DNA of 64,000 nucleotides from Blasia pusilla (taxonomy: Eukaryota): NCBI GenBank assembly GCA_050084515.1, contig CM114271.1:38378001-38442000 (forward strand), written 5' to 3'. Positions 1-64,000 of the stretch are shown here, piece after piece; positions within the stretch are counted from its first letter, which is position 1, and every line of letters begins with the position of its first letter. The notes under the pieces were generated by a model, which was not told the DNA's origin, did not search any database, and worked only from the letters and a program-made list of their open reading frames with translations. Position numbers and translations under genes: made by a program.

Positions 1-739
1 TCTCTCTCTCTCGCCTGGAGCGCTGAATTTAGAGTTCGTTTTTAGGGGATGAGGAGCGGTGGGATGTGCATTTGGATGGAGACAACGGCTGTGACTGATT
101 GGAATTACCACGATTGGAGTTCCAGAACGCCTTCAAGAGCCGGCCCTCGAGGTCTGCGATTGCGTGGCAAGACAGAATCGGGTTGAGGTTGCTCTACTCT
201 CACGTCGGTGCGTGAAAGCTAGAGCGCATCACCTGCAACGAACGAAGGACCTCTTAGATTCTCGGCGATGGTGGCGGTTTGTCCAGTTCAACTGTTGCAG
301 TCTTTGCAAATCGAGTCTCCTGTCGCTTTGGGATCCCCGCACACTGTAAATCACTTCAGTCATTCATTTCATCCACTCTCTCTTTGTCTATTTGTCTATG
401 CCCATATGCAGGAGCGAAGCGTTTGGAGGAGTTGATTATAAGAATGAGATTATGAAGAATCTTTGAATATTGGAAGGAATGAGAGATAGTGGAGCTGTTG
501 CGACTGTCAGTCAGCGAACGAGTGGCGCCTTCATTCTGATTGTGAGCGGAAGGCGATCGGTAAACGAGGAGCCGTCGGTTGATTGCTCGACTGTGCGAGG
601 GTTCGATTCAGGAGATGGGCGTGCCGGTGGCGAGCGGAGGCTGCACAGAGACGCGATGGTGTTCGGCGGAGCGGGGCTCGTGGAATTTTCGAGGCTGAAG
701 CCCGAGACCTTCGCAGGCGGAGGCTGAAGCGCCGTGCCA

Positions 740-1510
740 GAGCGAGAGAGCGAGCTTGATGAATAGGAATGGGAGAGAGAGCTCGAGGAAGAGCAATCGG
801 AGTGAAGAAGTGGGAGAGAGAGGAAGAGGAAGAGGATCCGGAGGGAAGAATTGGGACAGAGAGCTCGAGGCAGAGGAGTCGGAGCGAAGAATTGCGGGAG
901 AGATCTCGAGGAGGAGGAATCGGAGCGAAGAATCGTGACAGCGCTTGAGGCAGAGGAATCGGAGGGGAGAATCGGGAGAGAGCCAGAGGAAGAGGAATCG
1001 GGAGAGAGAGCTTCAGGAAGAGGAAGAGGAAGGAAGAGGAATCGGAGGGAAGAAACGGGAGAGAGAGCTTCAGGCAGAGGAAGAAGAATTGGGAGAGAGA
1101 GCTCGAGGAAGAGCCCGAAGAATCGGAGCAGAAGACGTGGCGAGCCAGCCTGAGACGTAGGAATCGCCGATGACGAATCCACGCGCGATCTCGAGGCAGA
1201 AGAATCGAAGTCGTAGCATCAACGCGCGAGCTTGAAGAATCGCAGCCGAATCGAGGAGCGAGCCCGAGGAATCGGATAACAAGAACCAAGCAGCGACCTC
1301 TCGGCATCGCCATCGGAGCCGCAGTACCCAGCAGCGACCTCTCAGAATCGGCATCGGAGACGCAGCAGCGAGGCAGCGAGCTCTCGGGATCGTCGTCCGA
1401 GCAGCAGAACCCAGCAGCGCGCTGTCGGAATCGGAATCGGAGCAGCAGAAGCGAGCGGCGAGCTCCCGGAATCGCATTCCGAGGAGCTGATCCGAGCCGC
1501 AGCAGCGGAA
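740..1510. repeat. Degenerate ~39-42 bp minisatellite immediately upstream of the CFAP52 start codon
   Basis: Recurrent motifs gctcgagg(c/a)agag and aatcgga(g/a). Distal anchors at 781, 863, 904, 943, 982; proximal cagcga(c/g)ctctc anchors at 1291, 1332, 1374, 1415, 1456 (spacings 41, 42, 41, 41). Confidence 0.8.
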
Positions 1511-1532
1511 GGACTATCTCCGGGCTCTAACG

Positions 1533-4500
1533 ATGGCGCTGCGGCCGCTGCCGTTGGATTCGTGCATCGGGTTCGCGGGAACGGTCCCCGGCGGCCTGCT
1601 TCTGAGTCCCGACCGGAGCACGCTCATCTATCCCCTCGGCACTACCATCGTGCTGCGCAGCCGAGTAAGCGCCACGTCATCGTCTCATCGCGGGTCCCAA
1701 GGCTTTGGTTTCCCTCATTTCCCGGTCGTTGCGAAGGACGGGCTTTCTCCAGTATTTCATCAAACTATCGATTTGCAATCACTCCTTTTCGCTGCGTAAA
1801 TAAATAAATAAACTTCCACCCAACACTTCAATTCTTTAATAAAAAGTAGTAAGGTATAAAAAGTTGATCCAATGGAAGAATGTAATGAGAGAGAGTAAAG
1901 TGAATGGGTAAACATTTCTTTTCTATTGGTTGCGTATCTAGTCTCAATCGTCGATACCACTGTCGACAGCATGGTATGTAAAATAAGACAAAGTAGTAGA
2001 TGAGTAAGATCAGATTTAATACATTTATTATTTTGGAGTGACCTTCGAGATTCCACAGTTTTTTGGGGTAGAATTGTAGGGGAAAGTGGTTGCTTTTGGG
2101 TTTAGATTAAATATATTTGGTATCTTCCAAGAAAGTGGAAGGATGAAAATTGCTTGAAGTGAGAAATGGGGTGGTCATTAGGGGCGCATAGATTTTCCAA
2201 GAGTGTAGAGTCTTTTCACACCCCACAGGGTCTAATTGGTAATTTCCAAAGACGTATCCTTTTTTTCATGTTTTGCAAAGAAATTGTGTTTTCCGAGTCT
2301 TTTTCCGCTAGTGGGAGCGGAAATTCTTACTTATGACTGCTTGGTATTACAAAGAATGCCGGTTCTAGGCGCCCGCAGGTGGCGAGAAGGTAACTACTTC
2401 TCATAGTGAAGGTTGTTTGAAAATCATGTAAATATTTGGGGATGAGAGGGAGGAGTGGGATGTTTAGGAAGGGTTTGAAATCCTCTTTCTTTTTAATCAA
2501 AAATTGAAAAACCCTTCTAGTGCATAATACTTGGCACACTTACTAGAAAAATCAAAATTTGGTGGCCTCATTAAATTTTTTTCAATGTCTCCAAAAAATT
2601 GGAGTTGGGACTCATTGGATGTAATCTTTAATCTAGGAAAATTATTAAAAGTTCAATATGTATTTCCTTTTTCATCTATATAAATCAAAGAAGATAGTTG
2701 ACTTCATGGTGATATAACTCATTTCTTAAGGGAAAATACTTGCATCCCTAATTTATTATTTGAGAACCTATGATTATTTAAAATAGTAGAAAGAGCGGAA
2801 GTCCTGAAATTAATTTTTTTTGAAAAATAAAATAAAATAATGGAAAAAATATGTAGGAATGTTCCCAATTCTCCTTCATGTGCATTATCTTTCCTATTTA
2901 AATTAATTTTTCTTGTTGCATGGTTAAGACAAAAGAAGAGTTAATTTTTTTAAAATTTTAGTATGGAAGGAAAATTGAGTAATATTTTGGGAAAAATAAT
3001 AAAAAGTAATGAGAAAATGGTGGGACAAGAATTACTCTTAGAAATGAAAAAAATTGTTTTAAAGCTTGATTTGGAGGAAAAATGAGTGATTTTATTTTCT
3101 TCATTGAGAAATGGGGTTGGAAAAGGAGAAATTTTTTTCCCTATTAATAGAGGAAAAGACATGAAGTTTTTTTTTCCATAGGGGAAATCCCTGTGCTATT
3201 TTTATGTCAGTTTTTATGACCCATGGCTTCACATTTTCATTCTCCATAAGTTGGGTCTTTTTATCTTAATTTTTTTACACCTCTAATAGTTAACATGATG
3301 AGTCATCCAGACAAAACCCAAAACCAACATAATCATACAATAAATTTCAATTCAGATAAGACCAACCAAGCATGGAATGCATTTTTTACAAAATTTATTA
3401 TGAATGAAACTAAACGGATTTTTCGAATGCACGAGTTGGATACAATATAGGTTTTAAGTAACGATATGAATGAAAATACTTTTTTTTCTTGGTAGTACGA
3501 GTTGGATGCAATATGAGTTTTAAGTAGTGGACTATTTGAAAGTAGCGTTCTAAGCGTCCTCAAAAATATAAGATCTCACATTAATTCTTGTTCACATGCC
3601 CCAAATTCCGAAAATTACGTAGATGGCGCCACTTAGCTCCATTTTATCCACATGGTTACGTCATGATTTTTACCAGTGTATATCTATTTTATTATTGACT
3701 ACGTGTATACTTGGTACATAAAAAAGATCAAATTATCATATAAAGCTAACTTAAAAAAAAGGAAAGACTTGAATTGAAACGAAAGAGATATTGATGACTT
3801 TTTGGGGATTGTAGAGAGGGCCACTGTTGCCCTCATGTGACATTTGTTGACGTGACATAGGGTTCTTGATTTTTACTCCCATGGGACAGGTTGCTCATGT
3901 GGAAGGGGAGGGTCTTTCCATGTGACTTATTCATCACTCTTTCAGCTCTTCTGGTCAAATCTCATGCAGGCCATTTCCTTTTTTTCTTCTATTTAAAAAA
4001 TTTAGATGCGTCCTCTCCTCACTCATGTTACTATCGTGATGGCTTCTTCTTCAAAAAGAATGGAAAGTTATGGGGGCTTCTTGAGGTCCACAGCTCATCA
4101 AGTCATCCTTACCAAACCATCGAAACTGAGCAAGTTCGAAGCGATCCCTGTTTGTGGATGTGCCTCTGGTTGCTTGCTCGTTGAATGAATTATATGAAAT
4201 TGAGCGGCTGGAGGTCAGTGGGTGTCAGACGAAATGAATTTATATATTCTTCATTCTCAAGGTGGGGAAGAAAATAATATACATGTGGGTGCTGCATATG
4301 TGGTGGTTTCCTGATTTGAAAGGGAACAAGCTCCGAATTCATCACAGGATCGTTGAACGCGGTGACTGTTCTCCATGGATTCATGAGTTCTTCACTGTCG
4401 AGCTCGGTGGTACTGCATTTTGGGTGATCCATAGAAGTCTTATGTTCACTCGAACGTGTGACAAGATACTTCTTCTTGCGTCTTCAATCTTCTTGCAACC

Positions 4501-5785
4501 CACTTTGCTCTTTATGAGTTTTCCAAGGTGTACCTGTTTTGTAGTTCGGATGTTGAATGGTGGTGCTAAGTTGAAAATCCAACCTCTGTGAAGGTTCCAC
4601 TCTCCTTGAGGCTTAGTTGAAAATCAAATCTCTCTGAAGGTCACACTCTCCTCGAGTTGAAAAAAGTTCAGTGCAATTTCTGCTTGTCCATCCGGATTTG
4701 CGAGTGGAAAGTGAGTTGAAACTGTGTGTAGGGAGAGCCGGGTGGTGCTCATGAGGCTATGGAGTGTCCAGGGGCAACTCGTACTGATGTAGTTTTTGCT
4801 CTTTGCAGGGCAACTTGAGATCACAGGAGTTTCTGCAAGGTCACTCCAACAGAGTGTCCGTTGTAGCTTGCTCCAAAAGCGGCAAATATTTGGCCAGTGG
4901 CCAGGTCCTTTTCATCACCCTCCTCTTCCACTCCCATGTGGTGGCATGATTCTCAGCTTGTGTCTTATAGCCAGTCTCAAGGGGCTGCCTCTATCGCCTG
5001 CGCAGGACGAGCAAACGATCACAGTACAAGGCATGTACAGTGATCTGTACTGCCTTCACAGCTGAATTCTGTAGTGTTTCTGTACTCATCAGAAAAGGTG
5101 GACTGCCACCAATTACTAGTGTGAAGGCTTGTCCGTCACTCAGATCGCTACTGTATCAGGAGGTGTGTTTCACTGCAGTACTCTCATTTTGTATCTGTGG
5201 TGGTGAGATTCTCCAGATATCACACCAAGGTTTTCACGCATGCATTATAATTTGGGACTTACCTGGACGCAAGGTGCTTCACAAAATGAACCTTCACAAG
5301 GTATGTGCTATGGAGGAATTAGCTGATCTCTCGGGTTGTTGAGTACAATTCTATCTTGTTACCTCGATTCCAGAGACCTAAGTGCTGTAAATGGTCCATT
5401 ACGAGCTTGTGTTTCCTGTCCAAAGCAATCGAACAGGGGAGAGGTTGAAACTCGAGACTTGTTGGTCGATACAGGTGAAAGTTCAGGCTCTGGATTTCTC
5501 CTATGATGATGAGTATCTGATATCAACGGGTGGACAAGATGACTGTAAGATGGTTGCGTGGAAGGTAGAAACTGGGATTGCAATTTGTGGCAGCCCCACA
5601 CCCCTGGACTATGCGGTGGCTGTGAAGTTTTTGAATCACGACAACACCAGGCTGGTCACTTGTGGCGACCACAAGCTGATTGTTTGGGATTTGGATGTTC
5701 CGAATCGGAAGCTGGAGCCCAATGTCTGTGATGTGGGACGCTTCAGGCGCATCCATTCATCGCTGGTACAAGCTAAGAACCTCTG

Positions 5786-5819
<34 letters not shown>

Positions 5820-8800
5820 GCGGCTTGCCATGCTTCTGTCCATCACTGCGTACTGTCATCGTAAAGCTCACTGGCCGGAATGGAAAAGTACGAGGGTAGC
5901 AGTAAGCGTTTGTGAAAGATCTGAGCAGGCTGGCAATGACACCTCTAGCCCCTTCACTGATCCTTGACTTGTTTGACTACTATCAAGGTCGTTAAACTTG
6001 CGCTTTGCGGTACACTTCGCTTCAGTACTTACTAAGCCAATGGAGCTAAAGGATTACTTGGATGGTAGGTGATTGATGCGAAAGATGAGTTCATGTATGT
6101 GGCAACTCACACAGGGGACGTGTTGCGAGTACGTTCTGCCTCCCTCCTAGTTCCTGCTCCAAGAATAAATCACTTCATTCGTTCCTCGGAGAAAGCTGCT
6201 TTTGATCTTTTGCAAGTTTCAGTCTTCTGATCCACCCAGCTAGATTCATAGGCTCTGCACATTTTTTCAAAATGCTGTGGGTGCTCTCTCCTTCAGAAGT
6301 TACTTGCGATATGAAAAACAAGACAATCTGCAGAGTGACCACGGATGCTGCCTATGAGCTCCATAATAAATACAGCTGATCCTATACGAGGCTTCCTGGG
6401 ACTGCTGGCGGGTTCACTCAGTGGACGTCAAATGCTAAGCTGACAGCCTGCTGGTCTGGTTTGGATGGTGTAGGTAAGCCTTGGGCCAAAGCTGTTCCGC
6501 AATGGGGGTCCAACAAAAATAATTCAGCAGGGAGTCATGTCATTATGTGCGACGCACCAGGGAGATCTGCTGGCAGGTGGGGGTGACGGAACAATCACCC
6601 TACTCCGATCCGAGACCCTGAAAATTGCGTGCAGTTGCAGGGTGGTGGGTGCCATATCATCCGTGGTGCTCGCTGAAACTGGACCCGGGAACTCCTTCGA
6701 TTTCTACGTGGGGACCGCAGCTAGCAATATGTATCTTGTTAGGTCAGACTCAGTACATCGATGAGATCTTCTCAACATTGTGTGGATGAACGTCATAGAC
6801 ATGTTTGGTCACTTGAGAGCTGCTCTGCTAGAAACTCCTACATTTCCTTGAACCTAGATCTGTTTGTCGGTTACTTCAATTTCGTTGCAGTCACCTAGGG
6901 TGCTTGCAAGAGTGTTCACTCCTCTCTCCTGAATGACTCCTTGCTTGCGCTGAGTCCTTAACATGTTCCCAGTGATGTTAGCCAGTTAAGTATAAATATC
7001 AATAAAGCTCCACTGTGACTTCCATGCACGTATCGGTCTCCAGATATGATGGGAAGAAACGAGTGATGCTACCTCCACAGCTGCTACAGACCTGCCACTT
7101 CAACAGAATCAACGACATTGCCTTCCCAGCAGGATACAGTGATGTATTTGCAACGGCCTCAAGCAATGACGTTCGTGTCTGGGATCTCAAGAATCTTAAA
7201 GAACTACTTCGCATTCAGGTCTCCTCTAAATATTCTTCCTTCTTGCAAAGTAAGCCAGACATATCAAACAAACACAGTTGCAATCTGAGTACTTTAAAGC
7301 TCTGCACTGTCAAAAGCAACCAAGAATTCAGAATTCCACGAAATTATAAACCTCACAGCCACGAAGAAGTGGCACAACCAAAACGATATGCTGAGAGTTC
7401 TGGCTGCAGACCATGGGGGTATACTCCAAAATGTAAGGGGGTCCTGTGGTTGCTTGCGAGACTCCCGGCTTAAAAAGTCATTGCCTGCTGGTTCGTTCCT
7501 GGTGATGGCCCACTTACGAGACTTCTGTTGATTCCTCAGGTTCCAAACATATGTTGTGATTATAAAGACGCTGCAAACCAAGAATGTTTGTGTGTGGCCT
7601 TCATGCCAGACGGGAAGTCCATCATCAGTGGTTGGGCCGATGGCAAAATCCGAGCTTTCGGACCTCAGACCGGCAAACTTCTGTACACGATTGTCGATGC
7701 ACACTCCGTTGCTGGTGGCCCTAATGTATTGGCCTTATCCTCTCGCCCCATTTTGTCACAACAGAAATCCACGAGTGGAAATGCAGTATGGTAATTTGGA
7801 AGTTGCAATATTGGCCAGGTCTGCAACGAGAGCACTCAAGGAAACCCTCGAGAGAGATCAAGAGACTTTCGTACTCTAGATCCTGAAAAAGCTATACATC
7901 AGATCGTCAAAAAAGAAGATGGTTGAGGTCATTGTAGAAAGATGTCATGCGGCATCATCCAGTCCAGGCTTTTCACGGATTATAGTATGCCCTGTCATTT
8001 TTGAAGCAAGCAAGTCATATCAGTCCTCCAAAGAAACGCATAAGAGATGTTAAGGTAGAGGTGTTACCCACACCCCCGATATTTAGTTCTGCTCGCATGT
8101 CCCCATATGTTCTGATGGAGAGCTGGGCGGCCTGTACTTCCGTAAAGTTGAGGTTTCTTCAACCCACAACTCAGATTTACGAGTGTCCAAAGCCTCTCTA
8201 AAGTCGTAGCCAACATCCAGCTTCGTCATATCACCCCACAATCTACATATGTTGGGATTTTGAGCGGGTCTGGGTGATGCAGAAAGCAATTCAAGGAGTG
8301 ACTGCGATATGCCCAACATCGGATAGTTGCCGTATTGTTAGTGGCGGTATCGAAGGCAAAGTAAGTAGTGTGCATGTCTCACCCTCCTCTAGCACAGGTT
8401 GCAAGACAAAGGGACTTGAAAACTCATGTCACTGATTGACATCATCTTGAATGGTGTAATTCTTCCCGAAGACTACTCTTGGAAACTTGTTTCTTGTTCA
8501 GCTCAGGCGGATGGAGACTCCCCAAAGTGTATCCAGTCGTAAGGAAATTCCATACTTGAGAGACAGGAGTGATTTCTTAACAACCATTAGATCTGCTGTT
8601 AGACAGCAGATCTAATGGTTGTTAAGAAATCACTCCTGTCATATGGAACCCTTCCTTTGGTTCTTCTTTGGCTTTCAAAGTCGGGCTTGTGGACACTGAG
8701 GTGGTAGTTTCGTTGTCGTAGGTGCGTATTTGGAGAATTGGAAACCAAAGTCACTCCATGATTGCTTCTATGAAGGAGCACAGGGGCGCTGTTAGCTCTG

Positions 8801-11345
8801 TTCAGGTACCATTCCTGAACAAGCTGTACGAGACCTTGATCGAGCCCTAAAAGCACACCATCAGTCTACCAAGTATTCCCATGGTTGCCGGTAATTGATT
8901 TTCCAAAAAACTCTCGGTCCTCTAGTAATTGATGATGGCCATATGTGGGCATTGGCAGGTGCGCAAGAACGACAGTGAGTGTATAAGTTCCAGCAGCGAC
9001 GGGAACTGTATTATTTGGGATATGACTGTAAGTGCCTCACTTTCTCTCTGGTGTTACGATCATATCAGGAATATGACACTAAATCCAACGACTAGCACGA
9101 TGAGACTACTTCTATACTTAGGCTGGACTAGTATTGGGATGGGTAACCTTCTAATGCTCCGTCCAACTTTTGGAGTCTATGGAATCAAGACTGTGGCAGG
9201 GACTGCTTGACTAGTCCATTAACTCTCCATTATCAAGGGCACTCGTTAATAGCCACTTCCCTTTGTTTCGTAAAATACAACGTCCTAGCAGTCCTTCAAC
9301 GCAACCGGATCAACTAATCAATGACATCCACTCCTCCAAAGGACGACTCCGTGCGGCATCCAGGGGCTGTTGACCCTGCATTACACTAATCCTCCATATA
9401 GTGCTTTGACACTTGTAGTCTTCGACACAGTGTGCTGCAAGCTTCATAAACATGCAGTGTGGCTCAGAGCTGCTGAGGTTTTGAATGGGTCATGTCAGTC
9501 CACTGTACATGCCGATTGCACACAAATTGTGGACCAGGACTGCGGATTTGGACTTTTGATTATGTCCTCTCTTGGTCTAGTTTGCAAACTCTTGTGTCTG
9601 CATCGAGAATAGATAGGCCCGGACATCAAAACATATTGTTAGTTATCATCACCCGCAACGTCCTTAAGAGGCTGACCAAATTGCATGGGCAACATGCGAC
9701 AGAGGCTTGCGAGAAATAACAGCATGGGAGCATCGACGTTCTTCAAGGCTGCCTTGTACCACCCAGATGAGAGCCAGATCGTCACTACTGGAACTGATCG
9801 CAAGGTAAGTAACGTCTCTGTATCCCCTCCTTACCTCTACTGCCTCAAGAGATCAAGTGCACCCTTGATCTCTTGAGATGAACTGGATTCCTACTGTTGC
9901 TGAATGTCATGGATTCCATAAGCAACAATTTCCGAGTTCCTGATCTACTTTCAGCACTACTAGCAGACAAGACCACCAAGTTTCAGATTCCGAACAACCT
10001 CCCTGAAAGTAGATCATGAACTCGGAAAGTGTTGCTTATGGAATCCATGACATTCAGCAACAGTAGGAATCCAGTTCATCTGTGCTGAAAGTAAATCCCA
10101 GTACTGCAACATTGATTGCCCCATCAAGATATCAGCTTTTGTCTAAAATATTCTGTTGTCATATGATTTTCCTATGTTGTGCTCAGTAAGAAAAGGAACA
10201 GGTAAGATAGGCGGATGGGACGAGCCCCACCAAAGAAGTGGTGAAACAGTTTCAATGAGTAAAAACTAACCCTGGCAAGAAAGCACGGTCTTCAACCAGA
10301 AATTGTCTCTTAAATCATACTTCTGAGGCATTCAAAACTCTCGCGCAGCACACTTGACATATATATGAGTCTTTGTCTACGGTGGGTGGTGATGGAAATC
10401 GCAGATCACATGGTGGGATGCCTACGATTGCCAAGCTATCCGGATATTAGATGGTTCGCTCACGTCCGAAGTTTATTCGATAGACATAAGTCCAGATGGC
10501 GCCGGTATGGTGAGTGGAGGAGTCGATCGAGAGGTGAAGCTATGGAACTACGATGAGGGCCACAACTACTTTGTTGGACTTGGACACAGTGAGCCTATCA
10601 CCAAGGTAAACAATACGAAATCCTCCTGAAGAGGCTTCCATGAACAGAAAGTAATCTGTGTCAGGAATCGCAAGAGGGACCTGTCAGTACGAATCGAAGG
10701 AATTATTGTCAGCGACGCTATTACTCAAAAAGAAAAAATGAAAGTTCAAATAGCAAAAGAGCTTAAAATACTGTTCAATGATATTTTCTTAGATATGTCT
10801 TACATCCTCTGCTGACGATATTTGCCCCCAAATACGTCAAATTTCTAAAAAAGCCCATTGAATGCGTGCGTACTTTCCTTGGCGTTAACATCAGCTTGGC
10901 TTCGAAATCAATCACTGTGTATGTTTTATATTATGGTGAAATCGCTTTGAATTTAAAGTCAAGTCCCTTGGTTGGGAATGATGAAGAAATGTAGAGTAGC
11001 GTAAACGCAGAGCATGGCCTAGGGATGGAGACTGCCATGAAACGTCAGTTTGAGATGCATATTGTTAACATGAAGTATGTGTGACCACGGACTGGTAACG
11101 TGCAGGTGAGGATCAGCCCAGATCAGCAGAAGATTGTGTCGGTTGGAGAAGAGGGAGCCATTTTGATATGGGATTATAGGAAGCCAGTATCAAACTCTCC
11201 TCCAGAGGGTACACAGAAAGAAAAGGGAGACAATTCTCCCGGCAGCCCTAGCTCACCATCTGATGCAAACTCACCAAATCCACCTAATTCTCCCAAGTCA
11301 TCAGCTGCTGCATCAGCACCTCTTGCATGTTCTCGCGGCCTGTAA
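1533..11345 (+). CDS. CFAP52: Cilia- and flagella-associated protein 52 (WDR16), WD40-repeat microtubule inner protein; 14 coding exons, 688 aa
   Basis: GT-AG exons that join in one frame: 1533-1664, 4809-4904, 5217-5300, 5475-5765, 6069-6128, 6474-6742, 7044-7218, 7540-7725, 8283-8360, 8722-8805, 8959-9027, 9703-9804, 10405-10605, 11106-11345 (2067 nt with stop). Family-typical peptides: IGFAGTVPGGL..IYPLG, QEFLQGHS..YLASGQ, STGGQDD, DGKSIISGWADGKIRAFGPQTGKL, YHPDESQIVTTGTDRKI, VKLWNYDEG, VSVGEEGAILIWDY. In-frame upstream stop at 1488-1490 fixes the ATG. The exon 8 donor (7725) is the least certain boundary. Confidence 0.93.
8562..8640. repeat. Perfect 38-bp inverted repeat with 3-nt loop in CFAP52 intron 9
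   Basis: 8562-8599 gacaggagtgatttcttaacaaccattagatctgctgt, loop tag, 8603-8640 exact reverse complement. Confidence 0.95.
9844..10081. repeat. 14-bp hairpin abutting a 79-bp inverted repeat in CFAP52 intron 12
   Basis: ctcaagagatcaag/cttgatctcttgag at 9844-9877. Arms 9876-9954 and 10003-10081 pair at 77/79 positions around a 48-nt loop. Confidence 0.93.
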
Positions 11346-14300
11346 TTTCCATCTTCGAAGTGAAGCGCGGAAATGCTGACAATATCTTAGCTGAGCTGTA
11401 GTTTACTGGGGGTTAGGGGTAGGAACAGAGAGTGACTCTTCACACGATTTCAGGTTTTGATCTTTGTCGTTGTGAAGTGCAGGTTGACATGAGACTAGTG
11501 TAGTACGCTGCTGTAGGGTTTTCTGCTTTTTGGTCTATAAGTTCCTGCGACTTTGAACCTATCTGCGAATTTGCCAAGAGCATCGAGAAAGTTTCCAGAT
11601 CTCGAAGTAGGATCAATAAGAGTAGAGCACTGGTATTCACTCCCTGATATTAATGACTCAGAGAAGGTCTTGCTGATTCGCAGTCCGGAACATGGAGTGG
11701 TTTAGTCAATTAAGTCTTCTATGATGAGGAGTTACTGGGAAATAGGAGGGCCAGCGGTTGACTGGTTTTAAAACTTGCTAAAATTAGTATCCAGTGTGAC
11801 CCTATCTCTCGACCAAGTGTGACCTCTCCTGAAGACGTCTAACCACCACAGCTAGTTCTGCTCATAACAAGTATCAATTTGGTGACACTCACAATACAGG
11901 CTGGTCGAGGGTTTGACACGCTATTACACAGTAACCATGTAACAAAAGAGAAGGATGAATCCCTCAAAAGAACTTAGGATGTAGACGGAAAGACTTTCCT
12001 GTAAGATATACCCTCTAAGCAACTTACTAACTCCTCACTGCGATGCAAAGACTATGACAACCTCGAGTGAAAGCCATGCCGTTCCTTGCACAAGTTGGAA
12101 GAGGTTTCTGGTTTAGCATATCCATTATCTCGGTCTTCATTCCACATTCAATTCGTGGATGGGCTGTAGATTTCACCCAGTTCATGTGATGTGGCGACCA
12201 CACGAATCCTAAAACACAATCACAAGCTCAAACCTCTATGAATTGAATCCATCAAGTTATCCACGATGACGCCTGAACAGAACCTCTGATCGAAGTCCCA
12301 CACCAAGTCACAGCTTGTTCCCTTCAGGAAAAGATGGAACTTGAGAAAAAAACACCCAGATGAAAAGTCAGAGGAAATGGCAGAAGGTAACACACCGCTA
12401 CGAAATTGAGGATGTCGAAAGCAAGCCAGTCATCCCCACAACAGGTGCGCGAGTTCTTCCACCGATCCGAAGCGACACTTACGTTGATGGTAGTCCACAT
12501 TGTCCAAAACGTTAAGCACAGGTCTTCTTCACGTCGTTTGAGATCGAGCCAGAGCGGCAAGAAGACAGCAGTGCGCACCTGCAGACTGTAGTGATTGATC
12601 ATCAATAGCGAACTTACATTGCAATTGAACCAGCTTTCGGCCCTTGTGACAGTCTTTCTTAGATAATCGTTGTGAGGGCACATTCCTCTACTCAAGGGAA
12701 GGCTACAGATAGAAGGCTGGGCTCAGTTCATACTTTTCCTTTGTCAATGTGTACACACGGTTTCCTACCAGGGAATCAGAGCCCGGCTGAACCGCAGTTA
12801 TTCGAGCCCGGCAGCACGGTGACAAGGAAGTCATATTCGAGAAATGTTTAAGCGACGAGCCAAAACTGCAGTGTGTGCTGAAGGATGTCCAAGAAATTGT
12901 CGCCCTTTCTGCAAGGAGTAGAAATCAGGTTGCAGAAACGATCAAGAATATTTGCTGTAGACTACCACGAAATTGGCAGTAGAACGTCAACATTGACTGA
13001 CCCAGAACTTTGAAAGGGTATGTAAAGGAGGAGTCCAACCAGATGTTCATCAGATCCGAAGGCGTGTATCCCGCAGATGGTTGTGAATTGTAGTTTACGC
13101 GGCGAAGAAACCCAACACCGTCCTTCCCACCATTCAGAATCTAACTAATAACGGCCAATTTTCGCCTTGGAAGGACTGTGACACTTCTCCAGAAGCCTGG
13201 AATAGACCCACTGATCTCTTGAGCAGACACACAAATGGCGCAGATATGAATGGACCGGCTGTCTACATTCCTTTAGAGGAGGACAGGTGATGATAAGAAC
13301 CACCAGTGCACAGTGAAGGACAGTTCTGGGGTGACAACCAGAAGTCAATAATCCAGATGAGGCTGTATTTTCTGAGAGATTCGACAAAATCCCAACAAAT
13401 CAACAAATGTCCAACGCCAAGAAGAAGACAAGGCTCCCTGGACTTCAACTCTACTGCCTTTTGCCACATGAGCCAATTCAGACACAGCCGGTAGAGGGTG
13501 TAAACTTTGATGCTTTACCCTAATTCAAGTGCCATTCAAGAGTCTTTTTGTCACGGGGACCCTAGCGAGAGAGGAATAGTTCAAACGAAGAAATGACAGA
13601 TACCTCGTTTGTAGGAGGGGCATTGACTTTAGTGTGAGCACCACAACCTCCAAGTGCTCCAGTTCCAAAAACCCCGGCAGTGACAGTACTGCCATCCGAG
13701 TAAATCGTCCGAGCAACTGTTCTGACAGTTCCTGACCAGATACCATCCCGACCAAGTTCTCCATTTTAAAGTGACATAAGACCGGGATCTACATCTATTC
13801 TCAAAAGATTTTGCAGAACTTTCGACAGACAAGTATCAGTATCAGAGAAAATACCAGGGCCGGTGCTCGAATAAGTGGGAGAGCTTTTAAATAACCAGAG
13901 AAATTTGAAGCAGCTTTCCAAAAGACAGAGGGGCGATCTATACAGAAGACAAATGATCAGCAGGGCAACGTCGAAACACCTGCCTCATAAACCTGCACTT
14001 CCACCCCAAAAGCAGTGCGCAGGCAAGTTGGGTTTCAAAATACATGCCAGATGGAATCATTGAAGGGTCTAAGGCGAGACTGGCACACCTTTTGAATCGG
14101 AAAAGAAATGTAATAATATATAGAAAAAAGGAAGGGAAACCCATCACGATACAAATGAGGGGGCATAGAGAGCCAAAAAAACCTCAAGGGGCCAAAATCG
14201 GCCCCAACCTTTTGGCCAACACTTTCAAGCATTTCAATTCAGTTATGAGGGCGTTGCCAGGTCAGTTTGATACAAGAAGGGTTCCTAGAAGACTGCGAAG

Positions 14301-16796
14301 AAGACTGCGTTTCTAAATGGGCACATGGAGATGCGAGACATAGCGTCAAATTATGCTAAACAAATCCGAGTGTGCGGCTAAACACCCATCGAGATTTAGA
14401 CGATCTAGCTATGATACTTAGGCTTAAAGGGAGGAGCAGGGAACTCTGCTACATCTCGCACTACTTCAAGACAAAGGCTCTCCTGATTGGCAATAGTTTA
14501 GAGCTGCTACAATTTCTGAAGGGCACCTTCAGACCGTTCAGCCCGGCATATCTGGGAGAGATTCGTTCATTTCCTGCAGATGGACGAGAGATCAGGAATG
14601 GAGAGGAATGATTCTAATCTCCCAGATTAGAGCTACTGACACTAACGTTTCGAGGTTCAGTATTCGATTATAAGTACAGTTGGAGAGGGACGGTATAAGC
14701 TAACTGATGAGGACTATCGCAAGAATAAAGAGTGTATGAAAAGGGCTCCTGGTAATCTAAGGTGGGCTATAGTTTAGGGTTTTAATGGTGTCCACTGACA
14801 TGGCTGCTCTTGGATCAGTTCAGTGGATTGATATGAGGATAATCAAATACTTCCCAAGGATATCAAATTAATGAAATACGAAACAAAATCCCTAGTTTTT
14901 TGGTAACTCCCATGCTGATTGGTATGGCAACTTGGGTGAATGAAAACGACCATTTCTTTTTTTGTTTCTTGTTAGCACTAGCAGTTGCAATCCAGTGGAG
15001 CAAGGAGCGGAAGTTGCGTTTTCCACCACGGAAGCAGAGAGTAGATAGCCTTACGGAAACTTTTTTGGTATCATCGGCAAGACAAGATTGTCGGTGGTGA
15101 TAGGCAGGCAATTGCAGCCAAACAAAGATTCTTTCACCGATGACCAATTTCCAAGTTACTATTTCAAAAAAGGTCGCGGAACCCACTGCACACCTATCCG
15201 GTTCTGCTAGGTAGTGAGTACTGAAGGTCAATATTGTAAACGGAGGTGGCTATGAAATGTGAGTTCTAGAAGATTTTCCACAGATGAACATTTATTAGAC
15301 CTGATTAGGAGTGGTGAGCAACTTCATTATCTTGCAGCTGCTGATTGTCGTGACTGAAGCTCAGGAGCGCATGCCCGTTATGGTAGAAAACGACGGTTGG
15401 CAGTTTCGAAACAGCTGTCGCGGCTGTAGCAGATGGTCATGGCAGCCAATTTTTGCGTGTGCAGGGGTCGCCCTCTGACAATAGCAACAAATCATGATCT
15501 TCTGCGGACATCTGCGAGTCTTTTCGGTAAACAATAAGGTGATGTGGCTGTACGAGTGCAGGTGGATCCTCAAGTTGCCTTCCTATTAGGCGTCCTTATT
15601 CTCAGTTCATGACGGGGAATAGTTTACCTATCACTTTCATTTAACTTCATCGCAGTTCTTGCAGTAAGTAAAATTCTACACCTCACCACCAAAGGATGCA
15701 ACAGCTTTAGGTTTAGGTGAGGCTACCAGCACTTTGCCTGGAACTGAGCTGTCCAGAAGACGTACAAGTGGGCACTCCCAGGAATTCCTGCCACATCGGA
15801 TTCAAATCCAGAACACGAAGGAGACGTGACGTGAAACTCCACCCACTCACAGATGTCCTTCCCTGATGCTAAAACTTGTTGAGAACATTTCGCGTGACTA
15901 TTCCGATGGGGTTGTGCAGTCTTTTGAAATCGAAAATATGTCAAGTATCTTAACGTTTCCGTACACTTGCCATTCAAGCGTGCACTTCCGGGCAAAATTC
16001 CCGTAGAAACTCCTACCCTTCTACACACAGCCCAACTCATCGGCCACAAATTCTCCAGCACAATTACAACTTCGACAGCCAGGAGATGGGGCTGAAACGT
16101 GTGTCCCACATAAATTTCAATTAAAACAATTTAGAGGGGCCTTACACGACAGGATGCCCTGAAGGTTGATTGATTCCCAGGGTTACAGCATGGGTCCAAC
16201 ACTGTCAGGAATCTTGAGAAAACTCACTCACAGCCACAAAGGTACTAGGAACTCTGGATTAAATTGTGAGATAACGTTCACTAGTCAACCTTAAACATGG
16301 ATGGGATTCCGAGTTCTATACATACTGAACCCTCGCTGGAACTCCTCGAATTACATGCGGACAGAATCCAATTTGTGACATACTCTGCTCAGAAATGCAA
16401 GTCATATGAACGGACACCACATCTCTCATTCCTACAATCTACTCAACCTTCTCAAATGTTCCATTCTTCACTCTAAATATTATGGCAATTAGTACGGCAA
16501 GTTCCAAATCCATGAATTGCGATTCACCCGCTGTATCCATACGACTCATTGTGAGTCTTTACTTGCTCCGTCAGCTAGCGACTTCGATATACGGACATCC
16601 ACCGTCGCCATCAAATGGAACAAATAACAGCTAAATATTGATGACCACCTTCTGCGCATCCAAATACGTGGAGCGAGCCTGTTCAAGCCCTCCAGTCTTC
16701 AGACAGTCTGCTAATCAACTGTACTGTTCCCTAGTTTCAAGGAGCCCTGCCCTTCTTGGTTACGATGACTGCAGGAGTCCACATATTTGCAAGTCT

Positions 16797-18491
16797 TCAG
16801 AAAATACTGCCTTCTGGGGGCTGCTGGAGTTTGCGATTGGAAGGGGCAGCCATTTCGCGCTTCAACTCGGTGAGAATGTTCTCCATCGTATACTCCCGAC
16901 GCCACTGCGCTAGCATCGAGAAATGCCTGGGATCGACCTGCAAATAACCAGCAACCATACGATGCCACAATCGGCAACAGCCTCCTTCAGCTTTCCACTC
17001 TAAGATGGTGATGTGGACACCTCTCGACAGAAACTACTAACACCCACAGCCACACTGTCATCATCCGCTTACTTTTCATGCACAGTATTAGCATTACTTT
17101 CTTCCAGCTCATCGACTCGTAGATGGGGCGATCACCTTCATTTACTCAAAGCCACGGGAATGCCGCGAACATCGCAATCCTGTACAGAGGCACGTACGCT
17201 TCTGGAGATGGGTGTGCAAATTACCCAGATTCTGATGCAAAAAAGGGTAACCCGAGGATCGCAGACAGCAGGACCATAAACCCTAAAAGCTCAAACAGAA
17301 TTTCCGCCGTCTTTGAGTTAAAGACATCACAACAGCAAGGAAGTAAGATCCTTCGTCGAAAGACTTACCACACCAGTCTCTTGATTAACGGATGTCATGT
17401 TAATCCGAGAGTAGAATCTGACGCTTGGGGGTCTGTCCGGATAGCTATGGTCGCAGAAGAGCTTCACCGTGTATATACGTCCCTCATGGACGGACTGAAT
17501 CAAAAAAAGGGAAACAAAAAACAAGAGCCAACCAATCGTGTATTAGGATCACACTATCCAAGACCCGGGTGGATCGAGTAGTCGAGGAGACATCCCGTGA
17601 AAATAGAGCAGCAAAAAAATTGTATGCGTCTGCGTGGTATATGAACCCGAACCAGATATATGCGACACACGGGGAAGAAGTCATTTGCCAGTTCAATCCA
17701 ACAAACATCAATCTACTCTACAGCTACAAACCATCGGAGATAGTCAATTGGCGAGAGAATCGGAGGACGCCACGGACATCACAAGGAAAGAAGTGCTACG
17801 ATGTAGTATCAAAACACTCCATAAACTCCTTCCCCAGCATCGGTGAGACTCACATTATTGGGACCTATGATTGTCCCAGTCCATGAGCGCATGAACACAT
17901 CTTCGCCGTCATCCATACCATAACTAACGGTGCCATCACCAATACCTTTTTCTCCTCTCTCGAGCTCTTCGAGCAACCGAAAGTTCCTCGGGACTGCACG
18001 GCATGACGTTAACTACACTTAGCAACAAATTAAACAATCCCGGACTAGCTCATTATCCAAACTGGCGGAGCCAGAACTAAACCACCTCAGATCATCCGGA
18101 AGCAAGAAGAGGCTCCCGGTTGCTTGATCTGATTCCAAAGCACTATTAGAGGGAGTATGTCAGCCAGGAGTTTCCCTTCGAACTAACAAGAAAGTCGAAA
18201 TTCGCAGAATGAACCAAGGAAACGGAAAGTTACAATCTACAACCAGTTCAAGGAAATAGTGAAGAGAACCAAACTCAGTTGCTTGATCAGATTTCCAACT
18301 CACTCGTCAACACAAACCCAATGACAGAACACAATAGGTTCCTTCCATTCTCTATCTGATTTCAAAGATCACAAATCTTCCACCACTCCAAGTTCCGAGT
18401 CTCCTTGAGAACGGCAATTCACAAACAACCAGATCACATTCACTGGCCAAGCTAAGGACACACCGATCACAGTCGATCCTGACGATGTCAT
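16797..18491 (-). CDS. UEV1: Ubiquitin-conjugating enzyme E2 variant (UEV1/MMS2 family, short C-terminus type), 144 aa
   Basis: Exons 18491-18464, 17993-17854, 17494-17369, 16937-16797, all GT-AG, give [156 protein letters not shown] and QPPEG are family hallmarks. A 5'UTR intron is probable (donor near 18696). Confidence 0.96.
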
Positions 18492-19220
18492 TCTCACTAT
18501 CACGTCCGCTCCCTTCGCACAACGGACACACGTTCAATCTTTCCTCTCCCCTCTCCCTCTCTTGCAATGCACGCAAGACCTAAACACCTCTCGATCACCA
18601 CTTCTCCACCAATCTCCCGCGGCAAACCCTACAGCAGATCTAGAAACAGCTTGCGATCGCCACTCCTTGTCGACATCTTCCGCGCCTTCGCATCACCTGA
18701 TCTGCAGACCTGCTATTGAATTCTGTCCTCTCTCTCTCTCTCTCTCTGTGTATCTGTGTCTCTCTCTCTCTATCCCTCCGTTTTCTCCCTCTCCTTCTGT
18801 CAAAACTGCCACCCCCAAAGGACAACGACGACGGAGGAGACTGGAGGACGGGAAAATGAGAGCAGCGGAGGCGAGAAACGAGTGAAACAGTAAGAAGTGA
18901 GAACTTCGCGGCTCACGACTAAAGACAAACTTGAATCCATCGCATAAGCCTCTAACGCCCGACCAATTCGCGACTGCGAGTTCGTCCATACTATTTCGGA
19001 GCGCAACGGAATATTTCTCGCAGATGTTTCTATTTGTGGGAAGAAAAACTTCTTCTTCTTTTGAGTTCTCAACGTTTTTCGTCTTTTTTATGACGTTAGA
19101 ATTGTTTTATCCGTTTTGGGAATTTTGTTATGTGGCCGAGTTTGGTCTCCTAATTCTAAGTAGTCAAGAGAGTAAAATTATTTGCTTATGTGTAGTTAGT
19201 GCCTTTAGATTCAGCATAGT

Positions 19221-19600
19221 ATGTGTTAGGAGTTTTTATGGTAGGAGAGGGTTATGGTTGGGGGTTTACGGTCTAGCTTAGTGTTTGTGTCGAAATGCCA
19301 AAAAATGAACTCTAGAGGTCGAACTGGGTGCTGGGAACTCACCTTTGTTCGGATTGCCTTCCTAGGGTTCTTTGTGTGTCTCAAATTAGACAAAACTCAC
19401 TAACAAATTTAATGTTTTAGGAGCTGTGATTGTAGGAGGTGGAGTTTAGGGTCCAATTTCGTGTTTGTGTTGGAAACCTAAAAAAGGGACTTTGGAGGTT
19501 GAATCGGGTGGTGTTCTCAACTTTGTACTGGTACCAAAGATTTTCTTTCTAGGGATCTCTATGTATCTCAAATTAGATCAAACTCATTGTCAAATTTGAA
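19221..19600. repeat. Two-copy degenerate ~180-190 bp tandem duplication upstream of UEV1
   Basis: Collinear blocks atgt(g/t)ttaggag, gtgtttgtgt, gaggt(c/t)gaa..gggtg, ctaggg, tctcaaattaga..aaactca recur about 180-190 bp apart. Confidence 0.65.
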
Positions 19601-19918
19601 TATGTGGACATTGTTAGGTTAGTAATGGACATAGTGAAAGCGTCACCTCACTAATGTAGTAGCATGGCCATCAACATGCCCCCAACTCAAATATGAGAAA
19701 AACTTAGGATCGTTATGTCATGTTAGGCCTGCTTACTAATTTCTAGCATGTAATTAGGGAACAATGCTCCATTTTGGAACATTCAAAAAAATTCAGTCAA
19801 AAGGTAGGGCGCTTGGTTGTGAATAACATATTAAGAGATATGCGAAGGTACTAGTAAGAACCATATCATGTCCTCCTATCAAGAAAAGAGTATTATGATG
19901 CTTAGTATACAAGATACA

Positions 19919-20680
19919 CTAGTAAGGTGCCCGTGCCATGCACGAGAGATAAAAAAGTGTTTGAGGAGGCTTGCTTATGACGAACTAATACTGATACATA
20001 CAAAAATTGTTTGCTAGCCACAATATGTGAAACATTTTCTTGTTGGCACAGGCCAAATAGAGAAGTGTTTGCAAATCAATATGACAAAATCAAGAATTTA
20101 TTTCATCCGAATATCTCTTTATACACTACATTTCGTGTGTAGTCACCTTCCTTCTTTGAATGTTCATCACTTTCAATGGTAGCATGGATGGAACTTCTCT
20201 TCCCTACTCTAGATAATGCTACATACAATTGAACATGAGAAAATACAAGAATAGGCAAGTAAATGCCAACATTTTGCAACGTTTGACCTTGAGACTTATT
20301 AATACTCATAGCAAAAGCTGGACGAATAGGGAATTGAAACCTACGTAACTCAAATGACAAACCAGAATCCGATGCATTCAATGGTATACGTGGAATAAAG
20401 ACTCTATCTCCAATATTCTTCCATGTGATAATTTCAGCATCTATGCAATGTTGACGACCCTCTCCCACTTCCAATAACCAATCAGCAAATCCTTGTTGTT
20501 CACTACACAAATTACCTTCCAACCTTTGAACTCAAATATTTGTTGTCAACTTCATTACCTTTACATTAGGCCAAAGAGATGACCTCTTTATGGTGGCTTG
20601 GATGAGTTGTGGCTGATCCCTATGATGAACAATAAGCAACACTTGACGAAAATCACCACCAAATACCATAAGTGCTTAAT
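19919..20680 (-). mobile_element. Canonical Helitron 3' end with internally deleted PIF1-like helicase pseudogene
   Basis: Minus-strand terminus cgtgc-atg-gcacg hairpin then CTAG|T (19919-19922). Translated GGDFRQVL, FADWLLEVGEG, RFQFPIRPAFAMSINKSQGQTL, FSHVQLYVALSRV, TRNVVYKEI. 5' end not located. Confidence 0.9.
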
Positions 20681-23600
20681 TACAATTGGTAATGCACAAT
20701 TCACCTAAATACTCAAATATAAGATGCTAGAGAATCAATCATAGATCCCTATCTAGTTTGATTTAGGATGATAGATAAAGCACATTTCATTATTTGGTGT
20801 GATCCTTTCATAATCCTTATACTTAGGCTTGTGGTTTGGCTAAGATTGACTCACTAACTCAGCAAAGATGAGCCCTATATAGGCTAGATATTACTCTCAA
20901 GTATTTAATGCATCTTAGAAAGGATGGGAAGGGTCTCATCAAAATATTGCATAGGTGGTAAAATGTCTCTCTAACGGTAACTAAACTCAAAGATGGAGAA
21001 ATTGATAGATGGTTGGTATATATATATATATATATATATATAACCAATATAATGCTAGTGGTATGCAAATATATTTGTTTTGTTGCATTGATGGCGGGGA
21101 CTAAAGTTCAATAAATGCAATGGAAAACTCCAAAAAATAAAAGTATTATTATTTTACAAGTAGGAATTTTATTTTACAAGGTGATGGTCTAAGTTGACAT
21201 AATAACTTAGACCATAATGTTACCATATCCCAAGTTCATATCTTCAAGAATCCTGGAGGGAACGACATATTTAAACTATTCATACATCTCTCGATAAATG
21301 ATATATGATCTATTTTTATTAATGTATGTATATGTAATCGATTTACTGGGCTATTATATTATTATGCTTCATGCATAATAAAAAAAATCCACTTTAGGAG
21401 AGTGACATTATTTCTTAATTCTCCTTATTATTAATTCTTAATTTTTCTATAGTAATCTTTTGTATATTAATTTATTCATTCACTTTAATTGAAAGTTGTT
21501 AAATTTCCAACTCCTAAGTTGGTTTATATATAGATTTGCAAGTTTTGTGACAATATGGGAATCATGGGATTATTTTGGGAATTACTTCTATAAGTTTTAG
21601 AATCTCTTAAGGAGAATTTTTTTTATTTGCAACACTTGTCACAAATCTTAATGCTTACATATTTTTTAATCTTTCAAATTACCAAAAAAAATCCAAAAAT
21701 ATCTAATTATATTTTTACTTAAAAAATAAATTCTAAAAATAAAAATTGATATATATAAATAATCCAAATTAAAAATACTTACATTGCTACTTAAATTTTT
21801 GTTGAAGGTATGAAATAATGCCAATTCTTTGAATATATCATTTTTAGAGATTGGCCTCTTAAAGGTTAGAATGTTTGATAAACATCACATATAAATTTTC
21901 AATTAGGTCATGTTTAAAGAGAATGTACAACAAATCACCGAGAATATGAAAATTTTATAAGGATTTTAAAGTTCTTATGAACATATAAATATCCTGTAAG
22001 ATACGTGAAACTTATATTGACATAGAATGGTAAAAAAGTTCCTTTTAAGGATGATGCAATTTATGGGGTAAAAAGGGCAATGTCCGGGTATGTCCAACAA
22101 GATCACAACCTTTACAATATATCTTCACATGAAAAGATTCTTACTATCCAAACATATTATTTATATTTGAATAATTTTTTATATTTGTTCTCAACTAAAG
22201 ATAGGTAAGGATAAGGGCAACCACCTAATTAGTTGGTAGATATACCTTTTGCTTTAATATACCGAAACATTCATATATGTAGGGCCACTATTGAGATTAA
22301 TCCCATTATGGTGTAATATAAGCCCTTCTAATTGTAATTGGCTTCCCAACATAATGGTAGTAATCATCCAAAGATCCATACATACCACATAATAATATGA
22401 TGTGAGCTCTTACAATAGATCATCTTGGAAATAAGCAATTAAAAACTCATTACAATTTTTTTGTTGCAATTGATCATAAATATTGATGTTCGGTTTGTTA
22501 AACATCTCTTTAATTACTAAATTCTCTATGAGAATAACTGAAGTGATGAAATCCACTTTGTTTTGGCATGATAATCTCTCATAATCCTTGTTATTATTGT
22601 CAACGTATCTTATATAATAAGACAAAATATCTATCTACTACAATTTTCATGGGTTTTCTAAGAAAGTTCAAAAGGTATCTTTTGAAAGCCTCAAACTCCA
22701 TTTCAAATGCCTTTGAATTTGGGAAAGAGGATAAGTAATCTTTAAAGAGATAGCTAATTGACTAGGGAGACTTGGGATGCTTATTAAAATTAACATTTAA
22801 GAGGAAATATGATCATTTAAAATCTTGGTTAGTAACCTCCCTCCCCAAGAAGTGAGTCTTATATGAGAAAGAGTGGTGTGTTTATTCCCAACATGAAATT
22901 CATTTCAAATTAGATAAAAGGAATCCCTATAACCATACATGTAGGTTTATCTAGAGGTTAGTGATCATTTATTTAAGGATAGGTAGGATCCATTACTGCA
23001 CCATGGAAGGTAGCCATACATGTAGGCATCATGTATAAACAAGGGGTTTTTTTTAAAGCGTAGCATAAACATACCGACTAGTATTCAATTTTCAAGACAT
23101 GATTAGAGGGAGATGGGAATTTCAAGAACTTCCATGTGTATTCCAAATCTAGGCAATCTTAGAATGGAAAAGCTTTATTAACTTAATACACGAGAACTTT
23201 TTTTGGTTTGTCAAACATCACATTGGCTTTTTTTAAGAAGTTCATTTGGATAACGAAGGATAGAAAATTAGCTTAGGGATTCATTCAAATAATTAGAGTT
23301 TTGAATTAAGGAAATTCTTAGTATTAGGAAAAGGAATTGCGATGACATTCTATTTTTAAAATCAACTATATCTAAATTGAGACTCTCTCACTAGGGAATT
23401 ATGCTATGAAAAATCATTCTTCTTAATAGGGGACCTATTTCAAAGTTAGTTTGACAATTTTTAAAAGTTGGTCATCTTTTTTACTTACTTTGTTTCCATT
23501 TTCTCCATATACAATCACTATCAAGGGTATTGTCGTGTATATATATATATATATATTTCAACAAGTTCCTAAGGTGCCATTTCTTTCTAACGTATTTTTT

Positions 23601-24299
23601 TGTATGATATGGATTAACTTGGAACTTGATGATTATAAAAATTTTAAACTTCCAATTTTCTTTCAAGTTTGACATATTGTGATGGAATGTTTCAATATTC
23701 TATCTATATCTTTTCTCAACGTCCCACTCCCTCCTTAAGAAGCAATATGTCTCATTGTATGCTCTCCTCCTATCAAGGAAAATCCAACAAAATTTTGGTT
23801 ATATGATAAATATGGCAAATACTAGACATGTATGTTGGTTTTCTAGATGTTCAATTTTTTGGAAATACTTGAAAAGAAACACCTTAACTAGTGATGGGTT
23901 CTAATATCACATTAACATATCCTCAAGCTTTTCACGTATACATAGGAAAGATATTATTCAAATATATTAGGTAGTCCCAAAAACCTTGGATGATCTTGTT
24001 ATTATTAGCGGAATTTAGTTCCAAGGAGATATTACATCACTTTTTGTTATCTCATATAATCATCATATTTGAATACCAATTAAAAAAAATCTCTTTGTAT
24101 CATAAAAAAATTTCCATACTGATTTTTTCCACTTGATTATTTTTTCAATTATTCCATAGGCTTTCATTATTCCAGTTAAAAATTAAATAATGTATTTATG
24201 TCAAATATGAAACTCAAATCGTAATATTATCACACCTAAAATATCTTATACGAATTTAGGAAAGAGTTATGAAATAATGTAAGAACACAATGGATTTTA

Positions 24300-24806
24300 A
24301 AATTCTCCCACTCTAAATAATACTAAGTTACTCTTAAAATCCTTTGGATACATAAGCCATCGTACTTGTATTGTATCTCAAAAACCTTTGGTTGCAAGGT
24401 GAAATGAGCACTACCTTTAACCATTCTTAATGGATGATCATTGGCAACACTCGTGGTTTTAGTCCCTCTTTGGATGAGTCCATTTAGGAAGATTCATTAT
24501 GCATTTTCCACTAGTATACTTCGAAAACCAAGCATCATTGTGAAGCAACTCTGGAGAGCCGCTGGATATGCAAGCACATCAAAGCCGTATATAGTCAAAA
24601 GTTTTTGGCTCTCCGAAGCCATACCTTGGTACAAAAGTACCATTACAATCATTTTTTAATTTTTTGTGTATATTGTGTGTATAAAAATCGCTACAAAAGA
24701 TATGTTGTTATCATTATCTATACACACAAAATACCATATTCACATATTAAATTATGGAGTATGTGAGTCAAGTGATTACATACCAAATATCACCAATAAA
24801 ATAGGA

Positions 24807-24849
<43 letters not shown>

Positions 24850-27800
24850 TCTGCATACATGTCATCTACTCAACTCTAACACGCAATAGAAGGTTAAGAA
24901 GAAATTTATATAAATAGAACTTCAACTATTCTTGAACTAGGGATCTCGCTCAAAATCTTAAGTTGCTTAAATAAGCCAAACACAAGGGAAAATTTACACT
25001 TGGAGATTACCCTACTCAGTAGTAGGTCATCCTTATCCTACTTAGATTGACAACTGATTTCCTTCACTTCATGCACATATCTTTTCCATTTCACTACAAT
25101 AAATGTGACAATTATTGTGCGCATACATATTGGTATACAATATACATCATTGTCCTATTTAATGTTTATACACATAAAACATCATACTTACATAATCAAT
25201 AATGGAGTCCAAACATGGATGAGATTATGCACCAAAATATTTCCAATCTTTGTCCTAGACTACTAGTTGGTGATTAGGTCCCAATGATTGTTGATAGCGA
25301 TATATCTATATCTACCATGACATAAACCTTTGTGATCCTAAGAGCACAAAGTCTTGGTACTCAAATGGCCCCATTATTAACTGTCTCCTTGTTATCAATA
25401 TTACTTGAACAAGTCTATAATTATGTATCTTAGACACTTCTTATACATATTCATTTTCTTTGAGGAATGATAGCGAGAGGTGGTATTAAACATACTATAT
25501 GCCACTATATATCTCAAACATCCATTGTAGACTAGCATGGTGGTTGCATCTCTAACAGATCTACACAATATATTATGCAAGCATGTAAATGTAATTTCCA
25601 AGTTTAGGTCAACCTTTCCATCAATGTTAGGAAGGTGACATGGCGCGCAATTATCCACATAATGTTTCCAAACCATACTATCACGGCCCTATAAGAAGAG
25701 GATTCCAAATGGCAACAACTCATGCACTCTCAAAATATTGTAACATCCAAAGTTCTTGGTGTAGTCCAAAGTTATCGGATAAATAACATTTGAGACGTGC
25801 CACAACCCACACTATTGCTAAGCATTTTCCCATATATCAAGTGTATTTTTTCTTTATAATGTTTTTTGAGATTTTAGCATAAGCCACTAAAAACTCTTTA
25901 CCATGATCATCCTATTGGGTAAGCATAACTCTAAGTCTCCACATACTTTAATTAGTGTGCAATTAGAAAGAACGGCCCTTGATTGATCTTGTCAAAACAT
26001 GAATATTTCATTGAGATACGAACAATATATCTTTTTTTATCGTCCAAAATCACTCATGATTCATCTTCATCAATATAGTTAAATGTTTTGCGATTGGACT
26101 AAAATCCTTAAGGTATGGATAGGTATATTCAAGTTTTCCAATCCCATTCTACTCATATTTATAGGATGTAGAATGCTTGAAATAGCCTCTATCTTTGTTT
26201 CTTACTTTTCTAAGCCACATGAATATATTGTATAACATAGATCCTAGATTTCATCAAGGAATATTTTGCACTTACTTGGAAGTAACTATAGCTGGTAAAA
26301 CTACAATTTTCCAAATATCTCTCCAATATGTCAATTAGACTCTTCAATCGTATAAAATTGAAGACTTTTGTATTATCAAATATCATACCTAGTAGAATCC
26401 ATACTAACTAAGATCTTATTCATTATCTTTTAAAAACTCTATTACTAAGATGTTCTTCAACTCAAAGTATAACAATAACCATTGATTCAAAAAATCCTTC
26501 CAAAAAGGATCGATGCCCCAAAATATTGTCTTACGCCTATCTTGTAATCTCCTTAGAGGTTGATAATATTTAGTTATAAGATCCAATGAAATGAAGATCT
26601 TTTGATGCCCAATGGCATCCAAGATCTCTTCTCAGATAGGCATACCATACATATCAATCTCCATCTCTCAATTAATAACTTGGTACTAAATCCGCATCTA
26701 TCTATCTATCTCTCCAAATGTCTTGCATATCCTTCTTAGAAAGCATTCTTTTAGTATATCCATATTTCTCATACAATAGCTTTACTAGCCCTACCTTGGA
26801 CATGTCTTGATTTCTTTGAATTAGATCCCTATCAATGTTATTTTATCTTGTAGGATTGTCGAAAGATTGGCGTATCACTAGAAATGTCAATGTGAATCTC
26901 TCAACGATTAACTATATTCAAATCTTGCATACTAAATTCAAAGTAGCTCCTATAACTCTTCAATAAGTGATATATTCAACATCCCTCTTCTCTAATCAAA
27001 TTGGCCTAATCATGATATCATATTACTCGTACGAGATTCCATTAGTTTACAAAAAAACCTTAATACTTTGCAAGTGTTTTTTACCAAGAATCATATGGAG
27101 GTTAATGTTAACATGGAGAAGTCTGAAGTTGTTATAGTAGGTATTAGATCCAAGTTCTCATTCTTTTACAAAGCTCAACAATTAGAACAACTGAAGATCC
27201 ATAAGTATCTAGGTATTGATTTCTCTCATGATTATAGTTGGTTACTTTGCCTTCAAAAGAAAGAAGCAAGTTACAAAGCTCTATATTCTCTTTTGAATCG
27301 TGTAGACAATCTCATCTTGTATCTTAGGGTTTGTCTTAGAGTCTTAACTAGAAAGTTCTTATTTAGGAGCTTAGTTCTCCCTGATCTTATATGGAACCCA
27401 ATTTTTGGGTCCTACTTGTAAGAAGATAGGTTGGGAGTGCGTGGAGAGGGTACAAAAGATCTTTCTACAAGAAGAATTAGGTATGAGAAACTAAACTATT
27501 TATGTTATTCTTATTGTGAAAAGAGGTTGTGTATTGCTTGAGGTGGAAGCTCTCTATTTGAACATCACTTATATCGCAAGGATGAGATCTTTTGATATTT
27601 CTTTCCTCTCTCATCAAGCTTTACGAGCCAAATGCTCCATAAGGTGGATTACAAATGTGGTGACTTAGTCTATAAAATGGAATGTGACTGAAGAGAATTG
27701 GGCTTGAAATTGATGGCACTCCATGAGCATCTACAAAAGAGATTTCTCACCATTCTTTGGAGCCATCCAGGGAAAAAAAAAAGGAGTATTATCAACTTCA

Positions 27801-29158
27801 TATTAATCTTATGCTTCTAGATTGTGAACAAGGGTACTTACTTGCACATATCTCAATCTTTTTAGGTCATGTTATTACATGGCACCGGATTGAGTCTCAT
27901 AGACTAGCCATTGAGGAAGGACCATGGCTCAACATTGACAGAAATAAAAAAATTTGTAGGTTATGTGAGGTAGGAAGTATTGAGGATGAAGAGCATGTGT
28001 TTATTACATGTCCTATGTATGAAGATATTAGACTAGCTTATAAAATTTGTGTGGGGAATTACTATTCTTTACTACAATTGGTGCCTTATGAGTTAGGTTG
28101 TTATATTAGAAATATCATTATCCATTGCTCAAGTGCTCTAGGCATTGGTCTTTTCCTCTTTCGGTGTATTACTTATGATGCGTTTTTCTAACCTTTTGAC
28201 CCTTGGGGTCCCACGGGATTGATTTATTTACCATTTATCATTTATCATATTTACATCACATCCCAAAAATTCCATGAATGTTGTTTTTAATCTTCTCTAA
28301 TCTCGTCCTCATTGCCCCTAAACCACTACTTATATCTCCTCAATAGGTAAGGGGATTATGAGTTTCTAAGAAATTACCCCTCTTAATCATATTTGATATT
28401 TTTCACTCAATCTTAGATTGAAAATCCAAGTGAAGAGGTTTTGGTCCATCAATTGATCCAAGATATGACATGAAGACACCTCCCATACACCTCCTACAAT
28501 GATGATATAACCATCATACTTGTAGGAAACCCCAATCCCATGAATTCTCTTATCAGTATTGGACTTGAATAAGTAATGTGAATGATTATTCTAAACCAAA
28601 AAAATTCCACTTATAGCAATGAGAGATATAATAACTCAATGGAATGGATAATGTTGCCTATGGAAAGCCTATCATGTCACTTCCTTCATAACCAAACACA
28701 CGCCAATGTGGAACATTTAAATAGTGGGCTAACATTAGGATGGAGATGCATTAGAGTCTCATGGATGAGACACTATTTACAAGAGAGAGATGCAAGCCTT
28801 AATAGGGGTCTCAAATGATGGTGGTTGTGACTTGGAAGGACATGATCAAACGTTAGGTGGAACTTGAAAAGATTTTAAGTCTCGCAAGAGTTGGGGGCCA
28901 ATAGGGCCTATAACCTAGCTTGGAACTTGATTGAGGTTTTGGGGGCTTCCCATATATAAGGTCGTAATCATTAGACCCAAGATGCATTTAAAATGAATAA
29001 TCTGGTATTTAAAAGATTATGACAAGCCAATTCCAATGCACTACAAATCTAGAAAAACACATGAGCAAAGATCTCTACACCCAAAGTATCGAAATGACAT
29101 TTTGGTTGAGGACCACAAGGATCAACCCAATAGGACTTCCCTAGATATAGGGAGGGGG
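24300..29158 (-). mobile_element. Degenerate Ty3/gypsy pol relic (protease, RT, RNaseH, integrase fragments), interrupted by a LINE
   Basis: RT peptide DMYGMPI*EEILDAIGHQKIFISLDL..YYQ..DRRKTIFWGID near 26500-26655; protease-like DYDLIYGKP near 28950; integrase-like residues near 25650-25730. Many stops. Boundaries approximate. Confidence 0.7.
27025..28242 (+). mobile_element. 5'-truncated non-LTR retrotransposon (RTEX/CR1-group-like) with RT C-terminus and CCHC finger
   Basis: LQKNLNTLQVF..MEVN..KS....KYLGIDF (late RT domains); HRLAIEEGPW..R..KICRLC....EDEEHVFITCPMYEDIR; short (tttatca)-type tail; candidate 9-bp TSD tatcatatt at 27016-27024 and 28243-28251. Confidence 0.8.
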
Positions 29159-29577
29159 TGTGAGAAAACAGATAGTGACGAAATCATTGAAATCTTAACA
29201 AAACTTAGAAATACAAAATGGCCTAGTCCGTCTGTACGCTCACAGAAGAGCTTCGATGGAACCTGAACATAGAGATAATTCGACATATGAGAATGCGCTA
29301 CCGTTGTGGCTCCCAACTATTTCACTACTCGGGAAACTAGGGTTTTTTACCTATTTTTCTTCGTTTCTATTAATGGAAAAAAATTTCGTGGGCTACGCCC
29401 CCCGACACATCAAGGTGCCCCGCATCTTGATGCAATATAGTATTAGATAATCCTAGTAACGCTGCTCCATAAACCACCTACGTCATATTATTATGACTCC
29501 TTCGACGTCTAAGTCGGAACCATCAATCTAAGCTTCTCCTCATACAAGGGGGCCGATCAGATTAATAGAGTACCATT
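29159..29577 (-). mobile_element. Truncated, diverged LTR of the same family as the Copia element at 48177-53156
   Basis: Reverse complement aligns to the 48177-48607 LTR from its CA end (tgtgagaaaacaga) through gggggccgatca. The start of the LTR diverges. No PBS and no TSD found. Confidence 0.9.
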
Positions 29578-30099
29578 ATTCAGACATATGTTGTGAGTGC
29601 ACAGAGCCGCAAAGTTGTTGATGTAAAATTGCAATACACTTGCACGACTGCGATCTTGGGCCACACTTTATGACTACACTGCAACTCTTTATTTTCATTT
29701 CATTACACTCGCAACATTGTCACATGATACTTACACAACTAGCCGCAAGTCAACCACTAATAGCCATTTGACAACCATCAAGTGCTTGCAACATAGTCAT
29801 AAATTTGCGACGTATATGAGATTGTCACTCATGTAGCAATTGTAAAGAATCGGAAAACTTCTTCTTTTCTAATGATATAACTTTTTTTAAACTTTCCTTT
29901 AAAAATTGCAAATATTGGTAAATATAATTCACGTTTCACATCCATATTTGAAAAATTACAAAATTTCCAAATCTACGACGAGAATTTTCAGACTATCTAT
30001 GTCGAGGTTGTGCACCCAAAATACCATGCCCACGGAGTTATGCTATACTCGTAGAAGGTCCGTCATGATTAGAAGGATCTGCAAGAGCCATTAGATCAC

Positions 30100-31420
30100 G
30101 TGCTTGCTCATGAGTAGGCTCCCCACTAATTGACATAAAACTACCCATTTGGTTGATGCTATGAATAGATTCTCCATGCCCACTTTCATTTATAAAGTGA
30201 TAGTCCAAATCTACATGCTTTGTTTGAGGATAGAACATCTACTTATTGGCAAACTTAAAATACCATTTAATTCTAGGGAATAAAATCTAATTTTTTTTAT
30301 ATTATAACATGTCATAGATTATAAATACTTATCTCCTTAAGTGATTGATAAAGTCACATTGCTCCATATTCAATATTGATTGCCTTTCTTAACGCCAAAC
30401 TAGTAATAGGTCCTTTCATTAAATCTTAACTTCTAATTTCACTTCTAAAGGTGAAGGACTATTCTAACCAACATTTGCAAATCATTGGAATTGTAAACTC
30501 AAATAAGTTATAAATTTAAGCCCAAATTTAGTAGCAAACTTCAAATTTTGCATATTATTCTTATAACATCATGATGAGATTTTTTATGAGCTTGAATAAA
30601 GTGACACACATAGCTTGAATTTGACTTGGTAATAGTCAAATAAATCAAACTTCTAACCATATGCATATACATGTTGGCACCTTCAAGGTTTTCTCCTTCA
30701 TCTACTCTTAACTTTGCAATATGGTCTAACAATATATAGATTGGATGAAAACTTGTTCTCCTATTTTTTGAATATATGAGAAGAGCATAATATTGTTATA
30801 ATAACCACACACTCTCATAAACTGAGCATCCACAAAGTATTTGATCTCTCCTAAGTCCTTGATATGGAATTTTACCTATTCTATTTGCTTGATTTGATGC
30901 ACCATATCCTCAATAATCCTAACAATAAAAAATCATTGACGTATAACGTAATCTTAACCATATGATCATATCCTCTCAAGACATATAGTGAAGAATTAGA
31001 ACCATAAAATCTAAACTCAAGCTTATATAAGACATATGTAATCTTGATATACCAAACTCTTGAAGCTTGCTTGAGCTTATTCCAAATTTTTCTTTAGTAT
31101 GCACATATTAAATGAAACTTTGTACGCTCATATATAGGTAGTTGAAACATATACACCTCTTTATTTAGACCTCCATTCAATAACACATTCTTGGAATATA
31201 TGTGATGTAGTGTCTACTTCTAACTCATTAATATTGCAACTACTTATTCAAACTCGCCATCTTACAAGAAAATCTTCTCGTAGTGAATATCATCTTTTTT
31301 GCAAAACCCTTGGCTACAAACCTGACTTCTTCTCTTATTTATTATACCATCTTGGTTGTGTTTGATCTTTGTAAATCCATCTACAACTATGCTATATGTC
31401 CCCCAAATAGATTTATGTAG
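30100..31420 (-). mobile_element. Old Ty1/copia RT-RNaseH relic
   Basis: FYPQTKHVDLDYHFINE (RNaseH), MYMHMVRSLIYLTITK, YVNDFFIV (YVDD-like), LKQASRVWY, WIYKDQTQ..G. Heavily decayed. Confidence 0.8.
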
Positions 31421-34400
31421 CCCTATTGTTAAGATGTAACTACTGCTATTTTAGTGTTTATACATCTATATTATTTGGAGGTGGATATCCATGATTTGAC
31501 TTAGGCTCTAATTAGTATCACTAAATTGAATCCATCCTATGGATTTAGAGATTTATCTAAAGAGTCTACAACCTCTGCTAAATATACACTAATACTTGAG
31601 TGAAGTACATTGATTTTTAATTATATCCATCCCCCTACTCTCAAAAAATTTTTTTAACTTTTTTGATGATACAGACTATGATTTTAATTTAAATATCATA
31701 GATAACATTGGTACTAATAGCAAAAGTCTCTTAGATGATGGTGTCTAACGCATACATTCCTTGCTTTATAATCTAATGATAATTTGACACACAAATGTCA
31801 ATTTGTTAATCAGTGGTAGAATCTTTTTGTATCATTACTTCCATATGGTGAGTCATGCAAAGCCAAGAGATGTTCAATAGCAAAAGTTTTTTTATTAGAT
31901 GAATACCCCAATGTATAAAGTAGATTACACCTCTTTTCTCCACTAATTATACAAAACCTTTCCTCTATTAAAATTATAATGATGAGAGCTTAAAATCTCA
32001 TAATGGCGCAACTTTTTAGACTTTGGAAATATCTTGAGAAGCTTTATGAAGCGATGACAACTACCCTTTGGAAGGACTTTTATTGCTACTCATGCAGATT
32101 TCTAAAATGGTCGAGAAGATCCTTAAAATCACCTATGAAATTTCTACATCTTTAAGATCTAAAATAAATCTCCCGCTACCTAAGCCCCAACCAAAATATC
32201 TTTGCTCTAAGAAAAAAAGAATCTAGTCTTGCCTCTCTTGAAGTCCCTTCTCTCCTACTCCATCAAAGATTGCAATAAATTGTATATATGAGTGTCAGCT
32301 TTCCAACAAGATGATGGATGTTGTATATTCCACATTATATCATCTAATGTTATTTTCCAAGCCATTCTAATGATACATGTAGCCAAGCCCGAACACTTTT
32401 GGCCTTATTGTACCATTGAGGAGGATGAATTTATGTTAGTATTGAAAATCTGACGTGTTGCTTATAATTGAAGGGATTTGCGGCATTTCATGGCAACTCT
32501 CATGATGGAGGATCTACGTAGAGTATTATGAGACACCAAGGGATTTCACATAAGTAATATCCCCTACTCATCATTATATTAACCTTGGATAAGGGAGAGA
32601 TTTCAAAGAATGAATAATTACCTGCAACGCCTTCGAAGACGTCAATTGTTTATATGTTGTGACCTTCGGATATTGAAGACTACATGATCATGGGGAGTTA
32701 TTCTCATCCATTTCCAATTTTAATGGGCATCATTGCGTTGTAAGAATTGATTGTCGCATATGAGACTTGATGGTACTCATGGTGGATTAAAAACCTAGGT
32801 AAGTTCAACCCTTTTCTGGCATGGAGAGAGATGTTCCAATATCTTGAGGATCTATAGATGGATTCTTGGAGATTAATTTGTAGTCAAGTTCATCATAAAG
32901 ATGACCTAGTATATATGACACTCATGCACATCAAGTTTGCATCATCAAGGTCAATGAATTAATTGTGATTAGCTTATTAGGCTCAAGTAGCCATGTTAAT
33001 TTAACTAGGGTTTATGGTTAGGCTTGATATAGGGCTTCTTCTACATACCATACATAATTAAAAATAGGAAAATCCTTGACTCATTCTCTCATTGTAATTT
33101 TTTTCCCTCCATGGTGGTATGTGTGAAAGAGGATTACATTCCATCTATTCTGCTCGTTTAGCAATTTTTTAGATGATATTACAACGATAGGAGAGTATTG
33201 ATTGAAGGCATGCATGTAGGAGCATAGAAGGGTTTACAGTATTCAATTTGGAATAAGGAGATTTAATTTTCTTGGGTGGTAATAGAATTTAGTTTGAGTT
33301 TTAAAGGTGGAGAAATTTCGAAGGTAATTTTAAGGGTCTGTCTAGCCATTTTAGGAACTTGTTAACTGATTGTCAAAATAATGCCAAAAAAAGTTTCAAC
33401 AAATTTTTAGAACTTGTTGATATATTTCCCATACCATATTTACAATTTCAATATACTACAATTAGTGAAGAAAATTTAAACACTTTTCCCTCTATGTGCT
33501 AATTTTAATCGATTTCTTCATACAATTGATGAAATTTTTCCGGTTCTTTATAGCATTGGTCTATATTGAAATTAAAGTATTATGGAGCATGAAGGTAAAA
33601 TTTGTGCAACTTTGATGGAATATTCCTCAATTTCAACGGCAAGCAAGAAGCTAAATAAATCTAATTTGTATGTTTGGAATTTTTTAGACTATGCCATTTT
33701 ATATCCTCAAGATTTGTAATACATTCTAGTGATTTAGTCACATTCTCGCAATACATAATAGTGGGAGCCTCCATTTAGTCAAGATCTCTATTACGTATTA
33801 AAGATTCCTAAAAGCCTGTCCCAAATTCCTATTAAGGAGGAGTTAATTTTTATTTCTATCTTTCATATGAAGGTTATGACAATCTAGCAAGCTTGTTCTC
33901 GTTTGTTTTCACTCTCTTGGTCATATTGGATCAAATTCTTTTTATGCTTTCAAGCACACTGTGTAAACTTTTGCCAATCAAGTGATCACTTAAATTACAT
34001 TTTGTCATAATGGATTTATTCGATATGCTTTTGGGATGTTTTCTTCAATGATTTTTTTATGAAGAAGAATTGGAGTATCGGTTGATGAGTGCAACAAAGA
34101 ACAATACAAATAACAATCATGGGTCCTTCATATTCTTCTTCATGGTTATTGAGTGGCGGAGGAGTAAATCAATATCAAGAGGAAAGGTCGAAAATATTTT
34201 TGCATCATACCAAGACAATTCATATGGTGGGAGATCATTCATAAGGAGATATGGACTTATAGTGAAGATTTTTTCTCTCTACTCGTATGAGATAGCATTA
34301 TTGTATGTCTTACGATAGTTTCCAAACACTAATAGATGAGATCAAACATTTACTGCTAACTATATACGAATGAGAAAGAGCATGAACTCATGGATTTGAG

Positions 34401-34899
34401 AGATGCTGGAAGAGACTCCATCCAAATATTGTGTCCTTCCATAATACGACTAGATCGAGAGAAGTGGAGAAAGAGCGAGGAAAGAATCGAATCTCCTAGA
34501 GGGCGGCGTGGGTTGGAGGATATTATATGCATATTAAATTAATCAGATCCATAAAATAAAATATGTGCTTTGTGCATGTATATAAGAGTTATGAGAGTGG
34601 AGAATATGTATATCAAGATAGTTCTTGCATAATTGCACGTGCCCAACAAACCAAAAAGAAGGAGACTGAATCAGCCGTAAGCTCACAACTAAATAAGAAA
34701 TGTTTAGAACGCCCAAAGAGAATTAAGAGGATAAGATGAGGAGTTCACATGTTTATGTAAGTTCGGGTTCGAATATGAACTTAAATAGGACCACAATCCT
34801 TTTAAGTTTTTTTTAATGAGTACAAGAAATTCACTCTTTTATCTATATAACTAAATTCAATGCAATGTGGAAAGGCCTCATTGATTTCTACTCAAACCA

Positions 34900-35450
34900 G
34901 ATCACAATCTCATACATCTTAGGTTTTTCTTGGATGCACCTCTACGAAATGAATGCCTATGTCCCTCCCACCTTGGAAATACTAAAATATTAGAAGAGAT
35001 CAACTCACTCTCTTTTATACAAATTAACTCAATACCGTTCCTAACTATATTTCCTACTTTCCCTCCCTTAGATGCTGGAACTGATCTCTGATGAAGAGAA
35101 ATAATGGATTTATCTCTTTGGTTTCGAATCAAAATTAAACTATGGGCTGCAAAAGGGTAATTTTGGGTGCACGGGTTGCAGAGTTGGAAATATCAACACG
35201 TCAAGACCTCTCTTGGTATTGCTCTCTTTCAAAGTTTCACAATATGCCCAAGACGATGGACACACTTGGGAGCACTAAACACAAAAATTGATGATTTTTC
35301 TGAATAGATAATAAGGGAAAAGAAAGCCTTGGGAAGCTAGCCCATCACCAACACCAAACCAACCCAAATCCTAGATACCAAGTAATGGTATTTCATACGC
35401 ATTGGAATCCATAGCCATAGTGACAATAAATGCAAGGCAACGAACCCTTC
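34900..35450 (+). mobile_element. Possible L1-type LINE relic (post-RT region)
   Basis: Weak peptides resembling YLG.PL and RIKIKLWAAK..GARV..LSWY across frameshifts. Motif memory only. Confidence 0.3.
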
Positions 35451-38400
35451 CAAAAAATCACCTCTCGCAATTCCAAAAATAAGATAGTTTTTTTGTCTCT
35501 CACTCTTCCTCCTTTGAATTTAATTATTCTCCCTATTTGGAATCAGGTTCAAACCCCCCTAGCACAAGCCACATCTAGATTGCAAAGTACGAGAGCCCTT
35601 GAAAATGATAATGATCTATAGCGAGATTGTAGAGCAAGAGATTCATTACAAATGCAAGCATGCTAGGGAAATCTTCACAAGAGATGAGATGGTCCAAAAT
35701 GGTCTCCTCCCATGAAGACCTCCATTGGTAACCAAATTTGCTTGGAGGTCTTCGTGGGATAAGGCTCCCTCCCACGAAGAGGGAGCTCTTCGTGGGAAGA
35801 GGCAAGAGTGCCCTTTGCGGTTGGAGGGGAAGCTAAGAGGAGGTGAGGATAAGAGGAGGCAATACTAGACATGAGAGGAGGCGAGGATGAGAGGAGCCCA
35901 ATTGTGGTGAGTGAAGGAAAGGGCCATACTCCAAATGCCTTCTCGTTGTTGCCCCCTTTTTGTGAAGTCCGTTGCGCGTGACAACAAACTACCACAATCC
36001 TAAGGTACCTTCTGCCCACAAAGTTTGATGATAAGGGCAGAAAACTTCTCTGACACTCCCACCGTTACCTCCTACCAACTGTTGGCCCCTACCCGCAAAA
36101 TCCGCCTGCCACCATAACGATCCTATATGCCTCTGATTAAGCATCAGACAATCATAGGTTTTAACAATATAAAATACAGTTGATGCGATATATGGAGAAT
36201 GAAGAATTGAAAATATGAATGAATGAATCATTGTAGAAAACATAGAGAAGTTTACAGGAAGAGGGTAGTGTACATGAACATAATAACTTAAAGTGCAAAA
36301 GACAAATAATGGGGTGAAGTCTAGGCTAGGATATTTGAATTGGTCAAATGAAGTAGAGTGTATTTAAGAATAAGGATGATAAGAAAGTTTTCAATGCTAC
36401 GTAAATTAAAGAATTACAAAACAATAGCAATAGTGCATAAGATTAATGTCGTGAAACATGAATAGAAGGAAATGAAGATTATTAAACCTTAGTGTTCGCT
36501 GAATAGTATCAATATAGTAGGTTATGTAAGTATAAAATAAGGAAAGCCATCATGATTCAGAAATTTACAGGGTGATTTAGTAATTTATCGCTAAGGATAT
36601 CCAAATAATATAGTACAAGCAAGCTAGTATTGGTATAGTAAAGAAGAAATCATGCATAGGTAAAATGAATCACTCAGTACAATTTATAGTTGGAGAAATG
36701 AATTAATAAAGAAGGTTGGGGTGGTGAAGAAATGTCCATAGAATGCATATGGTTTAGTATGCAATATCTAAGCAAGTAAAGATAAGAGTTATGTCATGAA
36801 TGGAGTTGAAGCAAAAGATAAAGATAGGCATAGCCTATCTATCATACGACAACACTATAATAATAAGTATTCAATTGGTGATAGCAATGCTTAGAAGAAT
36901 GCAAACAAACCAAGCAATAGCATGATAGAGCATTTCATTGGATAATAAAAAAGAAGTACAATATGCTAGCACAATAAGTTTATCAAGCCAATTACTGTTC
37001 AGAATGCTCACTACTTCAATAGAAAGCATTGTAAAATATGTGACCATTGCAAATGACGTCTCACATTGAAATGAGAATAATAGGTGTCTTGCTACTACTT
37101 GTATGCCTAGCACTGTTGTTTACAATCTAAACAAATGATTAGAATGGATAAAGAAATGACTAAATATTATTTTTCGACAACTAAAGCTTTGGATTAGACG
37201 CAATCATCTGCTCAATAAACTTCAAGAACTCCTTGAAGTGGCCTTGCATATCTTTCATATTGATCTTTAAATAAGAGACCCTCTCCATGTAAATCTCATT
37301 TTCCTCATTGACAGATGAGAGCAAGTCATTTAAGTAATCAACATTTAAGTGATTGAATCAATTTGATTATGAAAACTATCAAGCTAAGTAATAACATCCA
37401 ATTATACATGGAATCCGGTAATGTAGGTTGCATCTCATCTATTGGAAATGAAGGTTGGTTCCCATGAATTGGTTGACGCATAACAAGTGGTATATCTCTA
37501 TTTGGATATGATGGTTTCCATGAAGGTCTCTTGGTTGTGGCCTGCATTATAGGTAGATTCCAATGTGATAAGCAATGACAATTGCAAAAATGTGCTAAGA
37601 ATAGAAAGCACTTGAATGGTGACGAGTCGAAGGAATTAAAGCAAAAAATAAAGTTGAATGGAAATATGCATGATAATTCAATCATTGGAAGAGTAAAAAA
37701 ATTGACATAAAATGTAATGATATCCATGGGCCAAGAAACCATTAGGAGGATATCAGTACAAAGCCGTTGATATTTATAGATAATATAGTAATAATATAGG
37801 TTCGGATATATCATGAGTAATATGTATGGTAGAAACTAGTCTATATTAGCATTGTAACTCCTAGATGGAAAATGGTTGCTTAAAATATGCATTAAGTATC
37901 AAAATCTGAACACTACTTAGTAGGCTTGCAAATGGTAGATATATCATCACTAGATCTGCACCAAGAGGACATGTATAACAATGCATATAAGTTTGAGGTC
38001 TAGTAAAATCAAGAATACAAACAAATGAAAAGCACAAAGAAAGAAAATTGTATATCTTTGATGGATTAAGCACAATTGCGCTTTCCAAGTGAGTTCAGTA
38101 GATCATTGTTGTTGTGGGACTCAAAATTAGAATTAGTTGGAGTAGAGGTTGGCTCAAGAAGTGGAGGTAAGATATATGGTAGAATTGGAATAATAGTTTC
38201 CTTAGCTGCATTTGTTTAAGGGTTCAAATTTTGGTAATTCACCATCTGATTTTTCCAATTTCATTCGGGTAATGAGGTGTGATGCGTGTAGTGCGGAAAG
38301 GTTGATCACCATCCTCAGGGTAAGCGTAACTCATGGTGCAAAGTTTATAGGTGGCAAAGTCTTACATCTCCAAATGCAAGTGCATAAACTTTACTACCTA

Positions 38401-40199
38401 GAGCTTGGTTAATTGTCGCGCGCCTACTCTCCTTGAACGTAAATCTTTAATGTTGCAGAAGCGTGCGTTTAGTAGGACACGCTCTCAATCCTGATCTGCA
38501 CCCAAATACGCACTCACGTTAGTTGGATATGGATCAATCAGAGTTCTAACTTTTCGAGTTCTGGACTTGGTCTCTCATCAAGCTTAACCTCCCTAGTTTT
38601 GCAGTTTACAACATAGGGAAGTCTCTGAAGACTTGGGATAGACTTTCTGGTCAGTTCAGGAACCTCAAACGACGTTCACACGCGTGGCGGTCCAAGTTGT
38701 CCAATGGACATCCATAAGTCCCTAATTGCGACTCAAAAAAATGATTTGGAGGCTGGAATCGAAGTGTAGTTTACGAAATCCTCTCCCTTGGATCAAGTTT
38801 GGGTTTCGAGATCCAACGTCAAACTCCCGTTCCATCCCATGCCCTTGAGATGCCGTTTGGGGCTCAAAGTGGGTTTCGGGTTCCAAGAATCTTTGGAGAC
38901 ACTTCCCCTTACTAGTACTTATGGGGATCTCCGCCCTCCCCTTAACTTTATGGAAAGACAGTTGGGCCCCTCATTTTGGCCCTCAACCCGATTCCTCTTA
39001 TGGTCATTTATGGCAAATATCTCAAGCTTTGTTTGAGCATTTTTTGAGATCTTTGGTGCGCTATATTTTTTTGGCATAAGCTTTCCTACGCCACCTTACT
39101 TGTCCCAAATTAATCTTAGGACTAAATATTATGGTCCAAAACATAGTCAATATCCCCAAACGCTAGTCATATTCAAAATTTGGTTCTCAACTCTTTGGCA
39201 ACCAACCTTCCTAGACTCAACTCATCTTAAGTCTCGCTTCACGTTTGGTCTAGGTTTCCTGGTCGTGACCATAAATGCATGAAATGCACAAACTCTATTG
39301 CATGCTTCGTCTCTTGGACTTTTCCAAGAGACCTCTCCAAAGCGTAATTATCGTAGCGCGAGCTCACTAAAGTTTTGATGTTTCGCTTGGCGTGTGTTTG
39401 GTGTTCATTTGGTTATGAGGGTCGCAAAATTTATGGTTAAGCTGGTCTCCTTAAAGTCAATCTTCTTATAATTTTGGACTTTTTTCTGCACACGGGAGAT
39501 AGAAAAAACTCCTTCTCAATGAATTGAGAATTAAGAAATGTGTAAAGATACACCATGGATTGAAATAACATAAAGAAGTACTAAGTAATAGTGAGTACAT
39601 ATGAGTGGTACTTGTAGCAAGGGAACTTTTTTGTAAATCCTGAAAAAATCATTCCAATCATGACCTTGGCTTGGATCCGCTTGCTGGTAATGCCATACTC
39701 CCAAAATGGAGGTACTAGTCCCAAGATATCACAAAATCTTATTTGATTTTCCATGGGTTGAACATACCTTGGAGCTTGGGTATCAAGTATATATTGTGTA
39801 TATTGTTCAATATCATGTAGGAGGAATCCATGTATGTTGATGGTACCTCATTCTAAATCATTCGAAATCACCACAATCAACCAACAAGGTAGCAAATTAC
39901 TACAATAGTAGATAAATTTACCTTATTACTTATGTCGATGTTTGAATGTATTGGAGTAACATCTGGATTTGTTTCATGCTCATACAGCTACAATGCACTA
40001 GATGATGCTTGGAAAGTATGTGACAAGGAAGGCCATGACAAACATGAGTTTGAGCCAGATCTCCTAAGTCTAGGTCGGATGAGATAATAAAAGAGGTCAT
40101 TCTACAAGAAACACAAGTAAAAAATTTGGACGAAATCTCACTACAATGTGGATTTTCCAAATGTTAAAAATTCTTGTGATTTAAGATCACATAGAATTC

Positions 40200-43100
40200 T
40201 AAGTTGATCTCTATTCTTTACACGCAATAGCATTACATAGACCATCCCATATGCAAATACAAATTTGATTACTAGGAAATATCTCTATATCACTATTGAA
40301 GCCTTGGCTTTTATGAGGAGTCATTGCACAACCTAGAGAAAGTGGAATTGCCTTCTTGTAGAATTTTATGTCAGAAGAATACTTGAGAATAGCAAGATTC
40401 GTTCGAGTAATTAGAATTAGTTGACATGAGGATAAGATTCTTACTGAAATGGAATAAATGTAGATATCTCTTATATGAGATCCATTTACAGTACCTCTAG
40501 AGCCGTTTGCAGCATGACTCTTTAAGTCAATGTTAGAGGTCAACCTTACTTGGCATCCAATTGCAATGTAAGGTAATTCATGGAAATTATTATCTTCTAG
40601 CCAAGACTTGAATTATGGTGTTGATGGAGTGGCATTGGAGAATCTATTAATATATTTATGTCTATTATAGAAGCATCCCCAAATAATCTTCTAAGATATA
40701 TAATTTTAAATAAATAAACATCTGATTTGTGGGAGCGTTGTCGTGAAGTAAAATGGTTAACTATGTATATTTCACTATTATTAGTATTAGAGAGAATTTT
40801 ATAATTATTAAGTAAATAAGCTTAGGAAAATAAAATCTCATGTTTAAACCTCTTAATGATGTCTTATTTGTACGGGCCTAGAGATAATAAATAAGATATT
40901 TAAAATATAAAAGTAAAATAGTAGATTGGTGTATTAATGAAAATAAAACTAAAGTAGTCTTGGTTTGTGAAGAAGTTAAAACAAGTATAGTTTGAGTAGT
41001 TAGGAGGATATGAAGTGGGTTTATGAGGATATTTTAGGAGAAGATAAAAAAAATCTACGTGTGTCAAAATGGGATTGGCTAAGCCATACGGCACAAGACA
41101 AGATTAACTTTATTTTGTACTTTTGTGGATCTTTTGTGAGGATATAAGGAGGAGAGACTTGGAAGGGTTCGTCACCTTGAACTTCATTTCTTGAGTTTCT
41201 CTTGCGACTCTTGAGTGGATGGCATTGGGCTTGCTTGCTTTTCCAATGAGAGTGGATTACCCGTCTTTGGAGAGTGACTTGGCCATCGAATATTCTTCAA
41301 GAGTTTTAAGAGTTTGACTTATGTGGAGATGATTATTTGGAGAGATTTGTTATCTTGGAAGATTTTCCTAAATCATTATATGAATAGCAGATGGATTTGG
41401 ACTTGTTACTTCTTCAATGAGAGTGGATTACCCCTCTTGGAAGAGCAACTCCACCATAACCAATTCTTGAGGACTTAGAGATTATCGAATGTAGGCTAAA
41501 TTGGGAAAGTTTATCTTCCATGAAATGCAGGGAATATATGTAACAATTTATCCGTCATCTAAATTTGTGTAGGAGAAGAGAAGAATAGATGATGTCTATC
41601 AATCATGGATACCGATAGAGCACGTCTCGTATCCGATTTCCCTTTTCTTAACCCATACTACGTAAAGATCCTCTTTGTAGATAGGCATTGGTTTACTCGT
41701 TATCTAGTCTATCACTTTGGAGAGGCATTCATGAACAACATTATACAATCACCAACTCTGATGATATATACTTCCTATTGTCATGTTCGGAAGGACTTAA
41801 GATTGTTCTTTGTATGTCCTTATTTAGTGATCTGTGGACTTAAATAGGCCTGCTCAAGTATGGTTCAATACTAGTTGTGTCATTCTTCTCGTGTACAAAC
41901 GTACACGAGAAAAATTACAAAGACTTCATGGTTAGGAATTTTGAGATTAGATGTTATGAAGAAGTGATCGCCTCGACACTATCATTCGTGTTTTCTGTCG
42001 TGAGAGAATGGAGACTATATGTACTAATTATGTATTGAATAAGATAAATTATTAGAGAATTCACCTTGCATAAATAACTATCGTATCTAGAAGACCCGAC
42101 CTTACTCAAAGAAAAGTTCTCAACACAACAACGTATTATTATAGTATCTTCATTTATGAAATCTATGGCTTTATCCTCAATCACCAAAAACTCATGGAGA
42201 CAAGATCTGATTGAAGTTTTAGTTGGCAACGTTGAACTTATAGAGTTAACAAAGTGCAAAAATTGAACGTGTGATAAGTATCTCATTGGAGTCCATAATT
42301 CATAAGTTGTAGCACAATTTAGAAGTGGAAAGGATGAAATGTAGCAAGTATGAATAAATTGGGAAGATTTATGATTGCTCACAGAAGGTAGCTGATATAT
42401 GTCACTAAATAATTTTAGTAATTTGCTCAAGAATATGATGGCTCCATAAAAAATTGAAGATAGAGTAAGTCACATTGCCATAATTTGTAGTAAGCGTGGA
42501 GTTAGCATTGGAATTCATCTACAATTGGAATTCATCTACAATAATAACTGAGGATGTACGTAAAATTATGATAATTCTCTGATGCTATATGTAATTGTGG
42601 AATCTCACCGTGTATCAAGATAGAAAAAGCTAAGTGTATAATAACATTATCGGGATGCAACCTTGTTATTGCAAAACATGTAGTAGTTGTCAACAAGAAT
42701 GGCATATTCTTGGACTTCTAATAATCACACATAAAATTAATAAAGAATGTTTTTCTATAGCTAGAAGCACATATTAGTAAAACTAGATAAAATGATACAG
42801 TCTTCAATTTCTCACGTAAGGACAATTGATCAGTTTTTAGAATTGATGGATCGGCATAATTGTCAATTTCCAAAGCTCTAGAATTGAAAGTATCTGATGA
42901 AATCGCTAAAATATTGTGAAGATTCTTTTCCAAGTAAGCTGCTAGTATGTCACCTACTTTTGCAATAATCTCTACAGTGTGCACTCTATTCCACACATTC
43001 TTCTTAGAATAAACAGTTAGAAGTCTATTAATTTCATTGATATTTATAATTATAGATTGGTGTAGGCATTTATGAAGATTCAAAGATTCATGACAATGAG

Positions 43101-44720
43101 AATATAAGGTTGTAGGGTGAATGCATGGTACTGACATATTTTTGCAAAAGTAAGTTTGTCTTGAGGGTTGATTGGAGTCAATATATTTGACTGATTGAGA
43201 ACAAAAAATATTGAAATTTTTATGGAGCTAAGTGCAACTTGAGTAGTAGAAATAGAGGAGTTAAGAACCATACTAGATATCAGTTTGAGTCTCACTTTAT
43301 CTAATCCTTCCAGTCCCAAACAACAATCCGACTCAGTATCAATATCAAGCGATCCAATTGGCTCTTATTTTTTTAGCATACTTAAGGAGGTAGAAGGCCC
43401 AATAAGTGTTAGTAACTCATTGAATGTTCATGTGGGCTTGATTGAAGTAAAATTGGTCTGCTCTAGAATGTAGGAACAAATTTCACTGGTTATATGATCT
43501 ACATCACTAGCCTCTACCCATAGGATCATGTGGCAATGCAAGCTACCTCTTCCTTGTAACTCAAACCTTAGTACATAGTCCACAACATTTTCAAATATGC
43601 AAGGACCATAAAATATAAATTATGACAACAATGTATGCAACCTTGTATGGAAGAGTTGAGCATATTATGCAGATGCGTTTCTCCAAGTGAATTTACTCAA
43701 TAGTCTTTCTATATCATCTATTTCATCCCATCTTGTATCTGAAACTTCATCACATATAAGTATGAAAAAGAATTGAGGCATATCCCAACTATGCACCCTT
43801 GATTTTAAGTCTTTCACATGATGCTTATGTCATGAGGGACTACTTGGCATTTAAGGACTCAAAGAATGCTAAGACAAGTGGTAGAATAGGTCCTCCTCAA
43901 TTAGGTTAGGTTTCTCCTTCTATAGGGTATCAAGGTCCCTAAGGATATACTGATATAAATTCACATAATTGATGCATAACCAAAGAATATGGTTTATACA
44001 AGGAAAAATCACTAAATAGTTGTTTTGATCGAGTCTTCATATAGTCTAAGAATGAGTTTGAATGGGAAAAGAACCCACAAAGGTAGGGAAATAGAAATGG
44101 GAAAATAAATGTTTCAATCGTTAAAGGACTATCCAAAGAGTTTCCTAATTAATCAGTCAAAAGACTTTCTGTACAGTTGGCTTCTTGCCTTTTAGAAATT
44201 GATCTATTATAAAAATTGTATATGAGGATTTCCTTCTAAGTGTAGGAAAATTAGATATAACATCTTCTAGGATGTGCAACTGTGATTGATAAGGATCATG
44301 TGCCATGCTGTGAGTCACTTGGCTTGTGTCTTAGGATGACCAAGGAATACTTTGTACAACACTACTTGACAATACTACTAGATCTGCAAAAGGATTAGGC
44401 AATTCTAATAGGGTCATGTAGTCTCTGTATAACTCATTCACATTGAAGTTAACCTCTATCATCTCTTTAATACTAGCAATGATGTTGTTCTCATTTTCAG
44501 AAATCTCAATAGCCAAGTTCCTTCCAACTAGTGGGCGGTCCAGCAGAGAGGTTGCATGAAAAAAATGTTTATAAAATTTGTTGAACTTATTCTAGATTCC
44601 ATTACGTGAATAAAAAATTGATAATAACTAGAGATGGATAGGGTTTGCTCTTAAGATATCTCTCATATTTGAATGCATATTTGGTCTATAGTGCTGCAGA
44701 GATAAGAAATGAAGAATGTA
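40200..44720 (-). mobile_element. Helentron/Helitron2-type (HLE2) Rep-helicase pseudogene, split by a ~1.1 kb insertion (~40790-41935)
   Basis: In order on the minus strand: ETFIFPFLFPY..LDYMKTR; Rep motif 1 MPQFFFILICDE (~43750-43785); motif 2 YVLRFELQGRGSLHCHMILW (43518-43577); motif 3 AHMNIQ*V..WAFYLLKYAK; helicase VDEF, DIYQLPSV, TSNIDL...ANGSRGTV, IPLSLGCAMTPHKSQG, FAYGMVYVMLLRV. Confidence 0.85.
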
Positions 44721-45488
44721 CTAGGGCTCTATATAATAAAGGGTACAAGAAATCCATTACACAAAGCAGATGGTGGATATTGGGTACTTGTGGTAATACA
44801 CATGTGTGTATGTGGGTTAGAATAGAGTACATTATCGCAACATCCACAACACTGCAAATGATTTATAAATTATGAGCACAGGTTTTGCCAACGTGCTATC
44901 ATAGTGTGGACAATAGGTGAGTCGTATCATGTGGACCTACAAGCATTTTGTGTTTTGTATACTCCCTTTCCCTTGCTACTTTTTGGCCTACGGCAAGGCG
45001 TGCTATTCTTATGGTAACTGGTGTATTGGAAATTCTACTTTTTCCACTGATATAGCTATTACAATGGTTAGTGCTCTTGTTAGTTGGAGTCATTGTAAAG
45101 AAGTTTGCTAAGCTAGCTCACATTGTTCTCTTAATATTCTACTCCTCTATCTACTATTATGAAGAAACGTACGTAGGTAGAAATTACACAATAATTGCCA
45201 TAGAGAATTTAGTGGAATAAGAGGGAAGTAACAAAAATTGGTATGGACATGTAGATATCATAAATTTTTCCATACTTGTACTCCACTATTGGTGACCTAT
45301 AGCAAATCCAAACATAGATCAACAAATTTACATGTAATAACCTTCACTAAATTAGCATAGTGAATGACATGTATACAATAAGTGAAGATATTAGGAGAAG
45401 ATAGAAGGTACAGTGCCCTAACTAACTACACAAAGTTTTCTCACTATTGGAAACTGCTAATCAAAACCATAATGAGTAGTTATTTATA

Positions 45489-46391
45489 CTAGTTAGCATA
45501 CCCGTGCTTGCGCACGAAAATAATTTCTTAATAACTCAGATTTTTTTCAAATTTCAATTTTAATTTTCAATTCTTTAGCCGATTACTAGATTATTAGTGA
45601 ATTATAATTAATAAATTAATTTTTAATCATAAAAAATTGAATATATTCTTATTTTCTCAAATCTTAGAAGAGTAATAAAATTCCAATATTTTAAATAATA
45701 CATTCTTCAGTTAAAATTTAAATGATCTCACAATCCCCTGAATATTTAAATCCTTCAATAAAATTTAAAAAATATCTAGTCCTTTTCCATTAAAATTAAT
45801 TTTCCCTTCCCATCAAATATAAATTATTTTTCCTTTTTTTTTCTAATTATCTCACTCTTTCATCGTATAATACACATAGGATCATCCATTATAATATAAA
45901 TTAATTAAATTATTGATAATGAATTAGTAAAAGTATTTTCCTATTCCACTCAAATTCATTCATTTTATCCATCTAATGTGACGTAAGGAACAAAATTCAA
46001 ACATGTTGCTCTTTTGTTTCATTGTCCCACTATTTTGTCCTATTGTTGATATAGGGTTGTCCAATACTATATAGTTATATTTTATTCATTTGCAACAATC
46101 TATAAATACAACATCAACTCCTAAATACAAAGTAAACCTAAAGAAATATTAACTGCAAGCTATTAATTTGGAACTCTCACTACAAGCCAAACAATCATTT
46201 AATTTACTGTTGTGTGGAGATCCCATATCTAAAAAGTAATGAATTGGACAAGAAATATCAAGATAATTGTGTGGTCTCACCTCACTATGAAGATTGAAGA
46301 TTGCTTGAGTGAGTAACAAATCTACACCAACTACTTGAGATATTTGCACATGGAACACAAAAGTATGAATGATTGGTATATATTAGGTAGA
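45489..46391 (-). mobile_element. Non-autonomous canonical Helitron (3' end firm, 5' end tentative)
   Basis: Minus-strand cgtgc-gcaa-gcacg hairpin followed by CTAG|T at 45489-45492. Candidate 5' end A|TCTACCTAATATATA at 46391. AT-rich non-coding body. Confidence 0.6.
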
Positions 46392-46639
46392 TATAAACCA
46401 AAAGGAAAGTGTATTATAAGGTGATAAGGAGAGGCCAAATGTTCCTAGAGGATGGTGTACACAGATTTTTATGGGTTATTACCATGGCAATGTCAAACAA
46501 CAAGTATAATATATAGTGCTAGATGATATAAGAATACTTTGAATTAGAACTCACACATCTTAGCAATGGCGCAATTGACCTTTGAAGTTGATTGTAAGTA
46601 CCGGGATGGTAGAGAGATAACTTCAAGTAGAAGCTCAAT

Positions 46640-47240
46640 CCTAAGTATTACCAGTCATTTAGATTTCAATAAAGATGAAGTATAGTCTATCAACAATTGT
46701 TACTCTAGTGCAAGGCCAACTCTACCAATTCCGTTTAGACAAAAGTTCAATCACATACATATCTTAGCACTAAAATAATCTAAAATGTCATTGATCACTT
46801 ACGAGAAATATGCAGGCAAGATGCTAAGTATTACCAATCATATAGATTATGGTAAAAATGAAGTATAATCTATCAACAAGTGTCACTGTAGTGCAAGACC
46901 AAATCTACCACTTCTGTTTTAGAAAAAAGTTAAACTGCAAATGAGAGACAAACTCATAGTTTTTGTTCATTGGAAGATGTACTAAAATTAATCACTAACT
47001 GTATCTAGAGATAGCAATAAGCAATTGAGCTTAATCGTAACACCAAGGATGGTGTACACAAGAGCTCATCCAAGAACTAAATCACGTACATTGTAGGAAT
47101 TTTGAATCATCTTGGTAGGATCCTAAATATTAGTGTTCACACACATTGTAGAGAAAAATATAATACAACCTATCAAAAACTCTCTTACTATCATGTAGGC
47201 TAACTCTACTGATCAACCACGATTTCAATAAAGTATTCAA
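46640..47240. repeat. Degenerate ~184 bp-spaced direct repeats (two clear copies, one weaker)
   Basis: ctaagtattacca(g/a)tcat..tgaagtata(g/a)tctatcaacaa..tagtgcaag..tctacca at ~46641 and ~46825; weaker copy near 47123. Confidence 0.7.
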
Positions 47241-47773
47241 CTATATTTATGTAAGAGAAAAGAAACACTAGTAGAAAAAGGGTCATTTTAAACCCATAGC
47301 ATCCTGACTCGTATTACTTAGAGTTATTTTAATTACTCTTACTTACTCCGAAACCGGCATTGTGACTTGAGAATTATTCACATGGTAGGGGAGTCACAAT
47401 TTGATACTTATTTAACAACATGAAAACATCTAGGAAGCCACTTTAACTTGTATATCAATGTTTAAAACCCAGCCATGTAATCAACAAAATGAACATTTTA
47501 TTTCTCCTCTCTATCATCCAAAGAATGATTTGGATCATCTAACCTACAACTTCAGTATTATGAAGAAAATGACTAAAATTGTTAAAAGATAGAGAAAAAA
47601 GTCATAGATAGGAAGGTAAGGGAAATAGGATTTAGGCCCTAAATCCTCTTCAGGTTCAAAAACCCTAACATCAAGAGTTTGTGTCTGCATTTTCCCCCTC
47701 CCCCGCGCCCCAACTCTCTATCCCTCTTCCAACTTGTGTGTCGAGCTTCCCGACACGGGTCTGTGGGGTAAGC

Positions 47774-47971
<198 letters not shown>

Positions 47972-48176
47972 GTTTTGGCTGACGAAGTGTAGAATAGTCG
48001 ACCACTAATAAAACTGCTATCTTGTGCGGGAATTCTCTACATCCGCAACTTAAGTTGTGCTCCTCTGATTCGGAATGCGTTGCAAGTTCTTGCTGCTCGG
48101 ATTGCCTGGACACGCAAGAGAATTTTTTCCGAGTGCATGTGAATACACCAAGTAGCAGAGTGCGGGTGCAGTCTAA

Positions 48177-51100
48177 TATTGGATTCTCAACATGCACTCC
48201 TCTGAGCACCATTGATTTGATCGGCCCCCTTGTATGAGGAGAAGCCTAGATCGATGGTTCCGACTTAGACGTCGAAGGAGTCATAGTAATATGACGTAGG
48301 TGGTTTACGAAGTAGCGTTACTAGGTTTATCTAACCCTATATTGCATCAGGGTGCGGGGCACCCTGAGGCAATATAGGGCAAATTTTTTCTATTAATACA
48401 AACGAAGAAAAATAGGTAAAAACCCTAGTTTTCCCGAGTAGTCAAATAGTCGGGAGCCGCAGCGGTAGCGCATTCTCGTATGTCGAGTTATCTCCCAGTT
48501 CAGGTTCCATCGAAGCTCTTCTGTGAGCGCACGGACGGACTAGGCCACTTTGTATCTCTAAGTTTTGTAAAGATTTCAGTGATTTCGTCACTTTCTGTTT
48601 TCTCACATGGTATCAGAGCAGTAGGTTTTCCAGTATTTTGTATCTGGCGATCTAGTGTGTTTGCACAAAATCTTGAGAGATGGCTACATCTTCGTCAGTT
48701 CGTGGTCGCCCTCCTCCGGTGGGTGAAGGGAAGTTAGATGGGTCTAACTATACGTTGTGGAAGTTCAAAATGAGAACTGTTCTCGAATCATTTGAGATCC
48801 GGGAAACGGCCATAGGGGTCGATTCAAATCCACAAGCTAGTGTGAGTTCTGCATGTTCATCTTCATGTGGGGACATCGATCCTGTTGTATTATTGGCATG
48901 GAGACGCAGAAATGCTGATGCTCTATATGCGATTGTCACGAATGTAACTGATTATGTCATGACTCTCATTCAACATACAACCACTGCTGCTGAGGCGTGG
49001 AACATTTTGAAGAATCAGTATGAAACAAGGAATGAGACTCGGATTCAGAATCTGGAGAATCAGCTTACGTCCGAGAAATTTTTAGAAGGAGAAAGCGCGG
49101 AGCAATTTTTGACAAGGATCAAGAATCTTCAAGATCAGATGGCGTCCGTGGGAATTTCAAAGTCTAGCGAAGATTTGGCACGTCGGTGCATAAGGATTTT
49201 GCCTCCAAGGTATGAGTTTGGTCATCAGATCTGAATACTCAAGTAAGACCCACGCCGCTTACTTTTGAACAATTTAGTGCAATGTTGGTAGAAGAGGAAA
49301 TGCGCTTCAAAGCGAGAGAGGAAAGTGACGTAGCATTTACTGCCAACGTACAGAGAGGTAGAAATCACGATTACAGTTCAAATGTCAAGAAGAAATTTCC
49401 AAGAAAAACCTTCAAATGCTTTTATTGTGGTAAGCTTGGTCATCTTATCAAAGATTGTATGAAGAGGAGTCAGGATGAGAAGAACGGTTGTTTAAGACCT
49501 AAGAAGGAGTCTGGAAATTCTGTAGAACTGGGAGAACATGGAGTAGATTCTTGGGTAGCAATAGAAGAGTTTTGCACACAGGCAGAACATTCCACTAAGA
49601 CAAAGAGTGAAGATGCATGGGTGCTCAATAGTGGAGCATCTAGGCATATGACCAATCATAAGGATTGGTATAGCTCCTTACAGCCTCTACATGAGCCCAT
49701 CGTTGTTATTGTTGGGAATAATGCAAAGTGTCATGTAGAAGGGAAAGGCACAATTTCTTTAGTCTCACAAAAAGGAGATGAAAAGAAGTTAACTGATGTA
49801 ATGTACGTACCAGAGTTGAAGCGAAATTTGATTTCAAAGTGGCGATTATGTGATCGTGACCTAGAAGTTCGTTTCAAGAAAATCGAGTAGTCATTGAGGA
49901 TGCCAATGGGAAAGTAGTGGGTGAAGGTATACGACGTGGAAATATCTACGAGTTGTATGCTTTCACGACAAGTGTAGGTACAGATCTTAGTAGCAGTAAG
50001 TTGTGGCATGAAAAATTTGGTCACCTAAGCTTTCCCTTACTAAGTCAGATGCAGAAATCTGGCATGGTTGCTGATTTACCAACAATTTCTGGAGTGTCGG
50101 ATACTTGTGAAGCTTGTATGATGGGCAAGCAACACCGACAACCATTTCCACAAGAGTCCAGCAATAGGGCAAAGGCTCCTCTAGAGTTGATACATGCTGA
50201 CCTCTGTGGTAAAATGAGAACAGTGGCATTAGGTGGTTCTTCCTACTTCTTTTCAGTTGTCGACGATTATAGTAGGAAGATGTTGGTGTATTTCCTTCGT
50301 GATAAGGCAAGTGCTTTTGGAAAATTTAAAGTATGGCACAAGCTGGTTGAGAATGAGACGAGAAAGAAGGTACAAAAGCTTCGCACCGATCGAGGAGGAG
50401 AATTCTTATCAACAGAATTCAACAAATATTTGGGAGAGCATGGAATCAAGCAACAGTTAACCACGGCACATACACCATAACAAAATGGAGTTGTTGAGCG
50501 TTGAAACCGTCATGATGGTGGAGATGGCAAGATGTATGATGAAAGCAAAGGTTTGTGAAGGATTTTGGGTCAAGTCATTATCTTGCCGTATACATTCTAA
50601 ATAGAAGTGCTACCAAGTCAATTGCAAGGCATGACTCCTCATCAATCATACTCAGGTAAGGTACCATCAGTCCAACATTTCAGGACTTTTGGTAGTGAGT
50701 GTTTTGTACATATTCCTGAAGCATCGAGGACCAAGTTGGAGTCCAAGAGCAAGAAGTGCATCTTTATGGGATATAGTGATGAGTCTAAAGCTTATCGCCT
50801 TTGGTGTCCTGAGAAAAAGAAGATGCTTGTGAGTCGTGACGTGGTGTTCCAGGAACAGCCTCGTCAAGTGGCGGATATCAGTGGTCCGTCCACATTATCA
50901 TCAAACGAAGAGATAACCCACCAGAGCACACCACAGATGTTTACACGAGATCATGAAGAAGAAGATTTTGGTGATGATTACAAAGAGCAACCTGCTCTTC
51001 CACTACGGTCGTCATACCCTAAGTGGATAAAGCTGCTCTTGGATGGTAAGGATCCACCAAAGAATCGATGAAGTTGTTACACATCCAAGGAGATCCAAGA

Positions 51101-53156
51101 GACTAGAGGAGCGAGAATAGAGCTTCCGCACATCTCGTCAACATGGCACGATGATGAGAGGTCTTGAAGATGGAAGAGCCATCATGCTTGGATGAGGCCC
51201 TGGCTCATCCTCAATGGAGAGAGGCCATGCAGACGGAGATGGACGCTATTCAGAGAAATGAAACTTGGACTTTGGTTGGAAAGCCAGAGGACAGGAAGAT
51301 AATACGCACCAAGTGGGTGTACAAGACCAAGTACAAGTCGGACGGTACATTGGATAAATTCAAAGCAAAGTTGGTCGCACAAGGATGCTCACAAATCGAA
51401 GGCTTTGACTACTATGCGACTTTTGCTCCCACTGCAAGGATGACAACCATTTGAATTGTTCTAGCGGTTGCAGGAACAAGACGTTGGCATGTATACCAAT
51501 ACGATATGAAGTCTGCTTTTCTGAATGGGAGTCTCAAGGAGGAGGTATATGTTTCTCAACCACCAGGTTTTGAGACACCCGGATTAGAAGAGAAAGTTTG
51601 TTTACTTCATCGAGCATTGTATGGGTTGAAGCAAGCCCCAAGGGTATGGTATCAACGAATAGATACATTCTTTCGAGAGAAGGGTCTCATGAAGAGTCCT
51701 TGAAGCTTAATTTGTATGTGTTTTTGAAGATGGGATGTATATGTTGATAGTCTTGTATGTGGATGATCGATCATCACAAGAGACCCTGAGAAGAAAATAG
51801 AGGAAATGAAGGGAGTGTTGGAATCTGAGTTTGAAATGTCAGATTTAGGTCTTCTGCACTACTTTATAGGACTGGAAATTTGGCAACAGTCAGATTCTAT
51901 TTTTCTCTCTCAACAGAAGTATGCTAGAGAAATCTTGAAGGCATTCGGGATGACCGAGTGTAAGGCAGTGGTCTTGCCAATGGAGGTAGAGTTGAAACTC
52001 TTGATGGAGGATGTTTCACCATTGGTAGATGAAAAGATGTACAGAAAGCTTGTAGGCAGTTTGATATTTTTATGTAACAGTAGACCAAACATTAGCTTCG
52101 CTGTGGGAGTATTGAGTAGGTTCTCAACTAAGCCTCGTGAGAACCATTGGAAGGCAGGGATGTGTGTGTTGAAGTACATCAAAGGCACTATCGAGTACGA
52201 CATCACCTATGGAGCAGGGACGGAAATGACAGGTTTTTGTGACTCAGATTGGGCAGGAGATTTAGATTCTCGAAGATCAGTTTCGGGTTATTGCTTCTTG
52301 GTAGGATCAGGTGTGGTGTCATGGGTCAGCAAGAAGCAACCTACAGTGGCTCTTTCTTCTACCGAGGCAGAGTACAAGGCGGCTTGTTATGCTTCTTGTG
52401 AAGCAGTATGGTTGAGATGGATACTAGAGGACATAGGAGAAGCACCAGAAAGTGCTACTGTTATGTGGTGTGACAATCAGAGTTGCATTGCCATAGCAGA
52501 TAATCCTGTGTTTCATGCTCGTACGAAGGACATAGAGATCCAGTACCATTTTGTTCGTGAATTGATCGAGAGAGAGGTTTTGAAGTTAGTCTATTGTCCA
52601 ACAGAGGATAACCGTGCAGACATCTTCACGAAAGCCTTGAGCGGAGATCAGCTTTACCGACATCTGAAGGGTCTTGGCATAGGTCCAAGACAGTAGTCCA
52701 CATGAGAATGGATATTGAGGGGGGGTATTGGATTCTCAACATCCACTCCTCTGAGCACCATTGATTTGATCGGCCCCCTTGTATGAGGAGAAGCCTAGAT
52801 CGATGGTTCCGACTTAGACGTCGAAGGAGTCATAGTAATATAACGTAGGTGGTTTACAAAGTAGCGTTACTAGGTTTATCTAATCCTATATTGCATCAGG
52901 GTGCGGGGCACCCTGAGGCAATATAGGGCAAATTTTTTCTATTAATACAAACGAAGAAAAATAGGTAAAAACCCTAGTTTTCCCGAGTAGTCAAATAGTC
53001 GGGAGCCGCAGTGGTAGCGCATTCTCATATGTCGAGTTATCTCCCAGTTCAGGTTCCATCGAAGCTCTTCTGTGAGTGCACGGACGGACTAGGCCACTTT
53101 GTATCTCTAAGTTTTATAAAGATTTCAGTGATTTCGTCACTTTCTGTTTTCTCACA
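48177..53156 (+). mobile_element. Full-length Ty1/copia LTR retrotransposon, disabled gag-pol, non-canonical TA...CA LTRs
   Basis: 431-bp LTRs 48177-48607 and 52726-53156 differing at 8 sites; TSD tctaa (48172-48176, 53157-53161); PBS tggtatcagagc at 48608 (tRNA-iMet type); G-rich PPT ending 52725. Confidence 0.97.
48680..52696 (+). pseudogene. Copia gag-pol polyprotein with frameshifts and stops
   Basis: Domain order gag (LDGSNYTLWK; CFYCGKLGHLIKDC), protease (WVLNSGASRHM), GAG-pre-integrase (LWHEKFGH), integrase (LIHADLCG, LRTDRGGEF), RT (KWVYKTK, LYGLKQAPR), RNaseH (DSDWAGD, SSTEAEY, ADIFTKAL). Confidence 0.95.
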
Positions 53157-53873
53157 TCTAACCTCTTTTTCCATGTTTTGTAGCTTTTCCTTTGCGGTAT
53201 TATTGCTGATTTCTGTGATCGCATACGAGGTAGAGAGAAGAGATTAGCTCGTCTAGAGAGGGAGTAAAGACCTAGTATTCTCCCTCATCTTTGGGGACGG
53301 GGTATGCACAACATATACACATGAAATTAATTGTTCACATACGAGATAAGGTGCAAGTAAGCAAGAGTACAACAACTAAGTTAGTGTGCAGATGAATCAA
53401 TTAGGGACTAGGATAATGCAAGAATATGTGGATTCGGTTGCTTTGACCAGGTCTTGCTTTAACACGCAAAAAATTACAGCGGATTTGTATCTCCGTTCAT
53501 CCTTTTGCCCAGAAACACGCTTCCTTTCATGACTCAAAACTCCTCACTACCCCGTCTTACCGTCTCCCATCTACCATCTCTCGGATGGCTTTATCTTCGT
53601 TAGCTTGCCACATGTATGTTTCTGTTGCGCTTTGCGCCTTGTAATCAATTTTGTCTTTCTACCTGATCACCATCGTAGCGATATTCATGTCCCCATGCTT
53701 ATGCTGGCTAGTGTATGAGTTTTTGGTGCACCTCTGAGTGCGCCTAGGTAATAAGGGTAGAGAATTCAGTTTTGTAGATCAGTTATGATCTTTTCCGTCT
53801 GGAGTTTTTCTTTTGAATTATTTCTGAGAGTCAGATATCTCCGCCTCTCTACTTCTGGTCTAATATTCATCGA

Positions 53874-54710
53874 TTGAATATTAGACCTATAGTAGAAACA
53901 ACATCGAATGCAGGTAGAGTTGCAGTCGCCTTCAATTTTATCCCGGTGGAAATACTTTTTCTTGAGGATATTGAGCGATGTCTCTTGTCATCTGAGGAGA
54001 TAGTAGCTCTAGCTACTGAACGAGATGAAACACTATCATTGGCCTTGAGAGGAGTTGCGTCATTTTCACTTTTGGACCAATTCCTACTGCTGATCAGTTT
54101 AGATTATATTCGGGCAGAACCTCCCACTTTATCATTCAAAGAGCTCAAGGATTGCCGCGGGCCGCAAAATCCTGTCACGAATGTGTTTGTTTCATCCCAC
54201 GCTTTCGCAAAGACTAAAGGAAGATTGCCTTGGTTTCCCTAACTCACCAAAGCCAAGATTCAAGAGGCTCCGATCGCTTCGCATTTTGGAAGCTTTCATC
54301 ACTTTCAGACTAGGAATTGGCTATTCCGCTTAGAAGATCGCTTCGTCTATGTGCAATTTATAGACTTTGTTATGTGGAGGGAGGACAGAGCAGCAAGATT
54401 AGCATGGCTTATGCTTGGGGTCATCTGAAAAGTCACTCTTCGTATTTGTCATGATGCTAGGGGAATCCTCCTTGGAGAGGATCATCCAACTGTTAGGAAG
54501 GCACGAGCCTTGGTTGAATATGCGCGTTCTGTTGGTGGTCAGACAGTGGATGTTATTCTTGAATATTGTAATATTTGGGAATGAGTCACCCCGGGGAACT
54601 TAGTATGCATTTGCTCAAGTCACAGAACCATTTCAAGAGAAGTTTGCATATATTGTCTAAACATATGTCGTGATGCTGTTGTATGGAAACGGGTCAGATC
54701 AATAGCCTAA
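53874..54710 (+). pseudogene. CACTA cargo ORF A, unknown protein, 279 codons in one frame with three internal stops
   Basis: Frame continues through TAA 54240, TGA 54426 and TGA 54582, each one C>T change from CAA/CGA, to TAA 54708-54710. C-terminal CxC-x10-CxxC-x3-C cluster. True start unknown. Confidence 0.55.
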
Positions 54711-55444
54711 CTTTTGGCCCTTTATATGGCTTGCGGAGAACAGTTGTAAATGTAAACAGAAAAAGAAAATAAGAGGAGATGTTGTTTCTATTGATTGATG
54801 GAGTCAGGCTTAAGGTTATTCATTGATGGAGTCAGGCATATTATGTGGGGCCATGGTTTAATCTTGCACTTGAAGCAATGACCATTGTCCAAATGAGTTC
54901 TTCGCTTCTTTTAGATTAGAATTCATATGGAAGTATTTGGACATTTCAAAGTATTATCAGAAAGTAGGGTAATTAGGAACACGGAATCTCCATGACAGGT
55001 CCATAGATCTTCCATGGTGCGTGTACACTCTTGACCTTGGATGAGAAAAGTGGGTTCAAGTGATATTTTTAATTTCTTCACCATTCATCATAGTATATGC
55101 TCATCATGGTTCATCATCAAAGGTAACTCTTGAAGATGAGAAATCAATGCCAAAATCCAAAAGTACAAGACCATATTACATGGATGTATGCAACCAAACA
55201 ATCAATAAGAAGTCCTTGTTTGTGTAGAAATAAGTACTTCTTATTCTACTTAACTTTAACTTCTTGTATGTACAAGTACCACTAGATTGAGAGTTGAGAA
55301 TTTGAGCATCCTGAAGGGTAGGTAACCTCCACATCCACTGATGGAATTTTTAAGCTTTTGTTAGCCCTGTCTGAATCAATGCATGTGCTATGCATTGAAG
55401 TTTTGCACCTAATTGTCATCCTCACTTGTTATTAGCAAGGTCGA

Positions 55445-56038
55445 TTGGTGGCCGTGCACCACATTCCAACACTCCCTTCAAACATTATGGAGGACATTGT
55501 CTACTCTAGGGCTATCGTTCATGATCATGACGGAGGAGTTTTTTGTGTCTCTGAAGTCAGTGGCCCTCGTACATGTTACTTTTCCCTGAGATGGTTGATG
55601 TTGGGTGAGTATGATGGGAGGTTGGAGTCTATAAGGTGTTACATTCAGTTGGGTATAGTTGACAATATGGTACTTCCAATTTTCCACGATGTAGGATCAA
55701 GGATATTCTCACACGATGGCGGCCACTTCCACTCCGAGCCTCATGTCTGCGACGGTAGAGAGTTGTCCATGATCGATGCCATTTGGAGGATCTGCATGGA
55801 GTTCAACACCTCTTTCTCCATAGAGAATTTTTTCCCTCAATTGAGTGTCTTGTGTCCTACCATCATTGATCCTTGCTCACAGACAACATGCCTTACGAGG
55901 TGCACAGTGTGTGATGGCTCGATTCTACATGATCACACCTTCTGCCCTTGCTGTAGTGGTGATTGTGCATGGCCACCACAAGATAGGGCCCTGACATTTC
56001 CTGATAAGCCTAGTGGTTACACCTTCAAGGGAGAGTGA
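55445..56038 (+). CDS. CACTA cargo ORF B, unknown 197-aa protein with C-terminal CxxC-x10-CxxC zinc-ribbon-like motif
   Basis: Uninterrupted 594-nt frame of non-repetitive, protein-like composition; CTVC..CPCC. Begins at GTG, first ATG at codon 15, may be a spliced exon. Confidence 0.5.
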   Translation: MVAVHHIPTLPSNIMEDIVYSRAIVHDHDGGVFCVSEVSGPRTCYFSLRWLMLGEYDGRLESIRCYIQLGIVDNMVLPIFHDVGSRIFSHDGGHFHSEPHVCDGRELSMIDAIWRICMEFNTSFSIENFFPQLSVLCPTIIDPCSQTTCLTRCTVCDGSILHDHTFCPCCSGDCAWPPQDRALTFPDKPSGYTFKGE

Positions 56039-56378
56039 TCATGTGGACTTTCTTCCTCCTAAATTTTCCCCTATCAATTTTGCTATCAGTCTAGGGTGAA
56101 GTCTTAGGCCACATACACTCATAAATTTTTCACCAAGATTATGAACTCAAAACCATATATATATATGAATATTCGGATAGGGTTGGGAATGACATTAAGT
56201 TTCAGTATACTGCATAAGGCTCCAGGTCACACATTGTCAAACGATAAAAATGATGGATGAAAATTGTGTGTACCCGGATGTCCCTTTTTGATATTGTAGA
56301 CTTACATACTCTATATGGATATTGTTGAAGTCTATTATTATTTTCTTTGTAGACATCTGTGACCAATAACATACAAGG

Positions 56379-57035
56379 ATGGCGCGGCCAAAGACCCAAG
56401 CCAAGAAAACCCTTGAGGTGAGCAATTTTGCGCCATATAGTGCACTCCAAGTCCTACAGAAGGTAACCCAAATTTGTGCAATCTGTTATGATGGGGAGAA
56501 CCTGGTTGTTTCCAATGGGCCTTGTGCCAGGCACTCCCACGCAATTGCAGAATCAGCAGGGGCTATAGAGAACTCTTGTCCAGGGATCAACCTCCCACCT
56601 AATCACGAGAGGAGCTAGTTGTTCCAGGATTGTGTGAAGCAAAAGGCCAAGTGTACCAAGTGTGGTCTAGAGAGAAGTTTTACAGAGAGTGAGGATTCTT
56701 GGATTCGTGTGAGAAAATGCCCAAATACATTTTGTGTGAGGTTATTTTGCTTTACTTGTTTGCATGCGGGAGTGGAGTCCTAACCCATGCTTTATTGCCT
56801 TGGATGCCATTTACACGATGAGGAATTGTGGGAGGAAATGGTGTATTGTGCTAGGTGCCCCATTGCATGGCATTGGGCTTGCTTGAAGAAGGCTATGAGC
56901 AAGGGTTATGCATGTGATTGGATCATATATGACCAGGCTGCATGTGGTGGGGATAGGTCGTGGTTCTATTGCCACCACCACAAAGTTGATCCCACACTTT
57001 AGACTCCTTTGAGAGATCTAATTTTATGGATTTGA
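56379..57035 (+). pseudogene. CACTA cargo ORF C, EDM2/NSD-type tandem PHD-finger protein with in-frame stops
   Basis: One frame from ATG 56379: ICAICYDGENLVVSNGPCARHSHAIAESAGAIENSC..*LFQDC..KCTKC..VRKCPNTFCVRLFCFTC..*PMLYCLGC..MVYCARCPIAWHWACL..FYCHHHKVDPTL*TPLRD. Stops at 56616, 56781, 57000. Confidence 0.8.
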
Positions 57036-57560
57036 TTTTCAGGTTAGTGGATGAGAGATCCGTGTCTAAACAAAATCTAGTTGCGTTTTGGTGGAGATTG
57101 CATGGTAGCCACTTGTGATACAAAGAGGGTTGAGGCTCTATACATCCTTACTAGGCAGGTGGTATGACTTCATATAGAGACTTGCCATTCCCTACCCTCT
57201 CATTTTCAAAGTTGGAATCTTTTGAAATTTGGAATGAACGGCCATAATTGCAAAACTATATAATATCTAGTTTATTATCGAGATTGTGCATTAGACAGTT
57301 TTTGGAAGAGTGAAATGTAATTTTTGTGGTTTCAAAAAACACTCTTGTGAATAGTGTCTTGATTAGGATGTGCATGTCGACAGCTGGAATACTGTTTTCT
57401 TTTGTCATCCACTCCCATATCCACTTATGCAATTATAGCTTTAAAGCTTGGTAGCCCATTATGGAAAACCATTGGTTACCGCAATTTTGTTACCACCCTA
57501 ATAGTGTGAAAATACATTTTGTTTATGGTTGATAGTGAGGTGTGGTATCTTTAGACATTC

Positions 57561-60260
57561 ATGGATGTCCCACCTAGCCCTCCCTATTGGGGGCATAATG
57601 CTCATCATAATGCTCCCATAGGCAATCCTCCAGATGGCTTCCGACCTAGAAGAGGCAGGTTGCCATTACAACATCCAGAACGGATCAGAGCTCGTGATTC
57701 CAAACTTTGGGATCGAGAGCAAGTCCTAGTGGCGCACTTTAGAAGTGCAAGGATGCGATGTCCTGTGTAGCTTGTAATGGGTTTCACACACTAGGCTTGC
57801 CGAATATTTTCACTCATCTTCAGAAACATGGAAGGCATCTAGAAAAAAGAGTTTTTGGACTTGAGTGATGAAGAGTAGAGGTCCGCATTGGGCATTGCCA
57901 ATGCGGCTAGACATGCAAAATTTTTGGGAGAAGAAATGGGAAACCTTGTTGCCCAAGATGCGGGTGAGGTAAGTACCTAGGTGGAGGCGTCTGATGAAAA
58001 TAACCGTGATGATGGGGTTGATGTTGAAGGTGACACTCTTGATCATGGGATTGATGTGCAACGAATGGTCTTTGACATCTTCCAAGATCTTGATGCATTA
58101 TACAATGATGTTGAGAGCATGGAAGACATCATTGATGCAGCCCAAGAGGCTAGAGAGGATGCATATGAGATTGGGCAAGAAGAGGACGAGCAAGGATGGA
58201 TGTTTGGGTTGGCTGAAACGGTTGCTCATGCATGCAAACCTTTGTTCCCTTGCTCTAAGTGTACAAAGCTGGCTTTTTTACTCATGTTGATGAACATCTG
58301 TGGTAATCATGGTGTCCCAACTTTTTTTGTTTCAAGGTTACCGGCATTCTCGAAGACAAATATCTTTCCTATCGAGAATACGGCTCCTGGCAATAAGTAC
58401 GAGGTAACTAAATTATTGTCAAGTATGGGATTGAATTATAGTTCCATTCATGCTTGCCATGATGGCCACATGCTATTCAGAGGAGAGCATGCAAATCGAT
58501 CAAGTTGCCCAGTATGTTGACAACAAAGGTATAGAAATGTGGGCAAGTGAATGCAGCCTATAAAAGTACTTTGGCATTTTGAAATCATTCCTAGATTGAA
58601 ACGAATGTGTAGGAGTCCAACGATTTCAAAGTTGATGACTTGGACAACCAAGATCAAGAGCCCTAATGGCCTGCAGCGGCATATTGGAGATTTGGAACAT
58701 TGGAGATTCATCGACAGAGATGGCCTAAGTTTGCAAGTGAGTCAATGAACGTGAGAGTTGGACTCTCGACTGACGGGGTCAATCCATTTGGAGACAAGAA
58801 CAATGTATATTCTTGCTGGCGTGTAACCCTTTTGAATTATAACCTCCCTCCGGGGTTGACTACTAAGAAGATTTTTGTCTTATTGGTTTTTGCTTATCGC
58901 GGGCCGACAATATGCTCTTTCGCAAAACATAGACATTTGGATAGTTCCTATTGTGGATGAGTTGAAGCACTTGTGGTACGAAGGCATTTGGATTCATCAT
59001 GTGCTGCAACCGTTTGGGAGACCAAACCCATTCAGACTACAAGCCCAATTGGTATTGACTTTGGGAGATTATCCCGCCCATGGCATGATTTTAGGTCAGG
59101 CAACAAAGGGGTATTTGGCTTCTACTGCATGTGGCCCCAATTTCACTCGTGAGCATTCCAGACCTTTGACGAGCATGCAATACCTTGGACATCGGAATTT
59201 CCTCCTACTAGATCACCCTTACAGACATAGGGCATCGCAAGTAGTTAAATTCAACAATGCCCGAGAGCTTCGTGATCCACCTCAACGAGTTAGTAACAAG
59301 CAAATTTTGGATTAGAGACACTAGAAGACCATGTATGACGTAGAAAGAGGTACCGGTGAGGCTTTAGATAATGGTCTTGAGGGCCAAGATACAGAAGCTC
59401 CAAATGCTCAACGGGATCGGGGCTAGAGATATGGTGTGAAACAACAGAGCATCCTTGATGTGGAGTTGGACTAATGGCAGGTAATCTATGTCACCCATCC
59501 GCTCGTAAGCATAGTCTATTATTCTGAACACGAGATGCTTTCAAGAAGTAAGGCTAGTGATTTATCATCCATGTGTACTCATGGTTTTCATATGTGGTGT
59601 AACAGGAGTTCGACCACATCAAACACAATCTAGATGTAGTGCATATTGAGAAAAATGTATGCGAAAACCTATTGAGGTTCCTTTCTGGGTAGAATGACAT
59701 AGCAATATTGCGATTGGATCTCCAAGAGAGGAGAATACGATCTCAATTGTGGTTGAAGGATGATGACAATAGACCCAATGTGGTATTGAAATACCAAGCA
59801 CCTTATATTTGCTTAGACACAGAGTGGAAAACGTTTCTTTCAAGGCTTCAATCTTTGAGAGTTCCGACCGGCTATCAAGGGGCCTTCAAAAAGCATGTAA
59901 AAAACAAGAAAATTGGTAATATGAAGATACATGATTATCATGTGCTTATGCAATAGATTCTACATGTATGCCTTAGGGGATTGATGCAGAAGCCGAGACG
60001 TAATGCAATCGTGCGATTATGCAAGGTGTTTGGTCGTATATGTGTGAAGGTCTTTGATCCAGCAAGCTTGGACAAGCTTAAAGATGATGTTGCACAATGA
60101 TAGTGCAATTTGGAGATCCATTTTCCTCCCGCCTTCTTTGATGTGATGACTCATCTCATTATCCATGTTGTGGAAGAGCTTGGACAGTATTGGCCTATTT
60201 ATACGAGGTGGATATTCCCACTGGAGCATTTTATGAAAGTCTTGAAAGACCACGTCTAGA
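57561..60260 (+). pseudogene. CACTA TnpD-like transposase (Transposase_21 and DUF4218-type regions), disrupted
   Basis: MGLNYSSIHACHDGHMLFRGEHANRSSCPVC; KVLWHFEIIPRLKRM; NVRVGLSTDGVNPFG..YNLPP; GDYPAHG; YLGHRNFL..DHPYR; GT-AG intron 59481-59605; HNLDVVHIEKNVCE; KIHDYHVLMQ; FFDVMTHLIIH. Confidence 0.93.
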
Positions 60261-60304
60261 AGGTATCCAAAACCATTTGTAAGTATGAATTCAAAAAGTG
60301 AAAA

Positions 60305-60655
60305 TCTATCTAATCCAATTTATCAAGGGTGCGTGCTCTATTTGTGAGATTCTTTCCCTATATTAGTAAATTTTTTTATAGGTTTTTGTTTAACAAAATG
60401 TTGCTTTCTCTTTCTTATGATGTAGATTAGACAATGGAGAGAAAGATTATGAAGCGCGATTAAAATCTGGGTAATCCATGGGTTGTTCTTTACCATCTTA
60501 TGATATGTATATCCTTTACTTGTCATATTAATCTAGAGATCACCAACATTATTTCTGCTATGAACTACGTTTATAAATATGTATACAAAAGTTTGGATCC
60601 GCTATCATTTAAGCTGTCAAAAGAGGTTGATAGCAGCATGACATTAGAAGACTAG
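60305..60655 (+). mobile_element. Mini-Helitron (~350 bp) retaining Rep motif 3
   Basis: A|TCTATCTAAT 5' end at 60305; GNPWVVLYH..CHINLEITNIISAMNYVYKYVYKSLD at ~60470-60600; hairpin gctgtcaa/ttgatagc (60613-60634) then CTAG|T at 60652-60655. Confidence 0.65.
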
Positions 60656-60999
60656 TGAAAGGTCCTCGCGGATCCCTCTCCTCGTGACATATCTTTTTTC
60701 CAATGGGTAGCGGACTCCCCATGGTTGTGTTATGCCCATCTGAGTTCATTAGACTTAGATAACCACATCCAAACCTCCCTCCCCATCCCAAACATGGATG
60801 TGGTTACATGAGGCTATACACTCTCAGAACCACATGGACTGTAAGAGCGGAAACATGCGTGTGGCCATTTAAACGACATTAATCAACAAAGAGGCAATAT
60901 ACCAACACTACTACATTTGCAATGTTACAAACCGCTCCATTCACATAATTATGAGACACTTTCTCTCATTTTAGCAAAGATCATGAGTTTATACTTCTT

Positions 61000-63900
61000 T
61001 CCATACTTAGTAGTTATAATTCAATCGAAAGATATGGTACTCCTCGCTACTATACCAAGTATGCCTCTGCGAGGAAGGGATATTCAACCTACTACTACCT
61101 AGTTTATGCTCCAAAATCCCATCAAAATCATCGATGTTTATCCAACACTTGAAATGCTAAAAGGTGATGGAATGCAACAATACATCTCGAATAGGTTGCA
61201 CAATGAGTTCTATCAATAAGGCTGGTGGAAGGGAGTAACCTATGGCAAGATTCATTCCATCCCAATTGCAGTGGTAGGGCTTACAAGAGCCCCCTCAGGA
61301 GACCCTTTCTAACCTTCTCAAACTCATGTACCTAATTAAGCTACGCGTATCCAAGAGAAATGCTAAAATTCTTCTAGTCCATGGGCTTTGAAAGTAGTGA
61401 GGAAATCACTAGAGGTGGGGATAGGGACAAAGAGGCCTACCCACACTTCCAGTGTACTCTTGAGCTTTGTTCAAGAATACTGCCTTGTTTTGCTTCTTAC
61501 AGTTCGCGCTATGTAATGCTGCTACGCTGTTGAGCCATATTTTTGCAATACATAGTATCACATATGTACTTTTTTACAAGCCAATCAGATTAGCCATAAT
61601 ATGTTACAAGAAAAAATGCACAGACCTTTCCTAAGCACAAAATGCAGTCTGGAAAATTCTTGTTTTGTAAGGGAAATTAGTCTCAGGTTACCCTCATCTT
61701 CATTCCTAACTTCTTCCTATCCGATGTCTACTTCCACCTTCTTACTGGTGTTCCAAGGTGCTCCGGGTGTGGACCTCAACTAATGGGTTGCAATGAAAAA
61801 GGTCTCCTTTTTCAAGCAGACATTTTCAGAGACAAAAATAACCATATAAGGCATCAAAGAATAATTACCTTCACATTCAAACATATACTGTACATGTAGA
61901 ACATCTACCGCATTGCAAAGACAAACTTTGAAACATGTTGCCTACTACAAGTGTTGCAAGGTCGATTCCATCCGCTAAGTAGATCTGGGACCACATGCCT
62001 ATTCTTCAATAATGGAAAACGAACACCAAGTTCTATTCACCTCATGGACCAGCCCCAACTCCAAAACTTTTCGGACTTGCTACAATCTGAATTTGGAATC
62101 ATCTCTTGCCTATTGGATGCTATCACATACATACAAATATCTCGGTATATATGTGTAACCTTCATATTCATCTTTCATTCATAAATATGAACATGACTAG
62201 TCAAGTATTAGTAACTAAGTGTTATGGCTACACTTGGTCTCTAAATTCTTGAAGGTATCTACCCTACTTTTCTACACATAGATGCCTATGGTTGTCAACT
62301 TTAAACCATGTTGCCTACACATTGAATATCATAAGAAAGATTTTTGTCAACCATCAGGTTGGTGTATGGTGGCAGTAGATTAGTATGCATCTTCAAGTAC
62401 TTTTCCACTTGAGAAAGAGATCCGAAAAATACTTGCCTATGGCTAAATTTAGAAGGGCAGTGGAACTGAGTCCTTCATCTAGATGTAGAAGAGAAGCATT
62501 TCCCAATAGTGCCTTGTCACAAACATCGGTCTGGTCGATTACATATATGCTTTTAGCGGTCGCCTGATGACCCAAGGGATAGGACCCTTGCTATCAGAGG
62601 TGGACATTCCTCTTTAATGGGATTTAGTATACAATCTTGGGCACCGTGTTCTCTTGCGCTGCCTCCGTAAACCCTAAGATTATTCAATCTTCCAAGTTCA
62701 TTTGGATTGAGGATGTGAGTGCTTGCAGACTATATCTGCTAACAAGAAGTCATTATACATAGTAGCACTTGCTATGTATAATGAGGCTTATCCATGTCTC
62801 AACCGATCTTTGGTTCCCTAATAGGAAACTTGTAACGTTCTCCAATTTTTTCACACTTATTTCTAGGGACTTTGAGGAATTTGGGCTGGATAGACATGCT
62901 GCAGGTTTCCTTTGGGAAAATCTACCTTTAACCTACCTTTCCTACTAGCTCAAGAACACTGAATGGCGATAGGAAGATAGAAAGAGCAATCAGGTCCGGA
63001 TCCGGTCTAACGCTACACAATAAAGACATAACCCAATTGTCTAAGGAAGCAGAGATGCAACATCAAGAAATAATTGAAAGGATGCATCCGAGAGCAGACA
63101 TAACGAAATCAGAAATCTTGCCAGCAAAAGTTCCTAAACATATTTCCTACATTTAGCAATGAACTTTAGCAGACTATGCTTGGAGCCCATCCCTTCTTGA
63201 ATGCACACGCAGTATTCACCCCCACCTCCGAGCCAAGCTGCCCCAAAGCTTTGAAAGTAAGACAACCTACAAAGATAATAGGAGTGAAACTCGTCCCGAA
63301 ACTTGAATACAAAGAACACATCAGAAAAGAACCACGGGCCCAATCCCTGAACGGAGGAGGGATTTGATCGTCGCATCTAAGGTGGCCTGCGCAAACGTGT
63401 ACCACAGGTGCTAGAAGAACGCAAAAGCCTTTGCCCAAGAAGGCTAGACGTGACAAGGACATGCAAGCTAAGGAGATCTTGAGACTGTTTGCAAAGAGGT
63501 AAATGCAAGATCTACAAGACGATCGATATATAAGATCAGACAAGATCTACGAATGCCACAAACCGACCCTACACGCGACTAGCAAGGAAACCTTCACGGT
63601 ATAATTACACCCCGGCTAGCTAGGCATGGACATTTGAAGCTTGACTATATAAGTACCTTACATGTAAAATTCTTAAAAAACCTAAGCTCTTTGACTCAAC
63701 TTTTCCCATTGAGAGCTATAGAGAGTGAAACAAATCGATGACATCCTAAACGTGAGCCACATGATGAGCAAAGAAGTAGACAAAAGAGACAGAATTCAGG
63801 TTGACCAAAACGTGACCACACTGAACATGCAAACTAGAATGAAGGAATGTCGAAGTCTATTACCCGTTGCTCTCTCTACTTAGAAGTTTGACAGACTTCG

Positions 63901-64000
63901 TAGAGGCTCCACTCAAAGTTCGCCCTACTTCCTAAATGCTTCAAACTCCAAATCATGGCAGCAACTAAAGTTCTCCATGCTTCCTAAAGGCTCCACTCTC
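61000..64000 (-). mobile_element. Decayed retroelement-like sequence, family not resolved
   Basis: Broken minus-strand frames with gag/pol-like composition; no diagnostic catalytic motif recognised. Confidence 0.3.

What the first reader, a model, noticed from the sequence alone, without database searches (positions are those of the whole stretch)
56379..57035. CACTA transposon carrying an EDM2-type PHD chromatin-reader gene: candidate TE-encoded anti-silencing or targeting factor
Seen: two ORF-track fragments (56379 and 56787) are one reading frame broken by point stops. It starts at an ATG with a basic N-terminus (MARPKTQAKK) and ends ~530 bp upstream of, and co-oriented with, a CACTA transposase. 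It encodes tandem Cys/His fingers. Knowledge: this architecture is shared by NSD-family PHDs and plant EDM2. The long spacer between His and Cys in finger 1 (HAIAESAGAIENSC) and the closing YCxxHxxDxxLxTPxRD motif match EDM2 as I remember it. EDM2 associates with H3K9me2 heterochromatin and, with ASI1/AIPP1, allows full-length transcription through TE-containing introns. TE-encoded anti-silencing proteins are known for MuDR-type VANDAL elements (VANC). Inference: a stand-alone, intronless reader-only module, too diverged to be a recent passive capture, may be a retained family gene that protects the element's transcripts or guides insertion. This copy is dead and several ligands have decayed.
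Basis: partly seen in the sequence, partly recalled or inferred. Interest (0 to 1): 0.88.

Follow-up and report, generated by a model that had tools for sequence, protein, structure and literature searches.

The report
Dead EDM2-type PHD gene beside CACTA transposase
A broken copy of a small, previously unnamed plant gene family that consists only of the histone-reading zinc-finger module of the host factor EDM2 sits next to a transposase inside a repeated block, so a jumping gene may carry its own chromatin reader.

Summary
56379-57035 (+) is one frame of 218 codons with three internal stops, and it lies upstream of, and co-oriented with, a frameshifted CACTA-type transposase (Transposase_21 + DUF4218).

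The homology claim also holds. The best named relatives are EDM2 proteins, the family profile hits NSD2 PHD1-3, and the closing YCxxH...TPxRDH motif is shared with EDM2.

New here: the ORF is a decayed member of a conserved stand-alone family.
- I saw 28 database sequences, 93-278 aa, all from unnamed assemblies; full-length members are about 213-278 aa.
- The family shares a start (MARPKxKAKK) and a stop (after ISWL).
- It forms one 100/100 clade on a long stem, next to liverwort PHD proteins.

In a DNA run of the same organism, the block of about 54.1-60.3 kb (ORF, spacer, transposase) is covered by many divergent contigs, while the flanks are not. The ORF is therefore part of a repeat in this genome.

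Not shown:
- No TIRs or TSD were found, and this copy is 3'-truncated.
- No contig bridges the ORF and the transposase.
- Linkage to a transposase in other organisms could not be tested.
- No function was tested. Anti-silencing or targeting remains inference.

Verdict: partly supported; a new variant of a known kind (transposons that carry chromatin readers).

The parts
56379..57035 (+). Pseudogene of a stand-alone triple-PHD (EDM2/NSD-type) protein: 218 codons plus terminal TGA
   Evidence: Searches give one frame. One search gives relatives down to E 1.7e-42. In one search the best is P0053, 50% identity over 226 columns, end to end.
56475..56633 (+). Finger 1 (aa 33-85), with the long His-Cys spacer. 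Ligands C45S and C82F are lost, and W80 has become TAG (56616-56618).
   Evidence: Relatives match Pfam PHD-1st_NSD here (P0002 27.7 bits, cut-off 27).
56652..56792 (+). Finger 2 (aa 92-138). C135 has become TAA (56781-56783), and H138L.
   Evidence: It aligns with the PHD_NSD finger of EDM2-like proteins, but with Cys where they have His (RF[FY]C against RFYH).
56796..56981 (+). Finger 3 (aa 140-201). All 8 conserved Cys/His columns from C140 to H201 except H186 are kept.
   Evidence: PHDvar_NSD E 0.007, 16.8 bits, below cut-off 27.
56964..57032 (+). Closing motif FYCHHHKVDPTL*TPLRDLILWI, shared with EDM2. It contains the third stop (57000-57002, TAG).
   Evidence: alignment with Neltuma and Selaginella EDM2 and with liverwort proteins.
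57036..57554 (.). Non-coding spacer between the PHD ORF and the first open frame ahead of the transposase. It is itself repeated in the genome.
   Evidence: X1 summed depth is 20.5-38.2, and 2-3 divergent contigs cover several places (57046, 57141, 57374).
57555..60256 (+). Frameshifted, 3'-truncated CACTA-type transposase remnant
   Evidence: Pfam Transposase_21 at 58667-58957 and 58860-59312; DUF4218 at 60104-60256, profile positions 23-73 of 114. Contigs of another organism (X4) match only within 57771-60339. The part from 57555 to about 57980 is unverified.
54100..60340 (.). Block that is repeated in the organism's DNA run. It contains the ORF, the spacer and the transposase. Its ends are known only to the width of a depth bin (367 bases).
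   Evidence: X1 summed word depth is 15-77 in 16 of the 17 bins from 54101 to 60339 (one bin is 4.4). It is 0.3-1.3 in 53367-54100 and 0.6-4.0 in 60340-64000.

Best explanation
The ORF is a dead copy of a gene for a small nuclear protein of about 220 aa. The protein is nothing but the composite three-finger PHD module of EDM2-like/NSD-like chromatin proteins, preceded by a short basic tail (MARPKxKAKK). The gene belongs to an old, diversified, stand-alone family.

In this genome the gene travels as part of a repeat unit of at least 6 kb, about 0.5-1.6 kb upstream of a co-oriented CACTA (Transposase_21) transposase gene. The most likely reading is that it is an accessory gene of that transposon family.

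Inferred mechanism: in intact copies the protein enters the nucleus and binds histone H3 tails through its PHD module, as EDM2 and the NSD/PZP modules do. The element would gain either by being tethered to a particular chromatin state or by competing with host EDM2-type readers at its own heterochromatin.

What is shown and what is inferred:
- Shown: homology, family, fold, pseudogene state, and repetition of the block.
- Inferred: carriage inside the element's termini.
- Inferred by analogy only: nuclear import, histone binding and benefit to the element.

My odds for the separate steps:
- Pseudogene of a conserved stand-alone EDM2/NSD-type family: 0.95.
- Part of the CACTA-containing repeat in this genome: 0.75.
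- A retained accessory gene of the transposon family rather than a one-off capture: 0.5.
- Any one specific function: at most 0.3.
For: Homology:
- 36 hits at E<=1e-3 among 1.84 billion representatives.
- I looked up the names of 30 proteins from my searches. The clusters of 4 of these carry EDM2 or EDM2-like names: Neltuma alba, Selaginella moellendorffii, Miscanthus floridulus, and Triticum/Aegilops.
- Most of the other long proteins looked up are land-plant PHD proteins, one is from the streptophyte alga Mesotaenium, and all 17 long EDM2-like proteins scanned show Pfam PHD_NSD + PHDvar_NSD (P0011, a tandemly duplicated module, also does, while P0022 does not).
- The family profile against PDB gives NSD2 residues 658-799 at E 4.1e-12 and NSD3 at 3.8e-9.
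- The closing motif is shared with EDM2.

Family:
- A profile search found 17 short proteins (110-278 aa) among 794 candidates: 13 from Logan, 3 from JGI, 1 from ENA, none with an informative name.
- Of the 28 database family sequences I examined, 11 keep all 27 conserved Cys/His columns, 3 keep 26, 2 keep 25, 5 are cut short without changes, and 7 are frameshifted or decayed.
- The start and the stop are shared.

Tree (36 rows):
- The 17 stand-alone rows form one clade (100/100) on a stem of 2.5 changes per column.
- That clade sits inside a 96/99 clade with 4 liverwort proteins of 619-768 aa.
- The window copy groups with P0053, P0056, P0002 and P0057 (95/95).

Fold:
- AlphaFold2 model of the nearest intact relative, P0053: pLDDT 87.1, pTM 0.82.
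- Foldseek: JADE1 PZP at E 1.5e-4; NSD1/2/3 PHD5-C5HCH at probability 1.00, TM (target) 0.56-0.64.

Repeat:
- Run X1 is the same organism: it gives contigs with 0 differences over 370 and 300 bases of the flank.
- 759 X1 contigs were laid on the 11 kb: 85 at >=99% identity, 144 at 95-99%, 290 at 90-95% and 240 below 90%.
- Summed depth is 36-44 over the ORF, 20-38 over the spacer and 27-77 over the transposase, against 0.6-4 in the 3' flank.
- At four places inside the ORF, 3-5 contigs all differ from the window.

A second decayed copy exists elsewhere. L001 is 90% identical to P0059. It has a 14-residue deletion, two Cys losses, and a TAG at the same codon as the window's third stop.
Against: - No terminal inverted repeats or 3-bp target duplication enclose the ORF and the transposase. 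I compared 74 CACTA sites with 73 TAGTG sites; the best pair matches 20 of 30 bases and has no duplication.
- No subterminal repeat arrays were found.
- The X1 contigs are short. The listed ones are at most 623 bases, and only 8 of the 759 X1 pieces laid are listed. I therefore saw no single contig that bridges the ORF and the transposase. Two adjacent repeats remain possible.
- The tool states that summed contig depth is not a copy number.
- Linkage in other organisms is untested. The only fetched locus (L001, 1095 bp) has 638 bp downstream of the ORF, with no similarity to the window's spacer or transposase. That is too short to decide.
- None of the 36 hits that I scanned with Pfam (20 proteins) carries a transposase domain.
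- Short reader-only EDM2-like proteins annotated as ordinary host genes exist in grasses (clusters of P0020 and P0036). A stand-alone PHD module therefore need not be transposon-borne.
- The window is dense with transposons (a copia-like element ends 3.4 kb upstream), so adjacency alone is weak evidence.
Confidence: 0.5

Rival explanations
1. One-off capture. The stand-alone PHD family is an ordinary, possibly multi-copy, host gene family of non-seed plants, comparable to the short EDM2-like genes of grasses. One CACTA family in this genome transduplicated a copy, Pack-CACTA style. That copy was then amplified passively and decayed, without serving the element.
For: - Host-annotated short EDM2-like proteins exist in Triticum, Aegilops and Miscanthus.
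- Gene capture by Pack-CACTA elements is described (passages of PMC13317346).
- The window copy is dead.
- No linkage has been shown outside this genome.
Against: - The captured piece would be a complete gene, from the family's start codon to its natural stop. Captures are usually fragments (this last point is my knowledge, not a call).
- 7 of the 28 database family sequences are themselves frameshifted or decayed, and L001 is a further decayed near-copy of P0059. That pattern fits a repeat better than a host gene.
- None of the 28 family sequences comes from an annotated proteome.
Confidence: 0.3
2. Chance adjacency. The PHD pseudogene belongs to a different repeat, or to a dispersed host pseudogene family, that merely abuts a truncated CACTA remnant in this transposon-rich region.
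For: - No TIRs were found and I saw no bridging contig.
- The region upstream of the ORF (54.1-56.4 kb) has no recognisable transposon protein.
- Depth over the ORF (36-44) is about half of that over the transposase core (54-77).
Against: - Cover by divergent contigs is continuous from the ORF through the 520-bp spacer into the transposase, with no bin falling to the flank level.
- The two genes share orientation and lie close together.
Confidence: 0.15
3. The PHD frame is not a separate gene. It is the 5' exon of the transposase gene, so that the transposase carries an N-terminal PHD reader, as in PHD-transposase fusions reported in other eukaryotes.
For: - The two share orientation and lie close together.
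- PHD readers fused to transposon protein domains are common (passages of 10.1101/2021.11.30.470311).
Against: - In one search, 7 of the 14 intact full-length relatives stop directly after the shared ...ISW[LI]; the other 7 run on for 1-10 residues.
- No long protein among the hits combines these fingers with a transposase domain.
Confidence: 0.03

Closest known systems
EDM2 (ENHANCED DOWNY MILDEW 2) and EDM2-like proteins of land plants
   Same: The whole composite PHD module is shared, from the first CxxC to the closing YCxxH...TPxRDH[IL]xF/W. EDM2 is a chromatin-binding protein that binds H3K9me2 and brings ASI1/IBM2 and EDM3/AIPP1 to intronic heterochromatin (passages of PMC7529245).
   Different: - The ORF has no other EDM2 domain. 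Angiosperm EDM2 hits carry DNMT1-RFD at the N-terminus and are 1054-1272 aa. The family here is about 220 aa and ends right after the module.
- Finger 2 has Cys where EDM2-like proteins have His.
- The loop between fingers 2 and 3 is 10-28 residues shorter.
- It has a basic N-terminal tail of its own.
- It forms a separate clade on a long stem.
NSD1/2/3 PHD fingers (Pfam PHD-1st_NSD, PHD_NSD, PHDvar_NSD) and PZP modules (JADE1, AF10, PHF14)
   Same: - The family profile matches NSD2 658-799 at E 4.1e-12.
- The predicted fold matches the NSD PHD5-C5HCH and JADE1 PZP structures, several of them solved with histone H3 peptides.
   Different: - There is no SET or PWWP domain.
- Identity is only 18-24% in the structural matches.
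- Pfam scores of the stand-alone proteins lie at or below the curated cut-offs.
Short EDM2-like proteins of grasses (Triticum, Aegilops, Miscanthus; 227-339 aa)
   Same: They are reader-only proteins made of the same module.
   Different: They are annotated as host genes. They form their own clade (100/99), away from the family here, so they are an independent shortening.
Transposons that carry chromatin readers or anti-silencing proteins
   Same: The idea is the same: a mobile element encodes a protein that reads or alters chromatin. What I saw of each example:
- Chromodomain integrases (MAGGY) and PHD or chromo fusions: passages of 10.1101/2021.11.30.470311.
- A PHD in the Gypsy-7a_cRei polyprotein: passage of PMC9940879.
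- An MBD in arthropod copia elements: start of the abstract of PMC6673714.
- VANC of VANDAL elements: starts of the abstracts of PMC5735166 and PMC10398659.
   Different:
- No activity has been shown.

Membership tests
EDM2 / EDM2-like proteins | Composite atypical PHD module with the closing YCxxH...TPxRDH motif | tested here: met
   Named EDM2 hits are P0035 (E 3.5e-4, query 30-215 against 237-435) and P0027 (E 1.0e-4).
EDM2 / EDM2-like proteins | Further domains: N6-adenine methyltransferase-like ELP domain, PGR domain, acidic and proline-rich regions (listed in PMC7529245); DNMT1-RFD in angiosperm members | tested here: not met
   The ORF and its intact relatives end within about 10 residues of the PHD module. 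Pfam finds nothing else in them. The protein is therefore not an EDM2 orthologue.
NSD-type PHD fingers (Pfam PF23011, PF22908, PF23004) | Score at or above the curated Pfam cut-offs | tested here: inconclusive
   - Window ORF: only PF23004, 16.8 bits against a cut-off of 27.
- P0002: PF23011 27.7 bits (cut-off 27) and PF23004 23.0 bits.
- PF22908 is not reported for the three stand-alone proteins scanned.
- The profile hit to NSD2 at E 4.1e-12 shows homology.
CACTA / EnSpm transposon | Transposase of the TNP2 type (Transposase_21, with DUF4218) | tested here: met
   It is frameshifted and cut off after DUF4218 profile position 73 of 114.
CACTA / EnSpm transposon | Terminal inverted repeats beginning CACTA, with a 3-bp target site duplication, enclosing the genes | tested here: not met
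   the best pair matches 20 of 30 bases and has no duplication. The copy seems to be cut off near 60.3 kb, so the 3' end may simply be missing.
CACTA / EnSpm transposon | Subterminal arrays of short repeats | tested here: not met
   only one 24-nt pair at 54789-54840.
Transposon-encoded accessory gene (retained by the element family) | Same gene order in independent copies and in related elements of other genomes | not testable with these tools
   - No genome is held for this window.
- The metagenome scans gave only L001, 1095 bp.
- Within the genome there is only indirect support.
Transposon-encoded accessory gene (retained by the element family) | Purifying selection on the protein | tested here: inconclusive
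   Eleven of 28 database sequences keep all 27 Cys/His columns at 30-55% overall identity, across three subclades. This speaks for constraint on the family. No dN/dS could be computed, because the DNA of the relatives was not available.
VANC-like anti-silencing factors | Sequence relationship to VANC, or demonstrated loss of methylation at cognate elements | not tested
   No VANC sequence appeared among the hits. The function needs experiments.

The most novel reading that the evidence does not exclude
A lineage of CACTA DNA transposons in non-seed plants took the heterochromatin-reading PHD module of a host EDM2-like gene. The nearest relatives of that module are liverwort proteins of about 700 aa. 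The transposons have kept it under selection as a separate small gene through the split into at least three subfamilies. The protein would act for the element, either as a decoy that competes with host EDM2-type readers or as a tether that steers insertion or protects the element's transcripts in heterochromatin.
Probability: 0.3. Interest if true: 0.85.

Novelty: new variant of a known kind. Interest (0 to 1): 0.62.

Why it matters
EDM2 is one of the few plant factors known to let genes work in spite of heterochromatic transposons inside them. If a transposon family has carried a stripped-down copy of exactly that reader module for a long time, it would be a natural experiment on how mobile elements use, or jam, the host's chromatin-reading machinery.

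It would also be a DNA-transposon counterpart to chromodomain integrases and VANC.

Whatever the outcome on the transposon link, the work uncovers a conserved family of triple-PHD proteins of about 220 aa. It has no named member in the databases searched. It can be tested directly on histone peptides.

Tried and rejected
- Whole-genome copy count: no genome is held for this window.
The contigs behind the intact relatives (the longest are 5691 and 5472 bp) therefore could not be read.
- The single-sequence word search with the ORF found nothing. The exhaustive search and the profile search did.
- The search for related loci in metagenomes:
  - Alignment A2 was not conserved enough (error).
  - Alignment A3 matched 94 stretches, none confirmed.
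  - P0059 alone gave one locus of 1095 bp. Its downstream 638 bp match nothing in the window beyond chance.
- The transposase N-terminal frame (57981-58517) against longer proteins: none at E<=1e-3 among 802 candidates. The tool calls this weak evidence.
- PDB search with the broken ORF alone gave only chance hits at E 0.6-0.9.
- TIR/TSD search, repeats near the presumed 5' end and a self-comparison of the block with the rest of the window found nothing useful.
- Pfam on 20 further frames between 53.8 and 61.1 kb found nothing apart from DUF4218.
- The 200-aa open frame 55436-56038 is not recognised by Pfam or by the protein atlas.
- Rfam: 0 matches in the window.
- Expression:
  - No RNA holder is listed.
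  - Run X2 is only guessed to be RNA. It has a 673-nt contig matching 56458-56556 at 83% and a 918-nt contig on 59154-60058. I draw no conclusion on expression.
  - X4 and X5 (other organisms) show no cover of the ORF at 80% likeness. This is not evidence of absence.
- Literature:
  - Six searches and passages of five papers gave no report of an EDM2-type PHD gene in a CACTA element.
  - Supplementary Table 6 of 10.1101/2021.11.30.470311 lists 823 chromatin-transposon fusions. It could not be opened and may hold related cases.
- P0022 (580 aa, E 3.5e-5) is a tandem-repeat protein without Cys/His fingers. I treat it as a false hit.

Full report
**What is in the sequence**

Bases 56379-57035 of the + strand read as a single frame of 218 codons. 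It begins ATG (MARPKTQAKK...). It is broken by TAG at 56616-18, TAA at 56781-83 and TAG at 57000-02, and it closes with TGA at 57033-35. Alone against Pfam, the frame gives only a sub-threshold PHDvar_NSD match (E 0.007, 16.8 bits, cut-off 27). Alone against PDB sequences it gives only chance hits.

Downstream on the same strand lie remains of a CACTA-type transposase. Pfam gives Transposase_21 at 58667-58957 (7.9e-19) and 58860-59312 (2.9e-24), in different frames. It gives DUF4218 at 60104-60256 (1.6e-12), covering profile positions 23-73 of 114. The verified distance is therefore between 0.5 and 1.6 kb.

**Relatives**

An exhaustive HMMER search of 1.84 billion representative proteins found 36 hits at E<=1e-3, of which 9 are at <=1e-10 and the best is at 1.7e-42. 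They fall into two kinds.

- The best hits are short proteins of 93-245 aa that match end to end.
- The others are long proteins in which only an internal stretch of about 200 residues matches.

Look-ups of 30 proteins from my searches name the long ones:
- 'protein ENHANCED DOWNY MILDEW 2' of Neltuma alba (E 3.5e-4, query 30-215 against 237-435) and of Selaginella moellendorffii (E 1.0e-4);
- proteins of Marchantia, Riccia, Calypogeia, Diphasiastrum and Sphagnum;
- proteins of several angiosperms;
- one from the streptophyte alga Mesotaenium.

All 17 long EDM2-like proteins scanned show Pfam PHD_NSD + PHDvar_NSD, often with PHD-1st_NSD, and DNMT1-RFD in angiosperm EDM2. P0011, a tandemly duplicated module, also shows them; P0022 does not.

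A profile of the short proteins hits human NSD2 residues 658-799 at E 4.1e-12 and NSD3 at 3.8e-9. An alignment shows that the closing motif YCxxH(5)LxTPxRDH is common to EDM2, the liverwort proteins and the short family.

**A stand-alone family**

A profile search of 5.8 billion clusters added more short members. It found 17 proteins of 110-278 aa among 794 candidates: 13 from Logan assemblies, 3 from JGI metagenomes and 1 from ENA. None has an informative name.

Together and the cluster members, I examined 28 database sequences. They share:
- a basic N-terminus (MARPKxKAKK);
- three fingers;
- the closing motif and a stop just after ...HISWL.

The window's terminal TGA is thus the family's natural stop. 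The nearest relative, P0053, is 50% identical over the full length.

I defined conserved Cys/His columns as those present in at least 12 of 14 intact members. There are 27 such columns:
- 11 of the 28 sequences keep all 27;
- 3 keep 26;
- 2 keep 25;
- 5 are cut short without changes;
- 7 are frameshifted or have lost ligands.

The columns were defined on 14 of these same sequences, so the count is partly circular for those 14.

The window copy keeps 20 and has lost 7: H31Q, C45S, C82F, C135stop, H138L, H186Q and H214L. It has also lost the conserved Trp at the first stop. It is clearly dead.

**Tree**

I built a tree of 36 rows: 17 stand-alone rows, including the window, and the PHD modules of 19 long or host proteins. 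Left out were the fragments, the duplicated module of P0011, the false hit P0022 and redundant cluster members.

- The stand-alone rows form one clade with 100/100 support, on a stem of 2.5 changes per column.
- That clade sits inside a 96/99 clade with four liverwort proteins of 619-768 aa, which carry the module at their C-terminus.
- Canonical EDM2 of angiosperms and lycophytes lies elsewhere.
- Within the family there are three subclades. The window copy belongs to one of them, with P0053, P0056, P0002 and P0057 (95/95).

The long stem invites caution about the exact sister group. Short EDM2-like proteins of grasses, annotated as host genes, form a separate clade (100/99).

**Fold**

AlphaFold2 on P0053 with the family alignment gave mean pLDDT 87.1 and pTM 0.82. 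Only the basic tail is disordered. Foldseek against PDB gave:
- the JADE1 PZP domain, E 1.5e-4;
- the NSD1, NSD2 and NSD3 PHD5-C5HCH tandems, probability 1.00 and TM on the target 0.56-0.64.

Several of these structures were solved with histone H3 peptides. This supports a histone-tail reader. It does not say which mark is read.

**Is it part of the transposon?**

No genome is held for this window. I therefore looked for sequencing runs and laid four of them on 53000-64000 at 80% likeness. Run X1 is the same organism: it has contigs with no differences over 370 and 300 bases of the right flank. It gave 759 laid contigs, of which 85 are at >=99% identity, 144 at 95-99%, 290 at 90-95% and 240 below 90%.

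Summed contig depth by region:

| Region | Summed depth |
|---|---|
| 53367-54100 (left of the block) | 0.3-1.3 |
| 54101-60339 (16 of 17 bins; one bin is 4.4) | 15-77 |
| PHD ORF | 36-44 |
| Spacer | 20-38 |
| Transposase | 27-77 |
| 60340-64000 (right of the block) | 0.6-4.0 |

At four places inside the ORF, 3-5 contigs all differ from the window. Three of these changes alter the residue and one is silent. The spacer is likewise covered by 2-4 divergent contigs at several places.

The ORF, the spacer and the transposase thus belong to DNA that is repeated and diverged in this genome, with no gap between them. The repeat stops where the DUF4218 match breaks off, so this copy is 3'-truncated.

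Three limits apply:
- The tool warns that summed depth is not a copy number.
- The contigs are short, and I saw none that bridges the ORF and the transposase.
- Only 27 of 926 pieces and 40 of 738 differences were listed.

I found no CACTA termini with a target duplication and no subterminal repeats.

**Elsewhere**

The only related DNA I could fetch is L001, a 1095-bp metagenome contig. It encodes a decayed near-copy (90%) of P0059. The copy has a 14-residue deletion, two Cys losses, and a TAG at the very codon where the window has its third stop. Its 638 bp of downstream sequence are too short to reach a transposase at the window's spacing, and they match nothing in the window.

Many sampled members are pseudogenes, and none comes from an annotated proteome. 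Both fit a repeat-borne gene, but neither is proof.

**Mechanism and rivals**

My best reading has an overall confidence of about 0.5.

- The family gene encodes a small nuclear histone-tail reader.
- In this genome, and probably in its relatives, it is an accessory gene of a CACTA family.
- The element would benefit through tethering to a chromatin state, or through competition with host EDM2-type readers at its own heterochromatin.
- Only homology, fold, family structure, decay and repetition are shown. The rest is inference from what EDM2 does (passages of PMC7529245) and from other transposons that carry readers (passages of 10.1101/2021.11.30.470311).

The rivals are:
- a one-off capture of a host gene (0.3);
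- chance adjacency of two repeats (0.15);
- a 5' exon of the transposase (0.03; the shared stop speaks against it).

**Novelty**

Six literature searches and passages of five papers found no description of an EDM2-type PHD gene in a CACTA element, or of this stand-alone family. Transposons with fused PHD, chromo or MBD readers, and the VANC anti-silencing proteins, are known. I therefore class this as a new variant of a known kind.

Noticed in passing
window 48335-52928: A copia-like LTR retrotransposon with long open gag-pol frames (48677-52696). The same 44-nt palindrome lies at both ends (48335-48378 and 52885-52928). The first bin laid, 53000-53366, just 3' of it, has a summed depth of 3449 in run X1. 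I named it copia-like from reading the translation; it was not tested with Pfam.
   Followed up: partly
window 47700-47980: A long (GA)n microsatellite, seen as runs of LS and ER repeats in the frames.
   Followed up: no
window 20103-20531 (-) and 40211-40612 (-): Open frames that read like the C-terminal helicase part of Helitron or PIF1-type proteins. This comes from reading and was not tested.
   Followed up: no
window 5391-7473 (+): Exon-like frames of a WD40-repeat host gene in the GC-richer left part of the window. This comes from reading and was not tested.
   Followed up: no
window 55436-56038 (+): A 200-codon frame without a stop lies inside the repeated block, 340 bp upstream of the PHD ORF. 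It has no Pfam match and is not recognised by the protein atlas. Contigs of X1 and X2 cover it at about 84%. It is either a further element gene or a chance open frame.
   Followed up: partly
L001 425-427 and window 57000-57002: Two decayed copies from different subfamilies carry TAG at the same codon, where two intact relatives (P0057, P0059) have Gln and the others Gly, His, Glu or Lys. A C-to-T change of CAG would explain both. It could be a mutation hot spot in methylated DNA or a coincidence.
   Followed up: partly
proteins P0020, P0036 and their clusters: Grasses (Triticum, Aegilops, Miscanthus) have annotated 'EDM2-like' proteins of 227-339 aa that consist of little more than the PHD module. 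They form their own clade. This is an independent reader-only offshoot of EDM2.
   Followed up: partly
proteins P0010, P0012, P0026, P0030: Liverworts have a second, shorter EDM2-like paralogue (619-768 aa) with the PHD module at the very C-terminus and no Pfam domain before it. It is the nearest named relative of the stand-alone family.
   Followed up: partly
window 55048-55166: An X1 contig of depth 19.3 skips about 119 bases here (joint 55047 to 55167), and another skips 125. The window copy therefore carries an insertion, or other copies a deletion, in the block upstream of the ORF.
   Followed up: no
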